Positions 1 to 64,000 of a DNA stretch of 64,000 nt are shown here, in pieces; position 1 is the stretch's first letter; every line of letters begins with the position of its first letter. The notes under the pieces were generated by a model that worked only from the letters and a program-made list of their open reading frames with translations, was not told the origin of the DNA and ran no database searches. The position numbers and the translations under genes are program-made. Location of the stretch: contig OZ024753.1 of the NCBI GenBank assembly GCA_964016885.1, positions 23,436,001 to 23,500,000 of the forward strand, read 5' to 3'. This DNA is from Eledone cirrhosa. Its lineage: Eukaryota.

Positions 1-192
1 GTAAGATTCATTGCTAATTTTCAATGAAGATATATATGTAGATAATGAAGTAGCGTGATTTTTACTTTAGAAATACAGAAAGTGTGACGATGCGAATTAT
101 ATCTTGTTTTAAAGCTATTCGAGGTGGAACCAATATAAGTTTTTAAAATTGCAGGTGTTGAGACAGTACAAGAGTAAACTATATATTTAATT

Positions 193-1816
193 GACGTAAC
201 AGTAATGGTGTCGACAGCCTCGGAAATCGGGGCGATCGGCACCTTACTGGAGGAGTACGAAAGGTTTACAGGGGCTAAGCTGAACCGCGACAAGTCGATC
301 GGTCTGCAACTCGGCACGTGGAGTGGCAGATCGATGCCCTCCGATGGCGTCGTCGGGCGCTGGACGGAGGGCCCGGTGAAGTTGCTCGGGGTCTGGTTCG
401 GACCAGACCTCCAGGTGGAGAAGAACTGGGGTGAGGTAACGAACAGGGTGTTTGCACTGACCCAGAAGTGGGCCAAGTGCAAACTGTCCCTGAAAGGTCG
501 GGTGGAGGTGGCGAACACTTATATAGCGTCCGTCATCTACTACCGCCTGACCGTTGTGCCTTGCCCAAGGGAAACGCTCGCCAAAATGGAGCGCGCACTC
601 TTCTAATTCCTTTGGAAGAAGCGGGCTCCTATGGTGAGGAGATCCATCTGCTGTCAACACCCTTCGAAAGGAGGGCTGGGGATGCCGTGGCTAATGATAC
701 GTAAACACGCATTAAGGCTACGGCACCTTCAGGTATTCCTCTCCGGTCAACCGGTGTGGGCCCCGTTTGTGAGGTGAGCCTTTCCCAGACTCGTCTCACT
801 CACCGAGCTGCAATCCTGGGTCAAGCAAAGACTGAGAAAACTGGGCGCCTGGCACACCGAGTGTGCCCAGGCGCTCACGGCTCTCTGGCAGGCGGACCCG
901 GCTGTCAGTGGAGAATCCACCTCGTCATTCTATAGAGGGCTGGTGGTTAGCAGGTGCGACGAAGCCCTCGGAGAAGCCCTAGGCATGGAGGAAGACGAAC
1001 TGGCCAACCTGTTCGGTAGGAAATTCAGCCCGGGACCCATGGATAACTTCCAGAGGTCCCTGGCCTGGCAATGCTACAGAAGGGCTCTGCCCGTTCGAGA
1101 AAGGCTCTACAGACACGGGCGCCCGGGTAGGGACCCATCGAAAAAGGTCTGTCCCAGATGCGTGTGCGACGAGGAAACCGTTGCACACGCATTGGTACAC
1201 TGCTCGGGCATTGCCGATCTGTGGGGCTATGTCGAACAACCGCTGTCAAGGGTGGGACCGATCCGGTTGACCACCGAGTCTATTGTAACGATCAAGCCGC
1301 CTCCCCTCTTCAAAAACGAAGGAGAGGCGGTGTTTCTGTGCGTAATAGCCATGGCGAAAGAGGTTGTATGGTGGAAGCGTCTGAAAGGATTGAGGTCAGA
1401 CACCTTTCTCTCTGGCCAACAACTGGTCCGTTTCTTCCGATATCATTTCGGAAGAAGGATCAGGATGGAGAGAGAGGTGCTGCACCCCAGCCGTTTCTAT
1501 GAAAGATGGGTGAAAGTGGCGAGAATGGCCCATGTGAATGGGCCTTTACTCTACATCAGACTATAGGTGAGGAAGATGAAAGACCAAGGGAGCACCCCTT
1601 CTCTGTGCTCCTGAGGAGAAGGGTTGCACACTTTTTTTCGGGGGTGTGTGCGCCTCCTCTCTATTGAGGACTTTGTTATAAATTTTATTTTTTGTTATAT
1701 TTTATTTTATTTTTATATATTGTTATTGCCTCCTCCTTATTGAGGACGCCTTGTTTTGTAAACTCCCCCCATTGTACTTGTCCCACTTTTGATGCCCTGG
1801 TGGCAAATAAAAGAAA
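193..1816 (+). mobile_element. 5'-truncated Tx1/L1-clade LINE, copy 1 (RT C-terminus, CCHC finger, 3' UTR)
   Basis: Near-identical to the 3' part of ORF 39989-43450, with internal stops. A 13-bp target duplication TATATATTTAATT at 180-192 and 1819-1831 splits the host GIY-YIG frame. Confidence 0.93.
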
Positions 1817-2041
1817 CATATATATTTAATTAGGTAATTTTTTCCCAGAGGGCAACTTTTATTTGGTCTACAGTTACAGTTGGTCTGGTTATTGGTATAT
1901 TGGTATATTGGTTGTGTAGTTATTATAGTTATTAATGTGAGTGTTGAGATTATGGTAATTATTATTATTACTATTATTATTATTGTTCTTTGAGTCTCAG
2001 TCATTGATGTTAGTTAACTGGAAAGTTTGTTGAAATGAATA

Positions 2042-3222
2042 TCAAGCCACTACCTGCAGCCTCAGATATTCAGGACGTATCAGAGGTTCTTGCTGTTCCC
2101 AGCAAGCATGCCTTTTGAAGTGTTCCAAAAAGTGGGCGGGGCCAATTTTCTTTAACCATCCCTGGAAACTTTTTGAGATAGTCCCCAGTGCGCCTATGAC
2201 AATCGGGACCACTTTGACTTCATGGCAGTTCCAAATCCTTTTTACCTCCCACTTTAAGTTCTGGTATCGGTTAATTTTCTCCCACTCCTTCTCTTGCACT
2301 CTCGTGTCGAATGGGCAGGCCACATCCACAATCAGGCACGATCTTTTCTCCTTGTCCAAAACCACCAGGTCAGGTCTATTGTGTTCCAGTTTCTTGTCCG
2401 TCTGTATCCTAAAATCCCATAGCACCTTCACCTGATCGTTTTCTATCACCGACTTTGGCTTATACTCATACCACTTCTCAGAATGTGGTAAATTATTTAC
2501 TTTGCATAGGTGCCAGTGGATCACCCTGCCCATCACATCATGTCTCCAGCCTTTATAGTGAGTCTGGGCTAGGTGTTTACACTCGGATACAATGTGAGCC
2601 ACAGTCTCCACTCTCTTTCCACAGATCCTGCACAGTGGGCTAGCCTCCTCCTTGTAAATATGGTGTTTCAGCCACTTCGTTTTGAGGGCCTGCTCTTGCG
2701 CAGCCATTAGCATTCCTTCTGCAACCTTTTTAAGGTCTCCTCTTCTCAACCAGTTCCATGTCTGTGGATCTCTGAATTCCGTTTTCTCAAAGAAGGTACT
2801 ATGAAGTGATTTTTCATGAAGGTTGCTCTTTCTCCTTGTTGTTATTTCCTCCTTGGACATTCCCTGGTCTATTGTCCTCTCCTTCAGTACAATTCTGAGC
2901 ATTGGCTCCTTACAATCGGTCACGTATTTGTGTAGGTTGTTTTTCTCCATCTGAACACAGTCCTCTATGCTGATAAGACCTCTTCCACCTTCAGATCTCC
3001 TTAAGTAGAGTCTATCGACATCACTCCTCTTCTGGAATATATTGTAGATAGTCAATAGCTTCCTAGTCTTCCTATCCATTTCTTTTTGTTCAGCAACATT
3101 CCATCTCAGAATTCCCGCACTGTACCTAATAATAGACACAACTCGGGAATTTACTGCACTTATGGCATTCCTACTGTTCAGATGTGACTTTAATACGCTC
3201 CTTACTCTCCGAATCTTATCAA
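2042..3222 (-). mobile_element. 5'-truncated R4/Dong-like non-LTR element (RT thumb, CCHC, restriction-like endonuclease)
   Basis: Motifs RLYLRRSEGGRGL, CRICG..ETVAHIVSEC..RHD, WDFRIQTD..RPDLVV..IVDVACPFD..KINRY, VVPIVIGALG within ORF 2042-3634. Confidence 0.88.
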
Positions 3223-5019
3223 TTCCGTCATTTTTTTTATTATTTATTTTTTTTTTATTATTACTATTAATATTGATGTCATTATTACTAGTACTATTAC
3301 TATTATTGTTTCTAACACTCTCATGTATTGAGTTATTATGATGGTGATTTCTAGGTTGAGAGTTATTAACCTGGTGTAATTGGAAATATTTATCAATCTT
3401 CTTTTTATTACTGCTAGCTATGTGGTTCGCAATGTTAGGTGTAGTAGAGTAAGAGATTTTATTAGTATTTTTATTAATTAGATTATAGTATTTATGGTTA
3501 AAAGGGAATTTTTTTTCTGTAATGAAGAAAAAGGCTTTCGGTGAGTTAGTGGAGTCATTTAAATTGAAGGGTAGATTAAAAAAATGTATTAATTCTTCTT
3601 CTATTCCTTTGATTATTTTTATGATGATTTTCAATTTTATTCATAGCCATATTATATGAAATAATATTAGGTTGTTTATTGCAAAAATTAGATGAGTTTT
3701 AGGTACAAATTTTATTTTATTTTTATGGCCGGAGCCAGATAAAGCTTCATTGTAGTATTGGAAAATACGGATAAATATAGTTTCATTATATGATAGACTA
3801 GTTATTCTATTAGATACCGCTTTAATAATCGAGTTTAATACAGATTTGGGGTGGTTAGAGTTGGTATCTACATAAAATAGTTTTTCATTTGGTTTATGAT
3901 AAGGTGTATATATGTTAGAATTTAAGCAAAGGGTAACATCAAGGAAGTTAACATTTTTAGTGTTTTTATCTAAAGTGATACCTAAGGTGAAATTTTAGAA
4001 TAATTTATGTAATTGTTTTCTAGTTCTTTCAATATTATATTTTTTATATTCTAAGAGGAAAATCCATCGTCACGATAAAATCCACCATTAAGATAAGGTA
4101 TATTTTTATGGATTTCATTTAACAGGAATAAACCAACTAAGTCCATAACTTGTGCAGAGTCGCTGGACCCCACAGTGATGTCGAAGTTATTTGATGTATT
4201 TTTGCGGGTCCATATTTAATCTTCAAATATGATTATGGTTTTACGGCCCGCAAGAATAACATCGACTTGGATCTAGTGAAGTCACTATTATTCATAGTCA
4301 TTATTGGTGCTTTATTTAAGTATATTTAAAAGTATAGGTGAAATAGAGGTGTAATATGAATTTATATCGAATTGGATAAATTTCTTATTTTTACTTTCAT
4401 TAAACCATTCAATTAGTTCTCCCAAAGATTTAGGTGTTTTTTTTTTACTAAATTGGGGGATAATTTTATCTAAGGTCTTTTTGCTAATAATCCCAATGTC
4501 AGATTTGGATGGGCAAATTAGTATAATTGAGGGGTCAGTATTAAAGTCTTACTTATGGTCTTTCAAAGAGAATCGTGGAGGATTAGGGGTGCAAGGTTGA
4601 GTGTGTCTCTCAAGTCCTAATTTACAAACTAAACTATGACCTTCAATATTAATATCGTCTAGAATTTTAGAAGAGGTTTTCTTATAATTTTTATGTAGTT
4701 CATTATATATGAATTTTCTATGTTTCATGATCTAGGCTATTTATGTTTTTAGTTTTATCAGCAAAGACTAGAATATTCTCATTTCTATTGAAGCTTTTAA
4801 TTGTGGAATTAAGATTTTTAGAAAGGTATTCTTTTTATTGAAAGGTTTTCTATACCTAATTCTCTTTACAAGCGTTACTAGGTCATTTTCGAAGGAGTCT
4901 AGCAAGATGTTGTGTGGTGCGCTTTTATAAGTTTTGAAACCATAATATTCAAACGGGGTGTATCTTGATTTTTATCACCTCTGTTCCTATCATAATGGAA
5001 TGCCCTCCATCTTACTACA

Positions 5020-5600
5020 TTCATTGAAAACTAGCAATAAACCTTACACCCTAGAATGGGACTATGTTAGCTAAAGCCCCCTCTTATAAACCACCTAACA
5101 AATTCTGTAACCTCTGTCTCCTAGAGTCTCGGACTATTATTTATTCGAAATTAAACCTATTAAATAGAAAGTCAGAAATATTCTCTACGTGTCCACACTC
5201 ACTCCAACTATTTTAAACCCAGCAACTCATTTATAAAAATGTCAGATCTAAACCCTCATTTCCATTAACACTTATACCTTGAATTTTAATCATCTAAATT
5301 CCTATGATTTTTGTATTCATTTATATAACACCCCCTATATAGTGCAATGAACCTATAACATTGTTTAATGAACCTGACCACCCTATTAACTTAGGCCTAT
5401 TTTATCATATATCTTTTATCTCACTTAATTATCAAAATATTACCAAAACCTTAATATGTTTATACACTCCTCTTAGCCTCTTTTGTCTACTACAGATCCT
5501 ATAATTTATCTATACTTTATTACCCCAATAACCATAATAAGATTAATTACACACATGTACCCTACTATATTTTCCCTTTTACTATATCATCCTTTTAATT
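5020..5600 (+). mobile_element. Inverted 3' fragment of the same Naiad family (GIY-YIG C-terminus and 3' UTR)
   Basis: TTCATTGAAAACTAGCAATAAACCTTAC matches the reverse complement of bases 1-28. Encodes ..EWD..PSYKPPNKFCNLCLLE..NRKSEIFSTCPH. Right end approximate. Confidence 0.75.
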
Positions 5601-5705
5601 ATAAATATTATTATTATTCGAGACACCTCGAAAACATGTGTTCACGATTAAAACAAAAAAGCAAAAACAAACTGAAAATGTAAACATGATTATATGAATA
5701 TAAAA

Positions 5706-7696
5706 TCTTTATATATATAAAAGCGAGGAGGTGTGTGTGTCTGTGTACAACTTTGCATACTTAAGGCTTTTACAATTACCAACTGAATTTGACTAAATTT
5801 TCTTTGCCCGTTGCACAGGTCGCTAGGATTGTCACATCGCAAACAGTTTTTAAATCGACCCACGTTGAACAATAAAAAAATCGATATCAAAATTATCGGT
5901 AGAAAAATTGAAGTATGGGAGATAACAAACTTTATTGACAATCCTTATAAAAAAGGGAGATAACCAACTTTTCAGAAATATAAACATCACATTCATTTGA
6001 AGATAAATCACTAATATTATCGTTTGTTTCTTGTTTATTCTTTGTTGCACTTTCAAAGTTAAAAAACACTTGTTGTTTTAACTTGTTTCACTATATTAAG
6101 TGTTAATTTTCGCGTTAAGGGCCTAATCTCGTAGTAGTCTCGAATTGACGAGATTTTGATGATGGTTTGTTTATTTTTAGAACAATCGTTATGGGACTTT
6201 CCATTCAAACCATTGGGACCTACAACTTTTACATTTTTAAAACTTTCATAAGCCATGTTGATACAAACAAAAAATTGTTGCACTTTCAAAGTTAACTGTA
6301 ACGCTTCAATTCATACATTTTGACTTTACAACTTTTCACCAAATATGCCCCGTAAAAGAAAGTATGCACATATTGGCTATCGGTTGAAGAAAACAGTGCG
6401 TGTAAATGACGCTCCGCCGATAACCGAACGTAGACAATCACTAAATGCGGTGAGTACAGTTATTGCAACATCTTTGTCCGCCGATGAGCGTCGGTTAGTG
6501 CGGCGAACCAATAATGCTAAAGCAACTGCTGCAGCACGAGCTGCAGAGACTACAGAGCAACGTGAAACACGCCTTGCTATGGATGCTACAGATACTGCTG
6601 CAGCAAGATCTGCAGAGACAGTACAAAAATATGAAAGACGCCGTGCGCGTAGAGCAATTGAGACTGAGCAAGAACGTCAAAGTCGGCATTTGAGAAATGC
6701 TTCAGCTACTGCTACGGCACGAGCTGTAGAGACTGTAACAAGTCGAGCTATTCGGCTGGAGGGTAACGCTCAACGTAGAGCTTTATCGCGGGGTATTTCA
6801 AAGGCATCACGCTCACGATGGTACCTTAAGGCAGTTAATTATGACCCTAATGTAAACTATCAAATCCATCCTGATATTCAAATATATGCCATGTCAAATA
6901 CTTGCCAGCATTGTAAAGCTAAAAAGTGTGTGTGTGTGGGGGGGGGGGGGGGAAGAATCAGCTGGAATGTGCTGCTCCAACGATAAGGTTAATTTGCCCA
7001 CCCTTAGGGAACCACCGCAACCTCTCCATATGCTTCTAACAGGTAAGCATTCACAATCACGTGATTTTCTGAAGCATATCCGACAGTACAACATTGCGTT
7101 TCAAATGACCTCTTTCGGTGCAAAACGTCTGTTCACGAGTTGGCAGTCGAGATAATCTCTTTGCGTTGTTCCGAAAAGAAAAACAAAGAATATCGTCTAT
7201 CCTGAAGTGCTTTGGTGTTAACAAAAAAACTTATTACAGCTCTGCCTTGACTTCACTTTACTCATTACAAAACATACCAATGAATATGTTATGCAGGATA
7301 TTTTGGATTATAAGTTAAAAATTTAACCATACACAGCAAAGGATGCTCTCAAAGAATAGATTTTCTCTTATTCTACTCTCATTGTTTTTTTGTTTGTATA
7401 CAACTCTGTTTTCATTACAACTTTTTGTACTTTAGCAAAACTGCCTGTTTTTTTTACAGATTTGCAACGTGTATTGTCTTTAATCATTTGTATAACTACA
7501 TCCTGTTCAGTGTTTTCCTTCATTAACAGCATAGTTTTATGTGTACAAAGATTGCACTAAATATTCATTTGCATTAATTATTGAAGACTTCTGTTTATTT
7601 TGACAGGTTGGGGACAAATAATGTTCTTCTTTTACTTCCTAGCTGTATATTCTTAGCATAATTTCAAACCCGAGCAACGCCGGGTAAATCTGCTAG
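5706..7696 (+). mobile_element. Internally deleted Helitron
   Basis: 5' TC, 3' hairpin ACCCGAGCAACGCCGGGT followed by CTAG, inserted between A and T; carries a RepHel N-terminal remnant. Confidence 0.88.
6345..7140 (+). pseudogene. Helitron RepHel N-terminal remnant (frameshifted at a TG/G run)
   Basis: MPRKR, R/E/A-rich repeats, CQHCKAKK, then in a second frame GMCCSNDKVNLP..FLKHIRQYNIAFQMTSFGAK. Confidence 0.85.
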
Positions 7697-8250
7697 TAAC
7701 ATATAAAAGGAGACAAAATAAAATACAATAAATCAAATAAGTTTAAAATATAGGATTACGAACGATTTAGATTTAAATAGATAAGATATAATTTTAACTG
7801 AGTTTCAGTCCTTATGCATCGGTTTGATTACAAAATATACTTTCAATTTAAAATAACGGATAACGTATATATATAATGTATATTTAATCCCAATAATTAT
7901 TATAATATCGATATATAAAAACAAGAATGAATAACAAATATATATACTCATTAAATTTAAAATTAAAATAAAATTGAATTACTTAACTAGCTTTCTATAT
8001 TATGTTACGACAAACACGTGTCTCTTTCGAGTAAGAGAAACGAAAATATCTAACAGACCGAACATAAACCTCTTAAAAAAGAAAAAATCGAAAAATAACA
8101 ACGTCTAAATATATGTACTTATCTTTTACAAAAGTTGTTGATCAAGGTAATGAATTAACTCAAGTAAAAAATGTAAGATTCGTGTCGATTTGAATATCAA
8201 TTTCGCAGAGATGAAAAAAGCACGTCCGAATGATCCAACCAATCCAGTCT
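7697..8250. repeat. Interspersed AT-rich repeat, homologous to ~31400-32080
   Basis: Shared blocks TATAAAAGGAGACAAAATAA, AATAACAAATATATA, TTACTTAACT.GCTTTCTATATT. The Helitron appears inserted into it. Confidence 0.55.
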
Positions 8251-8271
8251 ATATCTATATGTTTATATATA

Positions 8272-8713
8272 TAAAATAAAGTTAAATAAAAGTCAAATGA
8301 TTAAAATTTAGCTTCGTTTATTACTGCTATATATATTACAGTGACAGCCATCTTTGGCTGTGACCTCTTCAGGCAGTTTGAATTAGTATGGTATAGACAA
8401 GTACATATGTTATTTAGGTGTATGATATTGTCAATACTCTGATATGCCCAGTTCCTTGTTGGGTTGTTAATTCACTGGGGAACTGGAGTCATATGATTCC
8501 AGTTCCCCAGTGAATTAACAACCCAACAAGGAACTGGGCATATCAGAGTATTGACAATATCATACACCTAAATAACATATGTACTTGTCTATACCATACT
8601 AATTCAAACTGCCTGAAGAGGTCACAGCCAAAGATGGCTGTCACTGAAATATATATAGCAGTAATAAACGAAGCTAAATTTTAATCATTTGACTTTTATT
8701 TAACTTTATTTTA
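8272..8713. repeat. Spacerless ~440-bp palindrome with an HHR in each arm
   Basis: Arms are reverse complements around CATATG at 8490-8495, with very few mismatches. Confidence 0.93.
8608..8662 (+). ncRNA. Type I hammerhead ribozyme (mirror copy 8323-8377 on minus has GAAA>GTAA)
   Basis: ACTGC-CTGAAGA-ggt cacagcca aaga tggctgt cact-GAAA-tatata-TA-GCAGT. Confidence 0.88.
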
Positions 8714-8830
8714 CACTGCTCCGGAGAAACCAAACCAACCTGCGCACTTCGACGAGTTCTCCAGCCAGCATACTGAGGTGTTGGTATACAACCAACATAA
8801 ACTCAAAATCTGTTTATATATATATATATG

Positions 8831-11800
8831 TTTCTTTTATTTGCCACCAGGGCATCAAAAGTGGGACAAGTACAATTGGGGGAGTTTACAAAGCAAGGCG
8901 TCCTCAATAAGGAGGAGGCAATAACAATATATAAAAATAAAATAAAATATAACAAAAAATAAAATTTATAACAAAGTCCTCAATAGAGAGGAGGCGCCTT
9001 GGGGGGGGGGGGGGGGGGTCGCACACACCCCCGAAAAAAGTGTGCAACCCTTCTCCCCAGGAGCACAGAGAAGGGGTGCTCCCTTGGTCTTTCATCTTCC
9101 TCACCTATAGTCTGATGTAGAGTGAAGGCCCATTCACACGGGCCATTCTCGCCACTTTCACCCATCTTTCATAGAAACGGCTGGGGTGCAGCACCTCTCT
9201 CTCCATCCTGATCCTTCTTCCGAAATGATATCGGAAGAAACGGACCAGTTATTGGCCAGAGAGAAAGGTGTCTGACCTCAGTCCTTTCAGACGCCTCCAC
9301 CATACAACCTCTTTCGCCATGGCTATTACGCACAGAAACACCGCCTCTCCTTCGTTTTTGAAGAGGGGAGGCGGCTTGATCGTTACAATAGACTCGGTGG
9401 TCAACCGGATCGGTCCCACCCTTGACAGCAGTTGTTCGACATAGCCCCACAGATCGGCAATGCCCGAGCAGTGTACCAATGCGTGTGCAACGGTTTCCTC
9501 GTCGCAAACGCATCTGGGACAGACCTTTTTCGATGGGTCCCTACCCGGGCGCCCGTGTCTGTAGAGCCTTTCTCGAACGGGCAGAGCCCTTCTGTAGCAT
9601 TGCTAGGCCAGGGACCTCTGGAAGTTATCCATGGGTCCCGGACTGAATGTCCTACCGAAAAGGTTGGCCAGTTCGTCTTCCTCCATGCCTAGGGCTTCTC
9701 CGAGGGCGTCGTCGCACCTGCTAACCACCAGCCCTCTATAGAATGACGAGGTGGATTCTCCACTGACAGCCGGGTCCGCCTGCCAGAGAGCCGTGAGCGC
9801 CTGGGCACACTCGGTGTGCCAGGCGCCCAGTTTTCTCGGTCTTTGCTTGACCTAGGATTGCAGCTAGGTGAGTGAGACGAGTCTGGGAAAGGCTCACCTC
9901 ACAAACGGGGCCCACACCGGTTGACCGGAGAGGAATACCTGAAGGTGCCGTAGCCTTAATGCGTGTTTACGTATCATCAGCCACGGCATCCCCAGCCCTC
10001 CTTTCGAAGGGTGTTGACAGCAGATGGATCTCCTCACCATAGGAGCCCGCTTCTTCCAAAGGAATTGGAAGAGTGCGCGCTCCATTTTGGCGAGCGTTTA
10101 CCTTGGGCAAGGCACAACGGTCAGGCGGTAGTAGATGACGGACGCTATATAAGTGTTCGCCACCTCCGCCCGACCTTTCAGGGACAGTTTGCACTCGGCC
10201 CACTTCTGGGTCAGTGCAAACACCCTGCTCGTCACCTCACCCCAGTTCTTCTCCACCTGGAGGTCTGGTCCGAACCAGACCCCGAGCAATTTCACCGGGC
10301 CCTCCGTCCAGCGCCCGACGACGCCATCGGAGGGCATCGATCTGCCCCTCCACGTGCCGAGTTGCAGACCGATCGACTTGTCCCGGTTCAGCTTAGCCCC
10401 TGTAAACCTTTCGTACTCCTCCAGTAAGGTGCCGATCGCCCCGATTTCTGAGGCCGTCGACACCATTACTGTTACGTCATCGGCGTAGGCTGACACTGCT
10501 TTCCGCAATCCCGGTTCCAACGGGATGCCCTGCAACAACTCCACCTTCCGCAGCAGTGGCTCTAGAATCACTACATACAGAAGGGAGGAGAGAGGGCACC
10601 CCTGTCGGATGGACCGCGCGATTTCGAACGGCTCCGAGAGGTAGCCGTTCACCTTGACCCTAGAGCAGATGCGGCTGCTGTGCATGGCATTGATCCAGCC
10701 CCTGAAAACGGGTCCGAAGCCTGCCGCCGCTAGCACCGCATCCAGGTAACCATGGTCGACCCTATCGAATGCCTTAGATTGATCCAAGTTGATCAGGGCC
10801 CCACCAAAGCCGGGTCGTTCCCAACCCTCTCTATGATGTATCGCATGAGGTGGAGGTTATCGTGGATGGACCTGGACGGGATAGCACATGTCTGCGCATC
10901 TCCCACCAGGTTGCCCACGACAAGCGCCAACCTCTTTGCTAGCACCTTGGCCAAAATCTGTAACTCTGTATTTAGCAGAGTTATGGGCCTGAAATTATTT
11001 ATATCGTCCCCCTTGTTCTCGTCCTTCCTCACTAGCGTGACTACGCCCTTGGTCACAGCACAGGGAATTCTCCCGTTCTGTCGCCAGTTGCAGTAGACCG
11101 CCTCGAGGAGTTCGGGGAACAAGTCCGGCATAGCTAGATATAGTTCGTATGGAAGACCATCGAGACCCGGGGATTTGCGTTTGCCGCATTGGCTCAGCAC
11201 GTCCTCTATCTCAGCGGCTGAAATCGGCTCCTCGCAGGACTTCGCCCCCCTGTCCGAGAGACGTGGCAGGCCGTCGAGGTATGGACCGAAGTCCACGTCC
11301 CCAACCGGCCCCCGCCCCTTCCGAACAATTCGGCAAAGTGCTTTTGAAAAAACCTCGCACATCTGCTTAGGTTCAAGGATCACCCGTCCATCCTGGTCTC
11401 GCAAAGACCGGATAGTGGATCTGCTCCCTCGTTTGGCTTCTGTCACGCGGGCCCAGCTAACAGCTTTGCTCCCCTCGTTTCCCAGAGCACGTATTTTGCT
11501 TCGGACGATGCAGCCTTCGTGTTTCGCGTCGAAGAACTGGCCCAGGGCCGTTCTCGACGCTAGCACTCTGGCCACGTCGCCGCTTCTAATTGCCTCTTCT
11601 ACACTATCTACCAACTCCCTTTCCTTCCTATTTCTATTGGAGGCTAACTCCTTACTAAATTCTATAGAGACTACTCTAATCTCTCTTTTGAGAGATCCCC
11701 ACCACCTGCTGTTGACGATGGCGCCCGTCAACCGCTCCTTAACTAAAGTGCTAATCCGGTTCCTGTAAGCCTTACTTGCCGGTAAGGACAAGTTGAGCTT

Positions 11801-14006
11801 CCAGTAACCGGGTCCCTGTCTATGAGTTCTGTCAAGGTTGACCATGCAGGTCACTAATTTGTGGTCTGAATAGCTAACCATGCGCATTTTTGGACAACTT
11901 AAAAAGTCCTTATCCTTAATTCTAACTAAGAACCTATCTAGGTACGACCTAGATGTTCCGCTACGATTTGTCCAAGTCCAGGTTGGCGCAGTCGGAAAAT
12001 CTAGTCGATATCTATCGGCCAGGTCAAATCGACCGATTAACCCTTTGAGGCTATTACACCCCTCTCTATCGGGACAGGCCCCTACGTAGTCCCAGCGTGC
12101 ATCTAGGATACCATTCCAGTCCCCCACTAATAGCAAGGAGCGGGACGTCCCTAGAAAAGTCTCCAGACGATCGAAGAAGTCCGGCCGCATTGACCCGAAA
12201 GGGCCGTAGGCGGTTACCAACCTAAACGCTCCGCCTTTACCACTGCCAAGGTCCAGAACCACTAGTCGTCCCTCCGGGTCCAAATGTACCATCTGTGTTG
12301 CGAGACCCAGATGTTTTTGCAGCAGAACGACAACTCCACCCCCGCCTCCGGGCTGACAGAGAGATGCGTGCATCTCAAAGTCATCAAAGGTGGGGGCCAG
12401 CTGTCGCACGTTGCTGATCCGGGCCTCGCAAATAACCATCACATCTATACGTTGTGACCTGAGGTCATTTAGAAGCATTGCTTGCTTCCAAGTTGAGCCC
12501 AGGCCACGCGCATTTAAACAGCCTACTCTTAGCATAGCCATGTTGGTGGTGAAGAGAAAAGGCACTTACCTCTCTGCGTCCCGGGTATCGGGCTGCACAA
12601 TTTCCATTGGGGTGGGGGACGGGTTGTTGGGTGGGGTGGTGGTTTGTGGAAGTGTAGGGGCATCAGTGTGTTGTGTGGTTGGGGAGTTTGGAGTTGTGTG
12701 GGTGTTTGGGGAGGGGTGGGATAGTTTTTTAGGAGGACGCGGTTAATGGGTCCGACGCAGGGGGGACCCACGTCCTCTTTAAAATTGTTTTTTAAAGTTT
12801 TATAGGTGTCCTGTGGGGCCTTAATCATTTTGAGGTGGGGGAAATCCCCTGCCTGGGTGAAGTTAGGCCCTTGTGTTTTTATTAGATTGTTGTTGTACAC
12901 AATGTTTAACAGTTTTTTGTTTCTTGTGTTTATGTATGTGTATGCATGTTTTTGTTTTTGTGTGGTGTTTTTTGTTTGCTGTTGTTGTGAGCTCTTTTGT
13001 GTTGGTGTCAGTGTTATGTTTTGGGGAGGGGTTGTTTTCATTTGTGTGTCTGAGGTGTGTTTTCTTTTTTTTCTTTTGATTGTGTGGAAGTGCTCCTCCT
13101 CGTCTGACGACGAACTAGGGTCATCTTCCGCGTTGGAGGGGAGGGGTATATTTTCGGGTTGTGTTTGCGGTACGGGTGTTTTGGAAATTGTTTTTGTTTT
13201 TTGAGTGGAGGGGATGGGTTGTACATTGTTTTGTTTTGGTTTGAGCTGTGGTGGTTGTTTTTGTAGAGGTAGTTGTGGTGATTGTGTTGGTTGTGCAGTT
13301 GCTGGTGGTGTAGGCAAGATTGGGGTTTTCTTATTAAGTTGGGGACAGACAGCCCTCAGGTGACCTCTGGTTCCGCAGAGGTAACACGAGGGCCGTCTAC
13401 CCTCAACGGTAATGTTGATGAAGGTTAGATCATCCAGTATGACGAGTTCAGGGATCTGGGCGATCCTTTCGGGCCTCATTTGAACTACAAGTTCGAGGCT
13501 CGTTCCACTGAACGCGTCACCCGATGCCTTTCCCATGGACACCAGCATGTCATCCTTCAGGTCCAGAAAACCTGTCAAAACCCACCATATGTCCATAATC
13601 GGCAGGATGGTGTGGATTTTTATTTTTTGTGTTCTTCTACACATGTACGTAGGGTAGAAGGTGTATGCGGTGGATGTGATTGGTTTGATGGACAGTTTCA
13701 CTGCTGTGTCCCTGTCCTTCATGAGAATGGATAGACTCCCGTAGAGTCTATCCTTCTGAATGAAGGTGATGTCCTTCATGACGTCTTTTAAAACCTGCTC
13801 TATCTCACTCTGTGATGGTTGAGCTGGTTTTTTACTTTTGTTCGAGATTGTCCTAAACATGACCGTGTTTAGGAGTCTCTTGCTTTTTAGTTCCGGGGGG
13901 GAATGGATTGTGAATGAACCATTTTCTCCGTACACTATATATTTTTTCGCATCTGCCAGTAGCTCCTTCGCTTTGGTTATATCTACTGGCAGATAGTCGA
14001 GGGTTT
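8831..14006 (-). mobile_element. Tx1/L1-clade LINE copy 2, 5'-truncated in ORF1, frameshifted
   Basis: ORF fragments 12529-13935, 10793-12565 and 10098-10787 are colinear with the intact copy; both ends abut (TA)n. Confidence 0.95.
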
Positions 14007-14297
14007 ATATATATATATATAGAGAGAGAGAGAGATAGATATAATTTTTTCCCTTCGGTTTTAACGGCATTCTTTAATAACATCAATTTTTGGGAGAATC
14101 CTTCACTATCTTCTTGATTTGACCTCATTTTAACCCCTATCTCCCCCATTGTATTCTTTTCATTCAAAGCATAATTTTACATTCCTCCACTCCTAATATT
14201 AAATTCTACTACTGTCATTCAATCAACTTGACCTCTAACTCTTTTCTATTGGTCAATTCAAAACATGTTCCCAAACAGACATTTTATATTAACACTT

Positions 14298-14436
14298 CAT
14301 CATTTCTGAAGATGGCATGTATATGTGAAGGTATGTATATCCCCTCTGATAATTTGTAATATTTCCTTACATAGATCTTTAACATGATATACATACTAGC
14401 ACACATATATATCCCAGAAACGATCGTAAAATGATG
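14298..14436 (+). ncRNA. Type I hammerhead ribozyme with long stem II
   Basis: CATCATTT-CTGAAGA-tgg..atatgtg..cacatat..cca-GAAA-cgatcg-TA-AAATGATG; perfect 8-bp stem I, palindromic stem III. Confidence 0.82.
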
Positions 14437-14736
14437 CATTTTTCAATATAAGGAACCTGTTCTTTGTTTTTATTTCATTGTTTTTATTAATTTATATATA
14501 TATATATATATAACATATATGTATATATACGTATATATATATACATACTTGTTATATAGTAAGGTGTATTACTGGTTGTGTCATACTGTCCAATAAACTT
14601 TTGTTAGCTATATTAAGTTCTCCACGCTTTTGTATATCTCCAATTCCATTTATGGGAACAGCTAGATGATGTAAAACAGAGTATTTGTATCAAAATAAAG
14701 ATCCGAAGTCCTGGTATGAATTTCCAATCATTTTAA

Positions 14737-14810
14737 TCACGACACATGTTTCAATAAGAGATAGATCGATCGTGTGGTCATGATCGATTATCACTTATCT
14801 CATCAGGTGA
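14737..14810 (-). ncRNA. Type I hammerhead ribozyme
   Basis: Minus strand: TCAC-CTGATGA-gataag..atcgatc..gatcgat..cttatt-GAAA-catgtg-TC-GTGA. Confidence 0.82.
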
Positions 14811-14949
14811 ATAATTAAATGTCTTCAAATCTTTGATATGAGGGAGGAAAAAACTAACGATGTTCACCCACTAAAATGTTGTTCCCCATATGCAGATTAA
14901 GCAGCCAAAACACGCCGACTGATATCGTCTTTAGTCAGGGTCATAAATC

Positions 14950-16846
14950 TATCAACTCTCTATCTCTCAATAGCTGTAAAAACCGCTGGACAGGTCTAAT
15001 TTCAGATAATAAGAACAAGAGGTATCGGACCAGAAATATCCTGGGGTACACCCCCCCCCCGACATACTCCACCGGCCTGGCCACTAGTATAGCCAAGCTT
15101 TTCTTTTGGGCCTTAGACAAATGCTTCCCTAGATCACACAAATACTATAAAATATTCAATAGGAATACTATCAAGTTGTCCTACTCCACAACCAGTAACA
15201 TATCTCAGAATATAGCTAAGATGAATTATAGTAGACTTAGAACAGCCCAGAGCGGGATGAGGCATGGCAGAACTAATAGCAATTCTATGCATGAACGAAC
15301 TCATGCGCGTGAGATGAGTCGGGCCAAACCAACCCCTGGGAACTTACCCATAGAGCAGACAAGAACTGAGACCCGACACCAGAGGTACCGTGGTTCCTCA
15401 GGAACTACCCCGGTCTGAAGCAGAAAATGTAATTGCAGGAACACCGTTACTTGCCTCTTGGCTGGGAAATGCCTCACCAAAAACATAGTCTACGACTGTA
15501 AGGTCTCCACTTTAGATAGAACGTTCAGGTATGTTGGGGCGACTGCCACTGAATTTAAGGATAGATGATATAATTACCGCCATACCTTTAATAGATTAGA
15601 TAAAAAAAAGTAGCACGGCGCTTTCTGAATTAGTCTGGAAGCTTAAACAACCGAATATAGAGCACCCCTTATCCTGGTCCATAGTTTGCTCAGCCCAGCC
15701 ATATAACGGCAACACAGGCGTTTGTAATTTATGTATAGCTGAAACCTTTAATATAATTAGAGGCGGCCCCCTACTAATCAATAGTAGAACTGACTTTTTC
15801 AACACCTGCCAGCATAGAACCTCGAAAACCCTCCTCAGGATTTTTAGAAAGTAACCTACCTTTAACTCCACCCTTTTTACCTTAGCCATAGAGTTCTCTC
15901 AATTAGCAAAACATAGACAATCACACACTCAGGTAGTAGACAGCTAAGATCTTTTGCGCACTTACACACAGTACTCGGTATGTTTCCACAAAGTTCTCAC
16001 AGCTGAGTGCACATTTAACACTACTTTAGAATACCTAGTCAGTAAATAGTTAGAACAATTACACACTCAGTTAAGACCGATTACGCGCATTCACCATTAC
16101 CTTAGGATACGTTAGATTATTCATCCTCTATTCATTATTTTTTTCTCACTTTCATCTAACTTATTCATGCTCATCTCACAATATATCCTTACTTACATTA
16201 CTTCTGTGTTTTTTTAAATAATACATATCAACATTTTCTTTCCATCGCACATATTATTAAACCCTTAAAATTATTCTTAATACATATTAACATTTTCTTT
16301 CCATCGCACATATTATTAAACCCTTAAATATTATTCTTAATACATATTAACAATTTCTTTTCATCGCACATATTATTAAACCCTTCAATATACAAACCTT
16401 AACTTTACATTATTTTTCTCTTCGTTAATTTTCAAATTCTTTTAATTTATACATTATCTTCCAACGGTTTTTCAACCTCTCTATGTAAAACAATATATTT
16501 TTCTCAGTTATAAAAGCTATCTCTCTCTCTCTATCAGCCATCTCTCCTCTTATCTCATCCTTCCTCATTATACTCATCCCCCTCCACTTTTTACTCTCAT
16601 CTCCTCCTCTTTTTCATCCTTTCCAAACCCCCCTCCCTCAAAAAAGTGTTTTCCCCAATATTACACATCAATTTAAAACTACTTTTCATATGTTGATTTA
16701 AAACTGCACTATCCACAAGTGTTTTTAAACTTCATATCATGTCCCCCTATTGTATCTGATGAAAACACAAATGTTATTGCATGATGATATTTGTTTTTGA
16801 AATGCGCATAATAAAATACATGGAACTCATTTAACCATCTTTTGCT

Positions 16847-16850
<4 letters not shown>
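14950..16850 (+). mobile_element. 3' fragment of a second Naiad-type PLE (thumb/linker, GIY-YIG, 3' UTR with HHR)
   Basis: FPRSHKYYKIFNRNTIKLSYSTT; after the TGA at 15416 the frame continues CNCRNTVTCLLAGKCLTKNIVY..YVGATATEFKDR..CNLCIAE..CQH to TAA at ~15853. 59-60 bp repeats x3 at ~16225-16390. Ends in (TA)n. Confidence 0.87.
16748..16818 (+). ncRNA. Type I hammerhead ribozyme in the Naiad 3' end
   Basis: TATTGTAT-CTGATGA-aaacacaaatg..tatttgttttt-GAAA-tgcgca-TA-ATAAAATA. Confidence 0.85.
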
Positions 16851-16929
<79 letters not shown>

Positions 16930-17048
16930 GCAGAAGGGATATTCAATTTGTTGGTAATTCAACAAATATAAATGTTTATAACTGATTCAGAGCACTCGAC
17001 AGTTTCTGGAGTATAATATTCAATGATATTAAATAAATGGAAACTATA

Positions 17049-17353
17049 TTTATAAAACCATATTTATTCTATTATATATATTTCAAGGGTACCAAAACCT
17101 TTAGTACGCTTTCATCAGATAAAATACAAAGTGTGTTTTATCAAATTTGACATAGCCAAGGAACATACCTTAACGGTTGAAGTTTTCTTGGATAATCCAA
17201 GGAAAACTATCCAATGAAAACTTCAACCGTTAAGGTATGTTCCTTGGCTATGTCAAAATTTATAAAACACACTTTGTATTTTATCTGATGAAAGCGTACC
17301 AAAGGTTTTGGTACCCTTGAAATATATATAATAGCATAAATATGGTTTTATAA
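17049..17353. repeat. ~300-bp palindrome with outward-facing HHRs
   Basis: Arms mirror around ~17200; 16927-17190 is the reverse complement of ~52905-53176. Confidence 0.9.
17279..17334 (+). ncRNA. Type I hammerhead ribozyme (mirror 17068-17123 on minus)
   Basis: TTTTAT-CTGATGA-aag c gtaccaaa gg ttttggtac c ctt-GAAA-tatata-TA-ATAG. Confidence 0.88.
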
Positions 17354-17377
17354 TTATAGTTCCCAATTATTTAATAT

Positions 17378-17520
<143 letters not shown>

Positions 17521-17598
17521 TATACATATATATATGTCCCAAGGGTCTGATATCATCAACACTATAAACACAGAGCTGGCATATCTAAGACCTGACTA

Positions 17599-17654
17599 AC
17601 TGCCTGGTGAGGTCATAGCAATTCAATGGCTATTATCGAAATATATATAGCAGT
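17599..17654 (+). ncRNA. Hammerhead motif related to the 8608 family; core CTGGTGA (A6G, probably inactive)
   Basis: ACTGC-CTGGTGA-ggtcatagc..gctattatc-GAAA-tatata-TA-GCAGT. Confidence 0.65.
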
Positions 17655-17695
17655 AAATAAAAGATTATGAGTTCATGCAATTGACTTACGTTTCG

Positions 17696-17786
<91 letters not shown>

Positions 17787-17787
<1 letters not shown>

Positions 17788-19400
17788 CGAATAAGAAAAA
17801 GCGAAGTAGTTTCATATGTTAAAGTCCTTTAATGATAGTGCTGTGATACATATTTCAATGACGTCAGTGGCCACACGGTTCGGTGCGCCCAGGGCCGTGA
17901 CATCATCAGACAGCTTGTTACATATTAAGGTTATGTTTCCGAGGCAATCCAAATTGAATGGACATGGGAACGGACAAAGCGTGTCCTCTTGAGTTCTTCG
18001 CCCGTTCCTTTGTGAGTCGTAATTCACCCCCACCGGTCTGCGCAGGCGCCAGTCCGAAGAAAGTTGACCATCAACTACCGCGGAGTTCTACGAAACTCGC
18101 GTAGGCAGGTCCCCCTCTCAACCAAACAAGACCCATCCAGGCCTGTAATATGACACGGCTATAGTTTACTGCTAGCCACCCCGTTAGTGGCAGCCAGGCG
18201 AAAGCTAGTGGGGGTGGGAGAGTATGAGTATCAATAGGTCTCAATACTCCTCCTAAATTAAGCATAGACAGTAGAATTCACCATATTATCTACAAATTGA
18301 ACGATAGTACCGTACAGTAGAACGGAGGGTATGAAACGTCGTAGTTAGGCGAATACATAGTTAATATCTCTATCACATGGAACAATACAAAAAATACAAA
18401 ATATAAAATACACAAAAAATACAAAATATACATAAAATAGATGCAAAATGAGATAGGAGATGTATATGAGAAACATATACGAGGAAGGTAAACTGTTTGG
18501 AAATAAGTGTATACGTGGTTAATATGATTGTCAATTTGTCCATATAAAGATGTGTTATCTGGTGAAGTGAGGAGGCTTCTTTTCAAGGACTCTGTGCAAA
18601 TGCAATTTGCTGCAGGAAAATAGGGGTTTATCGTTGTTTTTATTTCCGCGTATTTATCCTGTCGAAAGTTAGTTTATAATTGTATGCCCGTCCAGTATCA
18701 GGGATTTCCAGTGTGTGTAGTCAATCCCTATGGTAGAGGGAATTTCCGGGTGTAGCTGATGGCTGGTTCCTTTCTTCTCCACTATATCGGTTACACCATA
18801 GAGCGCTCAACGTTTTGGAGCTAAATTCTTAAGGTAAACATTGATGCAATAGAATTCAAGCACTCAACGTACTTTTTCCACATAGGAGTGACGGAGTATA
18901 TATCGAATAAGAAAAAGCGAAGTAGTTTATGATGTTAAAGTCCTTTAATGATAATGCTGCGATACATATTTTAATGACGACAGTGGCCACACGGTTCGGT
19001 GCGCCCAGTGCCATTGACATCATCAAACAGCTTGTATCATAATACGGTTATGTTTCCGAGGCAATCCAAATTGAATGGACATGGGAAAGGACAAAACGTG
19101 TGCTCTTGAGTTCTTCGCCCGTTCCCTTGTGAATCCCAATTCACCCCCACCGGTCTGCGCAGGCGCAAGTCCGAAAGAAGTTGACCACCAACTACCGCGG
19201 AGTTCTACGAAACTCGCCTAGGCAGGTCCCCCTCTCAACCAAACAATGACCACATCCAGGCCTGTAATACGGCACGGCTATAGTTTACTGCTAGCCACCC
19301 CGTTAGTGGCAGCCGGCCGAAAGCTAGTGGGGGTGGGAGACTATGAGTATCAATAGGTCTCAATACTATCCCTAAATTAAGCATGAACAGTAGAATTGAT
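17787..19400 (-). mobile_element. Non-coding retrozyme-like element: two ~490-bp direct repeats, period ~1116 bp
   Basis: 17787-18278 recurs at 18903-19397; each carries an HHR motif on minus; no credible ORF; flanked by (TA)n. Confidence 0.78.
17840..17914 (-). ncRNA. Type I hammerhead ribozyme (second copy ~18956-19031 is decayed)
   Basis: Minus strand: GCTGT-CTGATGA-tgtcacggcc..ggccactgacgtcatt-GAAA-tatgta-TC-ACAGC. Confidence 0.82.
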
Positions 19401-19446
19401 CATCAACCGCTAAGAGAATATATACTTATTTCTAGGTATATATACG

Positions 19447-19498
<52 letters not shown>

Positions 19499-19611
19499 TA
19501 TATATATATATTAGTAAAAAGGAAAAGAAAATGCTGACAAATATTTCCCAGTGAAAAATAGTTTAATTAAGAATAAGTATAAATTATTAATAAGTATTGG
19601 TTACTATTCAG

Positions 19612-19780
19612 TTTTAGTTTAAGTTTTTACCGTTTGCGCATTTCTAATGCTTTTGAAAAATAATTTTGTGATAGAGCGCTCGTGATGTTTGCTCTAATTA
19701 GAGCAAACATCACGAGCGTTCTATCACAAAATTATTTTTCAAAAGCATTAGAAATGCGCAACCGGTAAAAACTTAAAACA
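19612..19780. repeat. ~170-bp palindrome; left arm (from ~19510) homologous to 32958-33150
   Basis: Mirror around TTTGCTCTAATTAGAGCAAA (~19698). Confidence 0.85.
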
Positions 19781-19789
19781 ATAATAAGC

Positions 19790-20390
19790 AATTGGAGCGT
19801 TTCCATCAGATGTGTCTCAGACGGATCCATGGCGTTCACTGGAGGGACCACATCAGTGATGTCGAGATTTTGGAAAGCTCTATGTGTGACAGTATGGAAG
19901 CTCTAGTGCTTAAGCAACGACTCCGTTGGAGTGGTCACCTTGCCAGGATGAAGGATTCTGGAATACCAAAACAACTCTTTTATGGAGAGTTGGTTAAAGG
20001 AAAACGACGGCCACATAAACCAAAAATGAGGTATAAGGATTCCTTGAAAGCCTCTCTGAAAGACACTAACATCTCTGCTGAGACATCGGAAAATATTGCT
20101 GCTGATCGTAATAAATGGAGGAAGACTGTATCTGAGGGAAAAGTTGCCTTTGAGGCATCTCGAATCGCATACGAGAAAGTAAAGCGGGATGTGAGAAAGG
20201 GCATTGCTGTTGCACTTCCAGAGAGCGAGGGTCCTCCTATGGTGCTGACTTGCAGCGTCTGTGCGAGACTCTGCCTAAGAAAAGCTGGACTCGAAAGTCA
20301 TCTTCGCAGTCATAAAGTAAGACCAGTGGTTGACTACCAGGCTGCTGTTGGAGATGCTACTCATCATGCTTGCCAAACATGTGGTAGAGA

Positions 20391-20393
<3 letters not shown>
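19790..20393 (+). mobile_element. RTE-clade LINE 3' fragment with C2H2 fingers
   Basis: LERFHQMCLRRI..RLRWSGHLARM..PKQLFYGEL..CSVCARLCLRKAGLESHLRSH. Confidence 0.9.
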
Positions 20394-20433
<40 letters not shown>

Positions 20434-20515
20434 CTCTACGGTTCTTATATATTTGATATATATTTATCCTTATCGAGCCCTCTTTGGATTTTGTCTTCAA
20501 ATTTATTATTATTAC

Positions 20516-20573
<58 letters not shown>

Positions 20574-20739
20574 TATATAAGATACACTTATATAAGATAT
20601 TAAGGAAGACCGCTGGTATAAATAGAGCGTCCTTCGGCCAGCTCACTCAACAGATCTAGTGAATCTAAACTATAATAAAGTAAGGGGTGCGGGACTACGT
20701 CTAGATTATATTTTTTCATCCCGTTTGTAAAATAATATA

Positions 20740-20772
<33 letters not shown>

Positions 20773-20843
20773 TATATGTATATATACATATATTTACATA
20801 TATATAAATATATTATATATATATATATGTATATACGCATATA

Positions 20844-21010
<167 letters not shown>

Positions 21011-21432
21011 GTATATATATATAAGTATATATATATATATTATATATATGTGTATAATGTTTATATTATATATTTATGTATAGATGTATTATATATGTAT
21101 GTATATATATATTATATATATATGTATATATATATTATATATGTATATATATATTATATATATATATTATATATGTATATATATATATTATATATGTATA
21201 TATATATATTATATATGTATATATATATATATATTATATGTATATATTATATATATTATATATGTATATATATATACATATATATATACATATATATATT
21301 ATATATTATATATGTAAATATATATATATTATATGTATATATATATATATATATAAGTAGTGAACTATTCGTCGAAAATTGAAAAGGTCATATCAGTGAA
21401 GAGTGCTCTATGTAAGTACCAGAGCAAAATTT

Positions 21433-22279
21433 AATGTATAATAAACAATACAATATAATTACCTCATTAGCAGAGGTTTCCCGAATAAGACGAATACGAA
21501 AAACGTCCTCATTCGTTCGTCGGACAAGGCAATTTAAAACATACTGAAATATTTGGAAAGTCTCCTCAAGAAATGCAAAAAATATATAAATAAAAGTAAT
21601 GCAAGAGATATATAAAAAAAATATAAAATAAATATTTAAAAAAATAAAAAATAAGGAAATATAGTTAGGGTATGTGTATATGTATGTATATACACTCACA
21701 AATGTACATATGTGTGTATGTACAAATGCATGTGTATGGTGAAAATGTGTGCGTAAGTACATATATGAGGGCAAGTATATATATGTATATGTGACCACAA
21801 ATACGTATATAATATGAGTTGAAAAAGAAATTGTATGATAATATAGTTGACACGCATCCAGATACAGGTATTAAATACACATACGAGTATGAAAGCACGC
21901 GTATAAACACACACACACCCGCGGTCACTTATATGCGGAAGATAAAGAGGGAAGGGAGTGTAATAGTAAAAAGAAGTGTCATTCTCGATATATGTATAAA
22001 AATGAAACAATATATGAGAATGAAAAAATGTTTAAATCAAAGAGAAAGTATATTTCCTTATATTTTTTTTTATATATTTTTTTTTATATTATTTTTTTTT
22101 TATATATCTCTTCCATTACTTTTATTTATATATTTTTTGCATTTCTTGAGGAGACTTTCCAAATATTTCAGTATGTTTTAAATTGCCTTGTCCGACGAAC
22201 GAATGAGGACGTTTTTCGTATTCGTCTTATTCGGGAAACCTCTGGTAATGAGGTAATTATATTGTATTGTTTATTATAC

Positions 22280-22282
<3 letters not shown>
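21433..22282. repeat. Head-to-head inverted repeat (~230-bp arms, ~390-bp spacer) with HHRs
   Basis: 21433-21660 is the reverse complement of ~22050-22282. Confidence 0.9.
22181..22258 (+). ncRNA. Hammerhead ribozyme, C4 core variant (mirror 21457-21534 on minus)
   Basis: AATTGCCTTGT-CCGACGA-a cgaatgag..cttattcg g-GAAA-cc tct gg-TA-ATGAGGTAATT; 11-bp stem I including G-U pairs. Confidence 0.75.
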
Positions 22283-22317
<35 letters not shown>

Positions 22318-22342
22318 AGATATATATATGTATATATATACC

Positions 22343-23282
22343 ATAACTTGGTATAATTTCACCCACCATGTAGAAATCTTATAATGAAACGATTTGTTTG
22401 GGAAATGAGATCTTTAATATATGTCATATAAAATAATACAGCAAATTATCCACACAATACAATATAGTTAGCACTCCAAACGTTTAATTGGGAATATACT
22501 CTGGTATTTCCTAATGTTTGTTGAGTGAGTTGGAAATTGGTCGGAGTATCGCTAATAGCTTTCTCCGTTTATGTATTTATGTATTATACTCTTGGAGTAC
22601 CAGGCATGAACTTTACCGATATAAGGTATGACTCTCTTTGTTTATTTATTTATTTTTTATATGAATATTGATTGTTTGTTCCTGTATCACATATCTGTTA
22701 TTTTGCCTGAGAAAATATCTCTATGTGTCCTTAAACAGTACTCACATATACTTATTTTTTCATATCCAATTGAGTTCTCCGCACGAGGCTTAACTTCTTG
22801 TCAGAGTTCAATGACCTGCGCGTGTATTATTTTTGGTGGTAACCTTCTCCTCCCATTTTCGGGAGAGTGTGAGATTTTCTTTAGAACTGCTGGACTTACA
22901 ACCTAACAGTTCCTTCTAGCACTGATGGTGATTATCGCTAAATATTGATATTGATTTGGTTATTAATATTAATATTAATGGGCACCCACTGAAGATTTGT
23001 AAGAGCCCACTTGAATAAGAATCCATTGATCTTACACAAGCTTCTACATAACTTAGTATAATTTCACCCACCATGTAGAAATCTTATAATGAGACGATTC
23101 GTTTAGGAAATGAGATCTTTAATATATCTCATATAAAATAATACAGCCAATTATCCACACAATACAATATAGTTAGCACTCCAAACGTTTAATATATACT
23201 CTGGTATTTCCTAATGTTTGTTGAGTGAGTTGGAATTTGGCCGGAGTATCGCTAATAGCTTTCTCCGTTTATGTATTTATGT
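22343..23282 (+). mobile_element. Non-coding tandem unit (period ~705 bp, ~1.3 copies) with an HHR motif, between (TA)n tracts
   Basis: 22343-22582 recurs at 23047-23282. HHR-like CCCA-CTGAAGA-t ttgtaaga..tcttataa t-GA(A/G)A-cgattcg-TT-T(G/A)GG at 22985-23107. Confidence 0.65.
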
Positions 23283-23333
23283 GTATATATATATAGATAT
23301 TTGATATATATATATGTATATATATTTCATATA

Positions 23334-23452
<119 letters not shown>

Positions 23453-23459
23453 AGTGCTA

Positions 23460-25145
23460 CCATGACATAGATTGATGATTAAGTAAATAATTTATTATTA
23501 AGTGACTATATATTCTATAAGATGAGTACAATTAATTATGCACAGGTGATACATGAGTTTGGAGTTTCTGTGTTGCTTGATGACCAGATTAGTGTCTTTT
23601 GACGAGAGAACGGGTCCCCGGACCACCCTGGTGATATTTGAATTTACCAGGGATTCAGTCATACAATGACCCGAAACTTGCCGGGAGTAATAGGACCCTT
23701 AATAGTAATAAGACCCTTATTAGTAGTGAGATCCATATACATATAATTAATTTTGAAGTCCGACTCTTCTTATAGATTGTCCAGGTGTGGGCACTCCATA
23801 TTAGATTATAATCATCATGATATGAACTCCTTTAGTACTTATTAATAGACTCCACTCTAATTTGTAGATAAGAAACCTAATTTAATTTATATATGAGATG
23901 GGAGTTTATGTATTGCTTGATGACCAGACTCGTGTCTTTATATGAGAGAATTGATCTTCAGATTACCCAGAGGATATTCAAATTGGCCATGGATTCAGAC
24001 ATATAATGACCCAGAGCTTACCGGGAGTCATATATAATAATAGGACCCTGCCAGGTTCTGCGGGTGGAATACACTTACAAATAACATTGATTTGGAGGTC
24101 TGACTATTCTTATAGAATGTTCAGATATGACACCCCTTAATAGAAGGTAATCATCCTGGTAGTACTTCTTAATAGACTACACGGTAACCTAATCTAGAAA
24201 TTATTTATAACATCATATAATAGGCACTTATTTGAAACACCATTAGTGTAATTTAGGATAATAAATTTAACTAAGAAAACCAGCTAGTTACCTCCCCTTA
24301 CGCATTAACTCCCCTTGGTCACGTACACACTTCCGGAATATAATATCATCACACAACTAAACAACATGACCTATTGATTAAGAATCGACAAGATATGGTT
24401 TATAACTTGGTTATATGCTGAACCATCGTGGATTATATGATAGACCCGTGGTCTACATATTACGTCTCATGGATTATGTGAGTGGTGGTGTGCGCGGGGA
24501 CAGTGGTACTGTTTTGCCTACGCTATAATGTTTTATAATATGTTTGATATTTTTGATATTTTGGTATTTCTCTACATTCGGGATTGTATACCATATAGGT
24601 GTATGCGAAAAAAATGATTTAACAATTCAGCTCACATAATACTCTCGATTGCCTGCTTCAACTGCCTGATCCTGCAACTAACAATCTGCCGCACTCTAAT
24701 CCTGTATAAATAAGACACGCGTGCATGCTACACGTGAGATTGTTTCATACACTGACTACTCTAAACTTTCCTCTCGCTTTATCTTCATAAACTGCCAATG
24801 TTTTATTTTTATTTTTATTTTTATTTTTATTTTTATTTTTATTTTTATTTTTATTTTTATTTTTATTTTTATTTTTATTTTTATTTTTATTTTTATTTTT
24901 TTTTTTTTTTTTATTTTTTTTTTTTTTTTTTTTAATATGTAAATTGCCATGCTATATCATTTTGATGGATGTCATCCCACTGTGGGTCAATATATGCATA
25001 TGTTTTTATATGTCTCTTGTGTTGAAAAGGAGGTCAAGTATGTTATAGATCACTAAATAGTTGCTCCGAACAATCCAAACCTCGGTTTGGAGGAAACAAT
25101 TGTAAGCAAATAAATTATTTAAACTGAACTTTGATTATTGTAATC
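23460..25145 (+). mobile_element. Non-coding PLE-type repeat ending in an HHR; internal ~340-bp duplication and (TTTTTA)n
   Basis: Diverged inverted copy at ~26320-27370; internal repeat ~23560 vs ~23900; HHR at 25061. Confidence 0.62.
25061..25109 (+). ncRNA. Hammerhead motif, C4 variant (related copy 26357-26404 on minus has core CCGAAGA)
   Basis: TTGCT-CCGAACA-a tccaaacc tc ggtttgga g-GAAA-caattg-TA-AGCAA. Confidence 0.7.
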
Positions 25146-25153
25146 TCTATATA

Positions 25154-25186
<33 letters not shown>

Positions 25187-25377
25187 ATATGTATAATATA
25201 TACATTATACACATATATATAATATATATAATATATATATAAAATATACATATATAATATATATATATAATATATATATACATATATATATAATATATAT
25301 ATAATACACATATATATAATATATATATATACATATATATAAAAAAAAAATATATATATATACATATATATATATAT

Positions 25378-25411
<34 letters not shown>

Positions 25412-26142
25412 ATACAATAACAGAGATAGTTTAAAGCTAAACTCTGACTGGTAACCATCTCACTCAACAAACATTAGGTTATATTAAAATATAAACCCAA
25501 TTTAAGTGTTTGGGGTGCTAACAAAATGTATAATGTGGAAAAACCAATTGTATTATTTTATGAGATATAATTAAAGTTAAAGTATATCTCTCTTTCCAAA
25601 CAATTTTTTCATTATAAGTTTTCTACAAGTTTGGGAGAATGTTTCCAGATTATGTAGAAGCCTAATATATATTCATGTAAGAATATATTTAGGTGGGCAC
25701 TTATAAATCGTCAGTGGAAGCCCATTAAACATTTATATAAGAAAACAAATTTCTTACCGCTGTTAAAAATCATGTCCGTAAAGTAGCTCTCTCACGCCTC
25801 GAATGACCGCCAAATTTGAAATTCCAGCAGTTTTTGACTGAGGAAGTATCATAGCGACACGAAGCGGGAAGGGGAGACAACCCACGAAATGAGGAAAAAA
25901 ATAATATACACGCGGGTTAATTAGTTTTTTTGAAAACATTATCAATCCGACGTGTTTAAGAACTCAATTGAAAATAAAAAAATAAATATATGCTTGTATA
26001 AATTACACACGCATATAGATATATTCTTAGGCTAAATCAGAAGTTGTACCCGAATAAGAACTGCTTCTCATAACCGCAGTAAATGCAGAAAGTTATGCTA
26101 TAAAGGGCAAATGGGAATGTATATATATATATTTTTTTTTTT

Positions 26143-26174
<32 letters not shown>

Positions 26175-26319
26175 TTATTTTTATATATATATGTATATAT
26201 ATATTATATATATGTGTATTATATATATATAATATATATATGTATATATATATTATATATATATATTATATATATGTGTATAATGTATATATTATATATA
26301 TATATTTTTTTTAATATAG

Positions 26320-27370
26320 AATTCACATGAATCAAAGTTCTGTTCAGACCATTTATTAGCTTACAATTGTTTCATCCAAACCGAGGTTTGGGTCTTCGGA
26401 ACAATTTTTCAATGTTTGTTTACATACATGACCTCCCTTCCAACACAAGAGACATACAGATACATATGTATATATTGATGCACAGTGGGGTGACATCCAT
26501 TATATTGTTTTTGAATGGCAATTTAAATTCAAAAATTAAAATCATATTAAAACAGAATCAATGCAAAATTAAAATTAAAATGCAACATCGGCAGTTTACG
26601 AGGAGAATGCAAGAGGATAGTTTGTTAGTCAGTTGTAGTAGTTATTGCATGCAATAGTTACACGTGGGGCATGCACGTGTGTCTTATTTATATATGATTA
26701 TTGTGCGGCAAGGTGTTATATGCAATACAAGCACTTTAAGCGGGTAATCAAGAGTATTATGGAGGTTGTAGTGGTAAAGTATTTTTTGTGTATGATAATG
26801 AAGCTTGTGTGCAGAGAAATATTATAAATGAGAAGCAAAATAATGTTATGGTTTTTGTATACACCACCATTTTCACTATTCAGGAAACGTAATATATAGT
26901 TTATATGTCCTTCACATAATTAACGATGATTCAGTATTGGATGTTTGATGTATTAAGTTAAATTATTACAGCTTGTTGCGGCTCAGTGTTCTTTAATCCA
27001 ATTTTATAGAGCAGGTTGTTTTTGTTGCGAGAATTTACATCGTTTTATTTTCCGGAAGTATGTGTGTGATTAAGGGGAGTTAATGCGTGAGGGGAGGTAA
27101 CTAGCTGATTTCTGTAACTAAATTTATTATTCCAATGTACATTAAAAGGTGTCTCAATTGAGTCCCTTATATATATGATTATATACAGTTTCCAAATTTA
27201 AGTATCCTATCTTTAAAGTACAGTCTACTCTATCATGAAGTACTAAAGGTATCTATATTAGGATGATTACTCCCTATCATAAAGTGCTACAACTGAATAT
27301 TCCATACGAAGAGTCAGATCTCCATATCAATGTTCTTTGTAAATGTAGTCTACTCACAGAACCTGACAGG
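26320..27370 (-). mobile_element. Diverged inverted copy of the 24050-25145 repeat
   Basis: For example TAAGGGGAGTTAATGCGTGAGGGGAGGTAACTAGCTG (27071) mirrors ~24281-24318. Confidence 0.75.
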
Positions 27371-27679
27371 TTCTGTGAGTAGAACAACTGATGTTATTAC
27401 ATTGAGCTATTTATCTTACTGGTAATAAGGTAGTAATATATTACTGTCTTTCACTGCTTAGGGTTTAAAATATATATGACTATAAAAAGTTTTAGTATAT
27501 ATATAACCATAAATAGTATCCTTAATACTATTTTTTTATATATATATCTATACATATATATATTATATATATGTGCATAATGTATATATTATATATATGT
27601 GTATAATGTATATTATATATATATATATATATAAAATAATTAAGTCAAATATGTAAAATTTGGCTTCGTTTATTATAGT

Positions 27680-28542
27680 CTAGCAGTAAAGCCCGGCGTT
27701 GCTCGGGGCTGCTCAGTAGTTGTGTTAAAGTTACAATGTTATGTTCCTTTCTTGGCTTAAAAACTGTAGAGTCTACAATGTAGACTTTCATGGAGTACTT
27801 TTGATTAATATTCCCTCAACCAACAGTATGTCTTATGAAGTTAAGAAAACATAACCATAACCCGAATGTTAAAACAAAAGAGGATGCTGGGGATAAAAAC
27901 TGCACTGTTAATCTATTAGCAAAAATCGAAAATGTAAACACTGCAACACTTGTCTCAGAGAAAAACATCAGCGTAACCAAACTATCAGTTATTTTGAAGC
28001 AAAGAAATTGGATGGACATGAAAAACAAACAGAAAAATGCGTTATCTGTCTGTCGTTTAAAATCATTGCTTCTAAATGAAAATCTCATAAGGCTTTATTC
28101 GAGGTCAATGCTTTTTTTTTACAAAATATTTGCTTGTTTTACGGTTTATTCAAATAGGCTTGTTTTCAAGTAAAAAGATTGTTAATGGAAATGAAGCAAA
28201 ATGGAAGCTTAAAGTTGAAACTTCGAACTCATGAATTTTGCAGGTTAAAATTTTGCTGGTTCGAAAACTGTTCGCGTATTTTTGTACTTTTGCACGCGTC
28301 AGAATGACGCCATAAAATGGAAATAACTCGTCTCTCATCTCTATTTGTACATTTCAACTGAAAAATCAATACATTAAAAATTCAATTTTTACACTTGGCG
28401 TGGGTCGATGTCTCCGCCGGAAGTTCATCTATAAGTGTAGCAATTTCCCCGAAATTTGAACGTACGGTTTAGGAGGAGATGTGTGCCGACCGTTTTAGTA
28501 GACACACAGACAGACAGACAACCTCAGTTTTATATATATAGA
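27680..28542 (-). mobile_element. Non-autonomous Helitron
   Basis: Minus strand starts TCTATATATATAAAA..(TCTG)n and ends GCCCCGAGCAACGCCGGGC-TTTACTG-CTAG, the same terminal hairpin type as 5706-7696. Confidence 0.85.
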
Positions 28543-28626
28543 TTGTAGATATACTGGTATGTATATTTCGGTAAACAACGAACATATACTCAAAATTTAT
28601 ATATATATATATAGAGAGAGATATAG

Positions 28627-29450
28627 AAAGATTTACATATACATAAACTAGACAAAGTCATATATATATATATATATGTTTTTGGCAACCATTCATGATG
28701 TGGCTCAATGACGAATTAATTAATTAAATAATCAACAATCAGAGCAAAATACAATAACGTATGTCCATAGAATCATTTGATAAGATATATACACCATTTC
28801 CTCTCCCAATCAGCATAATCAACCACACAAAAAACAATTAAATCAGGCTATAAGATTAAAAGGCACCTATGAAGAAATAATAGATAAATAAACGACAGCC
28901 ATCTATTGGCGATCAACAGCTATAGAATATTTACCCAGCACTTCAATAGCACGTGGAAATCGATTAAATATATCGTCAACCATACACAATTAGGTATAAA
29001 TTTAAAGTTAGAAGAAAAAATTTATATAAACATACCAAGATTACATTTCTACCCTATTGGGTTTCATCCGCTTTTAGAAATATCCGATCAAGGATAAATT
29101 CACGAGCTTCGAAATCATCAGGAAACAAACTCACTTGGACGAAGATTTTTCTTAAATGATCCCCGCCAGAAACGAATTCAAAATGACTAAGAAATGTGAT
29201 TGGTGCCTTACGGCGAGTGGGTTGGTTGCTAGAAAGCGCAGCTTAATATTTCCTAATTTGCATCTCAACTTTATGGGAGATTATCAAATATAAAGATTTA
29301 CATATACACAAAGTCATATATATATATATATATATATATGTTTTTGGCAACCATTCACGATGTGGCTCAATGACGAATTAATTAATTGTTGATTGTTGAT
29401 TATTTAATTAATTAATTTGTCATTGAGCCACATCGTGAATGGTTACCAAA

Positions 29451-29485
<35 letters not shown>

Positions 29486-29563
29486 CTTTTTCTAGTTTGT
29501 GTATATGTAAATCTTTACATTTGATAATCTCCCATAAGGTTGAGATGCAATTTAGGCAATATT
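28627..29563 (-). mobile_element. Non-coding HHR-bearing unit (period ~665 bp) with an inverted 5' segment
   Basis: 28627-28725 recurs at ~29292-29387; 29246-29387 is mirrored at 29405-29563. Confidence 0.72.
29045..29126 (-). ncRNA. Type I hammerhead ribozyme
   Basis: Minus strand: GTTTC-CTGATGA-t ttcg..tatcc..ggata..cgga t-GAAA-ccc aata ggg-TA-GAAAT. Confidence 0.8.
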
Positions 29564-31215
29564 TAGGCCATTTAGCCGTGTAGAAGTTAAGGCTGGTGCT
29601 TCTTGATGGTTGTGTCTCTGTTGATTCTCTTGGACCACATATCATTGGTTCTACTAAGTTATGATCCATGAAAATTGTTGGTGTCACCTTTACATTGTGG
29701 ATGAGCACTTCGTTGTTTGTAAAACAGAGGTCCAGGACATTTTCGCCTCTTGTTGGGAGAAGCACTGCTTGTTCCATGAACAGACTGTGTGTGAGGGCCA
29801 GCAGGGATTCCGCCTGTCTCTGTTCTATTGACGTCATTCCAGGAAGGAGGTGGCCCTCATACCATTTGAGCTTTGTCAGGTTGAAGTCGCCCAGCAGTAG
29901 AATGTTGAGACCCTGGTCCAGTTTGTCAAGCACCTCTTCTATCCTACTGAGGCTTTCCTTAACTTTACCCTCATGACTGGGGAAATCGGGCGGCCGATAT
30001 GTGACACGTATTACTGTCTTTAGTTGCTTCATATGTATTATCAGTGTGTCACAGACCGAGTTTGAATGTGTCAACAGTACAATTGGTGTGACATCTTCAC
30101 AGATATACAGAGCAACCCCACCATGAGTTCTCTCCTTCCTGTCCGAACGAAATACAGTATATTTCGGTATATGTATTTCTGCATCTGCTATACTGCTTGT
30201 CAGGTGCGTTTCGGTTAGTGTCATGCATAGTGCTTCATTGCTTATGGCAAAGTCTCCCAGGTAGGAAATTTTACTCATGTTACTGAGTTTCACCAGGCCT
30301 CTGACATTTAGCAGCAGCACTGGTGTGACTTTTGGGGTGCCAGCAATGGCTGTCGGTATGACACGTGGCCTGGTGTCAGCGGTGGCCACTCTGGGTCCCT
30401 TATTTGTGGTGGTCTCGAGTGCTGGAGTGGGTCACTCTGCCTCTGAAAACGATGCAGCCAGGTCAGCTATCCCACAAACTTCTCTGCCATTACTAAAGAA
30501 CTTTTCTGCTCTGCTGCTGCCATCTGTATCTCGTCGGCATGTGCGTGCCTTCTCCTTGTTGGCGCGGCACGCGCGACATCAGCTTACTTCTGGAACGGCT
30601 TGCTTTGGCTTTGGCTGAGGCATGTTGTGCGAGTAGGATGGGCATAGTTCGCTTGGGGCCTGGGGTGAGCGAATCTGCAGCCCATCCCTGTCTCTCCATG
30701 CCAGCAGGTCTCGTTCCTGAAGAACTTGCACGTTACCTGGGTTTTCTTACTCCCAGTGTCACGGTGCTTTCTGACCTTCCTTTGGACAGTTGTCCACTGG
30801 TCCCTCTCCGCTTGGTTCTACTTCGGAGGGTGGTTTCGCTTCTCACCATTACCGTTTGCTTGTTGGCTGCCCGGCCTGCCCTCTCATTTTCTTTCAGATC
30901 CGTGCTTGTGCTTTCTTCCTTTTCTTTTTCCTTTCCTCTCTCTTTCTCCCCATTTTGCTCCTCCTTAAGGACACGGCTCAGCATCGCCATATGTGGCGCT
31001 ATGAGGTCATAGGCCTTCTCGATTTCTTTTCTTTTTCTTTCTATCTGCGCGAGAGTCCTCAGTAAGCCATGGTTCCTCAGGGTCTCCGCAATCTTTTTGC
31101 TTGGTCTTGACCCATCAGCCAGGCTCCACTCTTTGATCAAAACCGCTAGTTCCAACTTTGACCAGTTTCGCTGGCTTTTAATTTCACCTTTTCCCTGCAT
31201 GCAGTAATTTCGCTG
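29564..31215 (-). mobile_element. 5' half of a CR1/L2-group LINE (Myb-like + CCCH ORF1 remnant, APE endonuclease; RT absent)
   Basis: LLNVRGL..LTETHL..HGGVALY..YRPP..LGDFN..PTRGENVLDL..MDHNLV (29412-30389); CKFFRNETCWHGETGMGCRFAHP at ~30730-30660; WSKLELAVLIKEW. Confidence 0.8.
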
Positions 31216-31250
31216 TAGAGAGAGAGAGAGGGGGGATAGAGAGAGAGAGA

Positions 31251-31281
<31 letters not shown>

Positions 31282-31610
31282 TGAGAGCTTGTGCGATCTA
31301 GAGAGAGAGATAGAGAGAAAGAAAGAAGAGAAGAGACTGCGTGAGACAGCGTATACTTGAAACGGTCAAAGACAACCTTAAATATCAATAATTAATGTCG
31401 TTCGAAAAACAATAATATTTCCCGGTTAAAACACCAAAACAAAATGAAAACAAATGATATCAATATGAAATATAAAAGGAGACAAAATAAATAAATAAAA
31501 ATATGTTAATGAAACCCAAATAAGTTAAAGATATAGAATCGCGGAGGATTTATATAAGTTGGTTTTAACTGTAGATATCGGTTTGTTTACAAATATAAAC
31601 AACGGACACC

Positions 31611-31668
<58 letters not shown>

Positions 31669-32097
31669 TGAAACGTAGTTATCACAATACCATATATCCA
31701 AAACAATAACAAATATATATGCTCACTGAGTTAAAAATAAAAATAAAATTATATTAAATTAAATTATATTAAATCACGTTACACAAAATAAAATGAAATT
31801 AAATTAAAATTAGATTACGTTACTTAACTCGCTTTCTATATTCTGTATGGCAGACAAAGAAAGAAAGCACGTGTGTGTGTCTCGTTTTTTTAGAAGAATA
31901 TATCAAACAGCGAAACTAAACCCATTAAAAACGGTAACATACGTAAAATAATGGCGTCAAAATAGAGAACCTTATCTGTTCCAGAGGTTTTTTATTAATA
32001 CTAAAGAGTTAGCAAAGTTATAATTTCCCGAATTCTGTCGATTTAAATTTCAAATCTCGCAATAAGGGAAAACACGACCAAACAACAAGTTGCCAAG

Positions 32098-32199
<102 letters not shown>

Positions 32200-32422
32200 A
32201 CTCGTTCTTCCTCACTTTTCGTTGCTTCACCATCTTTGTTTGTTTACACTCTCGCTGTCCCCTTTATTTACGTGTCCCAACGACTTTTTTTAGCCGTTGC
32301 TCGCACCAACCGGAGGTATATGGTCTTTAAAGCGATGAAATACCAATGATGGTTGGAAGATCACTGATGAAGGACTAACTTTATTCATATGTAACCCATT
32401 TGCAACCACGCAGCACGTTTAT

Positions 32423-32453
<31 letters not shown>

Positions 32454-33142
32454 CATTCCTACTGACCGATTCATTCCCATTATCACAACAATGAACCACT
32501 CTGCTACACACACACACATATTTGTCTTAATAGACACCTGAACTGTTGACCTTTCAACATGACTGCAACTCACACACGTACACACACATCCCGACTGACT
32601 ATTATCACAACAATGAACCATTTTACTACATACACACACACACACACATATTTGTCTTAATAGACATATTTTTCAGTGACTTCTCAACATGACTGCAACT
32701 CAATCAAGCGGAAAAGGACACTCTTTGACAAACCTACATTTGGCGCGAAACCAGTTAGCGCTAAAATCAATTTTAACATTCACGTGACTTCTACCGACCA
32801 ATCAAAATTGTTTTGACTACAAGAATTTTTGCAACACGAATTGGCGCCAAATTTATAGAGCTTATTCACGTGACATTCAACAACCAACCAAATCTTAATA
32901 CCTTCCAAGCCACTTTTTTCACATAAAACAGGAAGAATTTCCAAAACTGAGCAGATTGGAGCAAAATTCACGAGCGCTCTAACTCAAAATTATTTTTGAA
33001 GAGCATAAGAAATGCGCAACCGGTAAAAACTTAAATTAAAACTGAATACTAACTAATACATACTTATTACTAATTTATACTTATTCCTAATTAAACTATA
33101 TTTCACTGGGAAAAATTTGTCATCATTTTTTTTTCCTTTTTA

Positions 33143-33213
<71 letters not shown>

Positions 33214-34604
33214 GGTATAACAAATTATTGTTATAGGTAGTCCACTTAGATGTAGTGGAGGGTACTCCGAGTAGTGGATAGTACTAACGCTTGGCTAAGT
33301 TTGACTCAACAAGACTTTTCCATAGTGATGCTGCGAGTACGCGGTGATTTCTATGTAGTTTACACTTGGAGTAATAATAAATCAAGAAAGAAGAGTGACA
33401 TAGTTTGCTATACAATAAGGGCTTTATTCACAAAGCCAATAAGGGCTTTATTCTCTGAACTGGTAGGTCTAGAGATCGCTACCCGCCTGTTTTTCGTCAA
33501 TCGATCACCAATACGTTGTTATAACCAGTCTATTCATCAGAGCATGCGAGAATGAAGGATACACACATGCATAGTTTCTATATATACTAGTGGCATTAAA
33601 TCAGAACAATAATAACAATATTAGCTAGATAGTAAATAGTTAAAACAATCATATCAATCTAAGTAAGAAATAGAGTATACTGATGAATTTAGCATGTAAA
33701 ACGAACTGATACGAAACAGATGTATGAAATTGACATGTGAAAGCTGTCCTGGGGTACATTATATATAGTGTAGAGATAACCTGGGGCTTGAAACAATGGA
33801 CCATTTACTTTACTGTAGGTTTGCTGACCGTAAGTTGAAGATTTATTTATTATCTGACAGATAACATATTTTCATTGTAGTGAGGATGGTAATTTTTATG
33901 GGGTGTAAAGTGGATTCGTTATTTAAGTGGTCTATATTAGATGTAGGGATTGTTAGTTCGAATCATGGGGGTTCTTTAGCTTTCACAACATCAATAACAA
34001 ATCATGCATGAATAAGACAACAATAACAACAATAGAGGCAATAAGGTAATACAGAGGTTAAGAAAGCAAGGTATATATAGAGAACATGATGAATACTATT
34101 ACGGATACATTGGGGTGTACATTATGACAACAAGAAGAAGGTGATATTTCAAGGACTGTGGTAGTAGTAAAATAATGTACTTAGAATTAAGTGTATCTGT
34201 TGAAAATCATGTGCTAATGTGAGGAGGTGGTGTTGACAGCAGCCGAGAAGAGATATATTTATGGGTTGATAAGATATATACAGGCATTACTGTGGTATAG
34301 AATTAAGGAAGCTAGAAGCTGTTTAAAGAATATTATATATATATAATTCAAGAAAGAAGAGTGACATGGGGTGGCTATACAATGGGGTGGCTATATGGGG
34401 TGGCTATATATATAAATATAAGTATGTATATATATATAAATGGAAAAAATGAAACTTCATTTTAAACTCTTAGTACTGCTGATACTTAAATATAAGTATG
34501 TATACGTACATACATATATGTATACAGACGTACAGTAGTATGTATATACGTACTACTGTACGTCTGTATACATATATGCATGTACGTATACATACTTATA
34601 TTTA

Positions 34605-34681
<77 letters not shown>

Positions 34682-35589
34682 TTTTATAATGCTTACCTGT
34701 GTTTTCTCTTATTCTTTATACTCCAAGATTGAACGAGATTTACTAACCACATTCTTACAAACTTGTGGAGTTACCCCTAACCGTACGTTGGAAACCGTAC
34801 AAGAAACTAACTATCTTAACCACGAACTGGATTACAATAAGCAATTTTCTGCTTTCCTAACTATATATATACACATATATACACATATGTGTATTTAATA
34901 TATATAATATATATGTTTGTATATATATATATATATACAAGTAAATAATCGAGAATCAGAATCTCGGCCCACGAAATAATGATAAACAATCTTCGACATG
35001 TGTGGCAGAGGGCTCAATAGTTTGGATGAACCAGAGCTATAACTATCGTTAAAGTACCAACACATAGAGACGATGCCTAGATCATTCGCACAGCCGAAAA
35101 AAACGACCAGGAAAATTCGGGTCACTCAAATAATAAATTAATAAATTAATAAATTAATGTAAAAATGTAAAAACTCACCCCGACCCGCTAGAAGGATGTT
35201 AAATTCTAGCTTTTTGGGTTTCTGAAGTTCCTTAATCAATTACTGTCAGCCCACATAAAAAAATATATCTGACTTCTAGTAAAGAGATGAACGTGGTAAA
35301 CTGCTTTCTCAGCGGATGTTTCGTTCAAAAATACAGGGGGACCTGTTACTGGAAGCACGTGTAGTCCAGCAAGGGAGGGAACCCCTATATATGGCGAAAG
35401 AATTCAGTAAGTGTAAATTTTGTAAGAAAACAAAAAATCACATATCGAATAAGAGTTCTCAACAGACGTGTTAAAATAAACAAGAGCTATTCATCAGTCA
35501 ATAAGATCAGCTAAAAAATCAATAAAATTAACTGGTCAATAGCTAAAGGCTGGAGATTAATACAAGTAAATAATCGAGATATATATATA

Positions 35590-38500
35590 TGTATGTCAGG
35601 TTGCCCTCGAGTACTACTGGTAACATGTAACCCAGTACCATCTGTCTCATGGTCGGGTCGTCGGTGACTAAACCGGCAACCCCACCAAGCTTGCTTGGTG
35701 AAGAGGGTGATATTTGGACACCCTGCGGGATGAAATACAAAACCTGGCAAAGGGTGGAGGAACTCAGCAGAGCCAACGGCCATCCAAATAGTCCTGTTTT
35801 AAAATTTTTTTTTACCTTCTAGGAGAGCGAAAGTCTGAGAAAAACCTGCGGCTTTGGAAGCATCCAATGATGTTGACCAGTTCTCCTTTTCGGGTAGTGT
35901 TTTCGATGCTCAAAGAGTGGGATTGGTCGTGTGCAAGGCTTTTCCCCACTTAAAAAACCTTCAAAGCACAGGCATCGCTTGTTCTGGATCTGTTACAGGT
36001 TCGTGTGGCTAGCCGTAGCTTAAAAGTGCACCAAACTCTATGATGACAGATGATAACCTTGAAGTCAATGGCAGTAAGGGCTCTGGAACTTATTGTGAAT
36101 GGGTCTGGCCCGGCAGGTGTCCAATGGCACCGCAGTGTGGGCCCGGTCGTCATCCTACAACTGCAAGGAGGTTCAAACCTCTGAATATTGGATGTTGGAA
36201 TGTAAGAACTTTACTGGATTCCCAGTCCAGTAAAACTCGCCCTGAAAGAAGATCTGCTTTGGTGTCGGGGGAACTCGATCGCTTTAGCATGGACATCGTT
36301 GCTCTTTCAGAAACGAGATTGGCAGGTGAGGGTCAATTCACAGAACAGAAGGGTGGATATACCTTCTATTGGAGTGGTGGAGCAGAGGGTTGTAGGAGAG
36401 AGGCAGGGGTCGCATTTGCAGTCAGGAATCGAATCGTCTCAAAGCTGGAAAATCTTCCTTGCGGATTCAATGATCGGATAATGTCCATGAGATTCCCTCT
36501 GATTCAAAACCGCTTTGTGACTCTGGTCAGTGTGCACGCTCCTACTATGTGTGCTAGTGATGATGAAAAACTAAGTTTCTACTTGTCTTTGAGAGAGGTC
36601 ATCCATGGTATACCTTATGCAGACAAGATTGTCATCCTTGGTGATTTTAATGCACGTGTTGGTAATGACTGGGAACCTTGGAGTGTGATGGGCAGGCATG
36701 GAGTAGGTAAGTGCAATAACAATGGCCTACTTCTGTTGCAGATGTGCACTGAGATGGGTCTTGTTGGGAACACGCTGTTTCAGCAGAAAGACTAACATAA
36801 GACAACTTGGATGCATCCAGGTTCCAAGAAGTGGCACCTTATTGACTTCGTTTTAACGAAAAAACTTGATATCAGGGATATCACATTGGTTCGTATATTG
36901 CGAGGCGTGGAATGTTGGACTGATCATGGTCTGGTGCGCGCCAAGTTTCAATTTTTTGTGTAGCCCAAAGTAAGGGGGAAGAAGGTTGTACTTCCAAAAC
37001 AACTAAACGTGGCTCGTCGGAAAACAGTGAATGTCAGAATTGAGCTGTCGAGGTCCCTTGAGTCCATGGAATGTGAAAACACTTGGGAATCATTGAGGAA
37101 AACCGTCTATAATGTTAGTGCTGGAGTTTTGGGTCATACCAATAGAGCATAAAGACTGGTTGGATGAAAATGATCCAGTGATCCAGACCTTGCTTGAAGA
37201 GAAGCAAAAAGTGCTGACATCATTGTTGTGTGAGACACGTTCTCACAGGATTGACCGGACCTTCGGGCAGATCAAGGCACGTGTACAACATCGAATGAGA
37301 GCCATGCAAGATACCTGGTGGAGACAAAAGGCTGATGAAATCCAGAAGACCTCAGATAGACATGATACAACGCTCCTATACAGTCTCCTCAGGGAGGTGT
37401 ATGGTCCGACCGGTTCACAAATATCACCACTTCGCTCCGGAGACGGCAAGAATTGCTCAGAGATCCGAAGGAAATCCTGATCGCGTGGCATGACCACTTT
37501 GATGAGCTTCTCAACAGACCATCAAAAATTGATGATGAGTTCATCCGGTCGATTCCATCCAGACCTACAAAGCTGGCAATGGCTGATCCTCCTTCATTTG
37601 ATGAGGTGGCGAAGGCCATTGTCAAATTAAACAGCGGCAAGTCACCTGGAATGGATGAACTGAGTGCCGAGATTTTTAAGTGTGCTGGTGATAACTTCTT
37701 AAACCGCCTCACTGATCTCTTTGTGAATGTTTGGAATGAAGAAGATGTGCCACAGGATTGGAAAGATGCACTGATGGTGGTACTTTACAAAGGAAAGGGA
37801 ACCAAAGATGACTGTGGCAACTACAGACGTATTTCACTGCTATCTGTGGTTGGGAAGATCTTGTGCAGGATATTGTTGGACAGATTGATATAGCACATTG
37901 CTGTTGAGGTAATTCCTGAGTCCCAATGTGGCTTTAGGAATGGCAGAGGCACTGTTGACATGATCTTCTTGGCCAAACAACTTCAAGAGAAATGCATTGA
38001 GCAGCGCATGGACTTATACCAAGTTTTTGTCGATCTGACCAAGGCATTTTACACCGTTAATAGGAAGGCTATTTTAGGTTATTTTAGAGAGATTGAGCTC
38101 TCCTGAAAAGTTTGTGAACATTCTGAAACTCTTCCACGATGACATGCAGGCATGGGTGAATGTTAGATGTAAACTGTCTGAGCCAATCTCGGTTGAAAAT
38201 GTTGTCAAGCAGGGTGATATACCTGCACCAACTTTGTTTGCCTTGTATTTCGCGATGGTGTTCTTCATGGCCTTCAAGTTGTGTCAACACGGTATCTATC
38301 TTAGATATCGCACTTCCGGCAAGTTGTTTAACCTTAGGCGTCTCACTGCCAACACTAAGGTACTGAGTACCTTGATCAGAGAATTTTTATATGCAGATGA
38401 TTGTGATCTCTTTGCACACTACCAGAGTGACATGCAACACCTTATGGATTCTTTTTCCAATGCATGCAGTGCCTTGGGACTGACAATAAGTCTGAAGAAG

Positions 38501-39547
38501 ACTGTCCTCATGTACCAACATGCTCCGGATAAAGTTTTCAATGAACCCTCCATACACGTATACGGTCAAAAGCTGAAGGCTGCTGACACATTTGTGTATT
38601 TGGAAAGTACTCTGAGTGTGACCAGCTCTCTGGATGCAGAAGTTGGTCTACGTAAGTAAGGCAAGTGAGTCATTTGGAATGGCTTAACGACCATCTTTGG
38701 TGCAGGCGAGGAATCACAATGAGGACCAAGGTGAGAGTGTATGCTGCATGTGTACTGTCAGCTTTTCTGCATGCATGTGAGACATGGGTTTCCTACAAAC
38801 GGTATATCCACAGACTGGAACGGTTTCACCAACAGTGTCTCAGAAAGATGATTGGTATCAAGTGGCAGATGCATGTGAGTGATGTTGAGGTCCTTGAGAG
38901 AAGTGAGTGTCGGAGCATTGAGAGTATCATCCACCAACGGTGTTTGCCATGAACCGGGCACCTCTGCAGAATGGAGGATGATTGAATCCCAAAACAACTC
39001 TTGTATGGTGAGCTTTGTGAGGGTAAGAGACAACCTCACAAACCAAAGCTCCGATTCAAGGATTGTGTAAAGGACTCATTGAAAAAAAGCTGGTTTGATG
39101 ATGGCTGACTAGGAGATAGAAGCTCTTGAAAGAGAAACTTGGCGTGGAATGGTGAATGATGGGGTCCATAATTTTGAGGAAAGACGCATAGAGCACGAGA
39201 AGATCAAAAGGGATGTGCGTAAGCAATGCCCTGGTGTATTTCTCGAAACGATCGGTGTCTCCATTGAATTGAAGTGCCCTGAGTGTGGAATCATTTGCTT
39301 CAGCAAATCTGGTCTCAAGAGCCACAGTCGCAGCCATGTTCAAAGAGAACCAGTGAACTATAATCTCCACGGTGTTGCGAGGGTTCACGGGCAACCTGAT
39401 GCGAGACCTCAAGCCAGGGAGATCCATAGATGGCGTCAGTGTATGAAGGAGTGCAAGTCCCTAGCAGGCTTGAAAAGTCATATCCGAGAGTCCAACATCT
39501 GAATCTGACAAGCGATTGCAATACTCTTGGCAGAGTTTGCAGCCCTC
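35590..39547 (+). mobile_element. Near full-length degenerate RTE-clade LINE (APE, RT, C2H2 fingers)
   Basis: NIGCWNVRTL..ALSETR..LGDFNARVG; GKSPGMD..NYRRISLLS; VKQGD..LF; FLYADD; CPECGIICFSKSGLKSHSRSH. Multiple stops and frameshifts. Confidence 0.93.
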
Positions 39548-39572
39548 ATATATATATATATATATATATAAA

Positions 39573-39712
<140 letters not shown>

Positions 39713-39988
39713 TATATACATATATATTTCTTTTATTTGCCACTAGGGCATCAAAAGTGGGACAAGTACAAAGGGGGGAGTTTACACAAAAAGGCGTCCT
39801 CAATAAGGAGGAGGCAATAACAAAATATAAAAATAAAATAAGATATAACAAAAAATAAAATTTTTAACAAAATCCTCGATAGAGAGGAGGCGCCTTGGGG
39901 GGTCGCACACACCCCCGAAAAAAGTGTGCAACCCTTCTCCTCAGGAGCACAGAGAAGGGGTGCTCCCTTGGTCTTTCATCTTCCTCAC

Positions 39989-42900
39989 CTATAGTCTGAT
40001 GTAGAGTGAAGGCCCATTCACACGGGCCATTCTCGCCACTTTCACCCATCTTTCATAGAAACGGCTGGGGTGCAGCACCTCTCTCTCCATCCTGATCCTT
40101 CTTCCGAAATGATATCGGAAGAAACGGACCAGTTGTTGGCCAGAGAGAAAGGTGCCCGACCTCAGTCCTTTCAGACGCGTCCACCATACAACCTCTTTCG
40201 CCATGGCTATTACGCACAGAAACACCGCCTCTGCTTCATCTTTGAAGGGGGGAGGCGGCTTGATCATTACAATAGACTCGGTGGTCAACCGGATCGGTCC
40301 CACCCTTGACAGCAGTTGTTCGACATAGCCCCACAGATCGGCTACGCCCGAGCAGTGTACTAATGCGTGTGCAACGGTTTCCTCGTCGCACACGCATCTG
40401 GGACAGATCTTTTTGGCGGGGTCCCTACCCGGGCGCCCGTGTCTGTAGAGCCTTTCTCGAACGGGTAAAGCCCCTCGGTAGCACTGCCAGGCCAGGGACT
40501 TCTGGAAGTTGTCCATAGGTCCCGGGCTGAATGTCCTACCGAACAGGCTGGCCAGTTCGTCCTCCTCCATGTCTAGGGCTTCTCCGAGGGCGTCGTCGCA
40601 CCTGCTGCGTACTAGCCCTCTATAGAATGTTGCGGTGGAGTCTCCACTGATAACCGGATCCGCCTGCCAGAGGGCGGTGAGCGCCTGGGCACACTCAGTG
40701 TGCCAGGCGCCCAGTTTTCTCGGTCTTTGCTTGACCCAGGATTGCAGCTCGGTGAGTGAGACGAGTCTGGGAAAGGTTCGTCTCACAAACGAGGCCCACA
40801 CCGGTTGTCCGGTGAGGAATACGTAGAGGTGCCGTAGCCTTAATGCGTGTTTACGCATCATTAGCCACGGCATCCCCAGCCCTCCTTTCGAAGGGTGTTG
40901 ACAGCAGATGGATCTCCTCACCATAGGAGCCCGCCTCTTCCAAAGGAATTGGAAGAGCGCGCGCTCCATCTTGGTGAGGGTTTCCCTTGGGCAGGGCACT
41001 ACGGTCAGGCGGTAGTAGATGACGGACGCTATGTAGGTGTTCGCCACCTCCGCCCGGCCTTTCAGGGATAGTTTGCAACTGGCCCACTTCTGGGTCAGTG
41101 CAAACACCCTGTTCGTAACCTCCGCCCAGTTTTTCTCCACCTGGAGGTCCGGTCCGAACCAGACCCCGAGCAACTTCACCGGGCCCTCCGTCCAGCGTCC
41201 GACGACGCTATCGGAGGGCATCGGTCTGCCCCTCCACGTGCCGAGTTGCAAACCGATCGACTTGTCCCGGTTCAGCTTAGCCCCTGTGAACTTTTCGTAC
41301 TCCTCCAGTAAGGTGCCGACCGCCTCGATTTCGGAGGCCGTCGACACCATTACTGTCACGTCATCGGCGTAGGCCGACACCGCTTTCCGCAATCCCGGTT
41401 CCAAAGGGATGCCCTGCAACAACTCCAACTTCCGCAGTAGTGGCTCGAGAGTCAACACATACAGAAGGGAGGAGAGAGGGCACCCTTGTCGGATGGACCG
41501 CGCGATTTTGAACGGCTCCGAGAGGTAGCCGTTCACCTTGACCCTAGAGCAGATGCGGCTGCTGTGCATAGCAGTGATCCAGCCCCTGAAAACGGGTCCG
41601 AAGCCTGCCGCCGCTAGCACCGCATCCAGGTAACCATGGTCGACCCTATCGAACGCCTTAGATTGATCCAAGTTGATCAGAGCCCCACCAAAGCCGGGTT
41701 CGTTCCCAACCCTCTCTATGATGTATCGCATGAGGTGGAGGTTGTCATGGATGGACCTGGACGGGATAGCGCATGTCTGCGCATCTCCCACCAGGTTGCC
41801 CACGACAAGCGCCAACCTCTTTGCTAGCACCTTGGCCAAAATCTGTAACTCTGTATTTAGCAGTGTTATGGGCCTGAAGTTACTTATTTCGTCCCCCTTG
41901 TTCTCGTCCTTCCTCACTAGCGTGACTACGCCCTTGGTCACAGTACAGGGAATTCTCCCGTTCTGTTGCCAGTTGCAGTAGACCGCCTCGAGGAGATCGG
42001 GGAACAAGTCCGGCATAGCTAGATATAATTCGTAAGGAAGACCATCGAGACCCGGGGATTTGCGTTTGCCGCATTGGCTCAGCACGTCCTCTATCTCAGC
42101 GGCCGAAATCGGCTCTTCGCAGGACTTCGCCTCCCTGTCCGAGAGGCGCGGCAGGCCGTCGAGGTATGGACCGAAGTCCACGTTCCCAACCGGCTCCCCG
42201 CCCCTCCCGAACAGTCGGGCAAAGTGCCTTTGAAAGGCCTCACACATCTGCTTAGGCTCAAGAATCGCCCGTCCATCCAGGTCTCGCAAAGACCGGATGG
42301 TGGATTTAGTTCCACTGTTGGCCTCTGTCACGCGGGCCCAGCTAACAGCTTTGGTCCCCTCGTTCCCTAGAGCACGTATTTTACTTCGGACAACGCAGCC
42401 TTCGTGCTTCGCGTCGAAAAACTGGCTCAAAGCCGTTCTCGACGCTAGCACTCTGGCCACGTCGCCGCTTCTAATTGCCTCTTCTACTCTATCTATTAGC
42501 TCCCTTTCCTTCCTATTCCTATCCGCAGCTAGAACCTTACTAAATTCTATCGAGACTACTCTAATCTCTCTCTTTAGAGATACCCACCACCTGCTGTTGA
42601 CGATCGCTCCAGTCAACCGTTCCTTAACTAACGTACTAATCCGATTCCTGTAGGCTCTACTTGCCGGCAAGGACAAGTTGAGCTTCCAGTAACCGGGGCC
42701 CTGTCTATGAGTTCTGTCAAGGTTGACCATGCAGGTCACTAATTTGTGGTCTGAATAGCCAACAATGCGCATTTTTGGACAACTTAAAAAGTCCTTATCC
42801 TTAATTCTAACTAAGAACCTATCTAGGTACGACCTAGATGATCCGCTACGATTTGCCCAAGTCCAGGTTGGCGCAGTCGGAAAATCTAGTCGATATCTAT

Positions 42901-43426
42901 CGGCCAGGTCAAATCGACCGATTAACCCTTTGAGGCTATTACACCCCTCTCTATCGGGGCAGGCCCCTACGTAGTCCCAGCGTGCATCTAGGATACCATT
43001 CCAGTCCCCCACTAATAGCAAGGAGCGGGACGTCCCTAGAAAAGTCTCCAGACGATGGAAGAAGTCCGGCCGCATTGACCCGAAAGGGCCGTAGGCGGCT
43101 ACCAACCTAAACGCTCCGCCTTTACCACTGCCAAGGTCCAGAACCACTAGTCGACCCTCCGGGTCCAAATGTACCATCTGTGTTGCGAGACCCAGATGTT
43201 TTTGCAGCAGAACGACAACTCCACCCCCACCTCCGGGCTGACAGAGAGATGCGTGCATCTCAAAGTCATCAAAGGTGGGGGCCAGCTGTCGCACGTTGCT
43301 GATCCGGGCCTCGCAAATAACCATCACATCTATACGTTGTGACCTGAGGTCATTTAGAAGCATTGCTTGCTTCCAAGTTGAGCCCAGGCCACGCGCGTTT
43401 AAACAGCCTACTCTTAGCATAGCCAT
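39989..43426 (-). CDS. LINE ORF2: APE endonuclease, reverse transcriptase, CCHC finger
   Basis: GCLNARG, VGDWN, YLDRF, SDH; KSPGLDG, FRPITLLN, DQSKAFDRV, RQGCPLS, YADD; CPRC..ETVAHALVHC. First ATG at 43426; frame open from 43450. Confidence 0.96.
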   Translation of the reverse strand: MAMLRVGCLNARGLGSTWKQAMLLNDLRSQRIDVMVICEARISNVRQLAPTFDDFEMHASLCQPGGGGGVVVLLQKHLGLATQMVHLDPEGRLVVLDLGSGKGGAFRLVAAYGPFGSMRPDFFHRLETFLGTSRSLLLVGDWNGILDARWDYVGACPDREGCNSLKGLIGRFDLADRYRLDFPTAPTWTWANRSGSSRSYLDRFLVRIKDKDFLSCPKMRIVGYSDHKLVTCMVNLDRTHRQGPGYWKLNLSLPASRAYRNRISTLVKERLTGAIVNSRWWVSLKREIRVVSIEFSKVLAADRNRKERELIDRVEEAIRSGDVARVLASRTALSQFFDAKHEGCVVRSKIRALGNEGTKAVSWARVTEANSGTKSTIRSLRDLDGRAILEPKQMCEAFQRHFARLFGRGGEPVGNVDFGPYLDGLPRLSDREAKSCEEPISAAEIEDVLSQCGKRKSPGLDGLPYELYLAMPDLFPDLLEAVYCNWQQNGRIPCTVTKGVVTLVRKDENKGDEISNFRPITLLNTELQILAKVLAKRLALVVGNLVGDAQTCAIPSRSIHDNLHLMRYIIERVGNEPGFGGALINLDQSKAFDRVDHGYLDAVLAAAGFGPVFRGWITAMHSSRICSRVKVNGYLSEPFKIARSIRQGCPLSSLLYVLTLEPLLRKLELLQGIPLEPGLRKAVSAYADDVTVMVSTASEIEAVGTLLEEYEKFTGAKLNRDKSIGLQLGTWRGRPMPSDSVVGRWTEGPVKLLGVWFGPDLQVEKNWAEVTNRVFALTQKWASCKLSLKGRAEVANTYIASVIYYRLTVVPCPRETLTKMERALFQFLWKRRAPMVRRSICCQHPSKGGLGMPWLMMRKHALRLRHLYVFLTGQPVWASFVRRTFPRLVSLTELQSWVKQRPRKLGAWHTECAQALTALWQADPVISGDSTATFYRGLVRSRCDDALGEALDMEEDELASLFGRTFSPGPMDNFQKSLAWQCYRGALPVRERLYRHGRPGRDPAKKICPRCVCDEETVAHALVHCSGVADLWGYVEQLLSRVGPIRLTTESIVMIKPPPPFKDEAEAVFLCVIAMAKEVVWWTRLKGLRSGTFLSGQQLVRFFRYHFGRRIRMEREVLHPSRFYERWVKVARMARVNGPSLYIRL

Positions 43427-43450
43427 GTTGGTGGTGAAGAGAAAAGGCAC

Positions 43451-45229
43451 TTACCTCTCTGCGTCCCGGGTATCGGGCTGCACAATTTCCATTAGGGTGG
43501 GGGATGGGTTGTTGGGTGGGGTGGTGGTTTGTGGAAGTGTGGGGGCATCAGTGTGTTGTGTGGTTGGGGAGCTTGGAGTTGTGTGGGTGTTTGGGGAGGG
43601 GGTGGGATAGTTTTTTAGGAGGACGCGGTTAATGGGCCCGACGCAGGGGGGACCCACGTCCTCTTTAAAATTGTTTTTTAAAGTTTTATAGGTGTCCTGT
43701 GGGGCCTTAATCATTTTGAGGTGGGGGAAATCCCCTGCCTGGGTGAAGTTAGGCCCTTGTGTTTTTATTAGATTGTTGTTGTACACAATGTTTAACAGTT
43801 TTTTGTTTCTTGTATTTATGTATGTGTATGCATGTTTTTGTTTTTGTGTGGTGTTTTTTGTTTGCTGTTGTGAGCTCTTTTGTGTTGGTGTCAGTGTTAT
43901 GTTTTGGGGAGGGTTTTTTTTCATTTGTGTGTCTGAGGTGTGTTTTCTTTTTTTTCTTTTGATTGTGTGGAAGTGCTCCTCCTCGTCTGACGACGAACTA
44001 GGGTCATCTTCCGCGTTGGAGGGGAGGGGTATATTTTCGGGTTGTGTTTGCGGTACGGGTGTTTTGGAAATTGTTTTTGTTTTTTGAGTGGAGGGGATGG
44101 GTTGGACATTGTTTTGTTTTGGTTTGAGCTGTGGTGGTTGTTTTTGTAGTGGTAGTTGTGGTGATTGTGTTGGTTGTGCAGCTGTTGGTGGTGTAGGCAG
44201 GATTGGGGTTTTCTTATTAAGTTGGGGACAGACAGCCCTCAGGTGACCTCTGGTTCCGCAGAGGTAACACGAGGGCCGTCTACCCTCAACGGTAATGTTG
44301 ATGAAGGTTAGATCATCCAGTATGACGCGTTCAGGGATCTGGGCGATCCTTTCGGGCCTCATTTGAACTACAAGTTCGAGGCTCGTTCCACTGAACGCGT
44401 CACCCGATGCCTTTCCCATGGACACCAGCATGTCATCCTCCAGGTCCAGAAAACCTGTCAAAACCCACCATATGTCCATAATCGGCAGGATGGTGTGGAT
44501 TTTTATTTTTTGTGTTCTTCTACCCATGTACGTAGGGTAGAAGGTGTATGCGGTGGATGTGATTGGTTTGATGGACAGTTTCACTGCTGTGTCCCTGTCC
44601 TTCATGAGAATGGATAGACTCCCGTAGAGTCTATCCTTCTGAATGAAGGTGATGTCCTTCATGACGTCTTTTAAAACCAGCTCTATCTCGCTCTGTGATG
44701 GTTGAGCTGGTTTTTTACTTTTGTTCGAGATTGTCCTAAACATGACCGTGTTTAGGAGTCTCTGGCTTTTTAGTTCCGGGGGGGAATGGATTGTGAATGA
44801 ACCATTTTCCCCGTACACTATATATTTTTTCGCATCCGCCAGTAGCTCCTTCGCTTTTGTTATATCTACTGGCAGATAGTCGAGGGTTTTCCTTGTCGTC
44901 TCGGCGAAGGAGAAATTTTGTTTGTTTGTGTTGTTGTTGTCGTTGGTGGTGTTGTTGTTATCATTGTTGTTGTTGTCACCGTTATTGGTCTTGTTGTTGT
45001 TATTGTTATTGGTGTTGTTTTCGTCCGTCGCATTGTTGTTGTTGCTGTTGCCGCTGGTTCTTTGAGTTGTTACCATGGCAACGTCAAGTTGTCGGTTAAC
45101 AGGTGGAGAGAATTCTTCCTCTGGCTGACCTTTCTTCTTGACCTCTGCTACTGTGACAGTGGCAGGGGGAAGCTGTAAGTTCATCTTCCCCTTTCCTCCT
45201 TCGAATTTTGGTGAAGAAGCTTCGGCCAT
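43451..45229 (-). CDS. LINE ORF1 (gag-like, CCHC zinc knuckle)
   Basis: 592 aa; CYLCGTRGHLRAVC; N-rich and P/Q/T/K-rich linkers; immediately upstream of ORF2. Confidence 0.92.
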   Translation of the reverse strand: MAEASSPKFEGGKGKMNLQLPPATVTVAEVKKKGQPEEEFSPPVNRQLDVAMVTTQRTSGNSNNNNATDENNTNNNNNNKTNNGDNNNNDNNNTTNDNNNTNKQNFSFAETTRKTLDYLPVDITKAKELLADAKKYIVYGENGSFTIHSPPELKSQRLLNTVMFRTISNKSKKPAQPSQSEIELVLKDVMKDITFIQKDRLYGSLSILMKDRDTAVKLSIKPITSTAYTFYPTYMGRRTQKIKIHTILPIMDIWWVLTGFLDLEDDMLVSMGKASGDAFSGTSLELVVQMRPERIAQIPERVILDDLTFINITVEGRRPSCYLCGTRGHLRAVCPQLNKKTPILPTPPTAAQPTQSPQLPLQKQPPQLKPKQNNVQPIPSTQKTKTISKTPVPQTQPENIPLPSNAEDDPSSSSDEEEHFHTIKRKKRKHTSDTQMKKNPPQNITLTPTQKSSQQQTKNTTQKQKHAYTYINTRNKKLLNIVYNNNLIKTQGPNFTQAGDFPHLKMIKAPQDTYKTLKNNFKEDVGPPCVGPINRVLLKNYPTPSPNTHTTPSSPTTQHTDAPTLPQTTTPPNNPSPTLMEIVQPDTRDAER

Positions 45230-45621
45230 TTAAAAAAATATTGACTTTTCAACAAGAAAAAACTTTTTTTTTTTGTTTAACTATTTCGCCTAAAGGCGTA
45301 GAATATTTTGAGAGACTGACCAGATCAAAGTTTGACCTGGCAGTCCCTCTACAAAATGGTACAAAAATTAAAGTTATCAGACAAGAATTTCTATAGAAAT
45401 TTAAACAGAACTTACTCAGCAAGTTATACGCGTGTGTCCATCCCAGATATAGAAAAAATATACATATATGTATCTAATATATATAATATATATATGTGTA
45501 TATATATATATATATATATTTATATATGTAAAAGTTCTATTTAAATTGTTGGGAAACAACAAGCAAATATTTTTATAATTGATATAAAGCACTCAACAAA
45601 TAATTGGAGTAAAAATACGAT

Positions 45622-46813
45622 ATTAACAAATGGAAACTATATTTATAAAACCATATTTATTTCATTATACATATTTCAACGGCACCAAGTTAAATTATGG
45701 TGTGCTTTCATCAGATAAAATATAATATAGAGCAGTTTTATAAATAAATATTGACATACCCTTAAAGAGTGCAACCATTACTTTTGGAAGCTCCCGGATA
45801 GTGGGGTTATAACTTTATTAATACTATTATGTAAATTAGTATTGGATATTTTAAAATAAGCTGTTGGGTTACGGAGAAAGATAAAGAGAGAGAGAGAGAG
45901 AAGAACAAGAGAGAGAAAAAAGAAAAAAGAGAGAGAAAGGAGAAAGAGAAGAGAGAGCGACAACTCTAAGTGATATGTTGTTGAGTTATCTTAACATTTG
46001 AGATGAAGTGAAAGAATAAATAAATATTTATTTGTTATGGATGAATAGAGAAATGTAAATAATCGTGAATGGAAGATACATATATATTATGAGAATTTTA
46101 CCCATTGTTTAAATATGATTAAATGTTTAGTTTATCATTTAAATTATTGAGATCTATACATTAAAAATTGAGATCTATATATTAAGAAATCTATATATTA
46201 TTATTAAGACTATATATTATTAAAACATCTATATATTATTAGAAGAATATATTCATATATATACATACGCAGGCACAGATATACATACATATAAATATAT
46301 ATACACGTATAAATACATATACATATATATCTACGTTTATAATATATACATACAAAGTATAAAGGATTTTTTAAATTAAAATAAACTTAGAGATGTTTCG
46401 TAGAAAATCTTATAAAATCAGAGAAAACATTTTATGTAATATCAAGGCAGCATGAAGGAAATTACGTTATTTAGTTATATAAATGTTACAATTGTTAAGA
46501 TATTAAAGGACATTTTTATGTTATACACACTTTATGTTGTTATACACATTTTTTTAATACATATAAATGTTATATCTAATAAAACTACCTGTTATGTAGT
46601 TCTGACTGTTATTATATAGGTTTATTTATCACGAACCTTAAGATAATCCTTATAAACAAAGTGCAATCGAATTGTATGCATATACACATATATATACACA
46701 CAATTCCCACATATATACACATAGATGTACCTACACATATAGGTAGATATGCATCACATATATATATACACATACATATACACACATAAATATATGTACA
46801 TGCATATAAATAC

Positions 46814-46846
<33 letters not shown>

Positions 46847-48375
46847 GAGAGAGAGATATATATAAATACAGTACATAGTATAATTGAAGTACATAAAATA
46901 CATAATATAAAATAAAATAAAATAAAATAAAATAAAATAAAATAAAATAAAATAAAATAAAATAAAATAAAATAAAATAAAAAATAAAATAATAAAATAA
47001 AATGAAATGAGATGAAAAGAAGTAAAATAAAATAAAATAAAATAAAATAAAATAAAATAAAATAAAATAAAATAAAATAAAATAAAATAAAATGAAATAA
47101 AATAAAATAATGTATTTTATGTACTTTATGTACTTCAATTATAATATGTACTGTATTTATATATCTCTCTCTATATATATGTGTGTATATATATATGTAT
47201 TTATATGCATGTACATATATTTATGTGTGTATATGTATGTGTACATATATATATGTGTGATGCATATCTACCTATATGTGTAGGTACGTCTATGTGTATA
47301 TATGTGGGAATTGTGTGTATATATATGTGTATATGCATACAATTCAATTGCACTTGTTTATAAGGATTATCTTAAGGTTCGTGATAAATAAACCTATATA
47401 ATAACAGTCATAACTACATAACAGGTAGTTTTATTAGATATAAAATTTATATATATAAAAGAAATGTGTATAACAACATAAAGTGTGTATAACATAAAAA
47501 TGTCCTTTAATATCTTAACAATTGTAACATTTATATAACTAAATAACGTAATTTCCTTCACGCTGCTTTGATATTACATAAAATGATTTTCTCTGATTTT
47601 ATAAGATTTTCTACGAAAAATCTATAAGTTTATGAAAATTCCTATATTTTAATTTAAAAAATCCTTTATACTTTGTATGTATATATTATATACGTAGATA
47701 TATATGTATATGTATTTATACGTGTATATATATTTATATGTATGTATATCTGTGCCTGCGTGTGTATATATATGAATATATTCTTCTAATAATATATAGA
47801 TTTTTTAATAATATATAGTCTTAATAATAATATATAGATTTCTTAATATATAGATCTCAATAATTTAAATGATAAACTAAACATTTAATCATATTTAAAC
47901 AATGGTTAAAATTCTCATAATATATATGTCTTCCATTCACGATATATTTACATTTCTCTATTCATCCATAAAAAATAAATATTTATTTATTCTTTCACTT
48001 CATCTCAAATGTTAAGATAACTCAACAACCTATTACTTAGAGTTGTCGCTCTCTCTTCTCTTTCTCCTTTCTCTCTCTTTTTTCTTTTTTATCTCACTTG
48101 TTCTTCTCTATCTCTCTCTTTATCTTTCTCCGTAACTCAACGGCTTATTTAAAAATATCCAATACTAATTTACATAATAGTATTAGTAAACTTATAACCC
48201 CACTATCCAACAGTAATGGTTGCACTCTTTAAGGGTATGTCAATATTTATTTATAAAACTGCTCTATATTATATTTTATCTGATGAAAGCACACCATAAT
48301 TTAACTTGGTGTCCTTGAAATATGTATAATGAAATAAATATGGTTTTATAAATATAGTTTCCATTTGTTAATATC

Positions 48376-48377
<2 letters not shown>
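45622..48377. repeat. ~2.75-kb non-coding palindrome with (AAAAT)n spacer and outward-facing HHRs
   Basis: 45622-46900 mirrors ~47110-48377 with small indels; spacer ~46905-47108. Confidence 0.93.
48274..48334 (+). ncRNA. Type I hammerhead ribozyme (mirror 45660-45720 on minus)
   Basis: TTTTAT-CTGATGA-aag c acacca..tggtgt c ctt-GAAA-tatgta-TA-ATGAAA. Confidence 0.88.
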
Positions 48378-48444
<67 letters not shown>

Positions 48445-48513
48445 CTCATCCGGATGGCTGGAGCAGGTAAACGAGTAAAAGAGTGATATATATACATATA
48501 TGTATATAATATA

Positions 48514-48610
<97 letters not shown>

Positions 48611-48612
<2 letters not shown>

Positions 48613-49747
48613 AACGAGTAGGGGCCCGACGGCTGAGCTCAAGCCGTTTCGACGGCTAATTCTGGACTGAATAAAAAATTTTATCCTGGTATTTGAATAG
48701 CCGAGCTTCTCAGGGGGTAATTCCATATATGGTAAAAGTGATTGTCACAAGGATTGGTCAAAAGTTTGTTATTGAGACATAATATTTCTATCATGGCAAT
48801 TTGTGGAGGGAAGGGATAGCTGAACCTGCCAGTAGAAGAAAGAGGGAGAGGGGGTGGAGGAAACCCAGTCGTGGTGCGTTAATAGTGCCAACTACAGCTG
48901 GGCATGAGGTCAAAGAAGATACTAGGGGGGAGGGGGAGGAAGTCGAAACAATAAGTAAAACAATATGGGGTAAATATATAGAGAAATACCGAGTGTTAAA
49001 AAACAATTAAATGTAAAAAAAAAAAAAAAGAAAACAAAACAATTTCTGGTTACTATAACCTAAGGACAGCTATCAAGTCTCTCACTGGTACTGCTAGACT
49101 AAAGAAAGGTTTACTAGGTGGGACGGAATTATAATGAGACCCTTTTAAGAGGTATAAGTAAACAACCGAATATATCTTACGGTGACGGGTCAACAAGTGG
49201 GGGGCCAAAATACTAAAGAAACTACCACGAAATAATAATTCAGAGTCCCGATACCAGTACGAAATAAAGGTTTCTACCCCAGGCACAAGGCCAGCAACCA
49301 CCCAGTACAAAAAAAAACTAATACGAAATAATAATTCAGAATCCCGAAAAAGAAAATTAATACTATCTCTAAGGGTGCCGCCACGATACAAAAATTCTAG
49401 TGCAAACTACATAAATGCTCGTACGAAGTATATGTAAAATTTGATACGGAAAATTAATTCAGAACCCCCCCCCCTCCCAACCCCATGATAGAATTATTAT
49501 GTCTCAACAACAAACTTTTGACCAATCCTTGTGACAATCACTTTTACCATATATGGAATTACCCCCTGAGAAGCTGGGCTATTCAAATACCAGGATAAAC
49601 ATTTTTATTTAGTCCAGAATTAGCCGTCGAAACGGCTTGAGCTCAGCCGTCGGGGTCTTACTCGTTCCTATTACCCACTCGACTACGCTAAGTATTGAGT
49701 ACTTTGGTGCGTTATGGTCCACCTGGTTCCGTACCACGTTTCCTTCG

Positions 49748-49810
<63 letters not shown>

Positions 49811-49978
49811 AACGAGTAGGACCCCGACGGCTGAGCTCAAGAGTCCAGAATTAGCCGTCGAAACGGCTTGAGCTCAGCCGTCGGGGTCTTACTCGTTCCT
49901 ATTACCCACTCTACTACCCTAAGTATTGAGTACTTTGGTGCGTTATGGTCCACCTGGTTCCCTACCACATTTCCTTCG

Positions 49979-49980
<2 letters not shown>
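48611..49980. repeat. Head-to-head inverted repeat (~175-bp arms) plus a second short inverted/direct re-insertion of the same end
   Basis: 48611-48785 mirrors ~49497-49670; 49842-49980 repeats 49611-49750; 49808-49840 is an inverted piece. Confidence 0.88.
49561..49656 (+). ncRNA. Hammerhead ribozyme with atypical CTGAGAA core and long stem III (mirror ~48624-48718)
   Basis: ACCCC-CTGAGAA-gct(g/c)ggctattc..gaattagccgtc-GAAA-cggct tgagctc agccg-TC-GGGGT. Confidence 0.72.
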
Positions 49981-50018
<38 letters not shown>

Positions 50019-50062
50019 GAAAAGTATAGAAATTATTGAAGCAAGAAGCCAACAGTATTCCA

Positions 50063-50198
50063 TAATACACAGACACACATACTTAATTTTACATATATAC
50101 AGATATATATACATACATGTATATATATATATATATATACATGAATGTATATATATATCTGTATATATGTAAAATTAAGTATGTGTGTCTGTGTATTA
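50063..50198. repeat. Short palindrome centred on (TA)n
   Basis: TAATACACAGACACACATACTTAATTTTAC..GTAAAATTAAGTATGTGTGTCTGTGTATTA. Confidence 0.85.
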
Positions 50199-50936
50199 CC
50201 TATACGGGCCTACATCTTACGACCCATTTTCATCAAACTTTACAGTCTCATAGATTAGTCATCTGAATATTTAGCCACTTTACGATAGTTCTTCGAAAAA
50301 CACATTACATTTTTCCTCTCTCTTTTTGTTATTCAAACATTCACACATCTTTCAACTAAAATAATGGATCTCACACAAAATAATATATAATTTTCTATAT
50401 ATATTTGGGAGTAAATCTTTCATGTAATTTAATGATTAACAAACAAAATTGGAGTTATCTTTCCTTTCTCAATCGTGCAAACATAAACATGATGTTTGAT
50501 AATCTGTATAGCTTTGCTAAATTAAAAATATTCTGAAAACATTTTCAATGCTGAACAAAATTTTTGAATCCACAAATTGTTCTACTCTCACAACTTGAAC
50601 CACCTATTTTTAAGTAAAATACAAAATCAACTTCCTTTGTAACTCGTATTTGATATATAAACAACTAATACATACGCAATTTATTAATATATATATAGAT
50701 ATTTATATACATATATCGTTTCTGAATTTGTTTAGCAAGATTCTTTATCTGAAATCGTGTGTTGAAACCGATATTGTTATACTTTGGGAGGGTCATGTTG
50801 CTAATAAGAAACACACGCACCAGTTGCTTTCACTTCAATTTATTATATATTTATAAATTTATAAATTTACAAATCTACAAGCTTATAAATTTCTGGTTGG
50901 TTGGTTGGTTCCACAACCAGATAGTTGTTTATATAT

Positions 50937-50981
50937 AGTCATAGTCCTTTCGTCACACACTCTGTGACCTCTTCAGTGACT
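50937..50981 (-). ncRNA. Minimal type I hammerhead ribozyme in the PLE 3' end
   Basis: Minus strand: AGTCA-CTGAAGA-g gtcaca gagtg tgtgac-GAAA-ggac-TA-TGACT. Confidence 0.8.
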
Positions 50982-51878
50982 GGGGATTCCTTTCTTTGTT
51001 TCTGTGCCTTTCCTTTCTTCTATCCTACGCCATTTTGTTTCTGTGTGTGTGTTGTGTGCTCAGTTTGCGCATGCGCCACATCCGGGTGTCTGTGTGTGTT
51101 TGTGTTCATTTATCTATTTGTTTATTTATTTATTTATTTATTGTTGGTTGGTTGTTTGTTCTATGTGTGTGTGTGTTTTCATTTTGTCCTGTGTGTGTTT
51201 TCATTTTGTCCTTAATTGTAAGTTGTGATGTTGCTGTTCCACTCATATTTTCTATTTAATTTTGCTTGTAATTCTTTTATGCTTACTGCCTCTGTAATTT
51301 GCCTAAACATTGCATCTTTTCTGTGTGTGGATTCTATTTTTATTTCTATGTTCTCTAATCTACCCCTGTGTTCTATCTTAGCATGTTGGTAGAGAACAGA
51401 TGATTCTTTATTATCTTGAAGGTCTCGCCAGTGTTCATTTATTCGTTCCCCTATACTACGAGCTGTCTCACCTATGTACACTATATTTTTGTTTCTACAT
51501 TGTCCTTCAGTACATCTTATGCTATACACTACATTTCTAGTTTTACAGTTAATATGGGGGCTTATTTTACAGGTTATACATTTCTTATCTATACATGAGG
51601 GTCTTTGGAACGGGTATGTCTTGCTAATAAGTGTTTTTACGGAGGTACCTGGTCTTTCTACTATCTTAATATTGAGTTTATGTTTATTTAGGGCCCTTTT
51701 AAATTTGTAGGCTAGTTCGCCTCTAGGGGTTGTATTGATGAACATTACACTCTAGTATTTATTGCTATCATACCATGAGTTTATTCTATTGACCTTGTTC
51801 CTAGTTCTTTCTATTCTATTCCAAAATTTGCTCCTATACAAAGGGCAGGTCCCATTTATGTCATTATTTACCATTTTT

Positions 51879-52059
51879 GGTGGGTTGGTAGTATCGGTAG
51901 AGGGTCGGACGCCATGCTTTCTAGCATAGTTACGTCCCTTTACGATCTGAGTTCAAATCCCGCCGAGGTTGACTTTGCCTTTCATCCTTACGGGGTCGAT
52001 AAAATAAAGTACCAGTGAGGCACTGGGTAGTTGCTGGCCTTGTGCCTAAAGTAGAAACA
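51879..52059 (+). mobile_element. tRNA-derived SINE
   Basis: A-box-like TGGTAGTATCGG, B-box GAGTTCAAATCC, core GACTTTGCCTTTCATCCTTACGGGGTCGATAAAAT; 16-bp target duplication ATTATTTACCATTTTT (51863-51878, 52060-52075) splitting the PLE ORF. Confidence 0.87.
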
Positions 52060-52969
52060 ATTATTTACCATTTTTTCCCATTTGGTTCTGGCTCCTTTAT
52101 ACACTCTGATTCTATCTCTCTGATTGTAGCCAGAGAACTGCATACGGTGGATGAAGTGTTGTATGTGTCTCTCTAGTTCTTCGGGGTTGCACATGCGGGA
52201 CACATTTCTCATCACCCGTACCAAATCCGCAATCAGTATGTTGATTTTGGTATGGTCCGAAATGGCCAAGTTTCGGTGGATCAGATGTTTGGAAGTCATG
52301 GGTTTGGCATAATGGGAATGGAGGATTTGTTTTTGGTTGTTAATGGTATCTAACCAGAGCTCTGTGTCTAGTACAGGTAATCGATGGTTGGGGTGTCTAC
52401 TTGGGTAGTCTATAGTAACTCTAATGCTCTGGTGGATGGAGTTTGCTATTTGCTGGATGCTTTCCATTGTGTTTTTCTATAGTTCCTGACTGTTCTTTAG
52501 TGGGGGTGTCTTAACTACGATGTTTATATCATCTACATAGTGTGTTTCTTATTGGCAACATGACCCTCCCAAAGTATAACAATATATACATATAACCTAT
52601 CGTAATGTAATAAGATAAAAATACTTACAACCATAATTCTTCATATAATCTAATTGTTTATATATACAATATTATAACTCATAATGTAGGTAAATAATTT
52701 TTTCCCCCCAAATTAACGTAAATGCTAGCTCTTCTTCCTTTCTCTTCTTTCCAATGCATACAATAACTTATCATAATTATTTAAATTTTCCATAGCGTCT
52801 AAAATAACATTTTTTTCAGCCCTTTTACCTAAACCTCATTTGCATACTCATCTTAATAATTTTAAATATCTGACTTTTCTTCTCTTATCCCTTCACTATC
52901 CAGGGATAACTTGAACCGTTAAGGTATATTCTCCTTGGTTATGTCAAAGTTTATAAAACACACTTCGTA

Positions 52970-53025
52970 TTTTATCTGATGATAGCGTGCCAAAATTTGG
53001 TACCCTTGAAATATATATAATAGAA
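52970..53025 (+). ncRNA. Type I hammerhead ribozyme (17279 family)
   Basis: TTTTAT-CTGATGA-tagc gtgccaaa a tttggtac cctt-GAAA-tatata-TA-ATAGAA. Confidence 0.8.
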
Positions 53026-53199
53026 TGGTTTTATAGAATGGTTTTATAAATATAGTTTCCATTTATTTAATATCATTGTATATTATACTCCAGAAAACAT
53101 GTAGAGTGCTCTGAATCAGTTATAAACATTTATATTTGTTGAATTACCAACAAATTGAATATCCCTTCTGCTTATGTATATATATATATATACATATAT

Positions 53200-54036
53200 A
53201 TGTATATTTATATATTTATAATTGTTTCTATTAGAATACGGAAACATAATATCTAAAAAATATACAAAAATATTTTAAAAAAAACATTTTTTTTAATAAT
53301 ATTTATTCTCAAAAAATTTCCTTATTTCAAGAATATTTTCGTCATGTTTTCTATATATCAGCGTATCGCTTTTTTTTTTTTATTCCGGGGTCATTTTGCT
53401 GATAAAAATCGATAGGGTATCACCTTTTATTAGGTATCGAAAAATAAGAATTTTGGCTCTAGCTCCCACATTTTGCTACTGATTTCGTTCAAATGTTAAA
53501 GCAAAAGAGAATCTATCATTTCACATCCTGTAATGGCTTTATATTTTACATTTGTTGTTCAGGGACGGCTTGGCAGCCGCTTAAATATTCAAAAATACCA
53601 CTTTTAGACACAAATTTCTACTTTTTCGGATCTAGCTCCCACATTAATCAACCTACTTCGTTCAAAGTTTACACTACGCTAGATCTGATTATTTCACGTC
53701 TTAAAGTGGCTTAACATTTTGGATTTTTTTGTTCAGGAACCGCGTGACAGCCGCTTAAATATTCGAAAATACCACCTTTTCGCTCAAATTTCCGCATTAT
53801 CGGCTCTAGCTCCCACATTTTTCAACCGATTTCTTTCAAATTCGAAACTTTCTCCCATAGCATGCCCTTCGTCAGTCACCTGCGTTTCTCAGTGGTAGAC
53901 GTAAATCACCACCCTCCCCCGCATGGCCTGTGTGTGGCCATAGATGAGTCATCGAGAAGCAGTCACTAAGATCAACAACTTTTCATCAAAGCAGATATTA
54001 TTTTACCTACCCAGGCAACGCCGGATACTGCTGCTA

Positions 54037-54037
<1 letters not shown>
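53200..54037 (+). mobile_element. Non-autonomous Helitron-like element (5' end uncertain)
   Basis: 3' end ACCCAGGCAACGCCGGATACTGCTG-CTAG followed by T; internal ~175-bp imperfect repeats containing TCTAGCTCCCACATT x3. Confidence 0.68.
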
Positions 54038-54094
<57 letters not shown>

Positions 54095-54383
54095 GTATAT
54101 ATATATGTGTGTGTATATGTATATATGTATATGTATATATATATATGTATATGTATATATATATATATGTATAGAAGAAATTAAAAGATGGTTAAAAAAG
54201 TTCCATATATATTATTATGCGCATTTCAAAACCAAATATCACCTGGGAGGATAATTACGTTTTCTTCAGATAAAATAAGGTAACATGATATGATGCCTAA
54301 AACCACTTGTGAACAAGAGAGTGTCCAGTAAACGTATGACAAAAAAATATAAAATATATGTATATATATATGTATATATATAT

Positions 54384-55881
54384 ACAATATATTTAGAAAC
54401 ACACAGATACATGCGGACACACACATATACATGAATGCATCCACATCCAACCGTGAGTTAATGGTGCCAACCTTACCGATGTTGCTCAATGAATGACTGG
54501 GACAGACCAATCCGGTTGAACTAGACTGAACCAGTATCAGAGTTAAAAATACATTATGAAGAGAGAAGGAACATTTAGATATAATTAGTAATAAAATGTA
54601 TCATACCTAAACTGCTCCTAGATTCCTCGACTACGTAGTTTCGTGGCATAAACAAAAAAAGTACATCATAAAGATATAGAGCCTTTGCGAGGTCTGCCGA
54701 CTTATCAAGAGGATACCTCATTTTACTAGCTTCAAGAACGCGTCTACACGACGTGAGAAAGAATCCCAAAAGGCGGAGGGGGAGATAGTCACGCGATATA
54801 ATGGTCGAGAAACAGAGCTAAGCCTCTTATAACCCCGAAGAAAATACCACGGAGGCGGAGGGGTATTTATATCGAAGCCGTAGAAGAGGTGGTAAAGGAC
54901 GCGAGAAGTATGAGTAATGGCAGCTTTCCAGCAGTCACCACACTTCAAAGATTACTCGACCAGAGGGAGTTATGAACAATATATTTAGAAACACACAGAT
55001 ACATACGGACACACACATATACATGATTGCATCCACATCCAACCGTTAGTTAATGGTGCCAACCTTACCGATGTTGCTCAATGAATGACTGGGACAGACC
55101 AATCCGGTTGAACTAGACTGAACCAGTATCAGAGTTAATCCTTGATAAGTCGGCAGACCTCGCAAAGGCTCTATATCTTTATGATGTACTGTTTTTGTTT
55201 ATGCCACGAAACTGCGTAGTCGAGGAATCTAGGAGCAGTTTAGGTATTACTAATTATATCTAAATGTTCCTTCTCTCTTCATAATGTATTTTTAACTCTG
55301 ATACTGGTTCAGTCGAGTTCAACCGGATTGGTCTGTCCCAGTCATTCATTGAGCAGCATCGGTAAGGTTGGCACCATTAACTCACGGTTGGATGTGGATG
55401 CATTCATGTATATGTGTGTGTCCGCATGTATCTGTGTGTTTCTAAATATATTGTTCATAATTCCCTCTGGTCGAGTAATCTTTGAAGTGTCGTGACTGCT
55501 GGAAAGCTGCCATTACTCATACTTCTCGTCTCCTTTACCACCTCTTCTACGGCTTCGATATAAATACCCCCTCCGCCTCCGTGGTATTTTCTTCGGGGTT
55601 ATAAGAGGCTTAGCTCTGTTTCTCGACCGTTATATCGCGTGACTATCTCCCCCTCCGCCTTTTGGGATTCTTTCTCACGTCGTGTAGACGCGTTCTTGAA
55701 GCTAGTAAAATGAGGTATCCTCTTGATAAGTCGGCAGACCTCGCAAAGGCTCTATATCTTTATGATGTACTGTTTTTGTTTATGCCACGAAACTACGTAG
55801 TCGAGGAATCTAGGAGCAGTTTAGGTATGATACATTTTATTAATAATTATATCTAAATGTTCCTTCTCTCTTCATAATGTA
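54384..55881. mobile_element. Retrozyme-like locus: ~590-bp non-coding monomer, ~1.27 copies on minus joined head-to-head to ~1.27 copies on plus
   Basis: Period ~592 on the left (54385/54977) and ~581 on the right (55142/55723, small deletion); three HHRs; both outer ends in TA repeats. Confidence 0.88.
55718..55807 (+). ncRNA. Hammerhead ribozyme with U3-A8 core (copies ~55140-55226 plus, 54624-54713 minus)
   Basis: TCCTC-TTGATAA-gt c ggca..tgcc ac-GAAA-ctacgtag-TC-GAGGA. Confidence 0.82.
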
Positions 55882-55917
55882 TATATATATATGTATATAT
55901 GTATATGTATGTATATA

Positions 55918-55960
<43 letters not shown>

Positions 55961-56030
55961 ATGTATATATGTATATGTATATGTATATATATATATGTAT
56001 ATGTATATATATGTATATATATGTATATAT

Positions 56031-56068
<38 letters not shown>

Positions 56069-56810
56069 TCAGGTTATCAATAATGTAGTGATAATATATC
56101 GTTACGTTAGAGATGAACAGCGTACGTGCAGGTTTGCTCAACGAGTATAAATTATATTCCGGAGAAATGTAGAAAGGATGAATATAAAATGAAAGTGCTT
56201 TTGTTAAAAAAGGAATTTATTAGGTATTGACATATGTTTCTGTAACAGACCGAATACCTATGTATCGCTGCTTGCGTAATCATATAATGTTAGCAAGTAT
56301 TCGATAGCAAATGTATAATCAGTTGTCACTTCTTCAGAGATTTTGGATAAACTGGATAAAATCAGAAAAATTGAAGTATTTATATTAGTAAAAGAGGAAG
56401 GAACAGAGGGGATAGAATATGACAGATGGTAAAATAATTTACTGCTAAACAAGTATATAATGGGTTTTTAATGAGAATACCATGAGTAAATCTAAATAAG
56501 AATTTTGGGGGTGCCGATTTTAATCTCTACTTGACCAACTGGACAGTGGACAGGGCTGGTCATTTGGTGCAGTAGTATTAATCATAAAGTGTCAATTGGG
56601 GAAGGGGGAGATTTCGATTGCTACTAAATAACATCAATGCTAGTGGTCAGCTGGTATTTGCTCTAGGGAATTGAATCAAAAAATCAGAAATCTCATTTTA
56701 TCTATAGCAGTTTGTATTAAAAGGTAAATAATAGAAGAGTTGATAGAATTAAGACTAATAAAGAATGTTCATATCTATTTTGACAATCAAACGGGGATAG
56801 AGACAGGCGT

Positions 56811-58950
56811 TCAATCCTGGTAGTATTTATAATATGAAAATGTAGATTTTAAGCGATGGTTACAGTATAACGATCGCTCTATTCTGTTATTTAATAAAAT
56901 GTTTTTGGATTTCATAATACAAAATAATTCTACATTACATAATCTACAAAATTCCTGTCCATTGGAATATGGGGGGGCAGCCGCTATTATATCCCATTTT
57001 AGGTGAAATTGTTGGTTATTTTCACGCAGCTGCCAAGCCTTGTCTGCGAGTGTTGTTACATAACGCTGGTTTTCATGTTTTATCGAATAACGATGTCTAT
57101 AAAGGCGTGATTTAAAGGAGGTGGCTGTAGATCCCACATAGTACCACTTCTGTCTATCCGATTCGATAGTACATTTGTATACGATGTTGCGTTCAAGACA
57201 CTGGTTGTTCAACGGACACATTCCTGGTTGGACACAGTTGCAATTACAATTTTGCGTTGTTGTATTGCCATGGATGGGTTGATGAGGTTGCTTATGTAGA
57301 ACAGGATGTTGTTTGTTGTTTTGTGATGTTATAGCTAATGTTTTACGTGTATTGTTATGTGTTGGAAGGCGTTTATACAACCGTTTTGCGTTAAGCATTT
57401 TTATATGTTGTTCAATATTAGGGGCGGTTGAATATGAAAGTCGGATGGTGTTAGGGTTTAAGATTTTATTATATTTATGTGATGTTGGAAAGTGTTTTCT
57501 AACTAATCGAAAGAATTTTGAGGGTAGATTGGTTTTAATAGATTTGTTATAGACCGGGTTGTACCAGATATACTCCTTACATCGCCTTCTGTTTGGTGGT
57601 GTGCGACTATTATTGTGTCTATTGCGGTAGTGTATGTATGGTGGTGATTCTGTGCTATTTCTACTCCTATGTGATTTATTTTGGGTGTTTTGGTGATCAT
57701 TGACTATATACTCTATATTATCTAGGTGACCGGCTTTCCTAAGTGCATCATCATAATACTCGGCATGTTCTTTGAAGGTTTGTTGGTTGGACGATAGGCG
57801 GGAGATTCTAAGAGAAACATTTCTAGGGATGGATTTAATTATAGAGAGTGGATGGTTAGAACTCGTATTTACATATTTAAGGTTCTCATTTAGTTTATGG
57901 AACGGTTTAATCGTATCTGTATTGAGATTGAAAGTAACATCAAGGAAATTGACCTCTTTGAGGTTATATTCAAATGTAATATTTAATCCTAGTTCTTTAA
58001 AAAGTTTTCTGATATTTTTACGCATCCTTTCTAAATTCTGGTTATTCATATTCTTAACTAATAGGAGCGCATCGTCACGGTAAATTCCACCGTGGAGATC
58101 CTTGAATTTTCCTTGTAATCTGTGGGTGATATAAATTCCCACAAGATCTGTTACCTCCGCCGAATCATTAGAACCCATAGTGATATCAAAATTAGAAGGT
58201 CTATCTTTGCGAACCCAGTAGCTATCATCGAATTTAACTATAGTTTTTCTCGCTTCCATAATAATTTTAATTTCAGCATCCGTAAGGTCGGAATTATCCT
58301 TAGCGAACGAAAGAGCTTCATGTAGAGTATCAGGTGAAATTGAGGAATAATATTCATCAATATCAAACTCAATAAATTTTGATTTTTTCTTATCAGTAAT
58401 GTTGTTAAACCATCTTATTGCTTCATGAGTGTTACCCCATAGTTTAATCTCTACTTTAACCTTAACTTGGGGGATAATTCTGTCTAGTATATATTTGCTA
58501 ATTTTACCTATATCTGATTTAGAGGGGCATATAAGTCTAATATTAGGGTTAGTATCGAAGTTTACCTTGTGGTCCTTCAGGTTGAAGGATGGTATAGCTG
58601 GTGTTAAGGGTTGCGTTCTATCGTCAATACAAAGTTTTTTAACAATATCACATGCCGAGTTGTTGATGTTTTTAAGTGTGGCTTCATTAGTTTTCCTGTA
58701 TTTTTTATGCAATTCCTTACGGATGAAGTTATTGTAAGTGTCCACATCCATGGTATATACGTTTGATGTTTTGTCTGCTCTAACAATAACTCCATTGGCG
58801 TTTTTTAGATTATTGAGCAGTGCCGTGATGTCATTCTGTAGTTTATTGTTCTTACGTTTTGTAAATTTGATCTCCATGATCATATCCATTAGGTCTTGTT
58901 CAAATGCATCCAAAAGTGGGTTTGAGGGTGGGTTCTTGTAAGATTTAAAT
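56811..58950 (-). CDS. Naiad-type PLE ORF (RT + GIY-YIG), open but lacking the N-terminus
   Basis: ADKTSN, LKDHK..RLICPSKSDIG, FDIDEYYSSI, DITMGSNDSAE, GIYRDD, FLDVTF, SNHP, NCNC..CPL..CL..IVY..YVGST..FKSR, CRLC..E..LN..CNH. Confidence 0.93.
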
Positions 58951-58957
58951 TATTCAG

Positions 58958-60514
58958 TTTGATATTGATGAATATTATTCCTCAATTTCACCTGATACTC
59001 TACATGAAGCTCTTTCGTTCGCTAAGGATAATTCCGACCTTACGGATGCTGAAATTAAAATTATTATGGAAGCGAGAAAAACTATAGTTAAATTCGATGA
59101 TAGCTACTGGGTTCGCAAAGATAGACCTTCTAATTTTGATATCACTATGGGTTCTAATGATTCGGCGGAGGTAACAGATCTTGTGGGAATTTATATCACC
59201 CACAGATTACAAGGAAAATTCAAGGATCTCCACGGTGGAATTTACCGTGACGATGCGCTCCTATTAGTTAAGAATATGAATAACCAGAATTTAGAAAGGA
59301 TGCGTAAAAATATCAGAAAACTTTTTAAAGAACTAGGATTAAATATTACATTTGAATATAACCTCAAAGAGGTCAATTTCCTTGATGTTACTTTCAATCT
59401 CAATACAGATACGATTAAACCGTTCCATAAACTAAATGAGAACCTTAAATATGTAAATACGAGTTCTAACCATCCACTCTCTATAATTAAATCCATCCCT
59501 AGAAATGTTTCTCTTAGAATCTCCCGCCTATCGTCCAACCAACAAACCTTCAAAGAACATGCCGAGTATTATGATGATGCACTTAGGAAAGCCGGTCACC
59601 TAGATAATATAGAGTATATAGTCAATGATCACCAAAACACCCAAAATAAATCACATAGGAGTAGAAATAGCACAGAATCACCACCATACATACACTACCG
59701 CAATAGACACAATAATAGTCGCACACCACCAAACAGAAGGCGATGTAAGGAGTATATCTGGTACAACTCGGTCTATAACAAATCTATTAAAACCAATCTA
59801 CCCTCAAAATTCTTTCGATTAGTTAGAAAACACTTTCCAACATCACATAAATATAATAAAATCTTAAACCCTAACACCATCCGACTTTCATATTCAACCG
59901 CCCCTAATATTGAACAACATATAAAAATGCTTAACGCAAAACGGTTGTATAAACGCCTTCCAACACATAACAATACACGTAAAACATTAGCTATAACATC
60001 ACAAAACAACAAACAACATCCTGTTCTACATAAGCAACCTCATCAACCCATCCATGGCAATACAACAACGCAAAATTGTAATTGCAACTGTGTCCAACCA
60101 GGAATGTGTCCGTTGAACAACCAGTGTCTTGAACGCAACATCGTATACAAATGTACTATCGAATCGGATAGACAGAAGTGGTACTATGTGGGATCTACAG
60201 CCACCTCCTTTAAATCACGCCTTTATAGACATCGTTATTCGATAAAACATGAAAACCAGCGTTATGTAACAACACTCGCAGACAAGGCTTGGCAGCTGCG
60301 TGAAAATAACCAACAATTTCACCTAAAATGGGATATAATAGCGGCTGCCCCCCCATATTCCAATGGACAGGAATTTTGTAGATTATGTAATGTAGAATTA
60401 TTTTGTATTATGAAATCCAAAAACATTTTATTAAATAACAGAATAGAGCGATCGTTATACTGTAACCATCGCTTAAAATCTACATTTTCATATTATAAAT
60501 ACTACCAGGATTGA
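58958..60514 (+). CDS. Inverted shorter copy of the Naiad ORF (from RT motif A)
   Basis: Same protein except one visible change (WYNPVY vs WYNSVY). Confidence 0.9.
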   Translation, partial: FDIDEYYSSISPDTLHEALSFAKDNSDLTDAEIKIIMEARKTIVKFDDSYWVRKDRPSNFDITMGSNDSAEVTDLVGIYITHRLQGKFKDLHGGIYRDDALLLVKNMNNQNLERMRKNIRKLFKELGLNITFEYNLKEVNFLDVTFNLNTDTIKPFHKLNENLKYVNTSSNHPLSIIKSIPRNVSLRISRLSSNQQTFKEHAEYYDDALRKAGHLDNIEYIVNDHQNTQNKSHRSRNSTESPPYIHYRNRHNNSRTPPNRRRCKEYIWYNSVYNKSIKTNLPSKFFRLVRKHFPTSHKYNKILNPNTIRLSYSTAPNIEQHIKMLNAKRLYKRLPTHNNTRKTLAITSQNNKQHPVLHKQPHQPIHGNTTTQNCNCNCVQPGMCPLNNQCLERNIVYKCTIESDRQKWYYVGSTATSFKSRLYRHRYSIKHENQRYVTTLADKAWQLRENNQQFHLKWDIIAAAPPYSNGQEFCRLCNVELFCIMKSKNILLNNRIERSLYCNHRLKSTFSYYKYYQD

Positions 60515-60984
60515 ACGCCTGTCTCTATCCCCGTTTGATTGTCAAAATAGATATGAACATTCTTTATTAGTCTTAATTCTATCAACTCTTCTATTATTTA
60601 CCTTTTAATACAAACTGCTATAGATAAAATGAGATTTCTGATTTTTTGATTCAATTCCCTAGAGCAAATACCAGCTGACCACTAGCATTGATGTTATTTA
60701 GTAGCAATCGAAATCTCCCCCTTCCCCAATTGACACTTTATGATTAATACTACTGCACCAAATGACCAGCCCTGTCCACTGTCCAGTTGGTCAAGTAGAG
60801 ATTAAAATCGGCACCCCCAAAATTCTTATTTAGATTTACTCATGGTATTCTCATTAAAAACCCATTATATACTTGTTTAGCAGTAAATTATTTTACCATC
60901 TGTCATATTCTATCCCCTCTGTTCCTTCCTCTTTTACTAATATAAATACTTCAATTTTTCTGATTTTATCCAGTTTATCCAAAA

Positions 60985-61100
60985 TCTCTGAAGAAGTGAC
61001 AACTGATTATACATTTGCTATCGAATACTTGCTAACATTATATGATTACGCAAGCAGCGATACATAGGTATTCGGTCTGTTACAGAAACATATGTCAATA
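60985..61100 (+). ncRNA. Hammerhead-like motif in the Naiad 3' end, weak stem I (mirror 56225-56340)
   Basis: CTGAAGA-a gtgaca actga..tcggt c tgttac a-GAAA-catatg-TC; flanks pair poorly. Confidence 0.6.
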
Positions 61101-61153
61101 CCTAATAAATTCCTTTTTTAACAAAAGCACTTTCATTTTATATTCATCCTTTC

Positions 61154-61186
<33 letters not shown>

Positions 61187-61187
61187 G

Positions 61188-61224
<37 letters not shown>

Positions 61225-61261
61225 GTATCTGCATATATATATATATGTATATATATGTATG

Positions 61262-61361
<100 letters not shown>

Positions 61362-62159
61362 CATGTATATATATATGTATATGTATATATATATATATGT
61401 ATATATAGTAATAATAATAAATTTGAAGACTAAAATCCAAAGGGGGCTCGATAAGGATAATATATATCAAATATATAAGAACTGTAGAGCAGATATTTAT
61501 TAAAAGAACAGATTGATAAATTTATATATATAATTAATAACAAATTAATAACAGATATGTATATATATGTAAACGGAAAAAATGAAACGAAATTTCATTT
61601 CCACTCTTAGTACGGCTGTTACTTAAATATAGGTATGTATACGTACATACATATATGTATACAGACGTACAATAGTATGCATATATATATACATACATGC
61701 ACACATATATATATGTACGTATCGATTCACCGAACATTTATTATAATGCTCGGTGTGTTTGTAAACAAACATCCCGTATTAAGCCGTCTAACAACCATCG
61801 TTGCTCGATTGTTCAATACTGACAAAGGAACGCTGTACTAGATTCAAGCTTATTAGCTATCGTCAGCAACGTATACCTTCCTGCCAGATGATTGAACGTC
61901 TGAAAGTATATACTTTCCTTATGCATATTAACGGCTGAGCAGCCTAATTTGAATATCGAGTGGGTTAATCGGCCGGGTGCACCGAAAACGATAAACGGAA
62001 AAAAATGAAACGAAATTTCATTTCCCAATCTTAGTACGGCTGTTACTTAAATATAAGTATGTATACGTACATACATATATGTATACAGACGTACAATAGT
62101 ATGTATATATATATATACATACATGCACACATATATATATGTACGTATGGATATGGTGG

Positions 62160-62765
62160 CTGCCAACTCGTTTTCGAGTACGGCCACTACTTTATCTCCA
62201 TGTAGGAGAACCCCTACCGATGCGCTGAACAAGTGTGACTTTTTAGTCCATCCAGCGACTTGAAAACTCTGGTACAAACACTACACTTGTGACAATTATT
62301 GACACATAGTGCTGGGCCCATGGTACCATGTGACGACAAGTACAGATAGATCTCCAGATATAAAGAAATGCCTGTGCTGTGAAGCTTTTATAGTGAGCAA
62401 AGGCACTGCACAAAGCCAGTCCCACTCTCTTAACCAAGATGATATTTACCAAAAAGAAGAACAGGTCAACATCATTGGATACCATCAGAGTTGCAGGTGT
62501 TATATCAGAGTTTTCCTTCTCCTAGAATTTTGCCTTGACAAGGCTAAGGGGTCATCTCTCCCGGTGATTTTGGATGGCCATTGACTCTTAAGAGCTCCTT
62601 TGCCCTTTGACAGGTTTTGTTTTTAGTCCTGCAGAATGTCCAAAGTCACTCTCCTCACCAAGAAACGTTGGTGGGGTTGCCAGTTTAGTCGCCAACGACC
62701 CGACCATGAGACAGGTTGTACTGGGATACATGTTTCCAGTAGCACCAACTGGTGACCTGACATAC
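62160..62765 (-). mobile_element. 5' leader fragment of an RTE-like element
   Basis: 62570-62765 is the reverse-complement homologue of 35590-35790. Confidence 0.65.
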
Positions 62766-62846
62766 AATGGATATACATATATATATATATACATACGATT
62801 GTACGTCTGTATACATATATGTATGTACGTATACATACTTATATAT

Positions 62847-62955
<109 letters not shown>

Positions 62956-63077
62956 CATATATATATATACATATATATGTATACTTATTTCCGACATTAT
63001 TTTCTCAGGACAACCCTCTAAATATATTTTTAGATGTAGATTAATAATCTTTAAATGACATTCTGAATAGTTATCCT

Positions 63078-64000
63078 CTTTACGATAGTTCTTCGAAAAA
63101 CATTACATTTTTCCTCTCTCTTTTTGTTATTCAAACATTCACACATCTTTCAACTAAAATAATGGATCTCACACAAAATAATATATAATTTTCTCTGTAT
63201 ATTTGGGAGTAAATCTTTCATCTAATTTAATGATTAACAAACAAAATTGGAGTTATCTTTCCTTTCTCAATCGTGCAAACATAAACATGATGTTTGATAA
63301 TCTGTATAGCTTTGCTAAATTAAAAATATTCTGAAAACATTTTCAATGCTAAACAAAATTTTTGAATCCACAAATTGTTCTACTCTCACAACTTGAACCA
63401 CCTATTTTAAGTAAAATACAAAATCAACTTCCTTCGTAACTCGTATTTGATATATAAACAACTAATACATACGCAATTTATTAATATATATATACATATT
63501 TATATACATATAACCTATCGTAATGTAATAAGATAAAAATACTTACAACCATAATTCTTCATATAATCTAATTGTTTATATATACAATATTATAACTCAT
63601 AATGTAGGTAAATAATTTTTTTCCCCAAAATTAACGTAAATGCTAGCTCTTCTTCCTTTCTCTTCTTTCCAACGCATACAATAACTTATCATAATTATTT
63701 AAATTTTCCATAGCGTCTAAAATAACATTTTTTTCAGCCCTTTTACCTAAACCTCATTTGCATACTCATCTTAATAATTTTAAATATCTGACTTTTCTTC
63801 TCTTACCCCTTCACTATCCAAGGATAACTTGAACCGTTAAGCTATATTCTCCTTGGTTATGTCAACATTTATGAAACACACTTCGTATTTTATCTGATGA
63901 TAGCGTACCAAAATTTGGTACCCTTGAAATATATATAATAGAATGGTTTTATAGAATGGTTTTATAAATATAGTTTCCATTTATTTAATATCATTGTATA
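63078..64000 (+). mobile_element. Uninterrupted copy of the non-coding HHR repeat; HHR at 63888-63943
   Basis: Matches 50278-50715 plus 52595-53080; TTTTAT-CTGATGA..GAAA-tatata-TA-ATAGAA. Confidence 0.85.

Follow-up and report, generated by a model that had tools for sequence, protein, structure and literature searches.

The window analyzed here is a 64,000-nt stretch of the Eledone cirrhosa genome and harbors, at positions 54384 to 55882, a single insertion of an abundant, non-coding 592-nt hammerhead repeat family. The insertion consists of two 5′-truncated arms arranged head-to-head. The left arm (54384..55138, minus strand) is 755 nt long, equivalent to 1.28 monomers, and runs from monomer position 83 to 245 plus one turn; the right arm (55141..55882, plus strand) spans 742 nt, or 1.25 monomers, from position 512 to 80 plus one turn, and has a 12-nt deletion in its first unit. 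At the junction, 2 nt (55139..55140) lie between the arms. The 592-nt monomer is numbered with position 1 at the predicted GTC/GAGGA cleavage site. The left arm ends at the distal of two fixed sites, B (about 243), and thus carries a tail of 163 to 165 nt (54384..54548, minus strand), which extends from the fixed 3′ end A (80) to B (243). The 3′ end of the right arm is the proximal fixed site, A (80), and this end of the insertion has no tail. (TA)n-type microsatellites form the target on both sides, one at the outer flank of the left arm (54354..54383) and one (55883..56060) that is shared with a neighboring Hydra element. The arms are 97.8% identical across 591 nt, and an ORF scan of the doubled monomer revealed no reading frame longer than 83 codons.

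The preliminary description of this DNA had proposed head-to-head arms of a non-coding monomer with one hammerhead per monomer. Our analyses confirm the two arms of a 592-nt unit within (TA)n and, by motif scan and fold, the single hammerhead as a sequence motif. It had also placed the 3′ end of the right arm where the left arm starts in monomer coordinates, and this proved correct to within 2-3 nt: the right arm ends in ..TTCATAATGTAT (position 80), 2-3 nt before the left-arm 5′ start, TTAACTCTGATA (position 83).

The motif scan and fold identify a type I hammerhead with the core TTGATAA..GAAA..GTC, in which U3-A8 replaces C3-G8; its helix I has 5 bp, the helix II region spans 59 nt and helix III is palindromic. 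U3-A8 covariants have been described in the hammerheads of Penelope-like elements (PLEs), which also have a short palindromic helix III and are thought to require dimers (PMC4209133). The complete motif of the right arm (55718..55807, plus strand) comprises helix I (55718-55722 with 55803-55807), the TTGATAA core (55723-55729), the long helix II (55730-55788) and GAAA (55789-55792), followed by the palindromic helix III and a predicted cleavage point after 55802. A second copy in the same arm (55141..55226) lost the 5′ strand of helix I at the junction, harbors one change in helix III and is probably inactive. The left arm contains one complete motif (54624..54713, minus strand), with cleavage predicted after 54629. 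Since the two complete motifs lie on opposite strands and the third lacks helix I, the locus itself would probably be unable to release a monomer. Rfam returned no match at its gathering score, hammerhead included, anywhere in the 64-kb window.

A DNA search of the E. cirrhosa genome (3.0 Gb) revealed many copies, 97-99% identical to the unit, distributed over many contigs. An exact ribozyme 21-mer matched 7,545 times genome-wide, and its reversed control 0 times; because the first 100 matches correspond to about 50 loci, the genome contains roughly 3,500-4,000 loci. The units are joined head-to-tail, with the longest arms reaching 5.4 units. The family is also present in contigs of two sequencing runs from one study, which may be the source of the assembly, and loose TA ends are seen there at A and B. 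We examined 162 distinct insertions, a few percent of the family and skewed to one subfamily, that were gathered by best full-length matches, an internal 26-mer, an A-end motif and a B-end motif. We discarded 12 loci as redundant and one copy as a duplicate before counting. Five complex loci (L014, L046, L083, L087 and L204) were kept outside the pair count, the haplotype-mismatch analysis omits L014, L046 and L087, and the 69-pair continuity and A>G analyses omit L014, L046, L087, L083, L171 and L176. Among these, L083 (2497-6516) has 2 kb of other repeats between its A and B arms and haplotypes that are mixed among the units of each arm. At L014 (1286-2844), both arms jump repeatedly from monomer position 144 back to 563, which looks like repeated copying of a 174-nt sub-unit across the cleavage site.

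Mapping of start and end points on the monomer showed that the 5′ ends of the arms are spread across the unit in these 162 insertions. Their 3′ ends are fixed: position 80 (site A) is the exact end of 107 of 202 arms, and most others stop at 241-250 (site B). The two sites lie 163 nt apart in the monomer, and TA-rich DNA follows the 3′ end in 198 of the 202. Thus, the scattered permutation of ends that had been suggested as a check for a circular source is found for 5′ ends and not for 3′ ends. Among 74 simple head-to-head pairs, 70 are A/B, 1 is A/A, none is B/B and 3 are unclassifiable. The A/A locus is a composite, in which the outer units belong to another haplotype and the inner units match the opposite arm. 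The pairing is the same regardless of how a locus was found, with the partner being A in 19/19 classifiable loci found via the B end (B in 0) and B in 17/18 found via the A end (A in 1); the one-A-one-B rule is therefore not a search artifact. Both sites also serve as the end of single arms (A in 52 and B in 24, n = 76), with ascertainment favoring A. These fixed two-site 3′ ends are the Penelope "tail" pattern and, together with the inverted 5′-truncated copy and the AT-rich target, are features of mobilization by a PLE. In our assessment, the family provides genomic evidence for two-site, two-strand priming in a PLE-mobilized non-LTR retrozyme. In the array at L192 (6225-9531), two outer units of a different haplotype are joined in register with an older insertion, possibly the result of homing or recombination into a copy already in place.

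The preliminary description had further suggested that two DNA ends were primed on one RNA, and the family agrees with this, both in its 70/74 A/B pairs and in the haplotypes of paired arms. Across 43 polymorphic non-CpG columns, the paired arms of one insertion mismatch in 41 of 1467 polymorphic cells (2.8%), the tandem units inside one arm in 89 of 2817 (3.2%) and arms from different insertions in 31%. As the latter figure mixes subfamilies, each partner was also ranked against all foreign arms; for the 32 pairs ranked, 7.5% of foreign arms on average fit as well as the true partner. Of the rare alleles, 20/181 are present in both arms. Hence, paired arms were probably copied from one template. 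In the studied copy the partner mismatches in 2/43 columns and 13% of foreign arms are equally good, so the case for one template rests on the family. Alternatively, one dominant source locus could have supplied two RNAs of the same haplotype, or conversion between the arms could later have made them alike.

Identical haplotypes and an inverted layout would also be accounted for if a cDNA begun at site B folded back or templated itself, with the copy resolved at site A. The A arm is contained in the B arm in 21/63 pairs, as such copying would have it, and junction overlaps of 1-7 nt are common. However, in 29/63 pairs, including the studied copy, neither arm is nested in the other, which excludes fold-back copying for those pairs, barring routine large deletions at the junction, and single arms with an A end are common. 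We therefore consider fold-back a very improbable origin for the inverted arms. The preliminary description had favored the twin priming of L1, in which both ends of a break prime on one RNA, giving rise to an inversion (Ostertag and Kazazian 2001, as described in PMC2246262). In that process one 3′ primer and a chance internal primer, annealed by microhomology, would yield two contiguous, non-overlapping pieces. The studied copy, continuous to within 2-3 nt, has this appearance, annealing to (TA)n ends would be possible for the A and B sites, both being TA-like, and B-arm 5′ ends are over-represented at site A: they lie at most 10 nt from it in 8/63 pairs, where 2.2 are expected (p = 0.002 under a uniform null and 0.014 under a smoothed length null, studied copy included). 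With the studied copy removed and later pairs added, 7/69 pairs are continuous (p = 0.011, uniform). Yet the other 62 of the 69 are discontinuous and many overlap, so end-to-end continuity belongs to a minority of pairs, is not the defining geometry, and does not make this L1-style twin priming. Moreover, the second site is fixed rather than variable, both arms exceed one unit in 8/63 pairs, and single arms end at either site (as counted above). L1 twin priming as such is thus, in our estimation, slightly less probable still than fold-back; its geometry is largely refuted and survives as a collision sub-case of the PLE model.

Within the PLE model, continuity is plausibly a minority outcome in which the RT primed at B meets the primer at A. 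In the other direction, A arms do not stall at site B (1/63 pairs within 10 nt). The effect at site A is modest in size, the sequence there is AT-rich, and 4/76 single arms also begin at 72-75; AT-rich microhomology is an alternative cause.

As for the form of the RNA, arms pass through the predicted cleavage site 230 times with 0 stops within 3 nt of it (2.5 expected), and the columns of the cleavage junction are conserved and free of indels. These data rule against a cut linear monomer as the template, a candidate that was rejected because no 5′ ends pile up at the site. The earlier suggestion of a circle or an uncut concatemer therefore stands, as an either/or. The longest arrays are close to clonal, with 2 variable columns in an insertion of 4.9 + 2.7 units, 4 in an array of 4.4 units and 9 in one of 5.4 units and its partner. 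RNA editing by adenosine deamination is a source of A>G changes. On the ribozyme strand, alleles common to all copies of an insertion include 14 A>G and 7 T>C (rate ratio 3.6, p = 0.004), an excess that would fit the editing of one RNA that was read repeatedly; unit-specific alleles include 25 A>G and 31 T>C (p = 0.10), and the contrast between the two classes is not significant (Fisher p = 0.12). Speaking against a circle, the units of some arrays differ at family-polymorphic columns (47/1558, compared with 1.0% elsewhere), with 27 of the 47 in two loci. The period-2 differences expected of a dimer circle were not clean in L020 or L149.

The same two-site, two-strand priming by a PLE could have used an uncut linear multimeric transcript, with the ribozyme silent or irrelevant and no circle involved. 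Read-through of the cleavage site and common haplotypes are equally compatible with such a template, and B arms that stop at A after 755-773 nt (the studied copy and L190) fit primers that lie one unit apart. Multimeric sources do exist, as at least two intact motifs are present in 41 arms, and the ribozyme fold is predicted to be disfavored in a circular monomer, where the pairing probability is 0 for helix I and 0.01 for helix III (0.1 for helix III in the isolated motif). In published experiments, ribozyme mutants of a PLE insert normally in vitro and unprocessed RNA is the dominant in vitro substrate (PMC11167929), and 8/9 Xenopus retrozyme dimers remained uncleaved in vitro (10.64898/2026.07.22.740005). 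However, a linear multimer could never give rise to a daughter that exceeds its source in length, whereas near-clonal arrays of 4.4-5.4 units are found in both of the main haplotype groups. The A>G excess in alleles common to all units, not clearly seen in unit-specific ones, and the near-invariance of the ribozyme core over about 130 insertions, although the family is young, also speak against it. We therefore favor the circle, clearly though not decisively, and regard the linear multimer as unlikely while leaving it a real share of the probability. A further reading takes the unit to be the pseudo-LTR (pLTR) of a longer coding PLE whose copies are merely 5′-truncated. Vertebrate retrozymes are related to PLE pLTRs (10.64898/2026.07.22.740005), and the layout matches that of a coding Hydra family. 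Against this, arms pass from unit to unit for up to 5.4 turns, and TA-like DNA is found at the 5′ junction of 73/83 single arms. The preliminary description had named such a pseudo-LTR as grounds for refuting its own reading, and no coding PLE leads into the sampled arms: no ORF runs into the arm at 34 loci found via the B end (one of them unreadable upstream), and the only arm with a same-sense Hydra ORF just upstream joins the 3′ end of another family. Of all the readings weighed here we give the pseudo-LTR the least credence. A comparison of the unit with 26 PLE 3′ regions gave scores of 27-89 among the matches listed, which is like the shuffle range. A coding parent that shares part of the unit is possible and, if it exists, would leave the mechanism unchanged; none was found among the sampled loci, and a candidate, L173, was rejected on its junction to the 3′ end of another family.

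Adjoining the insertion is a separate one (56061..61158), of a Hydra-clade Penelope-like element. It too consists of two head-to-head 5′-truncated arms (56061-58950, minus strand; 58947-61158, plus strand), of which just one carries a tail (101 nt). Its protein places the RT first and a GIY-YIG-like endonuclease last and contains RWK, DKT at 128, CxCx5C, CxxC and CxH, and YVG at 673 of 781 aa. C-terminal endonucleases, RWK, DKT, CxCx5C, CxxC/CxH and insertion into (TA)n are marks of the Hydra clade, as summarized in section 11 of PMC8557442; the same paper describes Naiads as having an N-terminal endonuclease and DKA and as being without a canonical hammerhead. The element, called a Naiad in the preliminary description and put forward there as the helper, is thus not a Naiad, and its C-terminal endonuclease, its DKT and its other clade motifs assign it to the Hydra type. 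Pfam gave no RT or GIY-YIG match for its ORF, so the assignment rests on motifs; by these the neighbor is classed as Hydra-like, with an atypical pLTR. In that pLTR, core halves were seen without a helix I, and the motif scan picked up no canonical hammerhead. The halves lie about 95 nt apart, though hammerheads have been called universal in Hydra. A decayed Hydra copy elsewhere (L213) harbors a U3-A8-type core in its 3′ UTR. The 64-kb window also contains an element that may be Neptune-like.

The neighboring family is young, with 99.6% identical copies, a 3,115-nt period and intact 781-aa frames. Its ends, too, are fixed at two sites, separated by 101 nt, and the arms use one site each in 11/11 head-to-head pairs with both ends visible (three loci that run off the edge, one unscored and one tail-to-tail locus are excluded). 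The 592-nt unit shows no similarity to its non-coding region (score 61, shuffle mean 60.6), and the two are adjacent because they share a (TA)n target; the neighbor is therefore not borne out as a helper by sequence, and no helper with sequence similarity to the unit was found. Our leading guess for the class of the helper, by features only, is the Hydra-clade elements.

Collectively, the dispersed family, the fixing of its 3′ ends at A and B, the use of one A and one B site per pair, the same-haplotype arms, the clonal long arrays, the read-through of the cleavage site and the (TA)n targets lead us to consider it likely that a PLE RT-endonuclease wrote the studied insertion into a (TA)n break, priming each end at one site on the same RNA, probably a circle. 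In the route that we envisage, transcription reading through an array that has two ribozymes would give an RNA that is cut and ligated to a monomer circle. A PLE protein, predicted to be dimeric, would bind the tail region and cut both (TA)n strands, whereupon one cDNA would start at B and the other at A. Both RTs would proceed 5′-ward by strand displacement, often beyond one full turn, and the truncated 5′ ends of the cDNAs would be joined via an overlap of 0-7 nt. Should one cDNA fail, the product would be a single arm whose end lies at A or at B. The B-primed RT may halt at the A primer in about a tenth of pairs, producing continuity as in the studied copy. In vitro, a PLE uses two RT start sites, both strands are cut and extended, and a dimer is predicted (PMC11167929). 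That study reports no difference between top and bottom strands, a bulk result in which a per-event rule would not show. Here, one site per end is recorded in 70/71 classifiable pairs of the 592-nt family and in 11/11 of the Hydra family. Whether tail and inverted 5′ copy are products of one mechanism, namely a PLE dimer acting on a single RNA, with one start site per break end and RTs that roll past each other by strand displacement on a ribozyme-made circle, now and then colliding at the proximal site, is a broader proposal that we hold to be evenly balanced.

In its tandem units, its hammerhead motif in each unit, its non-coding nature without an apparent LTR-retrozyme layout and its dispersal, the family resembles known non-LTR retrozymes, and the retrozyme-like character proposed earlier is supported at the sequence level; the unit would accordingly be classed, in our judgment, as a PLE-mobilized non-LTR retrozyme. 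Metazoan non-LTR retrozymes likewise are non-coding tandem units of a few hundred bases and low GC (PMC7229834; 10.64898/2026.07.22.740005), with one type I hammerhead motif per unit in dispersed, high-copy families, and a circular template and a PLE helper have been proposed for them (PMC7229834; PMC4209133; 10.64898/2026.07.22.740005). However, there are differences. The 592-nt unit is longer than the 170-400-nt RNAs of PMC7229834, though within the 51-972 bp range of 10.64898/2026.07.22.740005, and it has a U3-A8 core and a 59-nt helix II region. In addition, the texts consulted on metazoan retrozymes do not mention ends fixed at two sites or arms placed head-to-head, and the word "inverted" has 0 occurrences in PMC7229834.

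The likeness to PLEs is in the manner of insertion. EN+ PLEs show 5′ truncation, partial tandems and inverted 5′-truncated copies, carry a tail at just one end, start reverse transcription at two sites and insert into AT-rich targets (PMC8557442; PMC11167929), whereas the 592-nt unit has no ORF and a tail of 163 nt instead of 30-40 nt. One-end tails and inverted 5′ copies are therefore already known for PLEs (PMC8557442); what differs from the reports of EN+ PLEs, in the texts available, is that the one-end tail is counted (70/71 classifiable pairs) and tied to a common template. With Hydra-clade PLEs the unit shares (TA)n insertion and the two-end rule seen in the neighboring family, despite the lack of sequence similarity to the non-coding region of that neighbor. 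Naiads share the (TA)n bias, inverted copies and tails (PMC8557442). L1 twin priming, proposed earlier for the 592-nt family, shares an inversion made from both break ends primed on one RNA, in contrast to which this family has a fixed second site, no poly(A), and arms that usually overlap or leave gaps and can exceed one unit.

We thus judge this to be a new 592-nt retrozyme family with the footprint of a PLE, although the family or the rule may already be recorded in supplements, Repbase, Dfam or older Penelope papers. A literature search of main texts found no count of a one-site-per-arm rule and no link of both arms to one template. The results bear on how retrozymes enter genomes and on the origin of the optional tail and the inverted 5′ copy of Penelope-like insertions. 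The one-site-per-arm rule, the common template and the collision signal lead to a specific prediction of one RNA, two start sites and two DNA ends. An in vitro test would be straightforward, since the start sites on the 592-nt RNA are mapped and the genome also carries a family of near-identical Hydra elements with intact ORFs of 781 aa.

The searches also brought up other repeats. A second repeat (L214, L215, L233 and G000:C1:200829736-200830089) contains a compact U3-A8 hammerhead-like motif; it occurs in inverted pairs as well as with a 319-nt period, and it may represent another retrozyme family. A frequent U3-A8-like pattern at L217-L231 was rejected as chance, being antisense to the long ORF of another repeat; these loci belong to an abundant LINE-like repeat in head-to-tail arrays with a period of about 5.8-6.2 kb. 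In the window, hammerhead-like motifs with a canonical core lie in short repeats at 8613, 17118, 17285, 45714, 48280, 54269 and 15833-16860, and one of them terminates the 3′ region of a further Hydra-like ORF. A broken PLE at 50065-52476 has a GIY-YIG Pfam match; its 3′ region harbors a minimal hammerhead core, and its end, unlike that of the 592-nt family, is A-rich. Finally, a non-LTR retrotransposon with two ORFs and a length of about 5.2 kb is present twice, at 8815-14006 and 39711-45229, in copies that are 95% identical.
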